From Desulfobacterales bacterium (GTDB taxonomy: Bacteria; Desulfobacterota; Desulfobacteria; Desulfobacterales; G963662235): 64,000 bases of DNA. The translations under genes were made by a program, and so were the position numbers. The stretch covers positions 927,070-991,069 of the forward strand of contig OY759308.1 of NCBI GenBank assembly GCA_963662235.1, read 5' to 3'. How positions within the stretch are numbered: position 1 is the stretch's first letter; every line of letters begins with the position of its first letter. Positions 1 through 64,000 of the stretch are shown piece by piece. The notes beneath the pieces were generated by a model. That model was not told the DNA's origin. It saw only the letters and a program-made list of their open reading frames with translations, and searched no databases.

Positions 1-824
1 TTTATCTTATAAATTTTGCATAAGATAAATGATGATAGCAGTAAGGTAATATGGAATATTAATACAATCGTTAATATAATGATAAAATCGTAAATAGAGC
101 CACTTAAATTATCTTTTGAAGAAGATATCGCCATCCAAACCATTGAAACGACTAATAGTTGATTTATAAAATTTAATTTTTTTTTAAATTTTATCTCTTT
201 TAAAAAGAAGTTGATAGCCATTCCAATTATTAGTGGCAATAAAACTAAAAGCACCAATTTTTTTATCATAAAAGCTTTATCTAAATTGATGAATGTAGCT
301 TTACCAATAAAAGGGAGCATTAAAGATAAGAAAAAAGGTAAAATAAAAATTGCAATTGAGTTCGCTACAACAGTTATTAAAATTGAATAAGTCGTATTTC
401 CACCTGCGGACTCTGTCATAACAACACCTGTGCTTAATGTCGTTGGCATTATAGAGACAATTAAGATGCCAAGCTTAATTCCTAAACTCACTTTTAAAAA
501 TATAAAAGGGATGGCAACTATTGGTGAAACTATAAATATCATAAAAATAGCAAGAAGCAGTGGAGTTATATTGTTTATTAAAGATTTTCTATGTGCAGTG
601 TTTTTGCTTAATTTGCCCTTTTTAAAATCTATAAGTAGGCCAGAGATAAAAAAAATTATGAAAATAACGAAATATGTCCCGCCACTATTTTTAAGCAAAG
701 CTCCAGCATAAGACAGTTTAGAAATAAAACAGGTTAGCAGGGCTACAATTATAAGAGAGAGTGAAAACCAGTTTTTGATAAACTGACTGTATAAGAGTTT
801 AAATATGTTATTTTTTTTTACCAA
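1..824 (-). CDS. Bile acid:Na+ symporter (BASS/SBF-like) family membrane protein; its 3' end runs off the window
   Basis: Absent from the ORF track because it has no stop codon in the window. My own minus-strand translation is open from about 824 to base 1. It reads ...FIKNWFSLSLIIVALLTCFISKLSYAGALLKNSGGTYFVIFIIFFISGLLIDFKKGKLSKN...LIVSIMPTTLSTGVVMTESAGGNTTYSILITVVANSIAIFILPFFLS... The protein is multi-TM and the MPTTLSxGVVMTxxAGGN motif is typical of SBF-like carriers. The start is uncertain: a TTG at 824-822 overlaps the upstream stop. Confidence 0.5.
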   Translation of the reverse strand, partial: MVKKNNIFKLLYSQFIKNWFSLSLIIVALLTCFISKLSYAGALLKNSGGTYFVIFIIFFISGLLIDFKKGKLSKNTAHRKSLINNITPLLLAIFMIFIVSPIVAIPFIFLKVSLGIKLGILIVSIMPTTLSTGVVMTESAGGNTTYSILITVVANSIAIFILPFFLSLMLPFIGKATFINLDKAFMIKKLVLLVLLPLIIGMAINFFLKEIKFKKKLNFINQLLVVSMVWMAISSSKDNLSGSIYDFIIILTIVLIFHITLLLSSFILCKIYKI

Positions 825-1858
825 TCTATCCCCATCATAATACAATTTAATCCGCTTCCTATACCAAAAAAAGCGACACTATCGCCATTTTTTAAAAATC
901 CACTCTCTTCTGCTATTTTAGCAGTTATTGGTAAAGATACGGTGCCGATGTTTCCAAGTTTTTCAAAAGTAACAAAATCTTTTTTAGCGTTTATATTTAA
1001 AGCTTCTAACACTTTTTTTTGGTGGACACTTCCTACTTGATGACAAATGATTTTATCTATTTTTTCTTCATTTGTTTTAAGTTTTGTTTTAAACTGTTCA
1101 AAAGTTTTTTTGGCAAGAGTAATGCCATATTTCATAACATTAACAGAATCGGTGTTGATGTCGCTTATGGTTTCTCCAAGCAAGCCTTGTTTTGGACCCC
1201 ATACACAAAGATTATTATGAATACAGGCATTTTGGAGGGCATACCCTTTTAATTTTCTTTTTTTTGAAGCAATAGATTCATCTGTTAAAATTAACGATAT
1301 TGCTCCAGAACCTCCTGTTAAAGTCGCAATACTTTTTTTAAAAACTTCTATATCGTTTTCTTCTAATAGTTTTGCGATTGTTTGGTTTATGATATGCCTT
1401 GAAGATTCTGAGGCTACTATAAGCCCTGCTTTTATCTGTTTTGTTTCTATTGCGTTTGCGACTTGAATAATTGAATTTAAAACACCAAGACAAGCGTTTG
1501 TTATGTCAAACAGTTGTGCATTTTCGTTAATTTTAAGTTTATTTGCTACATATGAAGCGATAGCTGGTTCTAAATAGTCTCTGCACACTCCAGAGTAGAT
1601 AACCATACCGATATCGTCTGGTGATACATTGCTCTCTTTGAAAGATTTTTTTGCAGCTTCAAAGGAAGCTTCCCCCATACTATAATTTGTATCCCAAATT
1701 CTTCTCTCTTTAATCCCTGTCCACAAATAGAGCTGTCCTTTGGGTATTTTAAATCTTTTATATGCAGGAGTTAAGATGTTTTCTATCTCATCGCTCGTAA
1801 CAACTTTATCGGGTAGATGATAAGATATGTTTTCTATGTAGGTTCGTTCGTATTTCAT
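818..1858 (-). CDS. 3-oxoacyl-ACP synthase III (FabH-like KAS III family)
   Basis: ORF 818..1909. Thiolase-fold KAS III pattern, with the active-site Cys context DITNACLGVLNS and C-terminal GNIGTVSLP...GIGSGLN. I place the start at the internal Met (MKYERTYIENISY, ATG at 1858), because the first 17 codons of the track ORF are read out of a repeat element (1893-1966). Confidence 0.75.
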   Translation of the reverse strand: MKYERTYIENISYHLPDKVVTSDEIENILTPAYKRFKIPKGQLYLWTGIKERRIWDTNYSMGEASFEAAKKSFKESNVSPDDIGMVIYSGVCRDYLEPAIASYVANKLKINENAQLFDITNACLGVLNSIIQVANAIETKQIKAGLIVASESSRHIINQTIAKLLEENDIEVFKKSIATLTGGSGAISLILTDESIASKKRKLKGYALQNACIHNNLCVWGPKQGLLGETISDINTDSVNVMKYGITLAKKTFEQFKTKLKTNEEKIDKIICHQVGSVHQKKVLEALNINAKKDFVTFEKLGNIGTVSLPITAKIAEESGFLKNGDSVAFFGIGSGLNCIMMGIDW

Positions 1859-1892
1859 TTTTTTGTGTATTTTGCATATTTTGCGTATGTCA

Positions 1893-1966
1893 TATTGAGA
1901 CCTTTGCACATAAGCTCTATCACTATTTTTTTTATAAAAAACATTATGAGCAAAGGTCTCATATTA
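1893..1966. repeat. Family-A palindromic intergenic element, short copy
   Basis: ATATTGAGACCTTTGCACATAAGCTCTAT...CATTATGAGCAAAGGTCTCATAT. The terminal arms are reverse complements (about 15 bp) and match the termini of the copies at 30447, 52086, 60282 and 63946. Confidence 0.7.
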
Positions 1967-2132
1967 TAAATAAAAGACTATTTGCAAAGTCTTATTAATC
2001 TAAACTTTAAACTAATATTCTCTTAAATGTTTTAACCCCCCTATCCCCCCTTAGAAGGGGGGGATTTTATTTTCAATTTTTTTTAAGGATTATTCCTCTT
2101 TTTTAAAGAAGGATTTTCCTGTATTTTCCCCA

Positions 2133-2197
2133 TTTTAAAGGGGATTCACCCTGTGAAATAAGATTTGAGTAGGGAACGGTTTTAAACCGTTCCCTAC
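2133..2197 (+). repeat. Family-B repeat core followed by a perfect 12-bp-stem hairpin
   Basis: TTTTAAAGGGGATTCACCCTGTGAAATAAGATTTGAG (2133-2169) is nearly identical to the reverse complement of 4641-4679. It is followed by GTAGGGAACGGT-TTTAA-ACCGTTCCCTAC (2169-2197). Confidence 0.6.
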
Positions 2198-2212
2198 AAG
2201 TTCAAATTTAAA

Positions 2213-2260
2213 ATCAAAAAAAAAAGCCTCAGAGCTTTAAAAACTCTGAGGCTTTTTTTA
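2213..2260 (-). terminator. Rho-independent terminator (bidirectional shape) downstream of the porin gene
   Basis: AGCCTCAGAG / CTCTGAGGCT 10-bp stem, flanked by an A-run on one side and a T-run on the other. It lies about 40 nt past the stop at 2298. Confidence 0.75.
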
Positions 2261-2297
2261 TTTAAGTCTAAGTCTACTAAACTAAAAAAAGTTTAAC

Positions 2298-3434
2298 TTA
2301 GAAGTCTAATTGACATTTAACACCAAAGTAAGTCATTTTTCCTTGTTTTGCTGTTACACTATCTTTATAACCATCTTTATAATCGTATACACCATATTCT
2401 GGAGTAACTACAAAACCATCAGCAACTGTTACAGGGAATTGAATATACATTGATGCAGAGTCATCATCAACTGTTTTACCAGTGTTTTTATCTATCCATT
2501 TGTCATTTTCAGAAGTAAGCATAGCGTAACCAGCTTCTACACCGAATGTATCAGTAACTTTATAACTTGCTACAACAGATGCACCTAAAGTAGTTGTATC
2601 TTCTACCTTAGCAGGGGAAGTAACAAAAGGGTCGGTACTTGTGATAACTCCTCCTGTTGGATAGTAACTTAAATTTGTTCCTTGATAAACGTTAAAACCA
2701 ACCATAGCAGGACCAAATGTTGCTTGAACTTGCAAGCCAAATAAGCTTGAATCTACTTCTACATCGCTTGCTTCTACTCCATCTGCACTTTTTAATTCAA
2801 CACTATTTACACCACCAAAAACTGTAAAATCGATAGGGTTAAAATTTTGGCTATAGATAAACTCTATTGCTGGCAAATCAGCCCTAACTTTGTAGTCTGT
2901 TGTCGTTGTAATTACACCAGTAGATGGGTTTGCAGAAGTAGTTTTTAAGTTTGCATCTTTATTAGCGGCAATTTTAGTAGGATCTACTAAACCAATTTTA
3001 AAATTACCTACTGAGTAAGAAATTTGTCCAACACGCTTACTAAGAGCGTTACCTGCAGAACCAAATCCATCATCTCCATAAGCTTGGTTTGAAAAGAATG
3101 TGCTTGCAGGTGTCCAAGTTTGACCTACAATAAGATTTCCAGGACCAACTTTTACTGTTCCATAAAGGTGTCTTATATCACCATCAGAATTTATTTCGAA
3201 ATTTGCAAACTTGTCGCCATCTTTAACTTTAACACCAAATCTACTTGATGCATATAAACCGTGCTCTGCTGTGTCAAAAGTTTTGCCTGTAATACCAGAA
3301 TTTTCTTTTTCGTAATCAGTAAAAAAAGTTCCTGTTCTTGCGTTACCATAAAAGCTTGCTTCTTTAGCAAATGAAGTACCAAAAAGTAAGCCTAAGGTTG
3401 CAATAAATGTAATTAAACCAAAAAATTTCTTCAT
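2298..3434 (-). CDS. Outer-membrane beta-barrel porin
   Basis: ORF 2298..3515. The signal peptide MKKFFGLITFIATLGLLFGTSFA starts at the internal ATG 3434, which is preceded by GGAGGA. The sequence has an alternating beta-strand pattern rich in G/Y/T/D and a C-terminal ...KCQLDF with terminal Phe. Confidence 0.7.
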   Translation of the reverse strand: MKKFFGLITFIATLGLLFGTSFAKEASFYGNARTGTFFTDYEKENSGITGKTFDTAEHGLYASSRFGVKVKDGDKFANFEINSDGDIRHLYGTVKVGPGNLIVGQTWTPASTFFSNQAYGDDGFGSAGNALSKRVGQISYSVGNFKIGLVDPTKIAANKDANLKTTSANPSTGVITTTTDYKVRADLPAIEFIYSQNFNPIDFTVFGGVNSVELKSADGVEASDVEVDSSLFGLQVQATFGPAMVGFNVYQGTNLSYYPTGGVITSTDPFVTSPAKVEDTTTLGASVVASYKVTDTFGVEAGYAMLTSENDKWIDKNTGKTVDDDSASMYIQFPVTVADGFVVTPEYGVYDYKDGYKDSVTAKQGKMTYFGVKCQLDF

Positions 3435-3875
3435 TTTTTTCCTCCTTAGAATGAAAAAAAATACAAGGGCAAAAACTAAATTTGCACTTGTAAATGTAAC
3501 ATACAAATTTTTCAAGGGCTTTGTACAAACGCATTTTTTTAAGAATCTAAAACAAACAACGGTTTTCTCTTCTTAAGATTTTTTTAAGGACAAATGTCTT
3601 AAAAAGTTTTTTATGCACATTGTCCAAAACTCTTATTTTCTTTATTATAAGAGCTTTTTATGACTCTTATATTAAAGAATGAACTTGCGACGATATACAT
3701 AATCTTGCCTATATGTCAAGAATGATTTAAACGAAGTTTTTTGCGTTATTACTTCAAGATACTTTAAATAAAGTGTTTTTATATATTGATTGATTTTATA
3801 TATTATTTGTTTAAAAAATAATTTTTAGTCAAAGTATTGCTCTCAATTTTAATTTTAATAAGAGTTATTAACAAA

Positions 3876-4514
3876 ATGTTTACCGGTATTATAGAAGGAC
3901 AAGCAAAAGTAAAACAAATTCAAGCTACACAAAATGGAGCTGTTATTTTTTTTGAAGCACCATTCGTTTTAGAAGGTTTTAAAATAGGTGACAGTATAGC
4001 AATTAATGGAGCTTGTCTTACTGCTGTAAAAATAGAAAACAACTTTTTTTCAGTAGATGTCGCACCAGAAACTCTTTCGCTTACGACGTTAGGCACTCTT
4101 AAAGAAGGAGAGCTTGTAAATTTTGAAAGAGCTTTAAAATTAAACGGCAGGCTTGACGGTCATCTGGTATCAGGGCACATAGATGGCGTAGGTAAAATAA
4201 TATCAAAAGAGACAAAAGGTAACGCTATTCTTTTTAGGATAGAAGTAAATAAAGAGCTTTCTTACTATATGATAAAAAAAGGTTCTGTAGCAATTGATGG
4301 TATAAGCCTTACTATAAATAGTTTAAACACAAACTCTTTTGATATTAGTATAATTCCGCACACTTTAAGCCTTACTACATTAAATAGTAAAAATATAGGT
4401 AGCAAAGTTAATATCGAAACCGATATAGTAGGTAAATATTTAGAGAAGTTTACAAACAAAAAGAGTGAATCCAAAATAGATAAAGAGTTTCTTTTAAAGG
4501 CTGGATTCTTATAA
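3876..4514 (+). CDS. ribE: Riboflavin synthase alpha chain
   Basis: MFTGIIEGQAKV... N-terminus and an internal duplication (GDSIAINGACLT / GSVAIDGISLT) characteristic of riboflavin synthase. The start is taken at ATG 3876 rather than the track start 3837. This gene is called ribC in E. coli nomenclature. Confidence 0.9.
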   Translation: MFTGIIEGQAKVKQIQATQNGAVIFFEAPFVLEGFKIGDSIAINGACLTAVKIENNFFSVDVAPETLSLTTLGTLKEGELVNFERALKLNGRLDGHLVSGHIDGVGKIISKETKGNAILFRIEVNKELSYYMIKKGSVAIDGISLTINSLNTNSFDISIIPHTLSLTTLNSKNIGSKVNIETDIVGKYLEKFTNKKSESKIDKEFLLKAGFL

Positions 4515-4583
4515 CAAAATGAGGTCTTTACATATAAGTTTTTATAAGGGTTGAGGTCTTTCGCCTTTCGGCGAACCCCCTTT

Positions 4584-4679
4584 ACCCCGTGAAATAATTT
4601 TAAATTTTTTAAATTTAAAATTAAGATTAGAGTTTTCAAGCTCTAATCTTATTTCACTGGGTGAATCCCCCTTAAAAGG
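4584..4679. repeat. Family-B repeat, nested inverted-repeat structure
   Basis: CCCCGTGAAATAA (4584-4597) pairs with TTATTTCACTGGG (4649-4661). An inner perfect hairpin AAGATTAGAG/CTCTAATCTT lies at 4623-4650. Segment 4641-4679 is the reverse complement of 2133-2169 with a few mismatches. Confidence 0.6.
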
Positions 4680-4787
4680 AAGAAATGGTATGCTTTCGGT
4701 GAAATCACTTAAAAGGGGGAAATGGTAAAAAAAATCTCACGAAAATATTATGTGTAAAAGTTTTGAAGAGGTGAAAATAAGGATAAA

Positions 4788-5984
4788 ATGGGTAAAATTA
4801 CAATAGAACAAGCGTTAGAAGATATTAAACAAGGCAAGATGGTTATTCTTGTTGATGATGAAGATAGAGAAAATGAAGGCGACCTTACAATAGCAGCAGA
4901 GTTTGTTACACCAGAGATAATAAACTTTATGGCTACATATGGTAGAGGTCTAATTTGTCTCTCTTTAACAAGCCAAAAAGTAAAAGAGTTAGATCTTCCT
5001 ATGATGGTGTCTAAAAACACATCGGCATTTGAGACAGGTTTTACAGTATCTATAGAAGCTAAAAGAGGCGTAACAACAGGTATATCAGCAAAAGATAGAG
5101 CTACTACTATTTTGGCTGCTATTAAAGATGATGCAAAACCAGAAGACCTTGCAAGACCAGGACACGTTTTCCCTATAAAAGCAAAAGATGGTGGTGTTAT
5201 GGTTAGGATAGGACAGACAGAAGGGTCAAGCGACCTTGCAAGACTTGCAGGTTTAAAACCTTATGGTGTTATTTGCGAGATTATGGATGAAGATGGCACT
5301 ATGGCAAGAATGCCAAGTCTAAAAAAGTTTAGCGAAAAACACAATATAGGTATTTGTACTATTGCAGACCTTGTTAAATATAGAACAGAAAACGAAAAAT
5401 TTGTAAAAGCGGTCGCTACAACTCAAATTCCAACACAATATGGAGATTTTAAAATAGTTGCTTATGAAAACAGTATAGATGACTTGCTCCATATAGCACT
5501 TGTAAAAGGTGAGATAAAAAAAGATGAGCCAACTCTTGTCCGAGTTCACTCTGAATGTATGACAGGTGATATTTTTGGTTCTTTAAAGTGTGATTGCCAA
5601 AAACAACTCAATAAAGCTATGGAGATGATAGGAAAAGAAGGAAGTGGCGTTCTATTATATATGAGACAAGAGGGTAGAGGTATTGGGCTTGTAAATAAAT
5701 TAAAAGCTTATGAATTGCAAAGAACAAGAGGTTTAGATACTGTTGAAGCCAATCTTAAATTAGGGTTTAAAGATGATTTAAGAGATTATGGTATGGGGGC
5801 TCAAATTTTATACGATATAGGTGTAAGGAAAATGAGGCTTTTGACCAATAATCCTAAAAAAATAGTTGGGCTTGAAGGATACGGCTTAAGCATAGAAGAG
5901 CAGGTTGCAATTAAAATCCCACCAAATAAATTCAATAAAGATTATCTTGAATGCAAAAAACTTAAACTTGGGCACTATTTATAA
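4788..5984 (+). CDS. ribBA: Bifunctional 3,4-dihydroxy-2-butanone-4-phosphate synthase / GTP cyclohydrolase II
   Basis: N-terminal half has VDDEDRENEGDL and GHVFP (DHBP synthase). C-terminal half has VRVHSECMTGDIFGSLKCDC...RQEGRGIGL (GTP cyclohydrolase II zinc and catalytic motifs). Confidence 0.95.
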   Translation: MGKITIEQALEDIKQGKMVILVDDEDRENEGDLTIAAEFVTPEIINFMATYGRGLICLSLTSQKVKELDLPMMVSKNTSAFETGFTVSIEAKRGVTTGISAKDRATTILAAIKDDAKPEDLARPGHVFPIKAKDGGVMVRIGQTEGSSDLARLAGLKPYGVICEIMDEDGTMARMPSLKKFSEKHNIGICTIADLVKYRTENEKFVKAVATTQIPTQYGDFKIVAYENSIDDLLHIALVKGEIKKDEPTLVRVHSECMTGDIFGSLKCDCQKQLNKAMEMIGKEGSGVLLYMRQEGRGIGLVNKLKAYELQRTRGLDTVEANLKLGFKDDLRDYGMGAQILYDIGVRKMRLLTNNPKKIVGLEGYGLSIEEQVAIKIPPNKFNKDYLECKKLKLGHYL

Positions 5985-5988
5985 AAAT

Positions 5989-6021
5989 GACCTTTACAAA
6001 GTCTATTTTGTTTGTGTGTTT
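5989..6021 (+). repeat. Family-A element, single (left) arm only
   Basis: GACCTTTACAAAGTCTATTTTGTTTGTGTGTT aligns with GACCTTTGCACATAGCTCTATTTTGCTTTTGTTTTGTGG at 63948. It starts 5 nt after the ribBA stop. Confidence 0.45.
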
Positions 6022-6051
6022 AAAAAATTGAGCTTTTGTCTCTAAAAAACA

Positions 6052-6080
6052 TTGACACTGATGGGACATAGTGCTACGAA
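6052..6080 (+). promoter_or_regulatory. Possible sigma70-type promoter of aprBA
   Basis: TTGACA (6052-6057), a 17-nt spacer, then TACGAA (6075-6080). The -10 element is weak. This would give a 5' UTR of about 140 nt. Confidence 0.25.
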
Positions 6081-6224
6081 TTTCAGGTTTTTTTGGAAAA
6101 GCAAAAAGATGGAGAATATCGCATATAAAAGCCTTTACTAAATGTTTTAAAATGTTTTTTTTATGAATGTTTATTATGTAAAGTGCTTGTGTACATTATT
6201 AACTAAAAATTATGGAGGTATAGA

Positions 6225-6662
6225 ATGCCAAGTTATGTAATCACAGAAAAATGTGACGGTTGTAAAGGTGGCGACAAGACTGCATGTATGTACATCTGCC
6301 CAAATGACCTTATGGTTCTTGATGCAAATGCTATGAAAGCATACAACCAAGAGCCTGATCAATGTTGGGAATGTTACTCATGTGTTAAAATTTGTCCTTC
6401 TCAAGCTATTGAAGTTAGAGGATATTCAGACTTTGTTCCACTAGGAAGTAGCGTTATGCCAATGATGGGAACAGAAGATATTATGTGGACATGTAAATTC
6501 AGAAACGGAACAGTAAAGAGATTTAAATTCCCAATCAGAACTACACCTGAAGGCCAAGCAAATGCTTATCTTGATCTAAAAGGTAAAGACCTTTCATCTG
6601 GACTTCTTTCAACAGAAGAGGCTGATGGTAAAACTCTTGTTAAACCCCTTGAGTTAGCATAA
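6225..6662 (+). CDS. aprB: Adenylylsulfate (APS) reductase beta subunit
   Basis: MPSYVITEKCDGCKGGDKTACMYICPNDLM... and CWECYSCVKICP, the two ferredoxin-like cluster motifs of AprB. Lies immediately upstream of aprA. Confidence 0.95.
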   Translation: MPSYVITEKCDGCKGGDKTACMYICPNDLMVLDANAMKAYNQEPDQCWECYSCVKICPSQAIEVRGYSDFVPLGSSVMPMMGTEDIMWTCKFRNGTVKRFKFPIRTTPEGQANAYLDLKGKDLSSGLLSTEEADGKTLVKPLELA

Positions 6663-6719
6663 TCAAACAGGGGATTATTTTAGAAAAAAAGACTTATATT
6701 CATAAAAGGAGGATATAAA

Positions 6720-8696
6720 ATGGCGTTACCTAATAAGCCTGTAGGAGAGATTAAGGCTGTAAGAGATCCTGAAGTTGTTGAAAAAGAAGTCGATGTTCTT
6801 ATTATCGGCGGTGGTATGGCAGCTTGTGGAACAGCTTTCGAATTTAAAAAATGGGCTAAAGATAGTGATTCAGTATTATTAGTTGATAAAGCTTCACTTG
6901 AAAGAAGTGGTGCTGTTGCACAAGGTCTTTCAGCTATCAATACTTATGTTGGTGAAAATACACCTGATGATTATGTTCGTATGGTTAGAAATGACCTTAT
7001 GGGTATAGTTAGAGAAGACCTTATTTTTGACCTTGGTCGTCACGTTGACGATTCTGTGCATCTTTTTGAAGAATGGGGACTTCCTATTTGGAAAAAAACA
7101 GATGATGGAAAAAACCTTGACGGTAAAAAAGGTACGACTCTTGGTTCATTAAAAGATGGTGCTACACCTGTTAGAACAGGTAAATGGCAAATAATGATAA
7201 ATGGTGAATCTTATAAAAGAATAGTTGCAGAAGCAGCAAAACTTGCTATCGGCGAAGAAAATATTCTTGAAAGAGTATTTATTGTTGAAATTTTAAAAGA
7301 TGCTAACAATCCAAAACAAGTTGCTGGAGCTGTTGGTTTTTCTGTTAGAGAAAATAAAGTTTATATAATTAAAGCTAAAACTATGATGGTTGCTTGTGGT
7401 GGTGCTGTTAATATTTACAGACCAAGATCTACAGGTGAAGGTAAAGGTCGTGCTTGGTATCCAATTTGGAATGCTGGTTCAACCTATACAATGGCTTTAA
7501 GAGCTGGTGCTGAACTTTCTATGATGGAAAACAGATTCACCCCAGCAAGATTTAAAGATGGTTATGGTCCTGTTGGTGCTTGGTTCTTACTTTTCAAAGC
7601 TACTCTTCAAAATGGTCTTGGAGAAAACTATCTTGCAAGTGATGCTGTTAAAAAAGAACTTGAAAGTTATGCACCTTATGGAACAGCAGCTGTTACTCCA
7701 ACTTGTTTAAGAAACCACATAATGCTTTTTGAAATGAAAGCTGGTCGTGGTCCTGTTATTATGGATACAGCTAAAGCTCTTGCTAAACTTTCTGAAACAA
7801 TGGACAAAAAAGAGATGAAGCATCTTGAATCTGAAGCATGGGAAGATTTTCTTGATATGAGTATTGGTCAAGCAGGTCTTTGGTGTGCAACAGATACAGA
7901 ACCAGAAAAGAAAAATTCAGAAATTATGCCTACAGAACCATATCTTCTTGGTTCTCACTCAGGTTGTTGCGGAATTTGGACATCTGGTCCAGACGAAGAT
8001 TGGGTTCCAGCAGAATACAAATGGGGAGACAAAGGAAAAGTTTATAACAGAATGACAACAGCTATTGGTCTATTCACAGCTGGTGACGGTGTTGGTTGCT
8101 CTGGTCATAAATTTTCTTCAGGTTCTCATGCAGAGGGTCGTATATGTGCAAAATCTATGGTTCAATTCTTAAGAGATCACGAAGATTATACTCCTACATT
8201 AAAAGAAACTAAAGAAGAATTAGTTGACCTTGTTTGGAAACCTGTAAGAGTTTACTTAGACAACTGCGAGTATACAACTGCTACAGATGTTAATCCACAC
8301 TATGTAAAACCTGCTGGTATGGCTCTTCGTCTAATGAAAGCTACAGACGAATATGGTGCTGGTACTTCTACATATTATCAAACAAACGGAAAATGTCTTG
8401 ATATCTTAATTGACGATCTTCTTAAAACAATGTGGGAAGATTGTGCAAAGCTTGCAGCAGGAGACCTTCATGAGCTTATGAGATGTTGGGAAATCTATCA
8501 CAGAATCTTTACAGTTGGTGCTCACGTTAGACACATTAGATTTAGAGAAGAAACAAGATTCCCAGGATTTTATTATAGAGCTGACTTCCCAGGACAAGAT
8601 GATGAAAATTGGTTCTGTTTTGTTAACTCTTCTTATGATAAAGATACTAATGAATGGACTCTTAAAAAAGCTCCTTACAAAAAAATTATCACATAA
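6720..8696 (+). CDS. aprA: Adenylylsulfate (APS) reductase alpha subunit
   Basis: 658 aa. FAD dinucleotide fold VDVLIIGGGMAACG, plus the conserved AprA blocks AVNIYRPRS, WYPIWNAGS and RFPGFYYRADFP. Confidence 0.95.
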   Translation: MALPNKPVGEIKAVRDPEVVEKEVDVLIIGGGMAACGTAFEFKKWAKDSDSVLLVDKASLERSGAVAQGLSAINTYVGENTPDDYVRMVRNDLMGIVREDLIFDLGRHVDDSVHLFEEWGLPIWKKTDDGKNLDGKKGTTLGSLKDGATPVRTGKWQIMINGESYKRIVAEAAKLAIGEENILERVFIVEILKDANNPKQVAGAVGFSVRENKVYIIKAKTMMVACGGAVNIYRPRSTGEGKGRAWYPIWNAGSTYTMALRAGAELSMMENRFTPARFKDGYGPVGAWFLLFKATLQNGLGENYLASDAVKKELESYAPYGTAAVTPTCLRNHIMLFEMKAGRGPVIMDTAKALAKLSETMDKKEMKHLESEAWEDFLDMSIGQAGLWCATDTEPEKKNSEIMPTEPYLLGSHSGCCGIWTSGPDEDWVPAEYKWGDKGKVYNRMTTAIGLFTAGDGVGCSGHKFSSGSHAEGRICAKSMVQFLRDHEDYTPTLKETKEELVDLVWKPVRVYLDNCEYTTATDVNPHYVKPAGMALRLMKATDEYGAGTSTYYQTNGKCLDILIDDLLKTMWEDCAKLAAGDLHELMRCWEIYHRIFTVGAHVRHIRFREETRFPGFYYRADFPGQDDENWFCFVNSSYDKDTNEWTLKKAPYKKIIT

Positions 8697-8720
8697 TAAA
8701 AATAATTTTTTTTAAAACTC

Positions 8721-8766
8721 AATACCTCCAAGTGCTTTAATAAAAGTGCTTGGAGGTATTTTTTTA
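8721..8766 (+). terminator. Rho-independent terminator after aprA
   Basis: Perfect 18-bp stem AATACCTCCAAGTGCTTT / AAAGTGCTTGGAGGTATT with loop AATA, followed by a T-run. Confidence 0.85.
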
Positions 8767-8903
8767 TTTAACTTTTCTTGTAAGAAGTTTTTTTCTGCTT
8801 CTTTTTATAACTAAATCAAAGAAAATTAATTAAATTATTTTTTTTTGATTTGGTCATAATTAGATAAGTTTTTTTTATAATTTTACGATAGGAGGCAGTA
8901 AAT

Positions 8904-10175
8904 ATGGATGAAAAAAATGCTCCTGCTGTAAGCCAAACAATAGTTGTAGTTGGAGGCGGTATCAGTGGCATAACTACTGCGTTAGAGGCTGCAGAAGTGG
9001 GTTATGAGGTATTTTTAATTGAAAAAGGACCTTCTCTTGGTGGAAGAGTTTCTCAATTAAAATATTATTTTCCTAAGCTTTGCCCCCCCACCTGTGGATT
9101 GGAAATTAATTTTAGAAGAATTAAAGATAATCCAAATATTAAAGTTTTAACTCTTTCTGAAGTTACTAAGGTTGAAGGTGAGAAGGGTGATTACAATGTT
9201 TCAGTTAAAGTTTCCCCAAGGTTTGTTAATGAAAAATGTACTGCTTGTGGAGATTGTGTTTCTGCTTGTGATACTGAATTTCCAAACGAATACAATTTTG
9301 GTATGGACACAAGAAAAGGGGCTTACCTTCCTTTTAATATGGCATTTCCTCAAAAGTATGTTTTAGACCCAAATCTTAGTATAGAAGAGAAAAAAAAATG
9401 TGCCGAAGCTTGCAAATATAATGCTATAGAACCTGAAATGGAAGAAAAAGTTATAGATATTAAAGCAGGTTCAATTGTTTGGGCTACTGGTTGGAAACCA
9501 TATGACGCTACTAAGATAGACAATCTTGGTTTCGGTAAATATCCAAATATAATTACCAATATGATGCTTGAAAGACTTGCTGCAACTGATGGTCCTACAG
9601 ATGGTAAAATTTTAAGACCTTCTGACAATGAAGCTCCCGAGGTAATTGCTTTTGCACAATGTGCTGGTTCACGTGATGAAAATCATCTTCCTTATTGTTC
9701 TTATATTTGCTGTATGGCTTCTTTGAAACATGCAACTTACATAAGAGAACAATATCCCGATGCAAAAATTTATATATTCTATATAGATTTAAGAGCACCT
9801 GGTTATAAGTATGAAAAATTTTATCAAAAACTAAAAGAAGATAAGAATATTTTCTTTGTTAAAGGTAAAGTGGCTGAAGTTAGTGAAGCTGATAATGGTG
9901 CTATCAATGTTGTTGCAGAAGATGCCATAGAAGGTAAAAAAGTTAATCAAAAAGTTGATATGCTTGTTCTTGCAACAGGTATGGAACCTTCTCTTTCAGG
10001 TGTTAAACCTAATGTTAATGAGCTTACGTTTACAGAAGATTCTTTTATAGTAAACGATTTTGAAACAAAAGGGATGTTTGCAACAGGTTGTGCTAACAAG
10101 CCTGGCGATGTTGTTTCTTCAAATCAAAGTGCTACAGGAATGGCTTTAAAAGCTATTCAAACAGTGAGGAGGTAG
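8904..10175 (+). CDS. qmoA: Quinone-interacting membrane-bound oxidoreductase subunit A (HdrA-like flavoprotein)
   Basis: VVGGGISGITTALEAAEVGYEVFLIEK FAD fold and HdrA-like Cys motifs. First gene of an A-B-C set directly after aprBA. Confidence 0.9.
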   Translation: MDEKNAPAVSQTIVVVGGGISGITTALEAAEVGYEVFLIEKGPSLGGRVSQLKYYFPKLCPPTCGLEINFRRIKDNPNIKVLTLSEVTKVEGEKGDYNVSVKVSPRFVNEKCTACGDCVSACDTEFPNEYNFGMDTRKGAYLPFNMAFPQKYVLDPNLSIEEKKKCAEACKYNAIEPEMEEKVIDIKAGSIVWATGWKPYDATKIDNLGFGKYPNIITNMMLERLAATDGPTDGKILRPSDNEAPEVIAFAQCAGSRDENHLPYCSYICCMASLKHATYIREQYPDAKIYIFYIDLRAPGYKYEKFYQKLKEDKNIFFVKGKVAEVSEADNGAINVVAEDAIEGKKVNQKVDMLVLATGMEPSLSGVKPNVNELTFTEDSFIVNDFETKGMFATGCANKPGDVVSSNQSATGMALKAIQTVRR

Positions 10176-10179
10176 TATA

Positions 10180-12519
10180 ATGGCAACAAAAAAGAAATAT
10201 GGTGTATATATTTGTACAGGCTGTGGGATAGGCGAATCTCTTGATATTGAAAAGCTTGCAGGTGTTGCAGAAGATGAAGGCTTTCCTTGTAAAAGTAATG
10301 GTTGTTTTTGTTCTGATGAAGGAGTCGAAATAATAAAAAAAGATGTGGCAGAAGGAACAAATGCTATTGCGATTGTAGGATGTTCAAGGAGAGTTAATTT
10401 TGATATATTCAGATTTGAAAACACTATCGTAGAGAGAGTAAATGTTAGAGAACAAGTAGTTTGGCCTTTTTCAAGAGAAAAATATCCTGCACCTACTGAA
10501 GAACAAAAAGATGATGAAAGCTTCATTGATAAAGTTCAAATGGCAGCAAATGATTACCTTAAAATGGGAATTACAAGACTTACAAAAGTCGATTTGCCAG
10601 AAGCTTTTAAACTTGATGAAATATCTAAAAAAATTCTCGTTATTGGTGGTGGTATAACTGGAATCTCAGCAGCACTTGATGCTTCTAAAGCAGGCTATGA
10701 AGTTACAATCGTAGAAAAAGAGAGTGCTTTGGGAGGTTTTGCTGCTAACATAAGAAAACAAGCTCCTGTTGGAGAACCTTATGAAAATTTAATTGACCCT
10801 GTTATTCAAGATAAAATTCAAAAAGTTGAAGCAGAATCTAACATAACTGTTAAAACAGATACAGTTGTTGCAAGAATTGCAGGACAGCCGGGAGAGTTTA
10901 CGGTAACATTTAAGAAACCTGGTGAAGCAATAAAATTTGATGTTCCAAAACAAGTTCCACCTGAACAAAGAGTTGATGAAAATGGTAAAGAGCTTGATTT
11001 AGATAAAATCAGAGAAATTTATAATGAAATAAATAAAGAGGTTGCAGATGTTTTAACTCTTGACCCTGATGGTGAAAAGTTTGGTGCAGTTATTCTTGCA
11101 GCTGGCTGGACACCCAATCCAATTGAAGGCGAAGAGTTCAATCATCTTCTTGTTTCAGACCCTGATGTTATTTCAAATTATGAATTTGAAAAGATTGCAA
11201 ATAGTGGAAAAATTACAAGACCATCTGATGGTAAAGAAGCAAAATCTGTAGTTTTTATTCAAAGTCCTGATAAAGAAGATAATGATAAAGATTTCGCTTA
11301 TACAGGTGCGGTAACAAGTCTTGTATCTTTGAAACAAGCTAAATATGTTAGAGAAGATTATGCAGATGGAAAAGCTTATATAATTTATCAACATATGAGA
11401 ACACCGGGTTTTAGTGAAAGTTTTTATAAAAGCATTCAGCAAGACAGAGGAATTTTTCTTACAAAGGGTGATGTTGTAAGTGTTACTAAAGAGGGTTCTG
11501 ACCTTATAATAACATCTAACAATACCCTTCTTGGAAAAGAATTAAATATTAAAGCAGATCTTGTTGTTCTTGCAAGCGGTATGCGACCAGCAACTAAAGA
11601 TGAAGCTGTTATCAATCTTGCATATAGACAAGGTCCTGGATTTAGAGATAACGATATTTATGATGGTTATGCAGATTCAAACTTCATTTGTTTTCCTTAT
11701 GAAACACAAAGAACAGGTGTTTATGCAGCAGGAGCTGTAAGAAGAGCGATGACTATTGAAGAATCTATTGAAGATGCTACAGGTGCTGCTTTAAAAGCTA
11801 TTCAATGTATAGAATCTGCAAATAGAGGTGTAGCAGTTCATCCTCGTTCTGGTGATATGACTTATCCTGACTTTTTCTTCCAAAGATGTACACAATGTAA
11901 AAGATGTACAGAAGAGTGTCCTTTTGGAGCATTAGATGATGATGAAAAAGGAACACCTAAACCAAACCCAACAAGATGTAGAAGATGTGGAACGTGTATG
12001 GGAGCTTGTCCAGAAAGAATCATTGGTTTTGCAGATTATAATATAGATAGTATTGGAGCACAAATTAAAGAAATTCCAATTCCATCAGAAGATGACTTTG
12101 ATGAACCACCTCTTAGAATATTAGCTCTTATTTGTGAAAACGATGCTTACCCTGCACTCGATATGGCAGGTATGCATAGATTAGATTTTTCTGCAGATGT
12201 AAGGTTCATCCCTGTTCGTTGTCTTGGTTCTGTAAATACTATATGGATTAAGGATGCTCTTGCTTCTGGATATGATGGAGCTATTCTTCTTGGCTGTAAA
12301 CATGGTGACGATTATCAATGTCACTTTGTTAAAGGTAGTGAACTTGCTAATATTAGAATGCAAAAAATTGGTGATGCACTATCTTCTCTTGCTCTTGAAG
12401 AAGAGAGAGTAACAATGGAAGAGATAGCAATTGATGAGTATAAGAGAATTCCGGAAATAATAAACGCGTTTGTTGCTACAATAGAAGAACTTGGACCAAA
12501 TCCTTTTAAAGGTTTCTAA
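10180..12519 (+). CDS. qmoB: Quinone-interacting membrane-bound oxidoreductase subunit B (HdrA-like plus MvhD-like C-terminus)
   Basis: 779 aa. A second HdrA-like FAD fold (VIGGGITGISAALDASKAGYEV), the ferredoxin motifs CTQCKRCTEECP and CRRCGTCMGACP, and a C-terminal MvhD-like segment (LALICENDAYPALD...VRCLGSV). Confidence 0.9.
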   Translation: MATKKKYGVYICTGCGIGESLDIEKLAGVAEDEGFPCKSNGCFCSDEGVEIIKKDVAEGTNAIAIVGCSRRVNFDIFRFENTIVERVNVREQVVWPFSREKYPAPTEEQKDDESFIDKVQMAANDYLKMGITRLTKVDLPEAFKLDEISKKILVIGGGITGISAALDASKAGYEVTIVEKESALGGFAANIRKQAPVGEPYENLIDPVIQDKIQKVEAESNITVKTDTVVARIAGQPGEFTVTFKKPGEAIKFDVPKQVPPEQRVDENGKELDLDKIREIYNEINKEVADVLTLDPDGEKFGAVILAAGWTPNPIEGEEFNHLLVSDPDVISNYEFEKIANSGKITRPSDGKEAKSVVFIQSPDKEDNDKDFAYTGAVTSLVSLKQAKYVREDYADGKAYIIYQHMRTPGFSESFYKSIQQDRGIFLTKGDVVSVTKEGSDLIITSNNTLLGKELNIKADLVVLASGMRPATKDEAVINLAYRQGPGFRDNDIYDGYADSNFICFPYETQRTGVYAAGAVRRAMTIEESIEDATGAALKAIQCIESANRGVAVHPRSGDMTYPDFFFQRCTQCKRCTEECPFGALDDDEKGTPKPNPTRCRRCGTCMGACPERIIGFADYNIDSIGAQIKEIPIPSEDDFDEPPLRILALICENDAYPALDMAGMHRLDFSADVRFIPVRCLGSVNTIWIKDALASGYDGAILLGCKHGDDYQCHFVKGSELANIRMQKIGDALSSLALEEERVTMEEIAIDEYKRIPEIINAFVATIEELGPNPFKGF

Positions 12520-12537
12520 CATTAAGGAGGCTAAATA

Positions 12538-13716
12538 ATGTCAGATAGATATATTGTAGAACCGGATCTTAACTTTATTGATAATATTGTAAAGCTTGGT
12601 GGCGATTCGGTTAAAAAATGTTTTCAATGTGCTACTTGCTCCGTTGCCTGTCCAATAGCACCTGAAGAAAGCCCTTTTCCAAGAAAAGAGATGCTTGCAA
12701 CTTCTTGGGGCTTGAAAGACAAAGTTGTTAAAAGTAGTGACATTTGGCTTTGTCATGAATGTGGCGATTGTTCAGAACTTTGTCCAAGAGGAGCATATCC
12801 TGGAGATGTTCTTTCTGCAGCACGTTCTGTAGCAATAGAAGAGTATGCTACTCCAAAAGTTTTCAGTAAAATGGTGAATGACCCTAAAAAAGTAGGGATT
12901 GTTTTTGGCATTCCAGCTATTTGGTTTGCTTTTCTTATTTTTCTAACAGTTTTTTGTAGAAACGCTATGGAAGGTATTTTTTCTTCTATTGGGCTTGACT
13001 GGTCTCATGGCGTTGCAGTTGATGCTCTTGCTCATACAAACTTCGTATCTACATGGCTTGTTGATTTGACCTTTGTTCCTCTTTCTATTGTTGTTGCCCT
13101 TATCTTTTTTAAAAGTTTAAGCAACTTTGTAAAAGATATTCATCAAAATGCTGTTGAAGAAGGTAAAACAAAAGCACAAAGTGTTACTCTTTTTGGATTG
13201 TTGCCATCTGTTGTTGCTATTATCCCAGAGATTATTTCTCATAAAAAGTTTAAAGAGTGCGGAGAAAACCAAGAAAGAGCGATTTCGCATATGATGTTGA
13301 TTTACGGTTTTATTGCTTGTTTCATTACCACTGCAGTTGTTTTTGTTTTGTTATATATTTTTCATATAGCAGGTCCTCATTCTCAACTTGCACCTCAAAA
13401 GATTCTTGCTAATGTTGGTGGTATTCTTATTCTTATAGGTGGCTTTTTGATGATAAAAAAACGTCTTTCAAAAGATGATGCAAAATCGAGCTACAAAGAT
13501 TGGTTTTTACTTATTTTAGTTTTTGGAGTAGGTTTAACAGGTATACTTACTGAACTTTCAAGACTAATTGATTCAAGAAGTCTTGCTTTATTTACCTATT
13601 ACCTGCATCTAATTTTTGTTTTTAATCTGTTTGCTTTTCTTCCTTTTTCTAAATTTGCACATATAGTATATAGAACTTTCGCTCTTGCATATTTCAAATA
13701 TTCAGGTAGAAAATAG
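12538..13716 (+). CDS. qmoC: Quinone-interacting membrane-bound oxidoreductase subunit C (HdrC-like Fe-S domain fused to HdrE-like membrane cytochrome b)
   Basis: N-terminal CFQCATCSVACP and CHECGDCSELCP, followed by about six hydrophobic helices. Confidence 0.9.
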   Translation: MSDRYIVEPDLNFIDNIVKLGGDSVKKCFQCATCSVACPIAPEESPFPRKEMLATSWGLKDKVVKSSDIWLCHECGDCSELCPRGAYPGDVLSAARSVAIEEYATPKVFSKMVNDPKKVGIVFGIPAIWFAFLIFLTVFCRNAMEGIFSSIGLDWSHGVAVDALAHTNFVSTWLVDLTFVPLSIVVALIFFKSLSNFVKDIHQNAVEEGKTKAQSVTLFGLLPSVVAIIPEIISHKKFKECGENQERAISHMMLIYGFIACFITTAVVFVLLYIFHIAGPHSQLAPQKILANVGGILILIGGFLMIKKRLSKDDAKSSYKDWFLLILVFGVGLTGILTELSRLIDSRSLALFTYYLHLIFVFNLFAFLPFSKFAHIVYRTFALAYFKYSGRK

Positions 13717-13744
13717 ATTAATAAAAAAAATAAAATTTAAAAAA

Positions 13745-13778
13745 GGCGGTCTTTTATTGTAAAAGATCGCCTTTTTTA
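13745..13778 (+). terminator. Rho-independent terminator after qmoC
   Basis: GGCGGTCTTTT / AAAAGATCGCC stem (one G-T pair), then TTTTTTATTTTATTT. Confidence 0.8.
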
Positions 13779-13875
13779 TTTTATTTCAAATTTAGCACAA
13801 AAATTGAAATATAACTTTTTCTTATTTCAAGTTTAATTTAAAAATTAAACAAACAAAATCCTAAAAGAATTAAAA

Positions 13876-14592
13876 TTGAAAACTGCAATAATCAACCCCA
13901 AAAAAGGTAAAAATTTCCCCGACATAAGTTCTTTTGCTCTTATGATTAGTTCCGATTTGGATCTAAAATCTTCTAAATCGTTTGAGCTTAGTAAAAAAAA
14001 ACAAAAAAATTTTTTTATGAGTAAACTCTATTATGATGAAAAAATTTCAATTGTTTCAAACTTTATTGGTGCGCCCTATGCTGTTCTTTTACTTGAAAAC
14101 TTAATCGTTTGCGGAGCTAAGCAAGTTCTTTTTTTTGGCAGTTGCGGTGCAATTAATAAAGATATTAAAATTGGCGATATTATTATTCCAAATAGTGCTC
14201 TTGTAGGTGAAGGTGTAAGTAACTATTATAGTAAAGAAACTTTATCTTTTCCAAATGATGAGTTGAAAAGTAAAACTGAAGAGTTTATTAAAAACAAAGG
14301 TTTATCTTTTAAAAATGGTAAAATCTGGACAACTTCAGCCTTTTATATGGAGACAAAAGAGAAAATAAAAGAGCTTCAAGATGAGGACATAATAGCTCTT
14401 GAAATGGAGCTTTCAGCACTTTTTACCGTTGCTAAGTTTAGAAAAATTTCACTATCAGCATTCTTAATCGTTTCAGATGAGCTTTATCATCAAGAATGGA
14501 AGAGTGGTTTTTATGATAGTACTTTCCAGTCAAACAAAAAAAAACTTTTACACTCTATAAGTAGCTTTATAGAGGTTATAGATACAATATGA
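13876..14592 (+). CDS. Nucleoside phosphorylase family protein (PNP/UDP phosphorylase fold)
   Basis: GAPYAVLLLENL...FFGSCGAI...EMELSALFTVA resembles the DeoD/Udp-type phosphorylase family. TTG start in the track. Substrate not determinable. Confidence 0.6.
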   Translation: MKTAIINPKKGKNFPDISSFALMISSDLDLKSSKSFELSKKKQKNFFMSKLYYDEKISIVSNFIGAPYAVLLLENLIVCGAKQVLFFGSCGAINKDIKIGDIIIPNSALVGEGVSNYYSKETLSFPNDELKSKTEEFIKNKGLSFKNGKIWTTSAFYMETKEKIKELQDEDIIALEMELSALFTVAKFRKISLSAFLIVSDELYHQEWKSGFYDSTFQSNKKKLLHSISSFIEVIDTI

Positions 14593-14811
14593 AAAATATG
14601 GAAAAATTTGTAACAATATTTTGTATTTTCGATTGTGTTTATTCTTGTCTATCCTATTTTTTTTAAAAAATTTCCGTAAAATTTTACATATTTTTTCTTT
14701 TATAATCGTATAGATTACACTCCTTGTTCCTCCAAAATAAGATTTTTAAAATTATATTTCATCTTTTTATTATTCCGTAGCTATTAGCATAAACACAACA
14801 ATTTTCATTTT

Positions 14812-14854
14812 TTAGAATATGTTCTGTTGGCAAAAATAAGTTAGAATATTAAAA
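14812..14854. promoter_or_regulatory. Two degenerate copies of the TTAGAATATTCTAA operator half-site, upstream of the flavodoxin/TonB operon
   Basis: TTAGAATATGTTCT (14812-14825) and TTAGAATATTAAAA (14841-14854; 12 of 14 matches to the perfect palindromes at 29675 and 30320). They lie about 100-140 nt upstream of ATG 14953 and next to a TTGACA at 14861. Confidence 0.3.
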
Positions 14855-14952
14855 TTTAATTTGACAATTAAAATAATCAATATAAATAAAACTTTTTTCA
14901 AAAAACTAAAAAAACTTAGTTAAGTCTAACTTTTAAAAATGGGAGAAGGTTA

Positions 14953-15492
14953 ATGACAGTTAAAAGTGGAGTTATATATTCAAGTGTAACGGGTAATACC
15001 AAAAGAGTTGCAGAAGCTATTTTTGAAGCTTTGCCAGAGCCAAAAGAGATATTTAATGTCAAAGATGCCCCAAGCGATTTAAAAGACTTTGGCTTTGTTG
15101 CTTATGGTTTTTGGGTGGACAAAGGAACAGCAGATTCAGAATCGCGAAAATATTTAAAAAACCTAAAAGGCAAGCAAATAGCTCTTTTTGGAACGCTCGG
15201 GGCGTATCCTGATTCTGAACATGCAAATATGTGTAAGGGGAAAGTGAGAAAACTTGTTGAAGCAAATAACAATCAAATAATAGGCGAATTTCTTTGTCAG
15301 GGAAAAGTTGATCCTAAGCTTATAAAGTGGATGGAAGAAAATATGAAAAATGACAAACATCACTCTATGACACCCGAAAGGGAAGCGAGACTTAAAGAAG
15401 CAGAAAAACATCCTGATGAGAACGACCTTAAAAATGCCAAAGATTTTTGCTTAGAGTTATATTCTAAAATTCAAGAGTTTGGACAAGATTAA
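14953..15492 (+). CDS. Flavodoxin-family protein
   Basis: VIYSSVTGNTKRVAEAI is the flavodoxin FMN phosphate-binding loop. 179 aa. Confidence 0.75.
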   Translation: MTVKSGVIYSSVTGNTKRVAEAIFEALPEPKEIFNVKDAPSDLKDFGFVAYGFWVDKGTADSESRKYLKNLKGKQIALFGTLGAYPDSEHANMCKGKVRKLVEANNNQIIGEFLCQGKVDPKLIKWMEENMKNDKHHSMTPEREARLKEAEKHPDENDLKNAKDFCLELYSKIQEFGQD

Positions 15493-15504
15493 GGGTGTAA
15501 AAAT

Positions 15505-15930
15505 ATGAGAAAGATGAAGCAAGAAGAGATAGAAAAAATTTTAAAAAAGCAAAATTGGGCAACAATCTGCTCTGTTGATAAAGAGTGTAACCCTTATGCT
15601 ATTGAAGCTACATATTTTATAAAAAAAGATGGCTCAATAAATTTTATGATTAATCCTAAAGGCACGACAATGACCAATATCAAGCTTAACAATAATGTTC
15701 TTCTAAAAATTTCTCGTGCAAGTGCCTCTCTTTCTGAATGGTTTGGAATATCTTGTTTTGGAAAGGCTTTTAATATTCTTGATAAAAAGGAGATAGAAGA
15801 GGGTTGGAATCTTTTAGGAGAGGTTATGAAACAAGATTATAAAGCCGCAAAAGAGAAATTTACAAAGCCTTCTTCTTTATCTCCTCTTTTAAGTGTCAAA
15901 GTTGAAAGAATAAGCGGAGTGCATAGTTAG
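15505..15930 (+). CDS. Pyridoxamine 5'-phosphate oxidase-like (FMN-binding split-barrel) family protein
   Basis: KMKQEEIEKILKKQNWATICSVDKECNPYAIEATYF... follows the typical N-terminal pattern of the PNPOx-like split-barrel family. 141 aa. Confidence 0.55.
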   Translation: MRKMKQEEIEKILKKQNWATICSVDKECNPYAIEATYFIKKDGSINFMINPKGTTMTNIKLNNNVLLKISRASASLSEWFGISCFGKAFNILDKKEIEEGWNLLGEVMKQDYKAAKEKFTKPSSLSPLLSVKVERISGVHS

Positions 15931-15931
15931 A

Positions 15932-16690
15932 ATGAGATATCTTTATCGAATAGTGCTTTTGTCCATCTTCTTTTTTTCTTGTTTTATTGTTCAAGAGCTA
16001 CAAGCAGAAAATTTTAGTGAAAAATCTGAAGCTATAATAAAAAAAGAGATAAAAATTCAAGAGAATGAAAAAAAATGGCAAGAAGAAAAAGTGAAACTTG
16101 AAGCCAAATATTTAAAGCTTTTAGATAAAAAAGAGAAACTAACAAGAAAAAAAGAAGAAAACGATGAAAAGATAACTCTTTTTAAAGAGAGAATCGAAAA
16201 TAAAAAAAGAGATATAAGAGAGGCAAAAATCTTAAAAAAAGAGATAGATAAGTTAATTGAAGATATCTTTTTTGATTTTTCTACCTTTGTAAAAAACGAT
16301 GTCCCTTTTCTTGAAAAAGAAAGAAAAAGAAGAATTGCAAACGTATCAAGAGAGATAAAAAATCCACTTCTGCCACCTTCGGGAAAATTTAGAAGACTTT
16401 TTGAAGCTATAAAAATTGAAGCTTCTTATGGTTTTCAAACTGATACCTATCAAGAACTCATAACGATTGATAAAGAAAAATTCTTTGCGGACATTTTAAA
16501 AGTAGGAAGAGTCTCACTCTTTTTTATCGATCAAGAGAGAAGAAAAGCAGGGTTTTATGATAGATATGAAAAAAAATGGATATTTTGTCCTTCAAAATTT
16601 TTAGATGAAATCGCAAAAGCTTATGACATTGCATCATCGTATAAATCGCCAGATTTAGTTCGGCTTCCAATAGGTAAAATAATCAAATGA
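15932..16690 (+). CDS. DUF3450-type TonB-system accessory protein (TtpB-like)
   Basis: Signal peptide, a long coiled coil, then the conserved C-terminal block FRRLFEAIKIEASYGFQTDTYQE...LKVGRVSLFFIDQE...LVRLPIG. Lies immediately upstream of a long MotA/ExbB protein, as in TonB2-type clusters. Confidence 0.65.
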   Translation: MRYLYRIVLLSIFFFSCFIVQELQAENFSEKSEAIIKKEIKIQENEKKWQEEKVKLEAKYLKLLDKKEKLTRKKEENDEKITLFKERIENKKRDIREAKILKKEIDKLIEDIFFDFSTFVKNDVPFLEKERKRRIANVSREIKNPLLPPSGKFRRLFEAIKIEASYGFQTDTYQELITIDKEKFFADILKVGRVSLFFIDQERRKAGFYDRYEKKWIFCPSKFLDEIAKAYDIASSYKSPDLVRLPIGKIIK

Positions 16691-18072
16691 ATAATCTAAA
16701 AAGAGTTGAGCAAATAACAAGGTTATTTTTCCTTACAATTTGTCTTTGTCTAATTTTTTCTAAAACAGCTTTTGCTGATGATATGCGAGAGGTCTCAAAA
16801 AAATTTGAGAAAGAATATAAAGAAGCAGAAGAAAATCTACAAAGAAATTTGCAAAGAATATTTAATGATAAAAAACTTCTTCTTTCTTCAATTAATGGCT
16901 TAAACAATGAAATTAACGGACTGAATTTAAAAATAAAGGCTCAAGCCCAAACAATAGATAGTTTAAATAAAAAAGAAAAAATTCTTACTCAAACAATAGA
17001 AAAGCAAGAGGGGGAAACAGTTACCCTGCAAGACGAAATTCAATCTTCACTTAAAAGTTTTAGGCTTTTAACAGCAAGGCAAGGGGGCGACAAGAGTTTA
17101 TTAAAAGAGACTGGTTTTGCAGGAATTAATGAAATAAAAAAGCTTGCTACTCTTTTCTTTAAAGAGATGAAAGAGTCTTCAGAAGTAACTTTTAAAAAAG
17201 AGACTTTTATAGACATTAAAGGCAAAGAGCAAAAAAGCAAAATTTTAAAAATTGGTAATATAACAGCCCTTTATAAAACAGAAGATGATGCAGGATTTTT
17301 AAAATATTCTGAAAAATCAAATAAGTTTATAGCCATATCGCCCGATTCGTCTGTCCAAAAAAATATTAAAAAATATATAGAAGGCAAAGAAAACGCAGTT
17401 TTTGTGGATATATCAAATGGTAAAGCCTTAGAGAGTGTAATCCATAAGAAGAGCTGGAAAGACAGATTAAAAGATGGTGGTTTTTTCGTTTTCCCTATTC
17501 TCCTTATCGCAATTCTATCTATATTAATTATAATTGAAAGGTTCTTTTTTCTTCAAAAAATTCACGAAAATACAGACAAAATTATGAGTAAAGTGAATCA
17601 ACTTGCAGAAGAAGGGAAATGGGACGAATGCAACAGTTTGGCAACAAGCAAAAAAGGTCGTCCTGTTTATAATGTCCTTTGTGCAGGGCTTTTTGCAAGA
17701 GGCGAAAAAAGAGAGACTCTTGAAAGTGTTTTAGAAGAGGCGATTTTAAAAGAACTTCCAAAGCTTGAGAGATATCTTCCTATACTAAACATTATGGGCA
17801 CTATAGCTCCACTTCTCGGACTTCTTGGAACAGTTACAGGTATGATAACAACATTCCATACAATAACGGTTTATGGAACAAGTGATCCAAAACTTATGTC
17901 TGGTGGTATTTCTGAAGCACTCATAACAACAATGCTTGGTCTTTTGGTCGCTATTCCCATTATGCTTATAGGAACTTTTTTAAATCGTAGAGTGGATCAT
18001 ATCATAGGCGATATGGAAGAAAAAGCGGTAGCTCTAACTAATATCATCTTTAAAAAAAATAATGGGGCTTAG
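16687..18072 (+). CDS. MotA/TolQ/ExbB proton-channel family protein with a long periplasmic coiled-coil N-terminus (TtpC-like)
   Basis: 461 aa. The N-terminal ~250 aa are coiled coil. The C-terminus carries 3 TM helices with GTIAPLLGLLGTVTGMI and ALITTMLGLLVAIP, the ExbB/TolQ signature. Confidence 0.75.
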   Translation: MNNLKRVEQITRLFFLTICLCLIFSKTAFADDMREVSKKFEKEYKEAEENLQRNLQRIFNDKKLLLSSINGLNNEINGLNLKIKAQAQTIDSLNKKEKILTQTIEKQEGETVTLQDEIQSSLKSFRLLTARQGGDKSLLKETGFAGINEIKKLATLFFKEMKESSEVTFKKETFIDIKGKEQKSKILKIGNITALYKTEDDAGFLKYSEKSNKFIAISPDSSVQKNIKKYIEGKENAVFVDISNGKALESVIHKKSWKDRLKDGGFFVFPILLIAILSILIIIERFFFLQKIHENTDKIMSKVNQLAEEGKWDECNSLATSKKGRPVYNVLCAGLFARGEKRETLESVLEEAILKELPKLERYLPILNIMGTIAPLLGLLGTVTGMITTFHTITVYGTSDPKLMSGGISEALITTMLGLLVAIPIMLIGTFLNRRVDHIIGDMEEKAVALTNIIFKKNNGA

Positions 18073-18074
18073 AG

Positions 18075-18662
18075 GTGGGAGTTTTTTTCGACATATTTGC
18101 ATATCTAAAGTTCGGAGGAGTAAGCATTGTCTCTCTTCTTATTGTCTCATTTCTTATGTGGATATTGATTATTGAGAGGGTTCTTTTTTTTAGGGAGATA
18201 GAAACAAAAGATATTTCAACTTATGATGCTATGAAGATAATGAAAGAGTCATCTTATTTTGAAAGACGAGGAATACTATCTAAGACTCTTGGGCTCTTCT
18301 TAGAAAAAAGAGTGGGAAATAGTACAATAGATAAAAAAATTATAGAAGAGTGCATAATGGAGATAAAGCCGAATATAAATAAATTTCTAAAAGAGATTGA
18401 AATTTTTGCTGCTGTAGCACCGCTTCTTGGGCTTCTTGGGACAATAATAGGAATGGTTGCGACATTTGATGCCATTTCGTTATCAGGGGTATGCAATGTA
18501 AAGGGAATATCTAATGGAATATCTAAGGCACTTATAACAACTCAAAGTGGTCTAATTGTAGCTATTCCAGGTCTTTTTATGAGTGTTTATTTAAGTAAAA
18601 AGAGAGAAAGGGCAGAAAGAATATTGGACGAATTTTTGGTTACATTGAAGAGGGTAGTATGA
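18075..18662 (+). CDS. exbB: ExbB/TolQ-family proton channel protein
   Basis: 195 aa with AAVAPLLGLLGTIIGMV...ALITTQSGLIVAIP. GTG start. Confidence 0.8.
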   Translation: MGVFFDIFAYLKFGGVSIVSLLIVSFLMWILIIERVLFFREIETKDISTYDAMKIMKESSYFERRGILSKTLGLFLEKRVGNSTIDKKIIEECIMEIKPNINKFLKEIEIFAAVAPLLGLLGTIIGMVATFDAISLSGVCNVKGISNGISKALITTQSGLIVAIPGLFMSVYLSKKRERAERILDEFLVTLKRVV

Positions 18663-19075
18663 TAAATGTAAGAAAATCACTTCGCAGATATTCAAATAGT
18701 CCAGATATAAATATATCTCCGTTGATAGACCTTATCTTCCTTCTCTTAATTTTTTTTATAGTTACAACAAGTTTTGTAAAAGAAGCAGGGGTAAATATCA
18801 AACAGCCTGAATCTTCTACAGCCTCTTTAAAAGATAAAGGTAGTTTGCTTGTTGGGATTTCAAAAGATGGCACTATTTATATAGATAAAAAGAGGGTTGA
18901 TATAAGAGTTTTGGGGGATTTGATAGAGCGAGAGTTAAAAGGTGATAAAAAAAGAGGTGTTGTCATTGTTGCAGATAAAGAGAGTGAAACAGGTGATATC
19001 ATAGCTGTTATGGATGAGTGTCGTCTTGTGGGTGTGAAAAATATAAGTATAGCTGCAAAGAAAAAAGGTTTTTAG
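18659..19075 (+). CDS. exbD: ExbD/TolR-family biopolymer transport protein
   Basis: 138 aa. INISPLIDLIFLLLIFFIVTT single TM plus a periplasmic domain. Its start overlaps the exbB stop. Confidence 0.8.
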   Translation: MINVRKSLRRYSNSPDINISPLIDLIFLLLIFFIVTTSFVKEAGVNIKQPESSTASLKDKGSLLVGISKDGTIYIDKKRVDIRVLGDLIERELKGDKKRGVVIVADKESETGDIIAVMDECRLVGVKNISIAAKKKGF

Positions 19076-19080
19076 AGATT

Positions 19081-19722
19081 ATGACCTACACCATCGATGA
19101 TATAATAAAACAGGTCAATTTTATGATTATTGCGGTTGTCGTCTCTTGTCTTATTAATATACTTTTATTTGCTATCTTGCCTCATTTTTTGAATTTTAAA
19201 AAAGCAATCAAAAGAGATATTGCGTCTATTACGCCTATAACTATTTGTGCACTAAATCAAAAAGCTTCTGATACTCATAGAATAGTGTCTTCTCCTCATA
19301 AAAAAATTATTCCTAAAAAACTTATAAACTTAAAAACGCCTCAATTTGATGTTGCTTCTCTAAAAGGGAAAGATGTTGCCTTTAAAATTACTCAAAATAG
19401 GCCCATCTTAGATAGAGATAAGATATATAATTTAAAAGAGGTAGAAATTGCACCTATTCTATCTTTTAGAGCTGCTCCTCTTTATCCTTATCGTGCAAAA
19501 AGGCTCAATATAGAAGGATATGTAAAAGTTAAATTTTTAGTGAATAAGAGAGGGGATGTTTCAAAGATTGAGATACTTAAAGCAAAGCCCGAAGGCTTTT
19601 TTGAAGATAGTGTAAAAAAAAGTGTGTCTTTATGGAAATTTCATTCGGCAGAAATAGATGGGCAAAGTGTTGCCATCTGGTTTGAAACAACAATTGAGTT
19701 TAATCTTAAAGAGGACAAATAA
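19081..19722 (+). CDS. tonB: TonB-family energy transducer
   Basis: Start taken at ATG 19081 (MTYTIDDII...), just after the exbD stop. N-terminal TM anchor and a C-terminal TonB domain (YPYRAKRLNIEGYVKVKFLVNKRGDV...). Confidence 0.75.
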   Translation: MTYTIDDIIKQVNFMIIAVVVSCLINILLFAILPHFLNFKKAIKRDIASITPITICALNQKASDTHRIVSSPHKKIIPKKLINLKTPQFDVASLKGKDVAFKITQNRPILDRDKIYNLKEVEIAPILSFRAAPLYPYRAKRLNIEGYVKVKFLVNKRGDVSKIEILKAKPEGFFEDSVKKSVSLWKFHSAEIDGQSVAIWFETTIEFNLKEDK

Positions 19723-19725
19723 CTT

Positions 19726-20526
19726 TTGAGAAGGTTAACTTTAACAATTTTAATTTTCTTTTTAACTGCATCTTTTTCTTATGCATTTGGCATCGTAGAG
19801 GAGGCAAGAAAATTAATAAAAGAGAAAAAATATAAAGAGGCTATAAAACTTCTTAAAGATAGAGATGATACTGTTTCTATTACACTTCTGGCAAAGGCGT
19901 ATAAACAAGAAGAAAAATATGAAGAAGCAGCTACGGCAATGCTTAAAGGATGGGAAGTTACAAAAAATAAAGATTTTTTATACAATGCGTCTATCTACTA
20001 CATCTTAGCAGATAAACCTATAAAATCTTTAACTTACTTTAAAATATATTCACACATTGTCTCTGAAAGTGACAATGTTTTGATGGGAGATCTCTATTAT
20101 AGAGCAGGTGTCCCATTAAAAGCAGCAGAGTACTATATGAAAGAACTTAAAATCAATCCTTGTGTCTCAATATATGAGAGAATTTCGTCTGCTTATATTT
20201 CTGCTTATAAAAACGATAAAGCCAAAGAAATACTCATAGAGGGGACAAAAGAGACTAAAGCCCAAAAACTTTTTAAGCTTTTAGGGGCAATTTTTTATGA
20301 AGAGAAAAATTTTAAAGAAGCCCTCAATGTGTTTGAAGAGGGAATAATTCAAAAAAAAGATGGGGAACTATTGATGTTTAAAGCTTATACAGCCCTTGCA
20401 TTAAACAGGGTCGATATTGCGAAAGTATCATTTAAAGAGGCTATGCTTTTTCCTGATAAAAAAAAAGAGGCCGAAAAATATTTAAAACATTTTTGTCAAA
20501 AGGAGACTTTCAAAGATGAAATATAA
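19726..20526 (+). CDS. Secreted TPR-repeat protein (TtpD-like position in TonB2-type clusters)
   Basis: Signal peptide MRRLTLTILIFFLTASFSYA and repeated A/Y/L-rich helical pairs (KYKEAIKLL, KYEEAATAM, NFKEALNVF). TTG start. Confidence 0.55.
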   Translation: MRRLTLTILIFFLTASFSYAFGIVEEARKLIKEKKYKEAIKLLKDRDDTVSITLLAKAYKQEEKYEEAATAMLKGWEVTKNKDFLYNASIYYILADKPIKSLTYFKIYSHIVSESDNVLMGDLYYRAGVPLKAAEYYMKELKINPCVSIYERISSAYISAYKNDKAKEILIEGTKETKAQKLFKLLGAIFYEEKNFKEALNVFEEGIIQKKDGELLMFKAYTALALNRVDIAKVSFKEAMLFPDKKKEAEKYLKHFCQKETFKDEI

Positions 20527-22567
20527 AAAATTTATATTATCTATTTTCATTTTATTTATCTATTTTAACGTTGCCTTAGCTGAGACAAATAAGCTTGAAA
20601 AAGTTACTGTCACTGCAACAAAAAAAGAAGGCACCGTTTTAACATCGCCGATATCTATCTCTGTTATTGATAAAGAGACGATAAAAACTAAAAGTGTCGT
20701 ATCAGTTGAAGACCTTTTAAGAGATGTCCCAGGAGTAGAAATCACTACAAGAAGTGGTATGGGTAAATCCAAAGCCATTTATATAAGAGGTGAAAAAAGG
20801 GCATTAATTCTTGTAGACGGACAAAAAATATCTGAACAAAAATCTATGGGTACCGCTCCACCACTTCTTATCGATACAAACTCAATTGAAAGAATTGAAG
20901 TTATCAAAGGCCCTGCTTCTACTTTATATGGTTCTGATGCAATAGGTGGTGTTGTAAATATAATAACCAAAAAAAAAGCTGATAAAGTTGTTCAAGGTAG
21001 TGTTTCTGGTGCATACAACTCTTCAACAAAAGGCAGTGATTTTTCTGCTACTATCTACGGGGGAAAAGATAAACTAAGCTATGATGTCGCTGCATCTTCT
21101 TCTCGGCATAAAGATTTAGAATCGGCAAAAGGGAAGGTGGACAATACAGGAAGCGAGTCTGAAAGTGTATCTTTAGGATTTGGTTACAATTTTAGTGACA
21201 ATTTTAAAGCAGAAGTATCATACGATAAATTCACATCTGATATAGAGACACACGCAGAACCAGATGCATCTGAAGGTCAAACATATTTTTTCTTAGATTT
21301 ACCTCAGTGGGATAGAGAAAAATATTCAATCTCCCTTGAAGGCAAAGATATAAGTAGCAATTTAAAGAAAGTGTATTTAGGGGCTTACTCTCAAAATACG
21401 ATTAAGGATTTTGTAAACAATATGGATGTTGAGCAAAATATGGGGGCAATGGGCGTTAATACTATGGAGATAAGAATAAATATGCTCAACGACCAAGACA
21501 CGCAAGGAGTAACAGCTCAAACAGATTGGCTTTTCAGTAACCACTATTTAATATTTGGAGTCGATTACTTAAAAGATGAGTTAGATGCAAAAGAGAGTAA
21601 GAAGATTACAAATTCATTACCAATGATGATGTCAATTAACAGTGATAATGACTACTATTATAAAGGCGAAAATAAGACATTAGCTTTTTTTGTTCAGGAC
21701 GACATAAGTCTTTCTGAAAAGTTTACATTAATAGCAGGTTTAAGATTTTCTGATTACGATTCCGAGCTTTCCAGTACAAACAATCCACAAAGTTCTGAAA
21801 AAGATAGTAGCGACAGCAATGTTACGGGAAGTTTAAATCTTGTTTTTGCAAAATCTCAAAATACTACTTTTAGGATAGGCTATGCTCAAGGTTATAGAAC
21901 TCCTACACTTATGGAATCGTATATCGGAACGCAACATGGAAATGAAGATTTTTGCTATTCAAATAACGATTTAAAGGCAGAAACATCAGACAATTATGAA
22001 ATTGGAGCAAGATTTTCATCTAATAATTTAAGCCTTGATTCAGCACTTTTTTATAATGCCAGTGAAGATTATATAACGACTGGAACTGTAGATGGTAAAA
22101 AACAATTTATAAATATGGATGAATCAACAAGCAAGGGGGTTGAACTTAGCTTGAACTACTTAATAGAAAAGCTGAATCTAACACCTTATCTAAGTGCGAC
22201 ATATATTAATAGAGAGTATAAAAAAGAAGGATTTGAAACAGACAAAACAGGGCTTCCAGATTATAGTGGTAGATTTGGTGTGGAATACACAAAAGAATTT
22301 GCCTCTCTAATATTTAAAAGCGATTTCTTTTTAAGGTTTGCTTCTGAGGCTGAAAAAGAAGAACAAACAAAAAAAGGTGTAAAGATAACTAAGTATAAAT
22401 CGTGGACAACAGCAAATTTAAATTTAGGGCTTAGTTTTGGAAAAGATAGTAACTACTCTTTAAATGCTGAACTCGGAAACCTTTTTGATAAAGAGTATAA
22501 AGTTGCAAACGCCGATTTTGATGAAGCTGGAAGATATGGAATAGTAAAATTAACAGTCAATTTCTAA
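20516..22567 (+). CDS. TonB-dependent outer-membrane receptor
   Basis: 683 aa. Signal peptide, TonB-box-like KLEKVTVTATK, plug-domain motifs (IRGE...LVDG, IEVIKGPASTLYGSDAIGGVVNIITK) and a C-terminal ...KLTVNF with terminal Phe. Confidence 0.9.
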   Translation: MKYKKFILSIFILFIYFNVALAETNKLEKVTVTATKKEGTVLTSPISISVIDKETIKTKSVVSVEDLLRDVPGVEITTRSGMGKSKAIYIRGEKRALILVDGQKISEQKSMGTAPPLLIDTNSIERIEVIKGPASTLYGSDAIGGVVNIITKKKADKVVQGSVSGAYNSSTKGSDFSATIYGGKDKLSYDVAASSSRHKDLESAKGKVDNTGSESESVSLGFGYNFSDNFKAEVSYDKFTSDIETHAEPDASEGQTYFFLDLPQWDREKYSISLEGKDISSNLKKVYLGAYSQNTIKDFVNNMDVEQNMGAMGVNTMEIRINMLNDQDTQGVTAQTDWLFSNHYLIFGVDYLKDELDAKESKKITNSLPMMMSINSDNDYYYKGENKTLAFFVQDDISLSEKFTLIAGLRFSDYDSELSSTNNPQSSEKDSSDSNVTGSLNLVFAKSQNTTFRIGYAQGYRTPTLMESYIGTQHGNEDFCYSNNDLKAETSDNYEIGARFSSNNLSLDSALFYNASEDYITTGTVDGKKQFINMDESTSKGVELSLNYLIEKLNLTPYLSATYINREYKKEGFETDKTGLPDYSGRFGVEYTKEFASLIFKSDFFLRFASEAEKEEQTKKGVKITKYKSWTTANLNLGLSFGKDSNYSLNAELGNLFDKEYKVANADFDEAGRYGIVKLTVNF

Positions 22568-22572
22568 AAAGA

Positions 22573-22631
22573 CTGTGGTGACATAAGCGCTGCTTTGCAA
22601 AACCAAAGCAAAACAGAGCATTATGTCACAG
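22573..22631 (+). other. Nested hairpin in the receptor / radical-SAM intergenic spacer
   Basis: CTGTG(GT)GACATAA ... TTATGTCACAG outer stem enclosing a GCTTTG-CAAAAC-CAAAGC inner hairpin. No U-tract follows. Confidence 0.5.
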
Positions 22632-22666
22632 CCTCTAAAAGAAGGTGAGAAGGTGGAAAAATAAAA

Positions 22667-24241
22667 ATGGAATGGACTAAGGAAGCAAAAACCTATTTTG
22701 ATAATGTTCCCAAATTTGTTCAAAATAGCGTTAAAGCAAAAATTCAAAAAAAAGCACAAGCCGAAGGGGTCGATTTAATAGATATTAAATTTTTGTTAGA
22801 TGCAAAAGACTCTATGATGGGTGGTAAAAAAAAAAGTGAATTTCAAAAAGAGGAAAACAGTAGGCGTAATGTAGGGAAGGCAAATCTTGTTACTTCTCAA
22901 ATTGTTGAAGATTATGAGAAAGCATTTTTTGCAAAAGAAAATGTAGACCCTCTAACTGGTGCGTTTGACAATAAAACTGCTGTGCATGCTGCAATGGGTG
23001 GGGAAAAACTTGTAGCACAAAAAGATAATCAAAAAATTTGGAATAAAATATCAAACATAAAAAGAGAAAAAGATACAACTGCCTATTTTCATATTCCTTT
23101 TTGTCATAACCATTGTGCTTATTGCGGATTTTATATGAATTCCACAAAGAAAGCATCGAGCGAAAAATATACTGATGCTTTGATAAAAGAGATAAGATTA
23201 GACAGCGATAAAAAGGCCTTTACCTCTTTCCCTATAAGAGCTGTTTACTTTGGGGGTGGCACTCCTACAGTCTTAAAACCTAACGATATAATAAGGCTTT
23301 TAAGAGAGATAAAGAAGGAGCTGCCACTTTCCAATGATTGTGAAATCACAATTGAAACAACAGTAAATGACCTTGATGATTATATGCTTGAAGCTTGTAT
23401 TGAAGGAGGGGCAAACAGATTTTCCGTAGGTGTTCAAACTTTTGATACTTTTATAAGAAGAAGTCTTGGTAGAAAAAAAGAGTATAAGGAGGTTGTCAAA
23501 GTTTTAGAAAAAGCACTTAAAACAAATGAAGCTGTTATCATTATTGATCTTATTTATGGTTTGCCCGGTCAAAATATGAGTGTGTGGGAGAACGATATAG
23601 AAAACTTGGTAGAGCTTAAGTTAGACGGAGCAGATTTATATCAATTAAATATTTTTAAAGGGAGTCCTTTGGATGTTGCATATAAAAAAGGCAAGCTTCC
23701 CAAGCCTGCAACTATTAAAGAGCAAGCAAGAATGTTTGAAATGGGAGTTGAGCTTATGATGGCAAATCGTTTCAAAAGACTTTCTATGAACCATTGGGGG
23801 AGAGGGACAAAAGAGAGAAATATCTACAACTCTTTTTCATTAAAAGGAGCTGAAACATTAGGGTTTGGCTCAGGAGCAGGCGGTGTCCTTTCGGGCTATT
23901 CATACCATATGGAACGAAATCTTGATAAATATTTTAGTGCTATTGATGAGAATAAAAAACCTATTTCTATTATGATGGCTCATTCTAAAACTAAGCCTTT
24001 GGCAAATAGCATTGCAGGAAGTTTTGAGACAGGTTCTCTTAATTTTTTTGAAATAAAAAAAGAGCATAATGTTGATATTGGAGAAATTGCAAAACCCCTT
24101 TTAAAACAGTGGGAAAAAGCAGGGTTGATAATAATAAAAGATGGTTGGTTAGATCTTACAATTGCAGGAGAGTTTTGGCGTGTTAATCTTGCAAAAGCCG
24201 TTATTGATTACACTAAAATTGTTTTAAACGAGGAAACTTAA
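22667..24241 (+). CDS. HemN-family class C radical SAM enzyme (ChuW/HutW-like candidate) with an N-terminal PCP_red-like extension
   Basis: CHNHCAYC (CxxxCxxC) cluster motif, plus YFGGGTPT and DLIYGLPGQ as in HemN/HemW/ChuW. The first ~50 aa (EWTKEAKTYFDNVPKFVQNSVKAKIQKKAQAEGVDLIDIKFL) follow the pattern of the BchB/ChlB C-terminal domain. Confidence 0.65.
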   Translation: MEWTKEAKTYFDNVPKFVQNSVKAKIQKKAQAEGVDLIDIKFLLDAKDSMMGGKKKSEFQKEENSRRNVGKANLVTSQIVEDYEKAFFAKENVDPLTGAFDNKTAVHAAMGGEKLVAQKDNQKIWNKISNIKREKDTTAYFHIPFCHNHCAYCGFYMNSTKKASSEKYTDALIKEIRLDSDKKAFTSFPIRAVYFGGGTPTVLKPNDIIRLLREIKKELPLSNDCEITIETTVNDLDDYMLEACIEGGANRFSVGVQTFDTFIRRSLGRKKEYKEVVKVLEKALKTNEAVIIIDLIYGLPGQNMSVWENDIENLVELKLDGADLYQLNIFKGSPLDVAYKKGKLPKPATIKEQARMFEMGVELMMANRFKRLSMNHWGRGTKERNIYNSFSLKGAETLGFGSGAGGVLSGYSYHMERNLDKYFSAIDENKKPISIMMAHSKTKPLANSIAGSFETGSLNFFEIKKEHNVDIGEIAKPLLKQWEKAGLIIIKDGWLDLTIAGEFWRVNLAKAVIDYTKIVLNEET

Positions 24242-24250
24242 TTATAGCTT

Positions 24251-24796
24251 ATGAAGCTTTATAAAAAAAAATATTGGGAGACGGGAGAGCTTGTTACAAT
24301 AGGGGTTTTTGCAGCTCTTATCAAAATTTCAACAATACTTGTTGCAGTTGCAGGTGGCGGTATGAATCCTATTACATTGGTTTTGAAAAATGTTATAGCA
24401 ACCTCTCTTTTGATAATTTTAATTCATAAAGTGAAAAAGTTTGGGGTTCTAACACTTTTTACGATAATCACTTCCATTGTCTCTTTTTTACTCCTTGGCA
24501 ATAATATGGCTTTTTTTCCGGGTGCCATCTTTTTTAGTTTTGTCTGTGATGCTATTATTCACTATTTTGGCAAAGGCGAAAAAACTTTTGTGATTATACT
24601 CGTGGTTGGAATTTTTGATTTTTCATCTCGCTTTGTTTCTCTTTGTTATTCATGGTTTTTATTTAAGGAAACAATAGAGCTTTTTATTGTAGGTGCGACA
24701 ATTGTAGCTGTTGGGTATTTAGGTTGTCTTATAGGTCTTATTACAGGTTCTATCTTTGCAAAAGAGTTAAAACATGCAGGGATTATAAAAGCATAA
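24251..24796 (+). CDS. Small polytopic membrane protein, putative ECF-transporter substrate-capture (S) component
   Basis: 181 aa with about 6 hydrophobic helices. Lies directly upstream of an EcfT-like gene and a fused double-ATPase gene. The assignment is by architecture and position only. Confidence 0.45.
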   Translation: MKLYKKKYWETGELVTIGVFAALIKISTILVAVAGGGMNPITLVLKNVIATSLLIILIHKVKKFGVLTLFTIITSIVSFLLLGNNMAFFPGAIFFSFVCDAIIHYFGKGEKTFVIILVVGIFDFSSRFVSLCYSWFLFKETIELFIVGATIVAVGYLGCLIGLITGSIFAKELKHAGIIKA

Positions 24797-24812
24797 AAAG
24801 GTTTAACACAAA

Positions 24813-25550
24813 GTGAATTTGAAAGAAGGAAAAAATTTTGTAGAAGCTCTTGATATTAGAACAAAGATGATAATTTCCATTTTGGCATCTTTGACAGTTA
24901 TAATCATTCAAGAGCTCGCTCCTTTATTGATTCTTTTATCAATAAGTTTTTTATATCTTTTTTGCTATCGGAAGTTCAAACTCATTTTTTTCTCATATGC
25001 TTTTTTATTTTTTATGTTTTTATTAGCTGTTTTTTGCGTTTGGATACTTTTAAAAATGGTGCCTGATATGGCAAGCAGAGGAATTTTGATATTTTTCAAG
25101 CCTTTTTTAAGAGTTGCGATTTTAATGAACACAACTCTTGTTCTTGTAGCTTCTGCAAGAGTGAGTGATCTTTTATCTGTTTTAAAATCTTTAAAAATCC
25201 CTTTTTTTTTATTTTTGCCTGCAACTGTTATGATAAGATTTATTCCAAGCTTTATAAACGATACAAAGCAAGTTGTAGAGAGTTTGAAAATGAAAGGGCA
25301 TAATATTAATCCTATTTCAATAACTTTTAAGCCCGTTTTAACTACACGCCTTCTTTTTATTCCTCTTGTTGTAAAATCTTTAAGGACAGCCGATGACCTT
25401 TCTGTTGCATCTGAGCTTAAAGGCTTTGGTTATTATAAAAACATTACCTCAATAAACAAAAACAAGTTTGCCTATCCCGATTATTTGATTCTTTTTGTTA
25501 CCTTTTCTTTTATTGTTTTAAGCTTACTTATGAATTTCAAACTGTTATGA
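24813..25550 (+). CDS. ECF transporter transmembrane (T) component, CbiQ/EcfT family
   Basis: 245 aa, polytopic, of the size and topology of EcfT. GTG start. Translationally coupled to the ATPase (overlap at 25547-25550). Confidence 0.55.
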   Translation: MNLKEGKNFVEALDIRTKMIISILASLTVIIIQELAPLLILLSISFLYLFCYRKFKLIFFSYAFLFFMFLLAVFCVWILLKMVPDMASRGILIFFKPFLRVAILMNTTLVLVASARVSDLLSVLKSLKIPFFLFLPATVMIRFIPSFINDTKQVVESLKMKGHNINPISITFKPVLTTRLLFIPLVVKSLRTADDLSVASELKGFGYYKNITSINKNKFAYPDYLILFVTFSFIVLSLLMNFKLL

Positions 25551-26944
25551 TAAAGTTTAAAAATGTTACATATAGATACCCTTTTCAAGAAGAGAATGCG
25601 GTAAATTCAATTTCTATGCATATAAAAAAAGGGGAGACAGTATTGTGCACTGGAGCAAGTGGATGCGGGAAATCTACATTGATAAATCTGATAAATGGTC
25701 TTGCACCACACTATTTTAAAGGAGAAATAGAAGGTGATGTCTTTGTCAACGGGATAAATAATAGAGATAGAAAAATTTATGAAATATCAAAAGATGTAGG
25801 TACGCTTTTTCAAGACCCCGAACATCAATTTTTTACCCTTAATGTCAAAGATGAACTTGCATTTGGGTTGGAATGCAAAGGTGTTGACGAAAAAATAATA
25901 GAAGAGGCCATATCAAAAGTTGAAAAAGATTTCTTCTTAACTCCCATTATCAATTCATATATCTTTCATCTATCAGAAGGCGAAAAGCAAAAAGTTGCTC
26001 TTGCTTCAATTTTTCTTCAAAAGCCATCAATACTTATTCTTGATGAGCCAAGTGCAAACTTGGATATTAAATCGGCAAAAGAGTTAGCAGAAAAATTGGC
26101 AGCTTTAAAAGAATCTGGAATGACAATATTTATAGTTGATCATAGGCTCTATTGGCTAAAAGATATCGTTGACAGAGTTTTTATTTTAAAAGAAGGCAAT
26201 ATCTGTGAAGAAGGAGATTTTTCAATAGTAGAAAAAAAGCAAAAAGAGTATGGGCTTAGAAGCTCTTTTGTATGTCATAGCAATAAAGAAGAGATAGTTT
26301 TTAAGAGTTTTTTAAAAGAAGGTGTGGATATAGAGAATATGAGTTTTTTTCATAAAGGAGACAAAACTATCTTTTCTTCTTTTAATGCATCAATCCCATC
26401 AAAAAAAGTTGTTGCTATTGTTGGCGAAAATGGTGCAGGGAAAACCACATTTGCAAGAATTTTAACAGGTTTAAATAAATTACAAGATGGGAAAATATAT
26501 TTAAAAGGAGAAAGTATAAAACCCAAAGACCTTTTAAAAAAAAGCTCTTTGGTTCTTCAAAATACAGATTATCAGCTCCATATGAAAACTGTCGAAGAGG
26601 AGCTTGAAGTGTGTCATAAAAAGGAAAAAGAGTATACAACTACACTCCTCGATTTTTTTGGATTAAAAAAATTTGCCAAGAGACACCCACAATCTCTTTC
26701 GGCTGGTCAAAAACAAAGAGTTGTTATCGCAGCAGCAATTGCAAAAGAACCTGAAATTTTAATACTTGATGAACCTACCAGCGGACTTGATGGTGTTAAT
26801 ATGGATATTGTTGCAAAAGCCATAAAGAACGCCACTTCTCAAGGAGTATCTGTTTTTATCATTACACACGATTTAGAACTGATAGAAAAATGCTCTACTC
26901 ATATCCTTAAAATAGAAAAACCAAACTGTACAAAGAGCTCATAA
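25547..26944 (+). CDS. ECF-type ABC ATPase, fused double-cassette (EcfA-EcfA')
   Basis: Two Walker A motifs (GASGCGKST, GENGAGKTT), two signature motifs (LSEGEKQKV, LSAGQKQRV) and two Walker B motifs (ILILDEPS, ILILDEPT). Confidence 0.85.
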   Translation: MIKFKNVTYRYPFQEENAVNSISMHIKKGETVLCTGASGCGKSTLINLINGLAPHYFKGEIEGDVFVNGINNRDRKIYEISKDVGTLFQDPEHQFFTLNVKDELAFGLECKGVDEKIIEEAISKVEKDFFLTPIINSYIFHLSEGEKQKVALASIFLQKPSILILDEPSANLDIKSAKELAEKLAALKESGMTIFIVDHRLYWLKDIVDRVFILKEGNICEEGDFSIVEKKQKEYGLRSSFVCHSNKEEIVFKSFLKEGVDIENMSFFHKGDKTIFSSFNASIPSKKVVAIVGENGAGKTTFARILTGLNKLQDGKIYLKGESIKPKDLLKKSSLVLQNTDYQLHMKTVEEELEVCHKKEKEYTTTLLDFFGLKKFAKRHPQSLSAGQKQRVVIAAAIAKEPEILILDEPTSGLDGVNMDIVAKAIKNATSQGVSVFIITHDLELIEKCSTHILKIEKPNCTKSS

Positions 26945-26948
26945 CAAC

Positions 26949-26982
26949 AAAAGGAGGCTAAAGAATATAGCCTCCTTTTGTG
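26949..26982. terminator. Bidirectional rho-independent terminator between convergent genes
   Basis: AAAAGGAGGCTA / TAGCCTCCTTTT 12-bp stem. Confidence 0.8.
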
Positions 26983-27043
26983 TATTATCATTTTTATAAG
27001 GAGGTTAAAAAAATGAATAATTATTAATTTAAATGGCGAGCTA

Positions 27044-28108
27044 TTAAAACTCAATTGCGAGTTGTGTTGTAAATGTATCTATTTCTTTTTTTGCATCACC
27101 TTCAAATTCTTGTTGCAGAAGCTCAAAAGACAAGCTGGTATTATCAAAGATGCCCCAGCTTAATACAACGCCAGATTCAGTTTCTGGTAAAAATTCAGCA
27201 CCATCATCAGAGCTACCATAACGAGCTGCTAATTCTATAGTATCTGAAATTGCTACACCAAATTCTACATTTAAGGCTTTTGGCTGCCTTTTTGTTGTCT
27301 CTCCTGTATCATAAAGTTCCCCTTTTTCAAAGCTGTCTGAAGCAGCAATATACTCTCCTGTAAGTTTAAAACGGTCAGCGAACTCATAGGAAACAAAAGC
27401 ACTATAACCAGCTACTATTGATTTTAAAACTTTATCAGTAGTTTTAACTTCTTCATTAAGTCCAGATGCCCCTGCTAAATTTGAAATATAAGATGCACTA
27501 ATATTAAAACCTTCAAAAGGGCTTAATGTAGCACTTGCAAAAAAACTGTCTACCTTATCATCTTCATCTTTTTCTTGAGCGGTAGCATTGAATAGACCTA
27601 ATGATACATCAAATTTTTCATCTGCACCTTTATATCCTGCTATTAATGAAGCAATATTCGATTCCCCTAATGTTAGTGTAACTGGGTCTGTGACAAAATG
27701 GGTCTCATAATTTCCGAAAGGCACAACTAATTTACCTGCAACTACATAAGGGGAGGCATTTCCTTTGCCTGTAATAGTAATGAATCCTTCATCTACTTCA
27801 ATTTTGCCGTCATCATTTTTTTTCAATACAACAGAACCTTCTGCATTGTTACCAGTTGCTACGTTTATACCTAATTCAAAATTACCTAATCCAAGTTCTC
27901 CTTTTTTTTCATCTTGAGAGCCCTTCTTGGAAGTTGTTTGATTTTTAAATTCAACTTCAATCGCTCCACTAAATTGGATATGATTATTTTTAGCGGCACT
28001 CTCTTCCAGTTTTTTTATTCTTTCTTCAATCGTTTCTTGTGCCATAGCATAGGAAGTCATTCCTAAAGTAACAAGCGTTAATAAAATCAAAACGAAACCT
28101 TTTTTCAT
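27044..28108 (-). CDS. Outer-membrane porin with a short N-terminal coiled coil
   Basis: Signal peptide MKKGFVLILLTLVTLGMTSYAMA, then ETIEERIKKLEESAAKNN, then a beta-strand-rich region ending ...TQLAIEF. Confidence 0.65.
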   Translation of the reverse strand: MKKGFVLILLTLVTLGMTSYAMAQETIEERIKKLEESAAKNNHIQFSGAIEVEFKNQTTSKKGSQDEKKGELGLGNFELGINVATGNNAEGSVVLKKNDDGKIEVDEGFITITGKGNASPYVVAGKLVVPFGNYETHFVTDPVTLTLGESNIASLIAGYKGADEKFDVSLGLFNATAQEKDEDDKVDSFFASATLSPFEGFNISASYISNLAGASGLNEEVKTTDKVLKSIVAGYSAFVSYEFADRFKLTGEYIAASDSFEKGELYDTGETTKRQPKALNVEFGVAISDTIELAARYGSSDDGAEFLPETESGVVLSWGIFDNTSLSFELLQQEFEGDAKKEIDTFTTQLAIEF

Positions 28109-28379
28109 AATTTTTTTTCTCCTTTTAATAGCTTTGAATAATCATTTTGTTGAAACTTTAATTATTCAGAGTTTCCATTATATCTATTTTAAAATTTATT
28201 AAACAAAATATAATTAGATTAAATAAAATAAATTATACATATCTAACTTTAAAAGCGTAAGCTATTACAATTTTGGTTTACTTTCTGTCAAGTGTTTTTT
28301 TAAAAATATATACTATTTCATCTTTTTTATGGTGCAGCGGCAATTTTTACAGTTCCTTTAACAAAAAAATGCTTTGCTT

Positions 28380-29633
28380 TTAGTTCTTATTAATTGTTCC
28401 GCCTTTATTACTTCCCCAAATTGCCTGAGATACACTATGTAAGCTGGAATTTGATAGCATATGAAGTTTTTTTTTATGTTTTTTTGCCAAGCTTTTAATA
28501 ATAGAACAAGCACCATGGCTGTTACAGTTAACAGGACAAACAACCATATCAGCACGTTTAAGACATGCTTCTAATTTTTTTGGTTTTTTTTTTACATAAC
28601 CACTATGGTAATCAAAGACACCGCCACTTTTTTCAATTACTTCTCTATATAAAGCTTCCATACCCTGTAATCCGCCAACAAGTAATATACGTTTTTTACA
28701 AAGGTCAAATGAAGGACAACTTGCATCACAACTGTTACTATGAAAAAATTGCGTTACTGTTTTTTTCATTTTGTTTTTTATGAGTTGATTTATTTTTTTT
28801 TGTTGTTCTATCTCTATCAATAATTGTAGATTTTTTTCTTTTAAAGAAGTTATTGAATCTTGGCTGTTTTGAATATTTAATTTTGCTTTTAGAAGTTTTT
28901 TATTTATAGTCTCTTTTTTTTGTTCATTTTTTCCGTAGTTGTATTTGTTGTTTGATGTAACAAGTTTTTCTTTTAACTCATTCTTTTCTTGTTCAGTTGC
29001 ACACAATATTTTTTTAATTTCTTCTTTATCTTTTTTTAGAATTTTATTTTCTTTTTGAAGCGTACGCCTTAATTTTATGTTTCCTTTTGTTTCTTCATAT
29101 AGCTTGTCAATTTTTTCTTGTTGTTTGAAAATTTTTTGTTTGAGCTTTAATATATTATCGTTGTTTAGAAATGTAGCCATATGAATCTCTCCATATATCT
29201 CTCTTTTTGTTTCAGCAGACAAATTTGGGTTTATAGCTGTTGCCCACATAACACCTGCATAATCTCCTGCTTCAAAAGCAATTTTAAAATAGTTTTGGAA
29301 CTCATTTTCACTTAACCCCAATAAAGATTCTTTCTCTCTTTTAAATTTACATTTTAATATATTATCTATTTTTTGGGATAAATCGTTTTTACTATTTAAG
29401 CTTGAAATTAATATTTCATGAATTTCGAAATAGCTTTTTTTCTTAATTGGTATATTTATTTTTTTGAGTAATTTTTTTTGTTCAGAATGTGTAAGACAGA
29501 TTCCCATTATTGGACATTTAAAAAAACCATCAACTTCCCAAAGTTTTAAAAGGTCTTTTTTTATTTTATCATTCTTATCTGTTTCATTTAAAGAATGATT
29601 TTTTTGTAATTTGTGTTGTAATTTTTTTAACAT
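28380..29633 (-). CDS. Hypothetical coiled-coil protein with Cys motifs and a C-terminal DUF2325-like domain
   Basis: 417 aa. The N-terminus contains FFKCPIMGICLTHSEQKKL. The central ~150 aa are K/E/Q-rich coiled coil. Then comes SNSCDASCPSFDLCKKR, then ILLVGGLQGMEALYREVIEKSGGVFDYHSG...ADMVVCPVNCNSHGACSIIKSLAKK, which resembles DUF2325. Confidence 0.5.
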   Translation of the reverse strand: MLKKLQHKLQKNHSLNETDKNDKIKKDLLKLWEVDGFFKCPIMGICLTHSEQKKLLKKINIPIKKKSYFEIHEILISSLNSKNDLSQKIDNILKCKFKREKESLLGLSENEFQNYFKIAFEAGDYAGVMWATAINPNLSAETKREIYGEIHMATFLNNDNILKLKQKIFKQQEKIDKLYEETKGNIKLRRTLQKENKILKKDKEEIKKILCATEQEKNELKEKLVTSNNKYNYGKNEQKKETINKKLLKAKLNIQNSQDSITSLKEKNLQLLIEIEQQKKINQLIKNKMKKTVTQFFHSNSCDASCPSFDLCKKRILLVGGLQGMEALYREVIEKSGGVFDYHSGYVKKKPKKLEACLKRADMVVCPVNCNSHGACSIIKSLAKKHKKKLHMLSNSSLHSVSQAIWGSNKGGTINKN

Positions 29634-29673
29634 ATATTTATTAGTCCATCTATTATTATATATATCTTAATAT

Positions 29674-29689
29674 ATTAGAATATTCTAAT
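29674..29689. promoter_or_regulatory. Perfect palindromic operator ATTAGAATATTCTAAT (candidate DtxR-family box)
   Basis: The 14-bp core TTAGAATATTCTAA (29675-29688) is identical to the site at 30320-30333. It lies about 40 nt upstream of the 29633 start codon and overlaps TATATT/TATAAT-like -10 hexamers on the minus strand. Confidence 0.6.
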
Positions 29690-29700
29690 TTTTTTAACAC

Positions 29701-29729
29701 AAAAAAACCACCATATTTAGGTGGTTTTT
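29701..29729 (-). terminator. Rho-independent terminator after the DtxR-like gene
   Basis: AAAAACCACC / GGTGGTTTTT stem, with a T-run on the minus strand. Confidence 0.7.
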
Positions 29730-29744
29730 AAGTTCATTTTTTAT

Positions 29745-30290
29745 TTAAGATTGTTTTTTATTTAATTTTTGAATTTTATTTTTAAATTCCTTAGAAAACT
29801 TTTCTTCTTGCATATTGCATTTCTCAGGAGTGCAACCATTTTCCCTATATTCGTTAAAATGTTTAAGCCAACTCTCTCCTGCTCTGGGGCAAGTTTGTAT
29901 AAAATTCATAAAGTCTGTTAAACAGCTTAAAGTGTCACTACTTAAGGTGTGTTCCATTTTACAAGCTTCTTCATCAGCAATTGCAGTTTTAATTTTCAAA
30001 ATATCAGTTAAAAAAACTTTTAACACTTCATGGCGTCGCCTCATCTCTTTCCCTATTTTTAAACCAGCATTTGTAAGTTCCACGTATTCATACTTTTCAT
30101 AATCTACAAGATTTCTATTCTTTAAAGTTTTAAGCATACTTGAAACGGTTGGCATTTTGACATTCATTTGTTTAGCAATATCTTTAACTCTAACAACTTT
30201 TTTTGTTTGAGTTAAATCAAAAATAGCCTCTAAATAATCTTCCATAACAGAAGTTAAAGCACTTTCTTTTGTTTTATTTTTTACTACCAT
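29745..30290 (-). CDS. DtxR/IdeR-family metal-dependent transcriptional repressor
   Basis: MEDYLEAIF..., HTH VRVKDIAKQMNVKMPTVSSMLKTL, RRHEVLKVFL, and EACKMEHTLS, which matches the DtxR primary-site motif EACRWEH (Cys/Glu/His ligands). The C-terminal tail has extra Cys residues (TCPRAG...GCTPEKC). Confidence 0.8.
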   Translation of the reverse strand: MVVKNKTKESALTSVMEDYLEAIFDLTQTKKVVRVKDIAKQMNVKMPTVSSMLKTLKNRNLVDYEKYEYVELTNAGLKIGKEMRRRHEVLKVFLTDILKIKTAIADEEACKMEHTLSSDTLSCLTDFMNFIQTCPRAGESWLKHFNEYRENGCTPEKCNMQEEKFSKEFKNKIQKLNKKQS

Positions 30291-30319
30291 ATTTTTTATT
30301 ACCTTAAAGTTAAAAAAAG

Positions 30320-30333
30320 TTAGAATATTCTAA
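30320..30333. promoter_or_regulatory. Perfect palindromic operator TTAGAATATTCTAA in the divergent promoter region
   Basis: Identical to the core at 29675-29688. Lies 30 nt upstream of the repressor start codon (30290, minus strand) and about 190 nt upstream of the plus-strand gene at 30523. Confidence 0.6.
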
Positions 30334-30446
30334 TAGTTAAATAGTTGATATTTGTCAAGTCTATGTTAAAAGCCTACTTGTCTTGCTTTTACAATAGTAA
30401 AAGTGTAGGGCATTTAATTCGTTTGGATTTAAAAAAGATTAAAAAT

Positions 30447-30505
30447 GAGACCTTTGTACATAGCTCTATTTCTAAAAGTATAAGGTTAAGTTATGTTATG
30501 GTCTC
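30447..30505. repeat. Family-A palindromic element in the 5' leader of the Fe-S protein gene
   Basis: GAGACCTTTGTACATAGCTCTATTTCT...TATGTTATGGTCTC. The left arm matches the copies at 63946 and 1898. Confidence 0.6.
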
Positions 30506-30522
30506 TCTAAAGGATAATTGTT

Positions 30523-31782
30523 ATGGGACATATAGTAGCAAAAGAGTATAAAAAACTTGGCAAAACAATAGATTCTCTTTCTGTACGGGTTGCACTTAAT
30601 GATACTTTTTATGAAATTCTAAAAGAGCTTTATACTCCTGAAGAGGCAGATTTTTTGGTTAAAATGCCTTACTCTTTTTCAAGTTTTAACAAAATAAAGA
30701 AAGTTACAAAATATGATGAAGCAAAAGTAAAAAAACTTCTTAACTCTCTTTGCGGAAAAGGTCTTGTAATGGATATCGCATCGAGAGGGAAAAACTACTA
30801 TATGATATCGCCAATGGTTATTGGTATATTTGAATTTACAATGATGAGAACAGGAAGCGATTTTGATGTAAAAAAGCTCTCAAAACTTTTTTATAGCTAT
30901 ATGGTTGAAGACGATTCGTTTTTTTCAAAAAATTTTAAAAATGGTGAAACTTCAACTTTTATGAGAACAATCCCTCATAATGAAGCTATTGATGAAAGTT
31001 TTACTGAAATTTTAAGTTATGAGAATGCTCTTGAAATAGTAGAGCAAGCAAAAAAAATATCTATTGGGATTTGCTCTTGTCGTCATGAAAAGCTCCATTT
31101 AGATAAAGTGTGTAAAGCTCCTCTTGATACTTGTACCTCTTTTGATAAATCGGCCGATTTTTTAATACGTAAAAATCTTTCAAGGGCGGTATCAAAAGAA
31201 GAGATGAAAGAGAAACTTATTAGGTCAAGAGAGGCAGGGCTTGTCTTTAATGGAGATAATGTCCAGAAAAACTTTTCTTATATTTGTCATTGTTGTAAGT
31301 GCTGTTGTCACCTTTTTACAGGCTTTAATAAACACGGTCTTTCAAATGTTGTTGTTAGTTCTAACTATATAGCAAAAACAGATGAAGAAAAATGTATAGG
31401 TTGCGGTCTTTGTGAAATTGTATGTCCTGCAAATGCGATAAAAATGGTTGAAGATGAGAATGGTAAAAAAAAACCTGTTGTTGATGAAAATTTTTGTCTG
31501 GGTTGTGGTGTTTGTAATGTAAAATGTAAGGAAAAAGCTATAACTCTTTTCCCAAAAGAAAAAAGAGTTATTCCACCAGAATCTGCTCTTGAAAGAATAA
31601 TCTTGCAATGTTTAGAAAGAAATACTCTTCAATATCAACTTTTTGACGACCCAAACAAGATGACACATAAATTTGCAAGAGTTATGGTTGGAAGTTTTCT
31701 AAAACTTTCTCCTGTTAAAAAAGCTCTTATGAGTGATTTATTAAGATCACGGTTTTTTAATTTTTTAAAAGGTAAAAGATAA
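30523..31782 (+). CDS. 4Fe-4S dicluster domain protein with additional Cys-rich motifs (function unknown)
   Basis: CIGCGLCEIVCPANAI and CLGCGVCNVKCKEKAI ferredoxin motifs, plus CSCRHEKLHLDKVCKAPLDTC and CHCCKCCCH. Confidence 0.6.
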   Translation: MGHIVAKEYKKLGKTIDSLSVRVALNDTFYEILKELYTPEEADFLVKMPYSFSSFNKIKKVTKYDEAKVKKLLNSLCGKGLVMDIASRGKNYYMISPMVIGIFEFTMMRTGSDFDVKKLSKLFYSYMVEDDSFFSKNFKNGETSTFMRTIPHNEAIDESFTEILSYENALEIVEQAKKISIGICSCRHEKLHLDKVCKAPLDTCTSFDKSADFLIRKNLSRAVSKEEMKEKLIRSREAGLVFNGDNVQKNFSYICHCCKCCCHLFTGFNKHGLSNVVVSSNYIAKTDEEKCIGCGLCEIVCPANAIKMVEDENGKKKPVVDENFCLGCGVCNVKCKEKAITLFPKEKRVIPPESALERIILQCLERNTLQYQLFDDPNKMTHKFARVMVGSFLKLSPVKKALMSDLLRSRFFNFLKGKR

Positions 31783-31824
31783 TTGGTTTAGTATCTATGG
31801 GAAATAATTAAGGAATAAAAATAA

Positions 31825-32931
31825 ATGGTAAAAAGAAACGTTTCAAGATTTCTTGCTTCAAAAAAAGGCATAATTTTAGTGGGTGCCTGCATAGGAGTTT
31901 TGGCATCTACACTTCAAAAATTTGGAAACCCTCCTAATATGGGGATTTGTGTTGCTTGTTTTTTAAGGGATATTTCGGGTGCTTTAGGTTTTCATAGAGC
32001 AGGTGTTGTTCAATATATGAGACCTGAAATTATAGGGTTTATATTGGGTTCTACAATTACTTCTTTGATTTATAAGGAGTTTAAAGCAAGAAATGGTTCA
32101 GCACCTCTTGTTAGATTTTGTCTTGGTGCTTGTGCAATGATTGGTGCGCTTGCTTTTTTAGGTTGTCCTTGGAGGACAGTTCTAAGGCTCGCTGGTGGAG
32201 ATTTGAACGCTATTTTAGGGCTTCTTGGCTTAACAACTGGGATTGCAATTGGCGACCAATTTTTAAAATATGGTTACAATCTTGGCAAAACTACTAAGAC
32301 TTATGTAGCAGGGGGTTTTATAGTTCCTTTCTTTGCACTTCTTTTTTTAGTTCTTCTTTTTTTTAAATCTAAAGGAATTCTTTTTTTTAGCACAAAAGGT
32401 CCAGGAGCTATGCACGCCTGTATAGGTATTTCAATTCTATTTGGTTTAATAATAGGTTTTTTACTTCAAAGAACAAGATTTTGTACAATGGGTTCAATAA
32501 GAGATGTCTTGCTCGTTGGAGATGTGCATTTAATGAGTGGGCTTATTTCACTTTTCGTTTTCGCTTTTTTAACAAATTTGCTTTACGGACAAGTCCATTT
32601 TGGTTTTAGACTTCAACCTATTGCTCATACAGCTCATCTTTGGAATTTTCTTGGGATGACTCTTGCTGGTCTGGCATTTGTTCTTGCAGGGGGTTGCCCC
32701 GGTAGACAGCTTATTTTATCTGGAGAAGGCGATATGGATGCTGGCGTTTTTGTATTGGGTATGATTGCTGGTGCTGGTTTTGCTCACAATTTTGGTCTCG
32801 CAGGTGTTCCTGATAAATTGATAAATAATGTTGTTCAGGTAGGTGGTATATCTTTAAGTGGTAAGATAGTTGTTGTTTCAGGTATACTTTTTTGTATGAT
32901 GATTGGTTATTTTATGAGGGAGAAAATTTAA
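31825..32931 (+). CDS. YedE/YeeE-family membrane protein (sulfur/selenium compound transport)
   Basis: 368 aa, polytopic, with the conserved Cys-containing loops GICVACF, LGCPWR, RFCTMGS and GGCPGRQL typical of YeeE/YedE. Followed by a TusA-like gene. Confidence 0.75.
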   Translation: MVKRNVSRFLASKKGIILVGACIGVLASTLQKFGNPPNMGICVACFLRDISGALGFHRAGVVQYMRPEIIGFILGSTITSLIYKEFKARNGSAPLVRFCLGACAMIGALAFLGCPWRTVLRLAGGDLNAILGLLGLTTGIAIGDQFLKYGYNLGKTTKTYVAGGFIVPFFALLFLVLLFFKSKGILFFSTKGPGAMHACIGISILFGLIIGFLLQRTRFCTMGSIRDVLLVGDVHLMSGLISLFVFAFLTNLLYGQVHFGFRLQPIAHTAHLWNFLGMTLAGLAFVLAGGCPGRQLILSGEGDMDAGVFVLGMIAGAGFAHNFGLAGVPDKLINNVVQVGGISLSGKIVVVSGILFCMMIGYFMREKI

Positions 32932-32934
32932 ATA

Positions 32935-33143
32935 TGAAAACAATAGATGCAACAGGCTTATCGTGTCCTCAACCAGTTCTTATGACTATTCAAGCAATAA
33001 AAAAGGGAGAGACCGAAATTAAAGTTATTGTAGATAATAACACTTCCTATGAAAATGTTAAAAGGTGCGGTGAAAATAACGGTTTTGAAGTAAAAGCAGA
33101 AGAAGGCGAAAACGAGCTGATAACAGTTTTTTTAAATAAATAA
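32935..33143 (+). CDS. TusA/SirA-family sulfurtransferase (YedF/YeeD-like)
   Basis: MKTIDATGLSCPQPVLMT has the CPxP active-site motif. The start is taken at ATG 32935, just after the YedE stop, not at the track start 32892. Confidence 0.8.
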
Positions 33144-33168
33144 TTTTTTTTAGATAACTTATTATATT

Positions 33169-33191
33169 GAGACTTCTACATAGAAGGTCTC
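33169..33191. repeat. Minimal family-A-like hairpin
   Basis: GAGACTTCTACATAGAAGGTCTC, flanked by TATATT...ATAAAC like the 1893-1966 copy. Confidence 0.45.
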
Positions 33192-33215
33192 ATAAACTTA
33201 GAAAGGGTAACTATT

Positions 33216-33755
33216 ATGATAAAAAAAGAAGAAGCCGTTTTACTCGTAATTGACATTCAGGGAAAACTTGCAACTTTAATGCATAATAAAGAAAATCTTT
33301 ATCGCTCTCTTCAAACTGTCATACAAGCATTTAAAATTATGGAAATACCTATAATTTGGGTAGAACAAATTCCTGAAAAGTTAGGTAAGACTGTTGATGA
33401 AGTTAGCTCTTTGTTACAAAACGACACTTCAATCAAAAAGCATACCTTTAGCTGTTATCAAAATGATGAATTCAAAAACAAACTTGAAAGCTACAACAGA
33501 AAACAAATTTTAGTTACGGGTATAGAAACACATATTTGTATATATCAAACAACAATGGAACTTTTGCAAAATGGTTATGAAGTTGAAATAGTAGCCGATG
33601 CTGTGTCATCAAGAGAGTATGAAAATAAAAGAATTGCACTTGAAAAGATAGTAAATGCTGGAGGTAAGCTAACAACAACTGAAATGTTAGTTTTTGAGCT
33701 TTTAAAAAGTGCTGATGATAGTAACTTTAAAAAGATTGTACCTCTTCTAAAGTAA
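33216..33755 (+). CDS. Isochorismatase-family cysteine hydrolase
   Basis: AVLLVIDIQGKL... and VTGIETHICIYQT (catalytic Cys context). 179 aa. Confidence 0.75.
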   Translation: MIKKEEAVLLVIDIQGKLATLMHNKENLYRSLQTVIQAFKIMEIPIIWVEQIPEKLGKTVDEVSSLLQNDTSIKKHTFSCYQNDEFKNKLESYNRKQILVTGIETHICIYQTTMELLQNGYEVEIVADAVSSREYENKRIALEKIVNAGGKLTTTEMLVFELLKSADDSNFKKIVPLLK

Positions 33756-33779
33756 AATAGAGAAATTTTATTCTGGTGG
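33744..33779 (+). repeat. 36-bp direct repeat, copy 1 (left flank of the tandem array)
   Basis: CTTCTAAAGTAAAATAGAGAAATTTTATTCTGGTGG is identical to 34375-34410. It contains the hydrolase stop codon. Confidence 0.95.
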
Positions 33780-33785
33780 CCGCTT

Positions 33786-34370
33786 CGACAAGCTCAGCGA
33801 CCTATCGACAAGCTCAGCGACCTATCGACAAGCTCAGCGACCTTTCGACAAGCTCAGCGACCTATCGACAAGCTCAGCGACCTTTCGACAAGCTCAGCGA
33901 CCTTTCGACAAGCTCAGCGACCTTTCGACAAGCTCAGCGACCTTTCGACAAGCTCAGCGACCTATCGACAAGCTCAGCGACCCATCGACAAGCTCAGCGA
34001 CCTATCGACAAGCTCAGCGACCCATCGACAAGCTCAGCGACCTATTGACAAACTCAGCGACCTATCGACAAGTTCAGCGACCTATTGACAAGCTCAGCGA
34101 CCTATCGACAAGCTCAGCGACCTATCGACAAGCTCAGCGACCTATTGACAAACTCAGCGACCTATTGACAAACTCAACGACCTATTGACAAGCTCAGCGA
34201 CCTATTGACAAACTCAACGACCTATTGACAAGCTCAGCGACCTATTGACAAACTCAACGACCTATCGACAAGCTCAGCGACCTATTGACAAGCTCAGCGA
34301 CCTTTCGACAAGCTCAGCGACCTTTCGACAAGCTCAGCGACCTTTCGACAAGCTCAGCGACCCGACCTAT
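33786..34370 (+). repeat. Tandem array of 29 copies of a 20-bp unit (consensus CGACAAGCTCAGCGACCTAT)
   Basis: Counted directly. Units begin every 20 nt from 33786 to 34346. Variants are tails of TAT, TTT or CAT, and TGACAAACTCAACGA-type cores. There are no spacers. Confidence 0.95.
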
Positions 34371-34374
34371 CAAA

Positions 34375-34410
34375 CTTCTAAAGTAAAATAGAGAAATTTT
34401 ATTCTGGTGG
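34375..34410 (+). repeat. 36-bp direct repeat, copy 2 (right flank of the tandem array)
   Basis: Identical to 33744-33779. It contains the pheT stop codon and last codons (minus strand). Confidence 0.95.
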
Positions 34411-36813
34411 TAGGTCTACTTTAATCTCTTTAATAAGCTTTGTTGTAAGATGAGTGTGAAGTTTGTTAATAGCTTTATCTTTTAAAGATTTTTCGTATGA
34501 CCTGTAAATTATTCTTATAGATATACTTTTTTTGCCCTCTGGTATTGGTTTTCCTTCATAAACATCAATTATAGCTACATCTTCTATAAGGTTTTCGTTA
34601 AGACTTTCTATATATTTTAGTATATCATTAACAGGCATTTTTTTATCAGAGATAAGTGTTATATCTCTTGCAATTGATGGATATTTGGAAATAGGGGAGT
34701 CTTGTCTTTTAAAAGTTATTAGAGTTAGCAATGTGGAGAGGTCAATTTCTGCAATGTAGGTTTTTTGTTTTATTTCGAACTTCTTTAATGTCTCGCTTTT
34801 AACTTCACCTATTTTTCCGATTAGTTTATCATTTACAAAAATAAAAGCAGAATGAGTATGTCTTAAATAGTAAGACTCTTCAGACTTAACTTTTTTAAAC
34901 TCTGGTTTGATGAAAAGAGCTTTTAAAAAAGAGTCTAAGGCTCCTTTTATGTCATAAAAATCGAATTCACGATTTTTATCGTACCAAACATTATTATTTT
35001 GTGACCCTGTTAATAAGAAGACTAAATACTCTTTTTCTTTAGGCATCTCTTCATTTGTCTTAAAAAACACTTTGCCTGTCTCAAAAAGCTTTAAGTTATT
35101 TCTACTGTTAGAAATATTGTTTTTTATACTGTAGAATATACCTGGTAAAAGAGAAGTCCTCATAACAGATTGTTCTTCTTTAAGAGGATTCGCAATTTCT
35201 ATAATATTTCGTCTTTCATCATCATCAGGAAGATTTAATTTGTCCTGAAAATCTTTATTTATAAAGCTATAGTTTATTGTTTCGGTAAAGCCATAGCCTA
35301 TTAAAATGTTTTTTATTTGGTTTTTTAAATAAAGATTCTTTTCGCTATAGATTGCATTTAAGGTAATCGTAGGAAAAGATGTAGGAATTTTATCGTAACC
35401 AGACAGTCTTGCTACTTCTTCTACTAAATCTATAGGTTTTACGATATCTGTACGAAAAGAAGGAATAGTTACTTTGATTTGATTGTCGCTTATTTTTTCA
35501 ACTTTAAACTCTATAGATTCAAGATGCTTTTTTACTTCATTTAAAGTTACACTAAGCCCCAGTATTTTTGTTATATAATCGATATTTAAAACAATCTCTT
35601 TATTTCCTTTAATTGTTTTTGTGCGACTATCAATGTGTCCTGTAATAGTTTTCCCTTCGCCCAATTTTTCAATCATTTCAGTAGCTCTATAAAGAGCTTT
35701 TAAGGTTATTTCAGGGTCAACTTCTCTTTCAATGCGGTGTGAAGCTTCGGTGTGAATAGAGAGTTTTTTTGATGTTTTTCTAATTGAAGCTGGATTAAAA
35801 TATGCACTTTCAAGCAACACTCTTTTAGTCTTATCATTAATTTCGGTATTTAACCCGCCCATAACTCCTGCTATACCAATACTTTTTTTGCCGTCACAAA
35901 TCATTAGCATATCATCGTTAAGTTCTCTTGTCTTTTCATCAAGTGTTGTGAATTTTTCTTTGTCGCAAGCTCTTTTTACAACAATTCTATTTTCTTCTAA
36001 GAGATCATAATCATAAGCATGTAAAGGTTGTCCCATCTCCATCATAACAAAATTTGTTATATCTACGATATTGTTTATTGGTTTTAAATCTAAAGATAGT
36101 AACTTTTTTTTTAACCATTCTGGAGACTCTTTTACTGTAATATCAAAAATAAGCTTAGCACAATATCTTGGGCACAATTCATCTAACACCTCAACAGATG
36201 TTAAGTTGTCTATTTCACCCTCTTTTTCATCTATTTTTATTTTAGGATACTCTACTTTTTTATCTTGAAGAGCACCAACTTCTCTTGCAATTCCTATAAT
36301 AGAAAGACAGTCCGCTCTGTTTGGTGTAAGGTCTATCTCTATTAGTGTGTCTGAAAGGTTAAGAGTTTCATTTATAGAGGAACCTATTTCGGCTTCATCG
36401 TTTAAAACTAAAATTCCACTGCTGTCATCTGATAGGGCAAGTTCTTTAGCACTTAAAAGCATACCTTCTGATTTTATGCCTCTGATTTTGCTTTTTTTTA
36501 GTTTTTGACCATCAGGCATAGTGTCGCCAGGTAGAGCGATAGGAACTTTCATTCCTTCTTTAATATTGGAAGCACCGCAAACGACTTTTAAAATCTTATC
36601 GTTTTCTATCTTAACATCGCAAAGAGAGAGTTTGTCTGCATCTGGATGAGGTTCTATTTTTAATATCTTGGCAACTTTAAAAGGTTTTAGATATTCATAA
36701 ATATTGCGAGTTGAATCAACTTCAAGTCCTACATTTGTAAGACTTTTGACCAATTCATCTGTTTCAATATTAACAGGTATATAATCTTTTAGACAGGATA
36801 AACTTATTTTCAT
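34399..36813 (-). CDS. pheT: Phenylalanine--tRNA ligase beta subunit
   Basis: 804 aa. N-terminal tRNA-binding domain (VKILKIEPHPDADKLSLCDV), B3/4 and B5 domains, and a C-terminal FDX-ACB domain. Lies directly downstream of pheS. Confidence 0.95.
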   Translation of the reverse strand: MKISLSCLKDYIPVNIETDELVKSLTNVGLEVDSTRNIYEYLKPFKVAKILKIEPHPDADKLSLCDVKIENDKILKVVCGASNIKEGMKVPIALPGDTMPDGQKLKKSKIRGIKSEGMLLSAKELALSDDSSGILVLNDEAEIGSSINETLNLSDTLIEIDLTPNRADCLSIIGIAREVGALQDKKVEYPKIKIDEKEGEIDNLTSVEVLDELCPRYCAKLIFDITVKESPEWLKKKLLSLDLKPINNIVDITNFVMMEMGQPLHAYDYDLLEENRIVVKRACDKEKFTTLDEKTRELNDDMLMICDGKKSIGIAGVMGGLNTEINDKTKRVLLESAYFNPASIRKTSKKLSIHTEASHRIEREVDPEITLKALYRATEMIEKLGEGKTITGHIDSRTKTIKGNKEIVLNIDYITKILGLSVTLNEVKKHLESIEFKVEKISDNQIKVTIPSFRTDIVKPIDLVEEVARLSGYDKIPTSFPTITLNAIYSEKNLYLKNQIKNILIGYGFTETINYSFINKDFQDKLNLPDDDERRNIIEIANPLKEEQSVMRTSLLPGIFYSIKNNISNSRNNLKLFETGKVFFKTNEEMPKEKEYLVFLLTGSQNNNVWYDKNREFDFYDIKGALDSFLKALFIKPEFKKVKSEESYYLRHTHSAFIFVNDKLIGKIGEVKSETLKKFEIKQKTYIAEIDLSTLLTLITFKRQDSPISKYPSIARDITLISDKKMPVNDILKYIESLNENLIEDVAIIDVYEGKPIPEGKKSISIRIIYRSYEKSLKDKAINKLHTHLTTKLIKEIKVDLPPE

Positions 36814-36815
36814 TA

Positions 36816-37835
36816 TTAAAAATTATTTAGAAATTTTATATCGTTATAATAGAATTTTCTTATGTCATCTATATCGTATTTTAGCATTGCAATTCTTTCT
36901 GCTCCTACACCGAACGCAAAACCTTGATATTTAGATGTATCATAATTTACATTTTTAAGTACATTTGGATGAACCATACCAGAACCGAGTATTTCAAGCC
37001 ACCCACTGTTAGAACAAATTCTACACCCTTTACCTTTACATTTTACACACTCAATATCTACTTCAGCACTGGGTTCTGTAAAAGGGAAAAAGCTTGGACG
37101 AAATCTTAACTTTATATCTTTATCAAAAATTTTTCTAACAAGTAGTGTTAAAATTCCTTTAAGATCAGAAAAAGTTATATTTTCATCAATCATCAAACCT
37201 TCAATCTGATGAAACATAGGAGTATGTGTTATATCAGAATCACAGCGATAAACTTTACCCGGAGCTATTACTCTTATAGGAGGCTTTCTATTCGCCATTG
37301 CCCTTATTTGCATAGGGGAAGTGTGTGTTCTTAAAACCAAATTTTCGGATATATAAAAAGTATCCTGCATATCTCTTGCTGGATGATTTTTAGGGAAATT
37401 GAGTGCTTCAAAGTTATAATAGTCCGACTCTATTTCAGGACCTTCTAAAACTTCAAAACCAAGACGAGAAAAGAATATAATGATTTCTTCCATAACTTGC
37501 GAGATGGGATGAAGTGAACCTCTTTTTAGTTTTCTCCCTTCTAATGTTATATCAATTGAAGTTTCATCGTCGCCTTTTTCTTTTAACTCTTTTATTTTAG
37601 ATTGTATGCTCTCTTGAATTTCTTGTTTTAAATCGTTGGCGAGTTTACCTGCGTATGGTTTTTCTTCTTCTGGAAGGTTCTTTATATTTTTTAAAAAAAG
37701 AGAAATCTCTCCTTTTTTCCCAAGATACTCTTTATATACACTATTTATATCTAATTCTGTAAGAGCGTTTCCAATTTTTAGACCAGCCTCTTCTTTTAAC
37801 AGATTTAGTTTATTTATTGTAGGAGTTTTGGACAT
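36816..37835 (-). CDS. pheS: Phenylalanine--tRNA ligase alpha subunit
   Basis: HPARDMQDTFY, LRTHTSPMQIR and FRPSFFPFTEPSAEVD class II motifs. Confidence 0.95.
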   Translation of the reverse strand: MSKTPTINKLNLLKEEAGLKIGNALTELDINSVYKEYLGKKGEISLFLKNIKNLPEEEKPYAGKLANDLKQEIQESIQSKIKELKEKGDDETSIDITLEGRKLKRGSLHPISQVMEEIIIFFSRLGFEVLEGPEIESDYYNFEALNFPKNHPARDMQDTFYISENLVLRTHTSPMQIRAMANRKPPIRVIAPGKVYRCDSDITHTPMFHQIEGLMIDENITFSDLKGILTLLVRKIFDKDIKLRFRPSFFPFTEPSAEVDIECVKCKGKGCRICSNSGWLEILGSGMVHPNVLKNVNYDTSKYQGFAFGVGAERIAMLKYDIDDIRKFYYNDIKFLNNF

Positions 37836-37954
37836 AATGATTTTAGTGAAAAAAATTTAAATTATAAAAACATCAATTTTTGGCAATTTTGCTCAAAATT
37901 TAGAAAAACTTTTAAGATAACGCTAAGTAAAATCTTATTTTATGTGCAAAACTT

Positions 37955-38308
37955 TTATTGTAGCTTTGATTGTGATATTTTTACTATTTCTTTAAAAGTA
38001 TCTGGCTCTGAAATGGAAAGATTGGAGAGCATTTTTCTATCTATGTCTACGTTAGCAAGCTTCAAACCATACATAAATTGATTATAACTAAGCCCTTCTT
38101 TTCTTACTCCAGCATTTATTCTTGTAATCCATAGAGCTCTAAATTCTCTTTTTTTAACTTTTCTATCTCTGTATGCGTAACTTAGAGACTTTGCAACAGC
38201 ATCGGCAGCAGTTCTAAAAAGTTTACTTCTGCCACCTCTAAACCCTTTTGCAAGGTTTAAAATTTTTTTTCTTCTATTTTTTGCTTTATAACTTCTTTTA
38301 ACACGCAT
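37955..38308 (-). CDS. rplT: 50S ribosomal protein L20
   Basis: MRVKRSYKAKNRRKKILNLAKGFRG... Confidence 0.95.
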   Translation of the reverse strand: MRVKRSYKAKNRRKKILNLAKGFRGGRSKLFRTAADAVAKSLSYAYRDRKVKKREFRALWITRINAGVRKEGLSYNQFMYGLKLANVDIDRKMLSNLSISEPDTFKEIVKISQSKLQ

Positions 38309-38323
38309 TTTTAATTCCTTTAA

Positions 38324-38521
38324 CTAACTATTTGGCAGAAGTGCTTTAACTTGTTTCATATTAGACGCATCTATAATTTGCCCTTTTCTTAGAGTTCTTT
38401 TTCTCTTAGCACTTTTTTTTGTTAAAATATGATTTTTATTTGCTTTTTTATATACAAACTTTCCTGAGCCCGTTTTTTTAAATCTTTTTGCAGCACCTCT
38501 GTTTGTTTTCATTTTAGGCAT
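38324..38521 (-). CDS. rpmI: 50S ribosomal protein L35
   Basis: [21 protein letters not shown]... Confidence 0.95.
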
Positions 38522-38573
38522 TATATTTATTTCCTTATATTATATTTCCAAGAATTTTAAACATTTATATTTT

Positions 38574-39080
38574 TTATTTCGGAGAAAGAATAGCATGAAT
38601 AGTTCTTCCTTCAAATTTTGGTTCTTCATAAATGTTTGCAACATCTTCAAAATCGAGCAAAATTTTATCAAGCATCTCTTTCCCTTTGGTTGAAAGAATT
38701 ATTTCACGTCCTTTAAACATTACAGTAACTTTAACTCTATGCTTTTTTGAAAGGAACTTTCTTATATGATTTTTTTTTGTATTTAAGTCGTTTTGTTCAG
38801 TACTAGGGCGAAACTTAATTTCCTTAACTTGTGTAACTGTTTGTTTTTTTGTCTGTTTTTGCTTAGTTTGCTTGTACTTATGCTTACCATAATCCATTAT
38901 CTTACAAACAGGTGGATTAGAGTCTGGTGCAACTTCGACTAAATCTAATTTTAAATTTTTGGCTTTACTAATAGCATCCTGTAAGGACAAAACACCAAGC
39001 TGACTTCCGTCATCGCCTATTAGCCTGACGTTATCGGCTTGAATTTTATTATTAATCCTTATTTTATCTTTCTTACTTAT
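38574..39080 (-). CDS. infC: Translation initiation factor IF-3, with a non-canonical ATA start
   Basis: The track ORF (38574..38990, TTG) lacks the conserved N-terminus. The frame stays open upstream and reads ISKKDKIRINNKIQADNVRLIGDDGSQLGVLSLQDA, the canonical IF3 N-domain. An ATA at 39080-39078 lies 4 nt after AGGAGGA. No ATG, GTG or TTG is available. Confidence 0.85.
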   Translation of the reverse strand: MSKKDKIRINNKIQADNVRLIGDDGSQLGVLSLQDAISKAKNLKLDLVEVAPDSNPPVCKIMDYGKHKYKQTKQKQTKKQTVTQVKEIKFRPSTEQNDLNTKKNHIRKFLSKKHRVKVTVMFKGREIILSTKGKEMLDKILLDFEDVANIYEEPKFEGRTIHAILSPK

Positions 39081-39237
39081 TTTATCCTCCTAATTTTCTA
39101 AATTATTACTTATATAAATGATAAGATTTCAATAATCTTGATATCTTCTAATTTAAGAAAATCAGAATAACTAAGTAACTTTTTTTTAAAATTCAAGTAA
39201 TATTTTTATATTTTTAAAAACAGAAGTAAAAAAATAT

Positions 39238-39266
39238 TTGACTTTGTATATTGATGTACATAAGCT
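39238..39266 (+). promoter_or_regulatory. Possible promoter of the rpsL operon
   Basis: TTGACT (39238-39243), a 17-nt spacer, then TAAGCT (39261-39266). It is followed by a leader of about 130 nt with a GCCGT...ACGGC hairpin. Confidence 0.3.
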
Positions 39267-39399
39267 TAAACGTTTTTATCAGCGAGAAGAGTGCCGTAAG
39301 CCCTGTATTCAAGGGTTTCCACGGCTTAAAGCTAAAGTTTTGCATATGCTAAAAAGAGCGTATGAAAAATTTTAAATATAAAATTTTGAGATTAAAAAT

Positions 39400-39771
39400 A
39401 TGGCTACAATTAATCAATTAGTTAGAAAAGGCAGAAAAAAAGCAGTAAAAAAAACAAATGTTCCTGCGCTTAAAAGTTGCCCTCAAAAAAAAGGAGTTTG
39501 TACTCGTGTTTATACTACAACTCCTAAGAAGCCAAATTCTGCTTTAAGAAAAGTTGCAAGGGTTCGTCTTACAAGTGGTGCGGAAATTACCGCATACATA
39601 CCAGGTATTGGACACAATTTGCAAGAGCACTCGACTGTTCTTGTAAGGGGAGGTAGAGTTAAAGACCTTCCAGGTGTTAGATATCATATTGTTAGAGGAG
39701 CTTTAGATACTTTGGGTGTAGATAATAGAAAACAAGGTAGGTCAAAATATGGTGCAAAGAAGCCAAAATAA
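39400..39771 (+). CDS. rpsL: 30S ribosomal protein S12
   Basis: [14 protein letters not shown]...[14 protein letters not shown]. Confidence 0.97.
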
Positions 39772-40255
39772 GAGCTTTTCTAATACAAAAACTTTAGAAA
39801 GTTTAAAGTTAAAGGGAGTTGTTCCAGACACCAAATATGGTAGTCTCCTGCTCTCTAAGTTTATAAACAATGTTATGAAAGAAGGCAAAAAAAGTCTGGC
39901 AGAAAAGATTTGCTATGAAGCTTTACGTATAGCTGAAGAGAAGAGCAAAGAACCTGCTTTAAGCCTTTTTGAAAAAGTAATTACCAATGTAAGCCCTGAA
40001 GTTGAAGTTAAATCTAGAAGAATAGGGGGTTCTACGTATCAAGTTCCTGTTGAAGTTCGTCCAGATAGAAAGGTCGCACTTGCAATAAGATGGATTATCT
40101 CTTTTGCGAAAAAAAGACAGGGAAACAGTATGGCTGAAAAACTCGCCTTTGAATTTTTAGATGCCGCTTCTAAAAAAGGAGCATCTGTTAAGAAAAAAGA
40201 AGATACGCACAAAATGGCAGAAGCCAATAAAGCTTTTGCTCATTATAGATGGTAA
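39749..40255 (+). CDS. rpsG: 30S ribosomal protein S7 (start overlaps the rpsL 3' end)
   Basis: ...[19 protein letters not shown]...[13 protein letters not shown]...[13 protein letters not shown]. The only ATG or GTG in frame lies inside rpsL (39749 or 39752). Confidence 0.9.
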
Positions 40256-40280
40256 ATTTTACTGTAGGAGGTAAATAAAT

Positions 40281-41474
40281 ATGGCTAAGGAAAAGTTTGA
40301 CAGGAGTAAACCTCACGTTAACGTAGGAACAATAGGTCACATTGACCATGGAAAGACTACTTTAACAGCAGCTATAACTAAATTATGTGGACTAAAAGGT
40401 ATGGCTAATTTTGTACCTTTTGATAAAATAGATTCTGCACCTGAGGAGCGTGAGCGTGGAATAACAATAGCAACAGCTCATGTTGAGTATGAGACAGCTA
40501 AACGTCACTATGCTCATGTGGATTGTCCTGGTCATGCTGACTATATTAAGAATATGATAACAGGAGCTGCTCAAATGGACGGAGCAGTATTGGTAGTTAG
40601 TGCAGATGATGGTCCTATGCCTCAAACAAGAGAGCATATTCTTTTGGCACGTCAAGTAGGTGTTCCAAATATAGTAGTTTTTCTAAACAAGTGCGATATG
40701 GTTGATGATGAAGAATTAATTGAACTTGTAGAGATGGAACTTAGAGAGCTTTTAAGTAAATATGAATTTGATGGCGATAATATAACAATTGTTCGTGGTA
40801 GTGCATTAAAGGCGTTAGAGTCAGACGATGCTGATTCTGCTGAAGCAAAACCTATCTTTGAACTTTTAGATGCAATTGATGCAAATATACCAGAGCCTGT
40901 AAGAGATAAAGATAAGCCATTTCTTATGCCAATAGAAGATGTATTCACTATTTCTGGACGTGGTACAGTTGTAACAGGTAGAGTAGACAGAGGAGTTATC
41001 AAGACAGGTGATGAAATAGAGATAGTTGGTATTCATAACACTGCTAAGACTACTTGTACAGGTGTTGAGATGTTTAGAAAGATTCTCGACACAGGAGAAG
41101 CAGGGGACAATGTAGGTCTTCTTCTTCGTGGTACAAAGAGAGAAGATGTAGAGCGTGGTCAAGTTGTAGCTGCTCCAGGAACTATTACACCGCACACTAA
41201 ATTTAAAGCAGAAATATATGTATTAAGTAAAGATGAAGGTGGTCGTCACACCCCATTTTTTTCAGGATATCGTCCTCAGTTTTTTTTCAGAACAACGGAT
41301 GTTACCGGTATTTTAAAGCTTCCTGAGGGAGTAGAAATGGTTATGCCTGGCGACAGTATAACTATTGAGGCAGAACTTATTGCCCCTATCGCAATGGAAA
41401 AAGAGCTTCGTTTTGCTATCCGTGAAGGTGGTAAAACTGTTGGAGCTGGTGTTATTGTTGAGATTGTAGAATAG
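40281..41474 (+). CDS. tuf: Elongation factor Tu
   Basis: [33 protein letters not shown]...DCPGHADY...NKCD. Confidence 0.98.
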
Positions 41475-41491
41475 GAGAATTTATAAATATT

Positions 41492-41800
41492 ATGATTAAA
41501 TCTCAAATTAGAATAAATTTAAAAGCTTATGACCATACTCTTTTGGACAGAGCTACTCTTGATATAATAGGGACAGCAAGAAAAACGGGCGCTAATGTGT
41601 TAGGTCCAATACCGCTTCCTACTAAAATAAATAAATTTTGTGTGCTTCGTTCTCCTCATGTTGATAAAAAATCAAGAGAACAATTTGAGATTCGCACCCA
41701 TAAGAGATTTTTAGATATTTTAGAACCAACTCAACAAACTGTTGATGCTCTTATGAAATTAGAATTGTCACCTGGTATAGATGTAGAAATAAAATTATAA
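41492..41800 (+). CDS. rpsJ: 30S ribosomal protein S10
   Basis: [14 protein letters not shown]...[19 protein letters not shown]. Confidence 0.95.
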
Positions 41801-41802
41801 TC

Positions 41803-41837
41803 AGAGCTTTTAAGTTTAAGTAAGAAGCTTTTTTTAT
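41803..41837 (+). terminator. Terminator/attenuator-like hairpin between rpsJ and rplC
   Basis: AGCTTTTA...TAAGAAGCT imperfect stem followed by TTTTTTTATTT, within an unusually long (86 nt) rpsJ-rplC spacer. Confidence 0.35.
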
Positions 41838-41886
41838 TTAAACAAAATTAACTGTTCATAAATTTTTGTATAAAAAGAAGTAAATC

Positions 41887-42513
41887 ATGGTTAATGGAAT
41901 TATAGGAAAAAAACTTGGAATGACAGGTATTTATTCTGTTGAAGGAAAATACTTACCTGTAACTGTTATTGAAGTTGGTCCTTGTTTTGTCGTTCAAGTT
42001 AAAACTTTAAAAAAAGATGGTTATGAGGCAGTTCAGCTGGGTTTTATTGAAGAGAAGAAAGACAAGAATGTTAATAAACCATTGAAGGGACATTTTAAAA
42101 AAACAGGCCTAAACAAGAATTTTAAGTTTTTAAAAGAGTTTAAAAGCGATAAAATAGACGAAGTTGAAGTTGGACAAAAAATGTCTGCAGATGTTTTTAA
42201 AGTGGGAGACAAGATTGTTGTTAAAGGGGTAACTAAAGGTAGAGGTTTTGCTGGGGTTATAAAAAGACATGGTTTTGCTGGTGGTCCTGCTTCTCATGGT
42301 AGTCACAGTCATAGAATACCAGGTGCAGTTGGAGCATGTGCTACTCCTTCCAAGATTTCAAAAGGAAAAAAAATGCCGGGTCATTATGGTAATGATTTGA
42401 AGAGTATTTTAAACCTTAAAATAGTTGATTTAAGACTTGAAGATAATCTTGTTTTTGTAAAAGGCGCAGTGCCTGGTCCTGTAAATGGTATTCTTGAGTT
42501 AAAGAAAAGGTAA
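41887..42513 (+). CDS. rplC: 50S ribosomal protein L3
   Basis: GIIGKKLGMT...GVTKGRGFAGVIKRHGF. Confidence 0.95.
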   Translation: MVNGIIGKKLGMTGIYSVEGKYLPVTVIEVGPCFVVQVKTLKKDGYEAVQLGFIEEKKDKNVNKPLKGHFKKTGLNKNFKFLKEFKSDKIDEVEVGQKMSADVFKVGDKIVVKGVTKGRGFAGVIKRHGFAGGPASHGSHSHRIPGAVGACATPSKISKGKKMPGHYGNDLKSILNLKIVDLRLEDNLVFVKGAVPGPVNGILELKKR

Positions 42514-42536
42514 TTAATTTAGTTTGAGAGGAAAAA

Positions 42537-43154
42537 ATGGCTCTTATTGATGTTAAAAATATTGCAGGCGAAAAAGTAAAAGAAATTGAGCTTGATGATG
42601 ATATATATTGTGTAGATGTAAAAAAACATATTCTTTATGATGTTGTTAAAATGCAGCTTGCAAAAAAAAGAAGCGGTACAAGTAGTGTTAAAAACAGAGG
42701 AGACATTACTGGAAGCACAAGAAAACTCTTTCGTCAAAAAGGGACAGGTAATGCGAGAGCAGGAAGTATAAAATCACCTCTTAGAAGAGGTGGAGGTGTT
42801 ATTTTTGGACCTGTTGTTAAATCGTATGCATATAAAGTACCTAAGAAAATTAGCAAGCTTGGTTTAAAGATGGCATTAAGTTCTAAACTTAATAACTCTT
42901 CTCTTACTATATTAGAAAAGTTTGATTACGAGGATATTAAGACAAAGAACTTTGTACAATTTATGAACAACTTCAATTTTAAAAAAGTTCTTGTCGTTTC
43001 TAATGAAGAGAATGCTAATTTAAAATTGTCTGCAAGAAATGTAAAAGATGTTAAAGTTATACAAGTAGAAGGTTTAAATGTTTTTGATATTTTAAAGTAT
43101 AACGATTTAGTTTTACTTGAATCTTCTCTTGAAGCTATTAATAAAAGATTTTAA
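42537..43154 (+). CDS. rplD: 50S ribosomal protein L4
   Basis: RQKGTGNARAGSIKSPLRRGGGVIFGP. Confidence 0.95.
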   Translation: MALIDVKNIAGEKVKEIELDDDIYCVDVKKHILYDVVKMQLAKKRSGTSSVKNRGDITGSTRKLFRQKGTGNARAGSIKSPLRRGGGVIFGPVVKSYAYKVPKKISKLGLKMALSSKLNNSSLTILEKFDYEDIKTKNFVQFMNNFNFKKVLVVSNEENANLKLSARNVKDVKVIQVEGLNVFDILKYNDLVLLESSLEAINKRF

Positions 43155-43188
43155 AAATTTTTTATTAAATTAATGGAACAAAACAGTT

Positions 43189-43476
43189 ATGAATCAATAT
43201 GATATATTAATAAAGCCTATAAATACTGAAAAAAGCAATCTACAAAGAGAAATGCATAATCAGTATTCTTTTGAAGTGCATCCTCTTGCTAATAGACTTG
43301 ATATTAAAAATGCGTTGCAACGTATTTTTGGAGTTAAAGTTAAAGCTGTTAACACAATTAATATGAAGGGCAAGGTCAAAAGAAGAGGTAAGATTCTTGG
43401 TAAGAGAAAGAATTGGAAGAAAGCTATTGTCAGCTTGGAAAAGAACGAAAAAATTGACTTTTTTGACGGAGTATAA
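43189..43476 (+). CDS. rplW: 50S ribosomal protein L23
   Basis: YDILIKPINTEKS...FEVHPLANRLDIKNALQRIFGVKV. Confidence 0.93.
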   Translation: MNQYDILIKPINTEKSNLQREMHNQYSFEVHPLANRLDIKNALQRIFGVKVKAVNTINMKGKVKRRGKILGKRKNWKKAIVSLEKNEKIDFFDGV

Positions 43477-43485
43477 AGTTTTAAA

Positions 43486-44310
43486 ATGGCTATAAAAAAG
43501 ACTAAACCGACATCACCAGCAAGAAGATTTCAAGAATACTCTCTTTTTGAAGATGTTACCACAAATAAGCCTGAGAAAAGTTTATTAACAAAATTAAAAA
43601 AAACAGGCGGTAGAAATGTATATGGTCGTATAACTTGTAGGTATAAAGGTGGCGGTTCTAAAAGACTATATAGAAAAATAGATTTTAAAAGAGATAAAAT
43701 TGATATTCCTGCAAAAGTTAAAAGTATTGAATACGATCCTAATAGAAATGCAAGAATAGCTCTTTTATTTTATGCGGATGGCGAAAAAAGATATATACTT
43801 GCTCCTTTAAACTTAAATGTTGGTGATACTGTAGAGGCAGGAGAAAAAGTAGAAATTAAACCTGGTAATTCACTTCCACTAATCAATATCCCACTTGGTA
43901 CACAAATACACAATATAGAGCTTAATTATAATAAAGGTGGTCAGATTGTAAGAAGTGCAGGTACTTTTGCTCAACTTATGGCAAAAGAAAAAAAATATGC
44001 ATTAATAAAATTACCATCTGGTGAAGTTAGAATGGTTTTGCTAAAATGCAGAGCTTCTATAGGTCGTGTCGGCAATTTAGAATATGAAAATATTAAAATC
44101 GGTAAAGCAGGTAGAAGCAGATGGAAAGGGATTCGTCCTCATGTAAGAGGTGTAGCTAAAAACCCTGTAGACCATCCTATGGGTGGAGGTGAAGGTAGAT
44201 CTTCTGGTGGTAGACATCCTTGTACCCCATGGGGTAAGCCTACTAAAGGTTACAAGACAAGAACGAATAAAGTTACTGATCGTTATATAGTTAAGAGAAG
44301 GAAAGGATAA
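43486..44310 (+). CDS. rplB: 50S ribosomal protein L2
   Basis: [14 protein letters not shown]...[22 protein letters not shown]. Confidence 0.97.
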
Positions 44311-44312
44311 TC

Positions 44313-44597
44313 ATGCCAAGATCTTTAAAAAAAGGTCCGTTTGTTGATGAGCATCTTTTAAAAAAAATAAGAAAAGCTCAAGAGACTCGCAGTAAAAAAG
44401 TTATAAAAAGTTGGTCACGTCGCTCTACCATAATACCAGAAATGGTAGGAGTTACGATAGGTGTTAATAACGGTAAAAAATTTATTCCTGTTTTTATAGC
44501 TGAAGATATGGTTGGACATAAGCTTGGTGAATTTTCGCCAACTAGAACATACTATGGGCATGCAGTTGATAAAAAATCAAAAGTAAAAAAGAAATAG
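44313..44597 (+). CDS. rpsS: 30S ribosomal protein S19
   Basis: [18 protein letters not shown]...[14 protein letters not shown]. Confidence 0.97.
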
Positions 44598-44612
44598 GTA
44601 TTAAGTGATATT

Positions 44613-44948
44613 ATGCAAGAAGTAAAAGCTCAGTCAAAATATATAAAGACATCTGTTAAAAAAGTTCAAAAAATTATAGATGTAGTAAAAGGCAAAAAAG
44701 TAGAAGTCGCACTTGATACACTCAAATTTATGCCTCAAAAAGCAGCAGCTGCTGTTAATAAAACACTGCGTTCTGCAATGGCAAATGCAACAAACAATAA
44801 CAATTTAGATTTAGATACAATGCAAGTTAGTAATATAATTGTTGATCAAGGTCCTTCTTTAAAACGTTTTAGGGCAAGGGCAAGAGGTAGAGGTTCGAAA
44901 ATTTTAAAGAGGACAAGTCACATAACAGTAGTTATTAGTGGCAAATAA
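44613..44948 (+). CDS. rplV: 50S ribosomal protein L22
   Basis: Position between rpsS and rpsC; ...LKRFRARARGRGSKILKRTSHITVV. Confidence 0.93.
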   Translation: MQEVKAQSKYIKTSVKKVQKIIDVVKGKKVEVALDTLKFMPQKAAAAVNKTLRSAMANATNNNNLDLDTMQVSNIIVDQGPSLKRFRARARGRGSKILKRTSHITVVISGK

Positions 44949-44966
44949 TTTAGGAGGTTTAACGGT

Positions 44967-45620
44967 TTGGGACAAAAAGTTCATCCTATAAGTTTAAGAC
45001 TAGGTATTAACAAAACCTGGAATTCAAGATGGTATGCAGATAAGAAAAATTATTCTGCTTTTGTTGAAGAAGATTTTAATTTAAGAAAATTTCTTAAAGC
45101 AAGCTTATACAGTGCTGGTGTTTCAGTAATAGAGATAGAAAGATATTCTAAGAAAATTCGTTTTCGTATTTTTGTTGCAAGACCGGGAATAGTTATCGGG
45201 AAAAAAGGAATGGAGATAGCTAACCTCAAAGACAAATTATCTAAGAAAATCAAAGATAAAGAAGTTATAATAGATATTCAGGAAGTTAAAAAACCAGAAC
45301 TTGATGCACAACTTATAGCAGAAAATGTAGCATTGCAGCTTCAAAGACGTATTGCTTTTAGAAAAGCTATGAAAAGAGCGGTTTCTATGGCAATGAAGTT
45401 TGGAGCACAAGGTATTAAAATTATGTGTGCTGGAAGACTTGCTGGTGCAGAAATGGCTCGAACAGAATGGTATAAAGAAGGTAGAGTACCACTTCATACA
45501 CTTAGAGCAGATATAGATTATGGTTTTTCAGAATCTAAAACCACATATGGTATTATAGGTGTTAAAGTTTCTATATTTAAAGGTGAAGTTTTTAATAAAA
45601 AAAAGGATAATAAGAAGTAG
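44967..45620 (+). CDS. rpsC: 30S ribosomal protein S3
   Basis: [24 protein letters not shown] (TTG start), KH domain. Confidence 0.96.
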
Positions 45621-46034
45621 ATGTTAAGTCCTAAAAAAGTTAAATATAATAAGAAGCAAAGAGGCAGAATGAAAGGGATGGCTAACTCTGGCAACAAACT
45701 TAATTTTGGAGAGTTTGGTCTTCAAGCTATAGAGTGTGGTCACGTATCTGCAAGACAAATAGAAGCTGCTCGTGTTGCAATGACTCGTTATTCTAAACGT
45801 TCAGGTAAATCTTGGATACGAATATTTCCAGACAAGCCTGTAACTAAAAAGCCAGCTGAAGTTAGAATGGGTAAAGGTAAAGGTCCTACAGATTCTTGGG
45901 TAGCTGTTGTTAAGAGTGGTAGAATTTTATACGAGATAGAGGGTGTATCTGAAGAGGTTGCAAGAGAGGCTTTTCGTCTTGCTTCTCATAAGCTTTCGGT
46001 GAAAACTCGATTTGTAGTAAGAGGGGATGTTTAA
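45621..46034 (+). CDS. rplP: 50S ribosomal protein L16
   Basis: [19 protein letters not shown]...RMGKGKG. Confidence 0.96.
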
Positions 46035-46036
46035 AA

Positions 46037-46249
46037 ATGAAGGTAAAAGAGCTTAGAGAATTTGATGTTCCTACACTTGCTCAAAAATTTATAGATGAAA
46101 AAGAAGCATATTTTAATTTACGTTTTCAATATAGTGCAGGAAAATTAGAAAACAGTGCTGCACTTAAGAAGAAGAGAAAAAATATTGCTAGAATTCTTAC
46201 AATTATAAATGAAAAAAAATTAACTAATAACCAGGAACAAACTAAATGA
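46037..46249 (+). CDS. rpmC: 50S ribosomal protein L29
   Basis: [11 protein letters not shown]...[13 protein letters not shown]...IARILT. Confidence 0.92.
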
Positions 46250-46515
46250 AAGATAAAATAAGAAATAAAAAGAAATTTGTAGGTGAAGTTGTTTCTGACA
46301 AGATGGATAAAACTGTTGTAGTTTTAGTTGAAAGAGTTGTTATGCACCCACTTTACAAAAAGTATATAAAAAGAAGAACAAAACTATCGGCTCATAATAA
46401 TAATATAGAAGGCTGTAAAGAGGGAGCTAAGGTTTTAATAATTGAATCTAAACCAATAAGTAAAACAAAAAAGTTTAGAGTAAGTAAAGTTATTAGAGAA
46501 GCTAAAACTTACTAA
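46246..46515 (+). CDS. rpsQ: 30S ribosomal protein S17
   Basis: [33 protein letters not shown]. Confidence 0.94.
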
Positions 46516-46535
46516 ATAAGGGATTACTATAAATT

Positions 46536-46904
46536 ATGATACAGGTCGAAACGAAACTTAGTGTTGCTGATAATTCTGGTGCCAAAAAACTTTCTTGTAT
46601 TAAAGTGCTTGGTGGTTCAAAAAGAAGATTTGCTTCTGTAGGAGATATAATAGTTGTATCAGTGAAAGAAGCAGCTCCTAACACTAAAGTAAAAAAAGGC
46701 GATGTGTTAAAAGCAGTTATTGTAAGAACCAAAAAAGAAGTAGAAAGAGATGATGGTTCTTTTGTTAGATTTGATGACAATTCTGCTGTTATTATAAATA
46801 AAGATAAAGAGCCAATTGGAACACGTATTTTTGGTCCCGTTGCAAGAGAGCTTAGAGCTAAAAAATTTATGAAAATAATATCTCTTGCACCAGAAGTGTT
46901 ATAA
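46536..46904 (+). CDS. rplN: 50S ribosomal protein L14
   Basis: [28 protein letters not shown]. Confidence 0.97.
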
Positions 46905-46949
46905 AGAACTAATTTTTATTTAAGATTCTAAAAAAGAGAAGAATGATAA

Positions 46950-47276
46950 ATGAACTATAAAGTTAAAGTGAATGATAAAGTAAAAGTTATTACAGGTAAA
47001 GATAAAGGTAAAATCGGTAAAGTTTTAAGGTTGTTAAAGGATAAGAAGAAGATTGTTGTTGAAGGCATTAATATGATTAAAAGGCATTCCAAGCCTACAT
47101 CTGCAAAGAATTCTCAGGGTGGTATTATAGAAAAAGAAGCACCGTTTGATATTTCTAATGTTATGCTTGTTTGTAACTCTTGTGTAAAACCCACCAGAGT
47201 TAAAATGCATATTCTTGAAGATGGTAAAAGAGTCAGAAAATGCCAGAAATGTAATGAGTTTATAGACACTAAGTAA
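46950..47276 (+). CDS. rplX: 50S ribosomal protein L24 (with a CxxC...CxxC motif)
   Basis: [21 protein letters not shown]...[13 protein letters not shown]. The C-terminus has CNSC...CQKC. Confidence 0.94.
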
Positions 47277-47284
47277 GAAAGAAA

Positions 47285-47824
47285 ATGACTACTATAAAAG
47301 AAAAATATCAAAAAGAGATAGTTCCAAAGCTAATTGAAAAGTTTGGTTATAAAAATATTATGCAAGTTCCTAAAATTGAGAAGATAGTTCTCAATATGGG
47401 GCTTGGTATGGCTGTTCAAAATCCTAAAATTATTGAACCTGCTTTGGAAGAACTTAAACAAATAGCAGGACAAAAGCCTGTAGTAACAAAAGCTAAAAAA
47501 TCTATTGCAAGTTTTAAATTGAGAGAGGGTATGCCTATAGGTTGTATGGTTACTCTTCGTAGAAGCAAAAAATATGATTTTTTCAGTAAACTTGTAAATA
47601 TAGCTCTTCCAAGAGTGAAAGATTTTAGAGGAATTTCTGGAAAAGCTTTTGATGGCAAAGGAAACTATAGTTTTGGTATAAAAGAACATATTATTTTCCC
47701 TGAAATTAATTATGATAAAATTGATAAGATTAAGGGGATTAATGTCACGATAGTTACAACTGCAAAAACAGATAGTGAAGCAAAAGAATTGCTTCGTTTA
47801 TTAAATATGCCTTTTAGGAACTAA
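47285..47824 (+). CDS. rplE: 50S ribosomal protein L5
   Basis: [18 protein letters not shown]...[11 protein letters not shown]. Confidence 0.96.
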
Positions 47825-47838
47825 GGAGGGCTTAAGTT

Positions 47839-48024
47839 TTGGCAAAAACATCTCTTAAAGTTAAAGTTAAAAAAAAACAAAAGTTTAAAGTTAGAGAATA
47901 TAATAGATGTCCTCTTTGTGGACGTCCAAGAGCTTTTTTAAGAAAATTTAATATATGCCGTATATGTTTTAGAGAACTTGCTTCAAAGGGTGACTTACCA
48001 GGTGTGGTTAAGTCGAGTTGGTAG
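47839..48024 (+). CDS. rpsN: 30S ribosomal protein S14, zinc-binding type Z (61 aa)
   Basis: [28 protein letters not shown]...VKSSW. TTG start. Confidence 0.95.
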
Positions 48025-48057
48025 TTTTTTAAAAAAATATACTAAGGAGATTATTAA

Positions 48058-48477
48058 GTGGTAATAGATCCAATTGCAGATATGCTGACTAGAATTCGCA
48101 ATGCAGGAAAAGCAAAACATAGTTATGTTATGATTCCTGGTTCTAAAATAAAAACCGAAATAGTTAGGGTTTTAAAAGAACAAGGGTATATCAAAGATTT
48201 TGAAATTATACCAAATGATACAGGAAATGATTTAAAGGTTCAGTTAAAATATTTTGGTAATAGTGGCAATAGTGATTATGATATTGGCAAACATACTATA
48301 ATTGAAATTGAAAGAGTAAGTAAGCTTGGTAGACGTGTATATTCAAAAAGTAAAGATATTAAACCTGTTTATAACGGACTTGGTATAGCTATTATCTCTA
48401 CATCAAAAGGTATAAAAACAGACAAAGAGGCAAGAGAACAAAATTTAGGCGGCGAAATACTCTGTCATGTTTGGTAA
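48058..48477 (+). CDS. rpsH: 30S ribosomal protein S8
   Basis: VIDPIADMLTRIRNA... GTG start. Confidence 0.96.
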   Translation: MVIDPIADMLTRIRNAGKAKHSYVMIPGSKIKTEIVRVLKEQGYIKDFEIIPNDTGNDLKVQLKYFGNSGNSDYDIGKHTIIEIERVSKLGRRVYSKSKDIKPVYNGLGIAIISTSKGIKTDKEAREQNLGGEILCHVW

Positions 48478-48492
48478 AAAGGAGTAAGTTAA

Positions 48493-49032
48493 ATGTCAAG
48501 AATAGTGAAAAAAGCTATTCAAATAGCAGATAAAACTACAGTTACTTATGTAGATAAAGTTGTTACGGTTTCTGGCGAAAAGGGAGTTTTAAAAAGAAAA
48601 ATTCACGACTTTATTGATATAAAAATAGAAGATAACCTTATAAATGTAACTAAAAATCAAGATAATAAAAAAGCGGAAGCTTTAAGTGGGCTTACCTGGG
48701 TTCTTATAAACAATATGATTATAGGAGTTAACAAAGGTTTTGAAAAGGATCTTGAAATAAACGGTATCGGTTATAGAGCAGAACTAAAAGGTAAAGATAC
48801 AATTATTTTTAATGTTGGTTATTCTAATCCTGTAAATTTCAAACTTCCAGAAGGCATAGATGTTAATATAGATAAAACAAAATTAAAATTGATGAGCATA
48901 GATAAAGAGCTTTTAGGACAAACAGCAGCATCAATTAGAAAAATAAGACCTCCAGAAGTTTATAAAGGCAAGGGTATTAAGTATAAAGAAGAAGTAATAC
49001 AAAAGAAAGCTGGCAAGAAAGCAGCAAAATAA
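48493..49032 (+). CDS. rplF: 50S ribosomal protein L6
   Basis: MSRIVKKAIQI...GIGYRAELKG...PPEVYKGKGIKY. Confidence 0.95.
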   Translation: MSRIVKKAIQIADKTTVTYVDKVVTVSGEKGVLKRKIHDFIDIKIEDNLINVTKNQDNKKAEALSGLTWVLINNMIIGVNKGFEKDLEINGIGYRAELKGKDTIIFNVGYSNPVNFKLPEGIDVNIDKTKLKLMSIDKELLGQTAASIRKIRPPEVYKGKGIKYKEEVIQKKAGKKAAK

Positions 49033-49048
49033 TAGGTGTTTAAATAAA

Positions 49049-49402
49049 ATGCTATTTGTACGTAATAAAAAAAGATTAAAGAAAAAAAAACGAATCAGTA
49101 AAAAGATTATGGGGACGCCTGAAAGACCTCGTTTAGTAGTTTTTAGAAGTCTAAACAATATTTATGGTCAAATTGTAGATGATGTAAAAGGGCATACTCT
49201 TGTATCGGCTTCAAGTCTTGAAAAAGATTTTAAAAAAGAAGGGAATAAATTTTCTATATCAGAAGGTGTAGGAAATTTTTTAGGAGAAAAAGCTGTTAAA
49301 AAAGGTATAAAAGAAGTTGTTTTTGATAGAAATGGTTATTTGTATCATGGCAGAGTAAAAGCTTTTGCTGATGGTGTTCGTAAAAAAGGCTTAATATTTT
49401 AA
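49049..49402 (+). CDS. rplR: 50S ribosomal protein L18
   Basis: GTPERPRLVVFRSLNNIYGQIVDD...YHGRVKAFADGVRKKGLIF. Confidence 0.95.
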   Translation: MLFVRNKKRLKKKKRISKKIMGTPERPRLVVFRSLNNIYGQIVDDVKGHTLVSASSLEKDFKKEGNKFSISEGVGNFLGEKAVKKGIKEVVFDRNGYLYHGRVKAFADGVRKKGLIF

Positions 49403-49445
49403 TTAAAAAATATTTAATGAAAAATATATAAAGGAGAGTTCACTT

Positions 49446-49934
49446 TTGATTAAAAGACAGGAGACAGAAAATAACCAATTAGTAGAAAAGGTTGTTTACA
49501 TAAATCGTGTTGCAAAGGTTGTTAAAGGGGGTAGAAGGTTTAGCTTTAGTGCTATTGTAGTTGTAGGAGACAATAAAGGTAGAGTTGGACATGGGCTTGG
49601 AAAAGCTGGAGAGGTTCCTGAAGCTATAAGAAAAGGGATTGAAAAAGCAAAAAGCAATATGGTTGGTGTTACAGTTGTTGATGGTACTATTCCTTATGAA
49701 ATTGTTGGTAGATATGGTGCTGGTAAAGTACTTTTAAAACCTGCTTCAAAAGGTACAGGTGTTATAGCAGGTGGTGCAATTCGTGCGGTACTTGAATCAG
49801 CAGGAGTTAAAAATATACTTACAAAATGTCTTGGTTCCCATAACCCACACAATCTTGTAAAAGCAACTATTGCAGGGCTTAAAAGTCTTGAAACTAAAAA
49901 GCAAGTTGCTCTTAGAAGAGGTATATCTTTATAA
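49446..49934 (+). CDS. rpsE: 30S ribosomal protein S5
   Basis: [27 protein letters not shown]...[16 protein letters not shown] start. Confidence 0.96.
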
Positions 49935-49947
49935 AGTGGATAAAAGA

Positions 49948-50136
49948 ATGTTAAAAATTAAATTAAATAAAAGCTTAATAGGTAGACCTGAAAAACATCG
50001 TAAAATTTTACAAAGTTTAGGGCTTACTAAAATTAATAGAGAGAAAGAATTTAAGGATAATCCTGCTACTCGTGGTATTATAAAAAAAGTTCAACATCTT
50101 GTTTCTGTGCAAAAAGATGAGGATGCAAAAAAATGA
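49948..50136 (+). CDS. rpmD: 50S ribosomal protein L30
   Basis: [26 protein letters not shown]. Start taken at the internal ATG 49948, after the rpsE stop, not at the track start 49870. Confidence 0.92.
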
Positions 50137-50570
50137 AACTTAATGAATTATCGCCATCTAAAGGTTCTGTAAAAAAAAGAAGAAGAGTAGGTAGAGGTGT
50201 AGGTTCTGGTAAAGGTTCCACATCAGGTAGAGGACATAAAGGTCAGAATGCTAGATCTGGAGGTGGAGTTAGAGCAGGTTTTGAAGGTGGTCAAATGCCT
50301 CTTCAAAGAAGGCTTCCTAAAAGAGGTTTTACAAATATCTTTAAGAAAAAGATTGCTATATTAAATGTAGATACAATAGCAAAATTTAGAAAAGATAGCA
50401 TTATAAATGATATTGCTCTTATAAAAAAAGGTTTAGTTAAGGGTAAATATGATGCTATTAAAATTCTTGGAAAAGGTGAAATAAAAAAACCTGTTACAAT
50501 AGAGAAATGTCTCTTAAGTAATAGTGCAAGACAGAAAATAGAAGCAGCTGGCGGTACAATAAAGGAATAG
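50133..50570 (+). CDS. rplO: 50S ribosomal protein L15
   Basis: [12 protein letters not shown]...[26 protein letters not shown]. Confidence 0.96.
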
Positions 50571-50580
50571 AAAGTTTATT

Positions 50581-51864
50581 ATGGCGAATCCTCTTCAAAA
50601 CATTATGAAACTGCCAGAAATTAAGAGAAGAATTCTTGTAACTCTTCTTTTTTTATTTGTGTATAGAATAGGAGTACACGTTCCAACACCTGGGATTGAC
50701 GGTGGTGCACTTCAAGAAATATTCAATGCAAATAAAGGTGGCATTCTTGGTATGTTCAATATGTTTTCGGGTGGAGCTCTTGAAAGACTTTCTGTTTTTG
50801 CTCTTGGTATAATGCCATATATTAGTGCTTCAATTATTTTACAACTTCTTACCGTAGCTATTCCTCATCTTGAAAGATTATCTAAAGAAGGAGAGCACGG
50901 AAGAAAAAAAATCACACAATATACAAGATACGGTACAGTTCTTTTAAGTATCATACAAGGGTTCGGTATCAGTGTTGGACTTGAAGCTATGAATGCAGTT
51001 ATAAGTCCAGGTTGGTCATTTAGAATAATGACAATATTAACACTTACAGCTGGTACAGCTTTTATTATGTGGCTTGGTGAGCAAATTACTGAAAAAGGGA
51101 TAGGAAACGGTATCTCTTTGATTATTTTTGCAGGAATTGTTGCAAGGATGCCTGTTGCAACTGCCAATACATTTAGATTGATTTCTTCGGGTGAAATGTC
51201 TGCTTTTTTCGTTATAATACTACTTGTTATTATGATTGGTGTTGTAGGGTTCATAATATTTTTTGAACAGGCACAAAGAAGAATTGTTGTACAATATGCA
51301 CAAAGAGTTGTAGGCAGAAAGATGTTTGGCGGACAAAGTTCATATCTTCCGTTAAAAGTAAACACTGCAGGTGTTATTCCTCCGATTTTTGCATCTTCTA
51401 TAATGATGTTCCCTGCTACTGTTGCAAGTTTTATTGATATTCCTTTTATGAATACAGTGAAAGATATGCTTATGCCGGGGAATGTTTTATATGAAATTAT
51501 TTTTGTAATTTTTATTTTTTTCTTCTGTTTTTTTTATACTGCAATAACTTTTAATCCTAAAGATATTGCTGAAAATATGAAAAAAAATGGGGGTTATGTC
51601 CCAGGGATAAGACCTGGTAAAAAGACTTCAGAATATATTGATAGAGTTTTATCAAGAATCACTCTTGGTGGTGCGACTTATGTTTCTGCAATATGTGTTT
51701 TGCCTTCTATCCTTATGACAAAATTTAATGTGCCATTTTATTTTGGTGGTACAGCACTTTTAATTGTCGTGGGAGTAGCAATAGATACTATAGCTCAAAT
51801 AGAATCTCATATGACAACCAGAAACTATAGTGGTTTTCTGAAAAAAAAACTTAAAGGAGCTTAG
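50581..51864 (+). CDS. secY: Preprotein translocase subunit SecY
   Basis: 427 aa, 10 TM; [19 protein letters not shown]...[21 protein letters not shown]. Confidence 0.97.
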
Positions 51865-52086
51865 ATGTCTGTCAAGGAAGAAGCTATAAAAGTTCAGGGG
51901 AAAGTACTTGAGACTCTTCCCAACGCTACATTTAAAGTTGAATTAGAAACCAAGCATCAAATAATTGCACACATTTCTGGTAAGATGCGTATGCACTTTA
52001 TTAAGATATTGCCAGGTGATACTGTTACAGTTGAGCTTTCACCTTATGACTTAACTAAAGGTAGGATTACTTATAGAGAAAAATAA
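51865..52086 (+). CDS. infA: Translation initiation factor IF-1
   Basis: [17 protein letters not shown]...[35 protein letters not shown]. Confidence 0.97.
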
Positions 52087-52202
52087 GACCTTTACACATA
52101 ATGTTTTTTATTAAAAAACAGTGATTGTTTTTGTAAAACATTAATTTTTGATAATTTTACAAAAACTTATAAAACCATTATAAAGTATATGTGCAAAGGT
52201 CT
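52086..52202. repeat. Family-A palindromic element, long copy (117 bp), inserted between infA and rpmJ
   Basis: AGACCTTTACACATAATG...TATATGTGCAAAGGTCT termini, plus the internal inverted repeat TGTTTTTGTAAAA/TTTTACAAAAAC. The left end overlaps the infA stop codon. Confidence 0.75.
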
Positions 52203-52265
52203 TAAAGATAAGAGATTTTTGGGTAATCTTTAAAAATCTTAAAATAAATATAAAGAGATAAAAAA

Positions 52266-52379
52266 ATGAAAGTAAATGCTTCTGTAAAGAAAATATGTAA
52301 TAAATGTAAAGTTATAAAAAGGAAAGGTGTTGTTAGAGTTATTTGTGAAAATAAAAGACATAAGCAAAGGCAAGGATAA
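52266..52379 (+). CDS. rpmJ: 50S ribosomal protein L36
   Basis: Not in the ORF track (37 aa). My translation is [37 protein letters not shown], the canonical L36 zinc-ribbon sequence. Confidence 0.93.
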
Positions 52380-52382
52380 AAA

Positions 52383-52757
52383 ATGGCAAGAATTTCAGGT
52401 GTAGATATACCAAAACAAAAACATATACTAATTTCTTTAACTTATATTTTTGGAATAGGCAAAAGTAGAGCAAAAAATATATTAGATAAGCTTTCTATTG
52501 ACCCTATGATTGAAACAGAAAAGTTGAGTGATGAAGAAATAAATAAGATTCGTAAATTTATTGACACGGAATATAAAGTAGAAGGTGAGCTTCGAGCAGA
52601 AAGGTCAATGAATGTAAAAAGACTTATGGATATAGGATGTTATAGAGGTCTGCGTCATAGAAGATCTTTACCTTGTCGTGGTCAAAATACTCAAACTAAT
52701 GCAAGAACACGAAAAGGACCTAAGAAAACTGCTATTAAAAAGAAAAAGAAAATCTAA
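52383..52757 (+). CDS. rpsM: 30S ribosomal protein S13
   Basis: [26 protein letters not shown]. Confidence 0.97.
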
Positions 52758-52775
52758 AAGAGGTTAAAAATAAAA

Positions 52776-53165
52776 ATGGCAAAAGCAAAAAAGCAGATTA
52801 AAAAAAAGATTAAAAAAAATATATCAAGTGGAATAATTCATATCCAGTCCACTTTTAATAATACGATTATAACGGTTACAGACATAGCGGGTAATGTTGT
52901 TTGTTGGTCAAGTGCTGGCGTACAGGGCTTTAAAGGAGCAAGAAAAAGTACTCCTTTTGCGGCACAGCTTGTTGCTGAAGATATTGCAAAGAAGACAAAA
53001 GAATATGGCATCAAAACTTTTGAAGTCTATTTAAATGGTCCTGGCGTAGGTAGAGAGTCGGCTTTAAGAACATTACATGGTGCGGGTTTTACAATCACTC
53101 TTATTAAAGATGTAACACCTATTCCGCATAATGGTTGTAGACCTTCAAAACGTAGAAGAGTTTAA
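52776..53165 (+). CDS. rpsK: 30S ribosomal protein S11
   Basis: [18 protein letters not shown]...[14 protein letters not shown]...[13 protein letters not shown]. Confidence 0.97.
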
Positions 53166-53179
53166 TAAGGAGAAAAATT

Positions 53180-53806
53180 TTGGCAAGATATAGAGGACCT
53201 GTTTGTCGTTTATGCAGGCGAGAAAACTCAAAGCTTTTTTTAAAGGGAGATCGTTGTTATTCAGACAAGTGTGCTTTTGAAAGACGTTCTTATGCACCTG
53301 GACAACATGGTCAAAGAAGAGGCAAATATTCAGACTATGGAGTTCAGTTAAGAGAAAAACAAAAGGTGAAAAGAGTTTATGGCCTTTCAGAAAAGCAGTT
53401 TAGACTTGTTTTTAAAAGAGCTGAAAAGAAAAAAGGTATGACAGGCTTAACATTACTTAATTTTTTAGAAAGAAGATTAGATAATGTAATATATAGATTA
53501 GGTTTTGCGAGTTCAAGAACTCAAGGTAGACACTTAGTAAAGCATGGTCATTTTATTATAAACAATAAAAAAGTTGATATACCTTCATATGTTGTAAAAC
53601 AGAACGATGTAATTGAGGTAGCTGAAAAGAGTAAAAATATAACTGCTATTAAAGATTCTATAGAGGCTGTTGTAAGAAGAGGTGTTCCTGGTTGGCTTAG
53701 TTTTGATAAAGAAGGATTTAAGGGTACCGTTGTAAATATGCCAGAAAGAGAAGATATTACCTTACCTATACAAGAACAGCTTATAGTTGAACTTTATTCT
53801 AAATAG
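53180..53806 (+). CDS. rpsD: 30S ribosomal protein S4
   Basis: [15 protein letters not shown]...[10 protein letters not shown]...[15 protein letters not shown] start. Confidence 0.97.
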
Positions 53807-53924
53807 CTTTAACAAAAAGCTACAAGCATAATCATATTTTATGCTTAACAATAGAAAAGTTAATTTTTATTATGCAGATAGAAAAACATTATTAATGTTT
53901 TTAATTTTTTAAAAGGAGACGTTG

Positions 53925-54923
53925 ATGTCATTAGATGATATAGTTTTTATAAATTGGCGAGAAATGATTAAGCCAAAAAAAATCAATGTAGAGGGCGATA
54001 AATTTTATGGTAAATTCGTTTGTGAGCCTCTTGAACGTGGTTTTGCTTTAACTATTGGCAATGCTCTCCGTAGAACTATTTTATCATCCATATATGGTCC
54101 TGGTATTGTTTCTGTTCGTTTTAAAGATGTATTGCACGAATTTAGTGTTATTCAAGGTGTCTTAGAAGATGTTTCAGAAATTATCCTTAATATAAAAGAG
54201 TTAAAGATAAAGGTTACGGATACCAAAGAGAGAGTTTTACATCTTAAAGTTTCAGGAAGAGATGCTACAGCCAAAGATGTAGTTAGTAAAGATGGAGGAG
54301 TAGAGATTTTAAATCCTGATCTCCATATTGCTACAATTTCAAAAGGGGCTGAGCTTGATATGGAAATGGTTGTTAAAGTAGGCAAAGGATATGTAGCAGC
54401 AAAAGACAATAAAGATGAAGATATGCCTATAGGAACTATCCCTATAGATACTATCTTTTCTCCGATAGAAAGAATAAAGTTTGATGTTTCAAGTTCAAGA
54501 GTTGGACAAAAAACAGATTACGATAAACTTACTTTTGAAGTTTGGACAGATGGTAGTGTTCTTCCAGAAGATGCAGTAGCTTATGGCTCTAAAATATTAA
54601 AAGAGCAATTAAACTCTTTTATTAACTTTGATGAAGAGAGTGAGCCTGAAGAAGAAAAGCCAAAAGAACAAGAAGAAAAGAAACAATATAATGAAAATTT
54701 ATATAGAAAAGTAGATGAGCTTGAGCTTTCAGTAAGGAGCTCAAATTGTCTTAAAAATGCTGATATAGATTATATTTATCAGTTAGTTAAAAGAACAGAA
54801 GGAGATATGCTTAGGACTAAAAATTTTGGTCGTAAATCTCTTAATGAAATAAAAGATATATTAGGTGAAATGGGACTTCGTTTCGGAATGGTTCTTGATG
54901 AGGATTTTGAAATTCCGGTTTAA
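53925..54923 (+). CDS. rpoA: DNA-directed RNA polymerase alpha subunit
   Basis: [12 protein letters not shown]...; C-terminal domain [15 protein letters not shown]...[11 protein letters not shown]. The ATG at 53925, 6 nt after AAGGAG, is preferred over the TTG at 53922. Confidence 0.96.
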
Positions 54924-54951
54924 TCTTTTTTTATGAATAAGGTTTTTTCAG

Positions 54952-55584
54952 ATGAGACATAGAAAAACACGTTTAAAGCTAAGTAGAACAGGTGAGCATA
55001 GAAGAGCTATGTTCAGAAATATGGTAACTTCCCTGTTTGAACATAATCAAGTTAAAACTACTACACCTAAAGCTAAAGAGCTTAAAAGGTTAGCAGATAA
55101 GGTTATAACTCTTGTTAAAAAAGGCGACTTAAGTGCAAGACGTAATGTATTATCTTATATAAGAGATAAAGAGATTGTGCATAAGCTTTTTGAAGAATCT
55201 AATGAACGTTTTATGCATACAGACAGTGGATATACCAGAATATTTAAAGTTGGTCTTAGAAAAGGTGACGCTGCTCCTATGTCTCTTGTTATTCTTTCTG
55301 AAGGTAAAAAAGAGACAAAGAAAGTTAAGCCTAAAAAGGATGAAAAGTTTATAAAGGAAAAAGAGTTAGATAGCGTAGCTTTAGAAGATAAAGAAAATGT
55401 TCAAGAAGAAGTAGAAGCAAAAGAAGAGGCTAAAGAAGCTGATGTAGTAGAGGGTAGTGATGATAAAAATGATGAAATAAAAGCCGAAGAGAGCGAAGCT
55501 AAAGACGATCAAAGTGATGTTGATAAAGAAGATGATGCTAAAGATGAAGAGAAAGAGAACTTAGAGGAAACAGAAAAAAAATAA
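54952..55584 (+). CDS. rplQ: 50S ribosomal protein L17 with a ~90-aa acidic C-terminal extension
   Basis: MRHRKTRLKLSRTGEHRRAMFRNMVTSLFEHNQVKTT is canonical L17. From about residue 120 onward the sequence is a K/E/D-rich low-complexity tail. Confidence 0.93.
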   Translation: MRHRKTRLKLSRTGEHRRAMFRNMVTSLFEHNQVKTTTPKAKELKRLADKVITLVKKGDLSARRNVLSYIRDKEIVHKLFEESNERFMHTDSGYTRIFKVGLRKGDAAPMSLVILSEGKKETKKVKPKKDEKFIKEKELDSVALEDKENVQEEVEAKEEAKEADVVEGSDDKNDEIKAEESEAKDDQSDVDKEDDAKDEEKENLEETEKK

Positions 55585-55607
55585 GTAAAACTTTACATAT
55601 AACAATT

Positions 55608-55652
55608 AAAAAAAAAGCCTTAAGGTTAATTTAACCTTAAGGCTTTTTTTTT
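55608..55652 (+). terminator. Rho-independent terminator of the ribosomal superoperon
   Basis: GCCTTAAGGTTAA-T-TTAACCTTAAGGC palindrome flanked by an A-run and a T-run. Confidence 0.85.
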
Positions 55653-55675
55653 GATTTTGTTTTAAGAATAGAAAT

Positions 55676-55716
55676 AAAAAAGGCTCAAAAGTATTTAAAA
55701 CCTTTGAGCCTTTTTG
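55676..55716 (-). terminator. Rho-independent terminator downstream of ppaC (bidirectional shape)
   Basis: AGGCTCAAA / TTTGAGCCT stem with flanking A-run and T-run. Confidence 0.75.
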
Positions 55717-55745
55717 TTGTTTTGATTTATGTCTCTTTTTATATC

Positions 55746-56666
55746 TTAAGCGAACGCTTTTTCAAAATTTGGAACAACCTGTTTTTTTCTACTCATAACG
55801 CCGTCAAGCCAAACTTTTCCGCCTTCTACTTTTTGACCAAAAGCTTTTTCAACAACAGATTCATCATCTGATGCAACAAGCATTTCAGAACCTTCTTTCA
55901 TAATATCTGTTAGAAGTAAAAATACACTATGACGAGAACCTTCTGCTTTGAGTTTTTTAATATCTTCAGCTAAATCATTTTTGATATTGTCAACAAGAGA
56001 AAGGTCAACAAGTTCTAATTGTCCTATACCAACTTTTTTGCCGTTCATATTAAAATCTTTATAATCTCTTTCTACAAGTTCTCTCATTGGAGTTCCTTCA
56101 ATTGCAGATTTAACTTTAAACATTTCCATACCAAGAGCTTGAAGGTCACTTGCTCCTGCAATTTTTTGAAGAGCTTTTGCTGCTTCTTTATCTTTTTCTG
56201 TGCAAGTTGCTGATTTGAAAATAACTGTATCACTTAAAATAGCACAAAGCATAGCACCTGCTATACCTTTTGGAATTTCAACATTAAAAAAATCGTACAT
56301 AGCTTTGATAATTGTTGCTGTACAGCCTACTGGCCAAATCCAACATTCAAGAGGTTGTTCTGTTGTGATATCTCCAAGTTTATGATGGTCAACTATACCA
56401 AGGATATTAGCTTCTTTAATATCATCCATACATTGAGCAATATCAGAATGGTCAACAAGAAAAACATCTTTGCCTTTTACAGATGTCATAATTTCAGGTG
56501 CAGAAAGAGAAAATTTATCCAAAATAAATTTTGTTTCTGGGTTTAAATTACCTTGAATTACAGGTACTGCTTCTGTACCTATTTTAGATTTTAAATCAGC
56601 TAGAGCAATCGCTGAGCAAACAGTATCGCTATCGGGATTTTTATGTCCAAACACATATGCGGTCAT
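55746..56666 (-). CDS. ppaC: Manganese-dependent inorganic pyrophosphatase (family II, DHH)
   Basis: VFGHKNPDSDTVCSAIALA, VDHSD and GIVDHHKLG DHH motifs, plus a DHHA2 C-terminal domain. 306 aa. Confidence 0.92.
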   Translation of the reverse strand: MTAYVFGHKNPDSDTVCSAIALADLKSKIGTEAVPVIQGNLNPETKFILDKFSLSAPEIMTSVKGKDVFLVDHSDIAQCMDDIKEANILGIVDHHKLGDITTEQPLECWIWPVGCTATIIKAMYDFFNVEIPKGIAGAMLCAILSDTVIFKSATCTEKDKEAAKALQKIAGASDLQALGMEMFKVKSAIEGTPMRELVERDYKDFNMNGKKVGIGQLELVDLSLVDNIKNDLAEDIKKLKAEGSRHSVFLLLTDIMKEGSEMLVASDDESVVEKAFGQKVEGGKVWLDGVMSRKKQVVPNFEKAFA

Positions 56667-56817
56667 TATATTCTTCCTCCATTTAATAATTTTGAGAGCT
56701 TCTATAAAAAGTTCTCTTTTTTTAAAAATTAAAATTGTGCTTTGTAAAAAAATTAATTATGAAAACTTATGATTCATAAAAGCTATTAACTTTTAAGTGT
56801 TTTTTCATAAAACACAT

Positions 56818-56856
56818 TATGTACAAAGGTCTTATGCTTTTATGTGCAAAGTTCTC
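56818..56856 (+). repeat. Two tandem right-arm fragments of the family-A element
   Basis: TATGTACAAAGGTCT (56818-56832) and TATGTGCAAAGTTCTC (56841-56856), in the ppaC / carboxylase-like divergent spacer. Confidence 0.5.
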
Positions 56857-56973
56857 ACTAATACTGCATTCACTCAATCTATTTGTTTTTTAAAATCTGT
56901 CAAGACATTTTGCCATAGTGTTTTTTTTGAGCAGATTAATTTTTAACCCATTTTAAAATTTTAGAAATAGAAG

Positions 56974-59526
56974 ATGACATTGAAAAAGATACCTAAAGAG
57001 TTTTATACAAAATTTACAAAAGATGAGCTTTTTGAAATAAAAGCCATTTTTAATAAATTTATTACCGCAGGTGAAAATAAAAAAGCTGAAACCTATCTTA
57101 AAGTTGTTAAAGAGAAAAAAGAGTCGCCTCTCAATTTACGAAAATTAATCAATATTACCCAAAACGAATATACAAGCTATGCTAAAAAGAAAGATATATT
57201 AAACTTTAAAATAGATTATATCCTTATAGCTAATAGAGGCGAGATAGCTTTTAGAATGTTAAAAGAAGCTCACGCTTTAAGTAAAAAAGTTATAATCCTT
57301 TATGAAGAGAACGATTTGTCTTGGGATGAGTTTTTAAAAAAGGACGATATAGCGATACAAATAAGATCTTATTGTGATAGAGGTAAAAAAACAGAAGATA
57401 GATATGATGTTCAGGATATGTGGAAAGTAAGATTAATTATTGAAAATCAAAATATAGAACTAAGTAAAGTCGCTGTCTTTTCTGGATACGGTTTTAATTC
57501 TGAAGATGAAAAGTGGATAAAAGCTGTAGAAGATCTTGGTTTTAGAATATGTGGTCCCTCTTCTGATAGTATCCATGCTTTTGGTTTAAAAACTCAAGCT
57601 AATGCAGTTGCAAAAGAAAGTAAGCTTTTCCCTCCTCTTACTTCTGGTTCCATTTATCATATTGATGCAATGTCTACTGCTGAAAAAGAACAAAACTTAG
57701 CTAAAGCTATTGCTTTTTATGAAGATTATAAGGGTGTAATAACTTCTTTTCTTTTGAAAGATGCAAGAGGCGGAGGAGGTAGTGGACAATTCAAAATAGA
57801 CAATCCGACAAGAGAAGAGTTTGAAACAGCTTTAATAAATTTTGCAGAAAAAAAAGAGATTGTTGAATTTAGTGTTGATGAATTTATTGTAGGGACAAGG
57901 CATATTGAGTTTCAAGTTGTAAGTGATTGGGATGGAAACGTAGGTATTGTAGGTATTAGAGATTGTTCTGAACAACTTCAAATGCAAAAAATAGAAGAAG
58001 AGGTGGCAAATCAGATACCTTTAGAATATTGTGAAAAGTTTAAAACAGCTATCGTTAAATTTTTTAAAAGATTAGAGGAAAAGATAGGTCATCCATATGT
58101 TGGGCTTGCGACTGTTGAAACGATGTACAAGCCCAGTGCTGTAAAAAATCATTTTAGGTTTCTTGAAGTCAATCCTCGCCCTCAAGTTGAACTACCTGTT
58201 ACTGAAATGCAATCGGGTTTTAATCTCATTAGTTCTTTGATAGATATTGTAGAAGGGAAAAAAATAAGGTCTCAAAGCGATATAGAAAAAGAGGATATAG
58301 GTGGCACTACAATTGAAGTTCGACTTACTTTGCAAGATGTCTTTGATGAAGAGATGATTAAGTTTATGAGAATTCAGGGTAGGAATAAAATATTATATCC
58401 TACAGCAGGAGTTTTCGATGTATTTAGTCTCCCTGAAAACGAACAAAATACGATTATACACAAAGACCCACGCCTTAAGAAAGGGGTTTATGTTTCTGGT
58501 AAATATGACCCTATGATAGCTAAAGTAGTTATTCATAAAGATTTAAAATATGATGAAACCATAAGACAAAACAGATTAAGTACCATTTCCGATATAAAAA
58601 AAGTTATAAAAAAAATTAAGATTAAGGGAAAAGGTTTAAACACTAATAAAAGAATCCTGCTTGATATTTTAGACCACGATATATTTTTAAATAGAAATCA
58701 CCGTTCTGAAACTGTAGCCCCCAGTGTAGTTGCAAATATAAGAGCAGAAAATTTGGAAAGGGCGATAAGAGATAAGTATAATCCTTACAATTTTTCTGAT
58801 AATTTAACTAAGATGTTTTGTATTGCAAAATTAGGAGCTCTTACAAACTCACAAGTTAAAATATTTGAATCTTTTACAATAGGTTACGGTAAATTTTTAA
58901 CAGTTGTGGAAAATAGAGTTAGAAGAGAGATAAGTAAGATAAAAAGAGATTTGGGTTTTGATGATTTGCAAAAAAGACTTATGATATGGTTGCAAAATCA
59001 TATGGAAGAAGGTGAAAAATGCTATATATTCAAAAATCATATACAAAAAAATATAGTTTCTACACACTTTAGGTTTCATCCTTTTTTCTTTCCTTTTTTT
59101 GAGCTTTTTATAATGGCACTTGGACTTAAACCCGAAGAGGCAATATTAAATTATGAAGATAGGAAACTTACTAGTGTTATTATGCAGGATGATAATGAAT
59201 CTTATGACTTGCTCTATATACAAAGATTTGTAGATACCGAAAAAGGTCGCAGTGACTTAAAGGATATGGTTAGTGTCAAAAGACTTTATAGAAAAGATAA
59301 ATTTAAGTTAAGAGATGCAGAGGTTTTAAAGGCTATAGCCAACAAAGTTTTTAATAGTGATAATAAAGAAAAGAAAACTAACGGTGAACTATTGCAGGAG
59401 ATGTTTCCTGATACTACCTTCAAAAATGGTTTTTTATCCCTCGATAAAGGTCAAGTTAAGATTTTTAAACATATTTTCTATTGCTTAACTAAAATAAGAT
59501 TTAAGACTTGTTTTAAAGAGGTTTGA
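56974..59526 (+). CDS. Divergent biotin-carboxylase-like ATP-grasp protein with N- and C-terminal extensions of unknown function
   Basis: ILIANRGEIAFRMLKEA, KDARGGGGSGQFKI, QMQKIEEEV, FLEVNPRPQVELPVTEM, TTIEVRL and YDPMIAKVVIH...GLNTNKRILLDIL are colinear with the biotin carboxylase motifs. Residues from about 590 to 850 and residues 1-80 are unassignable. I recognised no biotinyl (BCCP) or carboxyltransferase domain. Confidence 0.6.
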   Translation: MTLKKIPKEFYTKFTKDELFEIKAIFNKFITAGENKKAETYLKVVKEKKESPLNLRKLINITQNEYTSYAKKKDILNFKIDYILIANRGEIAFRMLKEAHALSKKVIILYEENDLSWDEFLKKDDIAIQIRSYCDRGKKTEDRYDVQDMWKVRLIIENQNIELSKVAVFSGYGFNSEDEKWIKAVEDLGFRICGPSSDSIHAFGLKTQANAVAKESKLFPPLTSGSIYHIDAMSTAEKEQNLAKAIAFYEDYKGVITSFLLKDARGGGGSGQFKIDNPTREEFETALINFAEKKEIVEFSVDEFIVGTRHIEFQVVSDWDGNVGIVGIRDCSEQLQMQKIEEEVANQIPLEYCEKFKTAIVKFFKRLEEKIGHPYVGLATVETMYKPSAVKNHFRFLEVNPRPQVELPVTEMQSGFNLISSLIDIVEGKKIRSQSDIEKEDIGGTTIEVRLTLQDVFDEEMIKFMRIQGRNKILYPTAGVFDVFSLPENEQNTIIHKDPRLKKGVYVSGKYDPMIAKVVIHKDLKYDETIRQNRLSTISDIKKVIKKIKIKGKGLNTNKRILLDILDHDIFLNRNHRSETVAPSVVANIRAENLERAIRDKYNPYNFSDNLTKMFCIAKLGALTNSQVKIFESFTIGYGKFLTVVENRVRREISKIKRDLGFDDLQKRLMIWLQNHMEEGEKCYIFKNHIQKNIVSTHFRFHPFFFPFFELFIMALGLKPEEAILNYEDRKLTSVIMQDDNESYDLLYIQRFVDTEKGRSDLKDMVSVKRLYRKDKFKLRDAEVLKAIANKVFNSDNKEKKTNGELLQEMFPDTTFKNGFLSLDKGQVKIFKHIFYCLTKIRFKTCFKEV

Positions 59527-59544
59527 TTTTTTTACTTTCAGCTC

Positions 59545-60264
59545 TTAAAGGTTTTGAATAATTTCAACCATATCTTTGACTGCTTGTTTTATACCTACAA
59601 AAACTGCTCTTGAAATTATTGAGTGTCCTATACTGAACTCATCAATTAAATTGCTAAAGCCTTTGAATTTTTTAACAGTGGTATAACAAAGCCCATGTCC
59701 TGCATTTACCTTTAAACTTAACTCTTTTGCAAATTTGGCTGCATCTATAATTTTTTTAAACTCTTTTTCTTTTTTTTCGTTTGTTTCTTCGCAAAATTTT
59801 CCAGTATGAATTTCTATAGCATCTGCATCGATATTTTTTGCACACTCAATCTGTTTAGTATTAGGGTCAATGAAAATACTAACAGGAATATTGGCATTTT
59901 TAAATATATGAATGGTTTCGGCTGTTTTTTTTTCATACTTTATAACATCAAGCCCTCCTTCAGTACTTATTTCTTCATCTCTTTCTGGTACCAAAGTGAT
60001 AAGCTCCGGTTTTATCTTTAAAGCAAAATCAACCGTCTCTTTTCTATTTGCCATCTCTAAAATAAGTTTTGTCTTAACTGTCTTTCTTAAAATTTCGACA
60101 TCTCTTTCTTGTATATGTCGTCTGTCTCCTCTTAAATGTACGACTACACCATCTGCTCCTCCTATTTCTGCAAGTCCTGCAGCTGTTACAGGTTCTGGAT
60201 AATTAACTTTTCTTGCTTCTCTTAAAGTTGCAATATGGTCTACATTAACAGCTAATGTACTCAT
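59545..60264 (-). CDS. pdxJ: Pyridoxine 5'-phosphate synthase
   Basis: LAVNVDHIATLREARKVNYPEPV...VHLRGDRRHIQ...IEIHTG...NAGHGL. Confidence 0.95.
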   Translation of the reverse strand: MSTLAVNVDHIATLREARKVNYPEPVTAAGLAEIGGADGVVVHLRGDRRHIQERDVEILRKTVKTKLILEMANRKETVDFALKIKPELITLVPERDEEISTEGGLDVIKYEKKTAETIHIFKNANIPVSIFIDPNTKQIECAKNIDADAIEIHTGKFCEETNEKKEKEFKKIIDAAKFAKELSLKVNAGHGLCYTTVKKFKGFSNLIDEFSIGHSIISRAVFVGIKQAVKDMVEIIQNL

Positions 60265-60281
60265 TTTTTTCCCTCTCTTTT

Positions 60282-60388
60282 AGACCTTTACACATAACAC
60301 TCTCTTTCACTTTTGTTTTGGGTTTGACGTATTAAATATACTACTACACCACAAAACAAAAGTAAAATAGAGCTATGTATAAAGGTCT
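60282..60388. repeat. Family-A palindromic element, full-length copy (107 bp)
   Basis: Left end AGACCTTTACACATAACACTCTCTTTCACTTTTGTTTTGGG. Right end CACCACAAAACAAAAGTAAAATAGAGCTATGTATAAAGGTCT. The reverse complement of the right arm matches 63947-64000 almost base for base. Confidence 0.8.
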
Positions 60389-60392
60389 TGAA

Positions 60393-60869
60393 TTAAATTA
60401 AAATTCTTTTTTGTTTAAAAAAATCTTGTATTATCGTTTTTGTCTCGTTTTTTAAAACTCCTGAAACTACTTCAACTTTATGATTCAATCTGCTATCTTT
60501 TGAAAAATCGTAAAGAGAAGAGCATGCTCCCCATTTTTTGTCAAAAGCTCCAAAAACAACTTTTTTTATTCTGGCGTGAATAATAGCCCCCATACACATT
60601 ATACAAGGTTCAATTGTAACATACATAGTTGTATTAATGAGTCTGTAATTTTTTGTTTTTTTTGAAGCCGTTTTTATTGCAAGAATTTCAGCGTGTGCAG
60701 TTGTATCATTTTTTGAAATAACTTGATTGTGCTTTCTTGCGATAATTTCTCCTCTACTATTTACAATGATAGCTCCTATTGGAACTTCATTCTTTAAAAA
60801 AGCTTTTTTTGCCTCTTTTAAAGCGATATCCATATACTCTTCATCATTTTTTATTGGTTTACTTTTCAT
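60393..60869 (-). CDS. tadA: tRNA adenosine(34) deaminase
   Basis: HAEILAI...TIEPCIMCMGAI zinc-deaminase motifs. 158 aa. Confidence 0.9.
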   Translation of the reverse strand: MKSKPIKNDEEYMDIALKEAKKAFLKNEVPIGAIIVNSRGEIIARKHNQVISKNDTTAHAEILAIKTASKKTKNYRLINTTMYVTIEPCIMCMGAIIHARIKKVVFGAFDKKWGACSSLYDFSKDSRLNHKVEVVSGVLKNETKTIIQDFFKQKRILI

Positions 60870-60954
60870 TGTGTTTTTTTAGTTACATAAATAAAAACTA
60901 TGTTATTCAATAAGTTTTAATAAATATAAACGAATATATTTTTCTTATAAAAAA

Positions 60955-62097
60955 ATGGCAAAAGAGCAAACTACTACATATAGAGCAAAATGGCTTATTA
61001 TAAACCCATATAAAATAATTGAAAATGGTTTTTTAAAAGTAAGAGATGGTATTGTTGTAGATGTAGGGAAATTTAATTCTAAATTTAAAAGTGAAAATGT
61101 AAAAGATTTTGGAGAAAGCGTTATTTTACCTAAACTTATAAATGCCCATACTCATCTTGAACTTTCTATCTTAAAAGAAAAATTTAATGGGGATTTAGAT
61201 TTTTTAAGTTGGATAAAAGATTTAATTAAAGAGAGAGATAAATTTACAAAAGAAGAGTTAGTAATTAGTGCTAAAAATGAACTAAAAAAAATAAAATCGA
61301 CAAGCTTTTTCTGTGAAATTTCCAGCCTAAATATTACAAAAAATCTATTTAATGATTTACATATTAATGGTATGTTTTTTTTAGAATTGCTTGGAAGTAA
61401 GTTTCAATCTTATAAGCTACACGATAACGCTTTTATGCAAAGCTCTTTGGCGTGTCATGCCCCTCATAGCTCTTCTCCTTTGCTTTTGCAAAAGGTGAAA
61501 GATTATACAACTAAAAGAAATAGTCTGTTTTCTATTCATACAGCAGAGTCTAAATATGAAACTGAATTTATAAATAACAAAAGTGGTAGTTGGGCTTGTT
61601 TTTTAAAAGAGAGAAACGTCGATTTTAAAGATTGGGAAATATCAGAAAAGAGCTCTGTTGAACATTTAGAGAAACTAAAAATTTTAGATGATAAAACTCT
61701 TTTAGTACACATTCTTGAAGCAAGCGAAAAAGATATGGAGATTATAAAAAAAAAAGGTGCTAAAGTTTGTGTTTGTCCGAGAAGCAATTTTTTTTTACAC
61801 AAGAAACTCCCCGATATATGTAAAATGCTCAAATTAAATTTAAAGCCAGCACTCGGCACAGATAGTCTTGCAAGTTGTGAGACTATTGACATTTTTGATG
61901 AAATGGCTTTTATCTACAAAAATTATAGTGATATTAAACCAGAAGAGATTTTTGAAATGGCTACAATAAATGGTGCTAAGGTTTTTTCTCGCAATAATCT
62001 TGGCTCGCTTGAAAAAGATACAAAAGCTTACTTCTTAAATCTTAAAATATCTGAAAATAATAAGAATAAACTTATTGAAAAAATTATAAATTATTAG
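60955..62097 (+). CDS. Amidohydrolase-superfamily metal-dependent deaminase/hydrolase (chlorohydrolase / aminofutalosine-deaminase-like)
   Basis: LINAHTHLELS, SLACHAPHS, FSIHTAES, LLVHIL and ALGTDSLAS are the amidohydrolase metal-ligand blocks. Substrate not determinable. Confidence 0.6.
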   Translation: MAKEQTTTYRAKWLIINPYKIIENGFLKVRDGIVVDVGKFNSKFKSENVKDFGESVILPKLINAHTHLELSILKEKFNGDLDFLSWIKDLIKERDKFTKEELVISAKNELKKIKSTSFFCEISSLNITKNLFNDLHINGMFFLELLGSKFQSYKLHDNAFMQSSLACHAPHSSSPLLLQKVKDYTTKRNSLFSIHTAESKYETEFINNKSGSWACFLKERNVDFKDWEISEKSSVEHLEKLKILDDKTLLVHILEASEKDMEIIKKKGAKVCVCPRSNFFLHKKLPDICKMLKLNLKPALGTDSLASCETIDIFDEMAFIYKNYSDIKPEEIFEMATINGAKVFSRNNLGSLEKDTKAYFLNLKISENNKNKLIEKIINY

Positions 62098-62141
62098 AGA
62101 GCTTTAAAAAGTAAGGAATAAAGAAATAAAGAGATAAAGAT

Positions 62142-62429
62142 ATGAAGATAACAAAAGACGAAATATTATACGTTGCAAACCTTGCCAAAATAGAACTTAA
62201 AAAAGAAGAGGAGGAAAAAATTTCAAGTCAAATAGAGAATATCCTTGAATATATTAAAAAAATAGATGCACTTGACACAAGTGATGTAGAACCTACTTAT
62301 AACACGCCTATTGGTTCAAATTTCTTTAGAGAAGATATCATAAAAGAGCACTTGGGCAGTGAAACGTCTCTTTTTAATGCTCCTGAAAAGGATGATGGAT
62401 ATTTTATAGTACCTAAAATAATAAAGTAA
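62142..62429 (+). CDS. gatC: Asp/Glu-tRNA amidotransferase subunit C
   Basis: MKITKDEILYVANLAKIELKKEE...ILEYIKKIDALDTSDVEPT. Confidence 0.93.
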   Translation: MKITKDEILYVANLAKIELKKEEEEKISSQIENILEYIKKIDALDTSDVEPTYNTPIGSNFFREDIIKEHLGSETSLFNAPEKDDGYFIVPKIIK

Positions 62430-62434
62430 AAAAA

Positions 62435-63904
62435 ATGGATTTATGTAAATTAACACTATTTGAAGCACACAACTTATTAAAAAAAAAAGAGATCTCTTCT
62501 GTTGAATTGAGTAAAAGTTTTTTTGAAAGAATAGAAACAATAGAAGATAAAATTGGCGCATATATAACAGTTACTAAAGAGAGTGCTTTAAAAGAGGCTG
62601 AAAAAGCTGATGAAAGAATTAAAAAGGGAGACATATCTTACTTAACAGGTATCCCCTTATCTATAAAAGATTTAATGTGTACAAAAGGAGTTAAAACCAC
62701 TTGTGCATCGAAAATGTTAGAAAATTTTATACCACCTTATGACGCTTTTGTTATAAAAAAACTTAAAGAAGCGGGTGCTGTAATTTTGGGGAAAACTAAT
62801 ATGGACGAGTTTGCTATGGGCTCTTCCAATGAAAACTCTAATGTAAAAAAAGTTCACAATCCATGGGATGTAACAAGAGTACCTGGAGGCTCAAGTGGAG
62901 GGTCGGCGGCATCTGTTTCTGCTGATATGTGTATATCCTCTCTCGGTTCAGATACAGGTGGTTCAATAAGACAACCTGCTTCTTTTTGTGGAGTAACAGG
63001 TTTAAAACCTACCTATGGAAGAGTTTCAAGGTTTGGACTTATAGCTTTTGCTTCTTCGCTTGATCAAATAGGACCTATCACAAAAGATGTACAAGATTCT
63101 GCAATGCTTTTAGAAACGATATCTGGTTTTGATGAAAACGATTCTACTTCATCAAAAGAGAAAGTCCCTACTTTTTTTGAAAATATTAAGAATATTAAAG
63201 ATTTAAAGGGTGTTAAAATAGGAGTTCCTGATGAGTATCTTGTCAGTGGAACAATTGATGATGAAGTGTATGAAAAAATCAAAGAGGCAGTAGATGTGCT
63301 TAAAAAAGAGGGTGCTGAAATTATAAATGTATCCCTTCCTCATACAGAGTATTCAATTGCTGCTTATTATATAATAGCACCATCTGAAGCAAGTTCCAAT
63401 CTTGCAAGGTATGACGGTGTTAAGTATGGCTTTCGTGATAAAAATCAAACAGATTTAGAAAGTATGTATAAAAAGACAAAATCTATTGGGTTTGGTGATG
63501 AAGTTATAAGAAGAATAATTCTTGGAACTTACGCACTCTCTGCAGGCTATTATGATGCTTTCTATAAAAAAGCATCGCAGATAAGAACGCTAATTATTGA
63601 CGATTTTAAGAAAGCTTTTGCTAAATGCGATATTTTAATTGCTCCTACTACACCTACTTGTGCTTTTAAAATAGGCGACAAATTAAACGATCCTCTTGCG
63701 ATGTATTTTTCAGATATTTTTACAATCTCTGCTAATCTTGCAGGTATTCCAGCTATGAGTCTTCCTTGTGGTTTTTCTAAAGAGAATTTACCTATTGGTA
63801 TGCAATTTATGGGTAACTATTTTGATGAAGAAGCAATATTAAAAGCTGGTATTGTTTATCAAAATAGTACCACTTTTCATAAAGAGAGACCGAAGGTATC
63901 TTAA
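62435..63904 (+). CDS. gatA: Asp/Glu-tRNA amidotransferase subunit A
   Basis: Amidase signature GGSSGGSAASVSAD...GSDTGGSIRQPASFCG. 489 aa. Confidence 0.96.
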   Translation: MDLCKLTLFEAHNLLKKKEISSVELSKSFFERIETIEDKIGAYITVTKESALKEAEKADERIKKGDISYLTGIPLSIKDLMCTKGVKTTCASKMLENFIPPYDAFVIKKLKEAGAVILGKTNMDEFAMGSSNENSNVKKVHNPWDVTRVPGGSSGGSAASVSADMCISSLGSDTGGSIRQPASFCGVTGLKPTYGRVSRFGLIAFASSLDQIGPITKDVQDSAMLLETISGFDENDSTSSKEKVPTFFENIKNIKDLKGVKIGVPDEYLVSGTIDDEVYEKIKEAVDVLKKEGAEIINVSLPHTEYSIAAYYIIAPSEASSNLARYDGVKYGFRDKNQTDLESMYKKTKSIGFGDEVIRRIILGTYALSAGYYDAFYKKASQIRTLIIDDFKKAFAKCDILIAPTTPTCAFKIGDKLNDPLAMYFSDIFTISANLAGIPAMSLPCGFSKENLPIGMQFMGNYFDEEAILKAGIVYQNSTTFHKERPKVS

Positions 63905-63945
63905 CTTAAGAGTTTTATATAAAAATTTAAAAGTTTACTAAAAGA

Positions 63946-64000
63946 GAGACCTTTGCACATAGCTCTATTTTGCTTTTGTTTTGTGGTGCAGTAGTATATT
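63946..64000. repeat. Family-A palindromic element, left arm (runs off the window)
   Basis: GAGACCTTTGCACATAGCTCTATTTTGCTTTTGTTTTGTGGTGCAGTAGTATATT matches the reverse complement of 60334-60388. Confidence 0.75.

Follow-up and report, generated by a model that had tools for sequence, protein, structure and literature searches.

Introduction

Bacterial intergenic minisatellites, or VNTRs, include the mycobacterial MIRU-VNTR loci and the cyanobacterial STRR arrays, while plasmids carry iterons and tandem-repeat centromeres such as F sopC and R1 parC. REP and BIME sequences form a further group of extragenic elements. In CRISPR systems with 36-bp repeats, the repeat-spacer-repeat unit has a geometry of 36 / 30–35 / 36 bp. 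The insertion sequences IS1634 and IS1549 make direct repeats of 8–514 bp, and the terminal consensus of the IS1634 family is C-----YT (PMC2266710). Off-target integration that duplicates non-CRISPR DNA, and the spontaneous birth of a CRISPR, have both been documented (PMC6698737, citing Nivala et al. 2018).

Here we describe an array of 20-bp repeats between two convergent genes in a 64-kb stretch of DNA from a Desulfobacterales bacterium, an uncultured, low-GC relative of sulfate reducers; the whole stretch is called the window below. The array resembles the MIRU-VNTR and STRR arrays in that it consists of head-to-tail, non-coding intergenic repeats lying by gene ends, with a copy number that varies between strains and variants that have been reshuffled by slippage. 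It differs from them in that its unit is compositionally foreign (53% vs 32% GC) and known from one locus, and in that the repeats are bracketed by a perfect duplication, 36 bp long, in which both gene ends are contained. Such a bracketing duplication points to a discrete insertion event rather than to growth in situ.

With plasmid iterons, F sopC and R1 parC the array shares spacer-less direct repeats and a period close to one or two turns of the helix, yet it lies in a chromosomal housekeeping context with no rep or par gene, its unit has no dyad and it varies freely. Like REP and BIME elements it is found at the 3' ends of convergent genes, and its core CGCTTCGACAAGCTCAGCG recurs elsewhere, often in or beside hairpins; unlike them, its units are direct rather than palindromic, show no significant folding and have no dispersed copies in the window. 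The duplication is comparable to those of IS1634 and IS1549 in going far beyond the usual 2–14 bp (PMC2266710), but the present insert is a tandem array with neither a transposase nor terminal inverted repeats, and its ends are off consensus. An off-target repeat-spacer unit made by Cas1-Cas2 (PMC6698737) is similar in having a duplication of about 36 bp around foreign DNA, and the primordial insert at the present locus may have measured 30–35 bp. In contrast to such a unit, the ‘spacer’ is now a 595-bp tandem repeat, there are two repeats, no cas gene is in view and the 36-mer has no repeat-like features.

Organisation of the array and its flanks

The array lies between a hydrolase gene on the forward strand and pheT on the reverse strand. 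The interval contains the following features.

33216..33755, + strand: isochorismatase-family hydrolase gene, from the ORF listing (Pfam PF00857, E=2.5e-32)
33744-33755, + strand: last three codons and stop of the hydrolase gene, inside the left 36-mer
33744..33779, no strand assigned: left 36-bp copy, in which the hydrolase end is functional and the pheT end a non-functional duplicate; exact match to 34375-34410
33780..33785, + strand: left non-repeat end of the insert, CCGCTT, which with the first unit forms the 22-nt CGCTTCGACAAGCTCAGCGACC; identical in the second strain
33786..34345, + strand: 28 regular units of 20 bp (consensus CGACAAGCTCAGCGACCTAT; 8 sequence variants)
34346..34370, + strand: terminal 25-bp unit with CGACC duplicated (CGACAAGCTCAG-CGACC-CGACC-TAT); identical in the second strain (L086/L089)
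34371..34374, + strand: right non-repeat end of the insert, CAAA, read from the sequence
34375..34410, no strand assigned: right 36-bp copy, in which the pheT end is functional and the hydrolase end a non-functional duplicate
34399..36813, - strand: pheT, phenylalanyl-tRNA synthetase beta subunit (Pfam B3_4, B5, tRNA_synthFbeta, FDX-ACB)
34399-34410, - strand: stop and last three codons of pheT, inside the right 36-mer

The original prediction had placed 29 copies of a 20-bp repeat at 33786-34370. Both a unit-by-unit parse and a search allowing 3 mismatches return 29 units, where shuffled sequences are expected to give 0, but the last of these is 25 bp long owing to the duplicated CGACC. TRF calls the array once, at 33785-34362, with a period of 20, 28.9 copies and 94% matches. 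This period lies within the 10–100 bp of head-to-tail minisatellite or VNTR units. Within the unit, positions 2-6, 9-11 and 14-17 are invariant. Nine units begin with T and so create a TTGACA hexamer, exactly as had been described. TTT-tailed units, which had been said to cluster at both ends of the array, are nos. 3, 5-8 and 26-28; the cluster at 34286-34345 stands, while the range first given for the other end (33846-33965) is slightly off, the actual positions being 33826-45 and 33866-33945.

The 36-mer (CTTCTAAAGTAAAATAGAGAAATTTTATTCTGGTGG) occurs in two exact copies in the window, where 0 are expected, and the match extends by 0 bp on either side, in agreement with the direct repeat reported beforehand at 33744-33779 and 34375-34410. 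Also as reported, it holds both stops, with the last three codons of the hydrolase gene on the plus strand and of pheT on the minus strand. Among exact direct repeats of at least 18 bp within 3 kb of each other in the 64-kb window, the 36-mer is the sole case apart from one 18-mer. That 18-mer is common to two adjacent coding regions which are apparently paralogous.

Between the 36-mers lies an insert of 595 bp, composed of CCGCTT, the 28 units, the 25-bp unit and CAAA. Together with the 36-bp duplication it amounts to about 631 bp of DNA added between convergent genes that once nearly abutted. The earlier proposal of two ancestral convergent genes parted by roughly 630 bp is borne out in this figure, but not in the distance between the genes, since in the single-copy state 12 bp, and not about 20, separate the two stop codons. 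The GC content of the array is 52.6% against 31.9% for the window, in which it is the only non-coding GC-rich island. At 53% vs 32% GC the array DNA is foreign to its genome.

The insertion in a second strain

Copies of the locus in other data sets were recovered by exact-protein look-ups. Contig_2 (1.6 Mb) of the ENA assembly ERZ21862600, which contains the loci L086 and L089, carries the insertion at the identical site, and with flanks 96-98.3% identical to those of the window it represents another strain of the same species. Its array has 21 units as against 29 in the window, a difference of eight, and the order of the variants differs as well. The ends of the insert are as in the window, with CCGCTT at the start and the terminal 25-bp unit followed by CAAA. 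One private substitution is found in each of the 36-mers (TAGAAAAAT on the left, GAGAGATTT on the right), in both cases within the 12 bp between the genes. With two differences over 72 bp, the divergence is about that of the strains, so the duplication is about as old as the strain split, or older. A rare T1/A7 unit is followed soon after by a unique T8 unit in the arrays of both strains, and this common order speaks for a single ancestral array that was heterogeneous already. The structure is biological, it predates the strain split and it is a minisatellite of variable copy number.

According to the original prediction, the array would be a neutral slippage product if close relatives carried the unit as a freely variable simple VNTR at many loci without the flanking duplication. 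The copy number does vary between strains, as in a VNTR (29 vs 21), but it does so at one shared locus, where the flanking duplication is present.

The types of variant across both arrays number seven, comprising five G:C-to-A:T transitions, one A-to-T and one T-to-C change. A share of five in seven is what would be expected from AT-biased mutation acting on unconstrained GC-rich DNA. Units of the window array are identical at lag 2 in 10 cases, where 4.5 are expected (p=0.004). Lag 2, which corresponds to 40-bp duplications, is the only significant higher-order structure in the array, and the alternation of units 19-24 is the trace of a 40-bp block duplication.

Short-read contigs and the single-36-mer state

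The short-read contig L087 (SRR34447573), of which L004 is a part, matches the window at 100% and ends at 34381, which is position 7 of the right 36-mer. Logan assembly uses k=31, and a de Bruijn graph of that k should break here if the 36-mer leads on into two different sequences. Two other contigs, L001 (SRR34447596) and L002 (SRR34447527), run from the hydrolase gene through a single 36-mer into pheT; as 36 exceeds 31, every 31-mer of this single-copy path is also present in an array-bearing allele, so that the two contigs alone cannot exclude the array. L001 has the window-type base at 26/26 positions that separate the window from L089 in the interval, and L002 is likewise reported with the window-type allele at all 26 of these sites.

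That two samples pass through while a third breaks speaks for a real polymorphism. If the insertion is older than the strain split, L001 and L002 are most simply read as secondary precise deletions and not as ancestral relics. Within the limit set by a k of 31 below 36, the single-36-mer contigs suggest that the insert has been lost precisely by recombination between the 36-bp repeats. A search of related genomes for an empty site carrying a single 36-mer had been proposed as a check. The data examined contained no sister-species outgroup with an empty site. In 5.8 billion protein clusters the hydrolase has its closest homologue at 58% identity; for pheT, the closest one found among GTDB species representatives, in Desulfobacterales MAGs, is at 49%. 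SecY, which is 76-80% identical to its counterparts in Desulfonema and Desulfobacterales MAGs and 89% identical to that of one ENA fragment, puts the organism in the Desulfobacterales.

Recurrence of the unit motif

Neither the GTDB species genomes nor IMG/VR yielded a match to a pattern of two consecutive units (0 in each). By BLAST this pattern is absent from plasmids and phages as well, and a second search gave weak scattered matches. The original prediction knew of no described element with this unit, and we found no such array elsewhere in the collections searched. The only match of the plasmid and phage BLAST, in Azospirillum, was rejected as a codon-level coincidence, as it is to a coding sequence whose heptads (IDKLD...) recur every 21 bp.

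In JGI metagenomes the two-unit pattern has one match, at the end of the GC-rich contig L003, with two units only (GACAAGCTCAGCGACCGTAG). The hairpin GCTTGTCGAAG-N5-CTTCGACAAGC is found here just 3' of a gene and is followed by the two 20-bp units. L003 and the left junction in the window share the 22-mer CGCTTCGACAAGCTCAGCGACC, the apparent filler CGCTT included. Shorter parts of the motif are more widespread. The 19-mer TTCGACAAGCTCAGCGACC is present in 8 IMG/VR stretches and is preceded by CGC in 7 of them, while the 17-mer CGCTTCGACAAGCTCAG is present in 31 stretches, with CG as the next two bases in 20. Their contexts are mixed, some being intergenic hairpins, some loops flanked by inverted repeats and one a phage tape-measure gene. 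The 22-nt motif recurs in unrelated phage and bacterial contigs, mostly more GC-rich ones. One of the contigs, L092, shows a local stutter in the form of an 18-bp unit repeated 4.6 times, and has CTTCGACCC repeated 2.8 times just upstream of its second copy of the motif. The recurrence in unrelated DNA of the motif at the left junction suggests that the array was seeded by a copy of this short motif. A literature search with the core 12-mer returned unrelated primers only, and a look-up of the 368-aa neighbouring gene found no record.

Tests for function and mobility

The longest open stretch in the array is 135 codons in the window strain and 59 in the other strain, and the peptide of the array ORF has no homologue among 5.8 billion protein clusters and no Pfam match. 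We rejected a coding repeat since the 20-bp unit is not a multiple of 3, the open stretches are not conserved and no homologue exists in these clusters; the array is in this respect a non-coding VNTR, and the earlier view that a coding role is unlikely is upheld. A promoter array built of the TTGACA units was also rejected, as there is no matching -10 box and a scan finds no promoter-like site inside the array. The same applies to a terminator or structured RNA, with no terminator-like site in the array and no Rfam match. RNA fold z-scores of the two strands (+1.86 and -0.39) are no better than those of shuffled sequences, and by these scores the array does not form the palindromic hairpins of REP or REPIN elements.

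The neighbouring genes encode the hydrolase, TusA and a sulfur-transport protein and further include pheST, rplT, rpmI, infC and ribosomal-protein operons, which makes this a core region. No rep, par, integrase, transposase or cas gene was seen among the annotated neighbouring ORFs, and these neighbours do not mark an origin or partition locus. The 20-bp unit has no dyad symmetry. Set against 10.5 bp per turn, its period drifts by about 34 degrees per unit (about 1 bp per two turns), so that only adjacent units face the same side of the helix. The geometry of an iteron or centromere array, which had been proposed from the period, finds no support, in view of the drift, the missing dyad and the lack of rep and par among the annotated neighbours.

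The insert has no terminal inverted repeats, as its left end (CCGCTTCGAC...) differs from the reverse complement of its right end (TTTGATAGGT...). Nor are there inverted ends of the MITE kind (CCGCTTCGACAAGC... against the right-end reverse complement TTTGATAGGTCGGG...). A MITE or IS1634-type element was rejected on the lack of terminal inverted repeats and on ends that do not fit the consensus. A target-site duplication is present and is exact over 36 bp, an atypical length matched only by the IS1634/IS1549 range. Neither the 64-kb window nor the 20.5 kb from the other strain nor the public collections searched yielded a further copy of the array. An insertion at a dif site of the terminus, as for IMEX, was rejected because the cumulative GC skew is rising before the site as well as after it, with no switch. 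The insert contains no gene and the 36-mer, as read from the sequence, is not dif-like. The original idea of an att core is unlikely, there being no integrase or dif context and a GC skew that does not mark a replication terminus. The locus is not a CRISPR array either, as it has two 36-bp copies around the 595-bp tandem-repeat ‘spacer’ and the window holds no cas gene or other array.

Origin of the locus

We put a probability of roughly 0.55 on the locus being a strain-variable intergenic minisatellite that began when foreign DNA was inserted once, illegitimately, at a break staggered by 36 bp, and that was then shaped by slippage, drift and occasional deletion. A short piece of GC-rich foreign DNA would have been inserted once at the hydrolase/pheT junction, perhaps as little as CCGCTT, one or two units and CAAA (about 30-55 bp). 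We infer that the strands were cut 36 bp apart and that fill-in duplicated these 36 bp, so that both gene ends would have stayed intact. Replication slippage and unequal recombination would then have amplified the 20-bp unit, and the array would have gone on to drift in copy number, with two-unit block duplications and GC-to-AT decay in an AT-rich genome. Precise loss of the whole insert would be possible through recombination between the 36-bp repeats. The array most likely has no sequence-specific function, its neutrality being suggested by the absent signals, and is at most a 0.6-kb spacer between two convergent transcription units.

The 36-bp duplication is the only unusual part of the locus. 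It speaks against the staggered-break origin in that it far exceeds what ordinary transposition or simple end-joining produces, with no known enzyme implicated. The array has moreover been kept in two lineages that are about 2-4% diverged in their flanks, despite deletion-prone repeats, which could hint at selection, and the motif recurs in many unrelated genomes, sometimes with stutter, which could mean an active mechanism and not a chance capture.

A non-autonomous mobile element, moved in trans by a long-duplication transposase or by a site-specific recombinase with the 36-mer as its att core, would have a precedent in the direct repeats of 8-514 bp made by IS1634 and IS1549, but the ends of the insert are off the IS1634-family consensus C-----YT (PMC2266710) and lack terminal inverted repeats. 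The perfect flanking duplication, the apparent presence/absence polymorphism on an otherwise identical haplotype and the insert ends conserved in two strains would all suit such an element, for which the single-36-mer contigs would be excision products or never-occupied sites. We nevertheless consider it unlikely, as the annotated neighbourhood has no transposase or integrase, no second copy was found in the window, in the other strain's 20.5 kb or in the collections searched, and the shared rare variants and the diverged 36-mers of L089 are better accounted for by a single old event than by repeated insertion. Retention in two strains, together with the regular 20-bp spacing and the invariant blocks at 2-6, 9-11 and 14-17, might also be taken to indicate a functional protein-binding array, be it iteron-, centromere- or nucleoid-protein-like or an insulator between the convergent genes; spacer-less tandem centromeres such as F sopC are indeed known. 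The invariant blocks, however, are explained by concerted evolution alone, the variants follow the mutational bias, and copy number and variant order differ freely between the strains. With a unit that has no dyad, a 20-bp period that is out of helical phase beyond a few units, a core chromosomal setting by pheST and ribosomal-protein operons in which no rep or par was found, and an apparent loss in window-type strains that suggests the array to be dispensable, a binding function seems quite improbable.

It is similarly doubtful that the 36-bp duplication was left by an enzyme that measures out a fixed 36 bp, whether an off-target integrase of the Cas1-Cas2 type or undescribed machinery that inserts, reiterates and excises the CGCTTCGACAAGCTCAGCG motif, and we would give only a small chance to the locus marking an undescribed insertion mechanism. 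In the CRISPR-like version, a Cas1-Cas2-type integrase with a 36-bp ruler would have placed a foreign fragment of 30-35 bp (CCGCTT, one unit and CAAA) off target and duplicated 36 bp in the manner of a repeat, Cas1-Cas2 integration being known to duplicate a segment of repeat length; this newborn CRISPR-like unit would have degenerated into a minisatellite as slippage later expanded the ‘spacer’. Collapsed to one unit the locus would have the geometry of 36 / 30-35 / 36 bp, its insert is foreign with a motif also seen in viral contigs, and off-target integration has a precedent (PMC6698737); but the window contains no cas gene and no CRISPR array, the 36-mer has no repeat-like palindrome and is present as two ‘repeats’ only, and an extra, unobserved expansion of a single 20-bp unit has to be assumed, all of which makes this version very improbable. 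Mis-assembly can yield tandem arrays and short duplications, and the copy number rests on assemblies. The chance of an assembly or library artefact is still close to negligible, since the structure is present in two independent megabase contigs from different strains, with strain-specific substitutions, and the short-read contig from SRR34447573 breaks exactly where a duplicated 36-mer predicts.

If the minisatellite did arise from a single insertion at a staggered break, the locus would be a clean natural example of the birth of a bacterial VNTR, with a datable scar, expansion, biased decay and probable precise loss. It would then be a useful strain marker for an uncultured Desulfobacterales lineage while having little functional importance. 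An integrase-type ruler or a mobile repeat-generating mechanism, if true, would instead amount to a process not yet described in bacteria.

Short arrays near pheT in related genomes

Short intergenic arrays just downstream of pheT are also present in related Desulfobacteraceae MAGs, which indicates that such arrays are not exotic in this order. In one of these (L015), a 16-bp unit repeated 4 times and an 11-bp unit repeated 10 times lie downstream of pheT.

Host lineage and strain variation

The sequence comparisons made suggest that the organism of the window lacks close relatives among the collections searched. Its best pheT match among GTDB species representatives is only 49% identical and the best hydrolase match in the collections searched reaches 58%, while for SecY a single ENA fragment gives 89%, followed by matches of at most 80% in Desulfobacterales. 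The source contig is 2.13 Mb long with a GC content of 32%, and the organism therefore belongs to a low-GC lineage within the Desulfobacterales.

Comparison with another strain of the same species (L089, contig_2 of ENA assembly ERZ21862600) identified a 2.7-kb segment, with an ABC ATPase gene on one side and a gene for an iron-dependent repressor on the other, that is specific to the window strain and missing from L089. Conversely, a 1.6-kb segment flanked by a 4Fe-4S protein gene and a sulfur-transport gene is found only in the other strain, with no counterpart at window 31794-31802. Also present is a small family of MITE-like elements bounded by terminal inverted repeats of the form GA(G/C)CTTTGCACATA ... 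TATGTGCAAAGGTCT. The L089 copy between infC and rpsL is absent from the corresponding position of the window (39102-39122).

Strain-specific segments and MITE-like copies
Window 27030-29722: segment with a 354-aa ORF lacking Pfam matches and a 417-aa DUF2325 protein
L089:6965-8586: segment with small ORFs of 126 aa (no family) and 195 aa (weak DUF4181 match)
L089:15756-15951: MITE-like copy, ~200 bp
Window 52084-52204: MITE-like copy, 121 bp
Window 30440-30471: MITE-like family, solo copy
Window 63939-63970: MITE-like family, solo copy

Repeats and motifs at other loci

Short intergenic tandem arrays lie directly downstream of pheT in Desulfobacteraceae MAGs (L015, L016 and L053). Their units are 16 bp (four copies), 11 bp (ten copies of CCTATTGATCC) and 21 bp (5.6 copies). 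L015 also has a tandem duplication of the pheT stop region itself, with two copies of CTGCCGGCCTGATC.

Across unrelated contigs of viral and bacterial origin, with GC contents of 38-70%, the CGCTTCGACAAGCTCAGCG motif, which forms the unit core of the 20-bp array, is found repeatedly. Hairpins often contain or adjoin it, and sub-parts of the copies are sometimes locally stutter-repeated.

Tandem arrays near pheT and CGCTTCGACAAGCTCAGCG motifs
L015:6528-6593 and 7568-7678: tandem arrays
L016:7584-7683: tandem array
L053:7068-7184: tandem array
L092:1427-1520 and 3957-3989: motif, IMG/VR contig
L097:6100-6260: motif, IMG/VR contig
L105, L112, L091 and L099: motif, IMG/VR contigs
L003:1499-1554: motif, GC-rich contig end from JGI metagenomes

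Follow-up and report, generated by a model that had tools for sequence, protein, structure and literature searches.

An abundant family of small palindromic repeats, very probably IS5-type MITEs, in the genome of a low-GC, probably uncultured Thermodesulfobacteriota-like bacterium

The stretch of DNA analyzed here (64 kb, referred to as the window) has a G+C content of 31%. It carries aprB, aprA, and genes consistent with qmoABC (6225-13716), and it uses Shine-Dalgarno sequences. To judge from its sequence, the host is probably an uncultured and unusually low-GC member of the Thermodesulfobacteriota. The EF-Tu encoded in the window has no relative of at least 90% identity outside the window genome and a sister genome described below; its best named matches, at 84-85%, are to Thermodesulfobacteriota and Desulfobacterales MAGs. 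A first-pass annotation of the window flagged a palindromic element and assigned it to a repeated palindromic family with conserved termini. This element sits in the spacer between the stop codon of tadA (60393) and the start codon of pdxJ (60264), with genes and element all on the minus strand.

Motif statistics establish that the family is real. The 16-mer terminus GAGACCTTTGCACATA matched ten times in the window (up to three mismatches, both strands), compared with a mean of 0.48 matches in dinucleotide shuffles, and 0 of 100 dinucleotide-preserving shuffles reached ten. A Hamming scan with the 17-mer GAGACCTTTGCACATAA recovered nine termini at two or fewer mismatches where 0.05 were expected. 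At four mismatches, 7 matches were seen and 1.75 were expected by chance. At five mismatches, the numbers were approximately equal (17 observed, 14.6 expected), and motif matches at 28094, 3584, 22796, and 61431, which carry four or five mismatches, were therefore rejected as chance. We write the family terminus as GAGACCTTTGCACATA(A/G), 16-17 nt in length, and the combined pattern as RAGACCTTTRYACATAR. There are about ten element sites in the 64 kb of the window. The elements range from 23 to 244 nt there and reach up to 199 nt in the sister genome.

The sister genome (ENA ERZ21862600 contig_2, 1,604,105 bp) was reached through cluster members of the window proteins, and the loci we compared (L076-L079) are 97-99% identical to the window in aligned DNA. 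We built a multiple alignment of eight copies from the window and the sister genome. This alignment defines a non-coding master element of approximately 198 nt whose two ends share a 16-17 nt inverted terminus and differ in their subterminal regions. End-A reads ..GCTCTATTTTGCTTTTGTTTTGTGG.. (more fully, GAGACCTTTGCACATAGCTCTATTTTGCTTTTGTTTTGTGG...CCCAAAACAAAAG..) and holds a long internal hairpin. End-B reads ..ATGTTTTTTATGAAAAAAATAGTG.. and also GAGACCTTTGCACATAATGTTTTTTATGAAAAAAATAGTG.. in the copies aligned. The copies in the window are as follows, with the evidence for each in parentheses.

1897-1960, plus strand: complete 64-nt deletion derivative, End-A on the left and End-B on the right (motif scan, folding, multiple alignment)
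4521-4764, no strand assigned: degenerate composite of about 244 nt between ribE and ribBA (motif scan; conserved in the sister)
5989-6021, plus strand: solitary decayed End-A fragment directly after the ribBA stop codon (the sister reads AAGACCTTTACAAAGTCTATTTTG here)
30447-30505, plus strand: 59-nt derivative that has End-A on the left and whose right terminus, ..TATGGTCTC, is shortened (motif scan, folding, alignment)
33169-33191, no strand assigned: minimal 23-nt hairpin, GAGACTTCTACATAGAAGGTCTC, reduced to the outermost bases of the termini (unchanged in the sister)
37940-37956, minus strand: solitary degenerate terminus, AAAAGTTTTGCACATAA, matching at 13 of 17 positions and adjoining the rplT stop codon; a weak call (identical in the sister)
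52085-52203, minus strand: complete 119-nt derivative, End-B on the left, between infA and rpmJ (filled/empty alignment)
56798-56856, plus strand: End-B subterminal segment plus terminus, ending at 56833, with another, solitary terminus behind it at 56840-56856 (conserved in the sister)
60281-60389, minus strand: complete 109-nt derivative, the flagged copy; End-A hairpin module plus the opposite terminus (alignment, folding)
63946-64000, plus strand: left (End-A) part of a full-length element that is cut by the end of the window (the sister ortholog is 199 nt)

Every copy listed by the first-pass annotation was present, and its coordinates were off by only 1-4 nt. The positions also bear out its statement that all copies are intergenic and that several adjoin stop codons; some adjoin start codons. 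Of the master, the 64-nt copy at 1897 preserves no more than some 20 nt of one end and some 45 nt of the other. Downstream of it by 3 nt is the ATG (1893) of a minus-strand FabH-like gene; the longest ORF called for that gene starts at a GTG (1909) and so begins within the terminal repeat. A degenerate trace reported at 4521 turned out to be the left end of the composite at 4521-4764. The termini of this composite, GAGGTCTTTACATATAA and TTATGTGTAAAAGTTTT, each match the family at 13 of 17 positions, and its interior consists of C-rich modules of a second repeat family, other genomic copies of which run on into ...AACATTATGTGCAAAGGTCTC or ...TATGTGCAAAGGTCTC. The trace at 5989 is a genuine decayed end, for which the sister genome has AAGACCTTTACA. 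Of a further trace reported at 37928-37945, what stands is the solitary end at 37940, which is a weak assignment. The two tandem right arms proposed near 56818 correspond to termini at 56817-56833 and 56840-56856; they are flanked by divergent genes, one DHH/DHHA2 pyrophosphatase-like and the other biotin-carboxylase-like. The copy at 30447 also separates a divergent pair, encoding a DtxR-type repressor and a 4Fe-4S protein, and in the sister genome its termini have acquired additional substitutions. The flagged copy at 60281 is also present in the sister, with two substitutions. Promoter-like hexamers overlap some termini (e.g., 52205-52177); the scanned region (51500-64000) contains 50 such hexamers versus 51.8 in shuffles, which is no excess.

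The first-pass annotation had noted that the interiors of the elements vary while their termini are conserved. The eight-copy alignment accounts for this variation as nested internal deletions of the single ~198-nt master. Interior sequence is missing from the forms of 109, 119, 64, and 59 nt, all of which still have both termini. In the 109-nt copy (60281), the End-A half is fused directly to the opposite terminus; in the 119-nt copy (52085), a terminus is fused to the End-B half. The sister genome has long copies of 198, 199, and 178 nt. Decay has gone further in the solitary ends and the 23-nt hairpin. Using five IS5-family transposases as tblastn queries, we found no transposase coding remnant in any copy. 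The elements thus have terminal inverted repeats at both ends, small size, and no coding capacity, as is characteristic of MITEs.

Complete copies had also been predicted to fold into long hairpins; they do so, with a stability well above that of shuffled sequences. For the 109-nt copy the folding energies are -38.6 and -50.9 kcal/mol for the two strands, with z scores of -9.3 and -11.2. The z scores were -5.7 for the 119-nt copy and -5.9 and -6.9 for the 64-nt copy, and the 23-nt hairpin at 33169-33191 folds at -9.9 kcal/mol (z -3.5). This hairpin potential arises because the elements combine inverted terminal repeats with the internal palindrome of End-A.

We examined the flanks of individual copies for target-site duplications. 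Perfect 5-bp duplications border two MITE copies: ATATT at 1892-1896 and 1961-1965, on either side of the 1897-1960 copy, and AAAGA around the 63946 copy, as read in its 199-nt sister ortholog (L079 12992-13190). By our estimate from window base frequencies, a perfect 5-bp match has a probability of approximately 0.002 by chance. A nested copy in the sister is flanked by GATT. A recognizable duplication is kept in only three or four of about nine complete copies, the flanks of the others having decayed.

Comparison with the sister genome revealed sites that are occupied in one genome and empty in the other, as the first-pass annotation had proposed to look for among related strains. The clearest case is the 119-nt copy, which sits within a ribosomal-protein operon. 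At the infA-rpmJ site the sister reads TATAGAG-AAAAAT-AAGAG, a clean empty site, and the window reads TATAGAG-AAAAAT-[119 nt]-AAAGAT-AAGAG. The duplication here (AAAAAT / AAAGAT) is 6 nt with one mismatch and not a clean 5. The infA stop codon had been reported to overlap the element, and the TAA does use the element's first two bases; the stop codon is retained because these bases supply its AA. In the reciprocal case, a 198-nt copy is present only in the sister, and the window lacks it near 39105-39125; the junction is not clean, and neighboring bases differ. The 1897 copy has lost its right end plus 24 nt in the sister (1950-1984), by a deletion between GCAAAG repeats. Opposite window positions 14590-14700, where the window has unrelated sequence, the sister has an End-B end. 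The copies at 4521, 5989, 30447, 33169, 37940, 56798, and 60281 are common to both genomes. Occupancy differs at three or four of about ten sites. These results demonstrate that copies have moved or been lost since the two 97-99% identical genomes diverged.

We estimated the abundance of the family beyond the window. Four public runs contain the window, and each of them has 58-88 contigs with a match of at least 85% identity to the single 109-nt element. When word depth is summed within this element (60281-60389), it comes to 380-1100 times that of the flanks, and coarser single-position estimates of depth give 25-120 times. One Logan contig from a public run (L001) spans exactly 52086-60329, from element to element. 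Extrapolating ten sites per 64 kb to the whole genome (2,133,799 bp) gives about 300 sites. A fair reading is a copy number of about one hundred to a few hundred per genome, a rough figure that draws on unitig depth in runs that look like metagenomes with strain variants and in which several species may carry the element. The family explains why short-read assemblies of the source organism break every few kilobases.

We traced the terminus to IS5-family insertion sequences. An exact scan with the 16-mer, using one genome per species, returned at least 61 loci, and among the matches listed most were single chance occurrences. Also among the matches listed were two Flavobacteriales MAGs with numerous occurrences of the 16-mer, usually some 35 nt short of a contig end, as is typical of a repeat at which assemblies break. 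In copies with sufficient sequence beyond the 16-mer, an ORF beginning MSFASYDVDRRTSKNKFFKEID.. was found about 45-90 nt further inward, and it codes for the N-terminus of a DUF772 transposase. A protein search with the 44-aa transposase fragment from a MAG returned only two fragments. Full-length relatives were obtained from a representative-library search, from read-through of a frameshifted copy (L067), and from a second homology search. They are 342-375 aa long and contain DUF772 and DDE_Tnp_1 domains. Some, such as those from Flagellimonas pacifica and Bacteroidota MAGs, are named 'IS5 family transposase' by NCBI or JGI, and for six full-length proteins from the representative search the best NCBIfam model was NF033581 'IS5 family transposase' (2.5e-64 to 6.8e-81).

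The genes for these transposases lie in elements of 1290-1317 bp. Their left repeat reads GAGACCTTTGCAC(T/A/G).. and their right repeat ..T(G/T)CAAAGGTCTC; one element (L068) has a degenerate right repeat, ..CAAAGGTCAC. The left repeat of L075 agrees with the family terminus at 17 of 17 positions, and the ends of L068, L070, L074, L084, and L094 match at 13 of 13 or better. Four independent full-length insertions are flanked by 5-bp duplications (ATCTA, TTCTA, GTCTC, and GGACG), so that duplication length is the same in the full-length IS5-family elements and the MITE copies. All fetched full-length elements with such ends come from Bacteroidota or from unlabelled metagenome contigs.

A resident source of transposase was not apparent in the sequence we searched. 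tblastn with five IS5 transposase queries against the window and 85.5 kb of overlapping sister loci gave a best E value of 0.76. The sequence fetched from the two genomes comes to about 140 kb (the 64-kb window plus about 74 kb of the sister, about 85 kb of distinct locus), relative to a window genome of 2.13 Mb. Pfam scans of 20 neighboring proteins identified ordinary housekeeping genes and no transposase. A scan of viral contigs with one transposase query yielded no confirmed relative, and a second with the 17-mer yielded only chance matches in coding sequence. An End-B 21-mer scanned against metagenome contigs gave four unrelated matches; the MITE of the window lineage is not visible in that collection. 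A literature search for the literal terminus sequence found no paper.

Several other origins could produce abundant intergenic palindromes. REP/BIME-type extragenic palindromes are spread by RAYT, an IS200/IS605-like HUH tyrosine transposase that acts on single-stranded hairpins. The first-pass annotation had offered this reading alongside a MITE-like one, and the family does resemble such palindromes: the copies are intergenic, palindromic, numerous, and often adjoin gene ends, and short hairpin-only forms exist (e.g., 33169-33191). REP sequences that depend on RAYT are imperfect palindromes of 20-40 nt with a conserved GTAG/CTAC head that do not combine terminal repeats with target duplications, and the RAYT gene is flanked by REPs. 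The window elements have no conserved GTAG/CTAC head; instead, they begin with GAGACC, reach about 200 nt, and have two distinct ends. Their termini are identical to those of IS5-family DDE elements, and they show 5-bp duplications and a clean filled/empty pair. REPs are not known to make 5-bp target duplications, nor are RAYT/REP systems known to yield such pairs. The fetched sequence contains no transposase of any kind by the IS5 tblastn search and the Pfam scans of the 20 neighboring proteins, and the latter include no RAYT. The IS5-type termini and the 5-bp duplications contradict a RAYT or IS200/IS605 origin, which we regard as exceedingly unlikely. The MITE-like alternative, on the other hand, agrees with the terminal inverted repeats, the target-site duplications, the lack of coding capacity, the many copies, and the filled and empty sites.

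The repeats might also be structural RNA or DNA signals maintained by the host (terminators, mRNA 3'-end stabilizers, processing sites, or operators) that resemble one another through selection and not mobility. The first-pass annotation had named termination, mRNA stabilization, and small-RNA production among the candidate roles. Their hairpins are stable, with z scores down to -11, they lie directly after stop codons (infA, ribE, ribBA, tadA, rplT) or just before start codons, and several copies are conserved between the two genomes. Nevertheless, none of the four element sites scanned (52085, 56798, 60281, and 63946) scored as an intrinsic terminator (GC-rich stem-loop plus T-run), whereas 12 such patterns were found elsewhere in 51500-64000, including canonical terminators nearby. 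Rfam 15 gave 0 matches at gathering score across the whole window. Two copies (30447, 56798) are situated in divergent promoter regions, the sister version of the 30447 copy has decaying termini, and duplicated flanks point to insertion events. The infA-rpmJ copy is present in one genome only and is thus not needed there. Because essential genes follow it, strong termination by this copy can be dismissed, and expression downstream is evidently not blocked. Selection for a host signal is a very improbable origin for the family; a secondary, exapted effect could exist at individual loci. Equally improbable is that the elements are the wreckage of many full-length IS copies, each decayed in place by internal deletion without ever transposing as a miniature. 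Solitary ends and nested or composite arrangements (56817-56856; L079 16064-16272) would fit such decay, as would the frequent frameshifts and fragmentary state of IS5-family relatives in other genomes. Independent decay is at odds with the same ~198-nt architecture and the same internal junctions at independent loci, and with the interior of the 109-nt form alone reaching hundreds of times single-copy depth. Moreover, what was inserted at a clean polymorphic site is the 119-nt form itself, and no copy retains a trace of transposase coding sequence.

We consider it highly probable that the repeats are an abundant, recently mobile, non-coding family of IS5-type MITEs, that is, non-autonomous derivatives that arose from a transposon by deletion. 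By analogy with the IS5 family, a DDE transposase encoded elsewhere would bind both terminal repeats, excise or copy the element, and insert it at a staggered 5-bp cut in AT-rich DNA; repair of this cut would generate the 5-bp duplication. Elements would survive only where insertion is tolerated, namely in intergenic spacers and often at gene ends. The elements are probably selfish, and their effects on RNA structure and expression would be incidental. A further proposition, which we consider unlikely, is that an IS5-type MITE has grown to hundreds of copies in an uncultured sulfate reducer resembling Thermodesulfobacteriota, whose genome is small (2.1 Mb) and low in GC and may lack a resident cognate transposase. 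If the transposase is truly absent, amplification may have relied on a transposase visiting by horizontal transfer from another phylum; full-length elements with these ends were found only in Bacteroidota, apart from unlabelled contigs. Alternatively, under the same condition, some copies might have been adopted by the host as RNA hairpin modules in operons (infA-rpmJ, tadA-pdxJ).

The IS5-type MITE reading describes a known kind of element and reveals no new mechanism. The family clearly illustrates how recently transposons have been active in a small genome. Its filled and empty sites can be used as strain-typing markers for the lineage, and recognizing it helps to single out gene starts called within repeats, the GTG at 1909 being one.

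Other small palindromic repeats provide points of comparison. Correia elements in Neisseria and the RUP and BOX elements in Streptococcus pneumoniae are abundant, small, MITE-like palindromic repeats of small genomes. They are often co-transcribed with their neighbors, and their RNA can fold into long hairpins. The termini and duplications of these elements differ from those of the window family: the target duplicated by Correia elements is TA, and RUP is associated with IS630-Spn1. Full-length Bacteroidota IS5 elements with GAGACCTTTGCAC ends (Flagellimonas pacifica P0174, MAG P0165, and JGI L075) also bear comparison: they match the terminus at 13-17 of 17 positions and share the 5-bp duplication. 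They are 1.29-1.32 kb long and encode a DDE transposase of 347-361 aa (NF033581). Their subterminal sequences are unlike End-A or End-B, indicating that none is the direct parent of the window MITE.

Termini of the same type have been described in two other bacteria. The BrickBuilt MITE of Porphyromonas gingivalis ends in GAGACCTTTGCA, and the IS5-family elements ISPg1 and ISNme1 (the latter from Neisseria meningitidis and the proposed parent of the ATR MITE) end in GAGACCATTGCA and GAGACCTTTGCAAAA, respectively (PMC4596501 Table 2). Ends of the GAGACCTTTGCA type are thus documented for ISNme1, ISPg1, and BrickBuilt, and by implication for ATR (PMC4596501 Table 2). BrickBuilt and MITEPgRS/MITE464, whose parents are the IS5-family elements ISPg1, ISPg9, and ISPg4, likewise have GAGACCTTTGCA / TGCAAAGGTCTC termini (PMC4596501). 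The BrickBuilt group resembles the window family in its modular interior, intergenic placement, filled/empty polymorphism among strains, and lack of a transposase remnant (PMC4596501). It differs in that BrickBuilt carries a 23-nt minisatellite between leader and tail where the window family carries a long hairpin module, and in that BrickBuilt duplications are irregular (2, 4, or 5 nt) and those of the window family are mostly 5 nt. The P. gingivalis parents are also resident in the same genome, unlike the situation in the sequence we fetched for the window family.

ATR and its proposed parent share the first 12 terminal bases with the window family (ISNme1, GAGACCTTTGCAAAA; window family, GAGACCTTTGCACATAA; PMC4596501 Table 2). 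Like the window family, ATR is AT-rich, non-coding, intergenic, and multi-copy, and its mobilization in trans by an IS5-family transposase has been proposed. ATR belongs to another phylum, and its interior is probably unrelated. The window family appears far more numerous, with about ten sites per 64 kb and a word depth hundreds of times that of the flanks, compared with 19 ATR copies per genome (PMC4596501), and ATR has a proposed parent in ISNme1 whereas no resident parent IS was found for the window family in the fetched sequence. On terminal sequence, ATR/ISNme1 and BrickBuilt/ISPg1 are the closest published relatives. With the window family, IS5-derived MITEs with GAGACCTTTGCA ends, known in Neisseria and Porphyromonas, probably reach a third phylum, and the identity of the terminal repeats reaches beyond the 12 bases noted before.

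A second, C-rich repeat family is present in the window, and its modules also occur inside some of the GAGACC-ended elements, as at L079 13100-13150 in the sister genome.

Window 2040-2200 and 4555-4720: second repeat family, C-rich modules ..CCCCTTAAAAGGGG.. and ..TTTCGGCGAACCCCC..

The family includes an inverted pair (2125-2169 / 4641-4685, 87%). Its word depth in Logan contigs assembled from public runs is about 25-40 times that of the flanking DNA. We also searched the full 64 kb against Rfam, including the DNA upstream of ribE and ribBA (region 3516-4790). No family, the FMN riboswitch included, reached its gathering score; the ribE-ribBA spacer is instead occupied by a 244-nt degenerate element, a decayed composite member of the MITE family.

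In region 1891-1909, the MITE terminal repeat also overlaps a predicted start codon. Taken as its longest ORF, the FabH-like gene begins with a GTG at 1909, which lies within the terminal repeat, and the gene caller chose this start in the sister genome as well. An alternative start, the ATG at 1893, lies 3 nt beyond the repeat. Should translation really begin at this ATG, the AAAGG of the element would supply any ribosome-binding site.

We compared the window with the sister genome and found one segment restricted to each.

Window 27029-29723: 2.7-kb segment with two minus-strand ORFs, in the window only
L077 8355-9978: 1.6-kb segment with two small ORFs, in the sister genome only, between a 4Fe-4S protein gene and a sulphur-transport gene

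MITE termini were found at the borders of neither segment. The ORFs in the window-only segment are 354 and 417 aa long; a Pfam scan of the 354-aa one returned no match.

A minisatellite with a G+C content far above that of the genome was observed next to an isochorismatase-family gene.

Window 33785-34362: array of about 29 repeats of the 20-bp unit TCGACAAGCTCAGCGACCTA, between the isochorismatase-family gene and pheT
Window 33745-33780 and 34375-34410: direct repeat CTTCTAAAGTAAAATAGAGAAATTTTATTCTGGTGG, about 36 bp long, on both sides of the array

The flanking repeat takes in the stop codon of the upstream gene. The counterpart of the array in the sister genome appears to be shorter, at about 419 nt.

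The window also contains a dissimilatory sulfate-reduction cluster.

Window 6225-13716: aprB-aprA, then three further genes consistent with qmoA, qmoB and qmoC

The genome that carries this cluster has a G+C content of 31% and a size of only 2.13 Mb; for a Thermodesulfobacteriota-like organism, these two features together are unusual. Unrelated genomes also contain short hairpins with the pattern GAGACCTTTGCACATA..GGTCTC, with Thiomicrorhabdus, Frisingicoccus and Prochlorococcus (L018, L028 and L050) among the matches listed from the terminus scan. These hairpins may derive, as solo or mini forms, from the same IS5-type end as the MITE family, or they may have arisen by chance.
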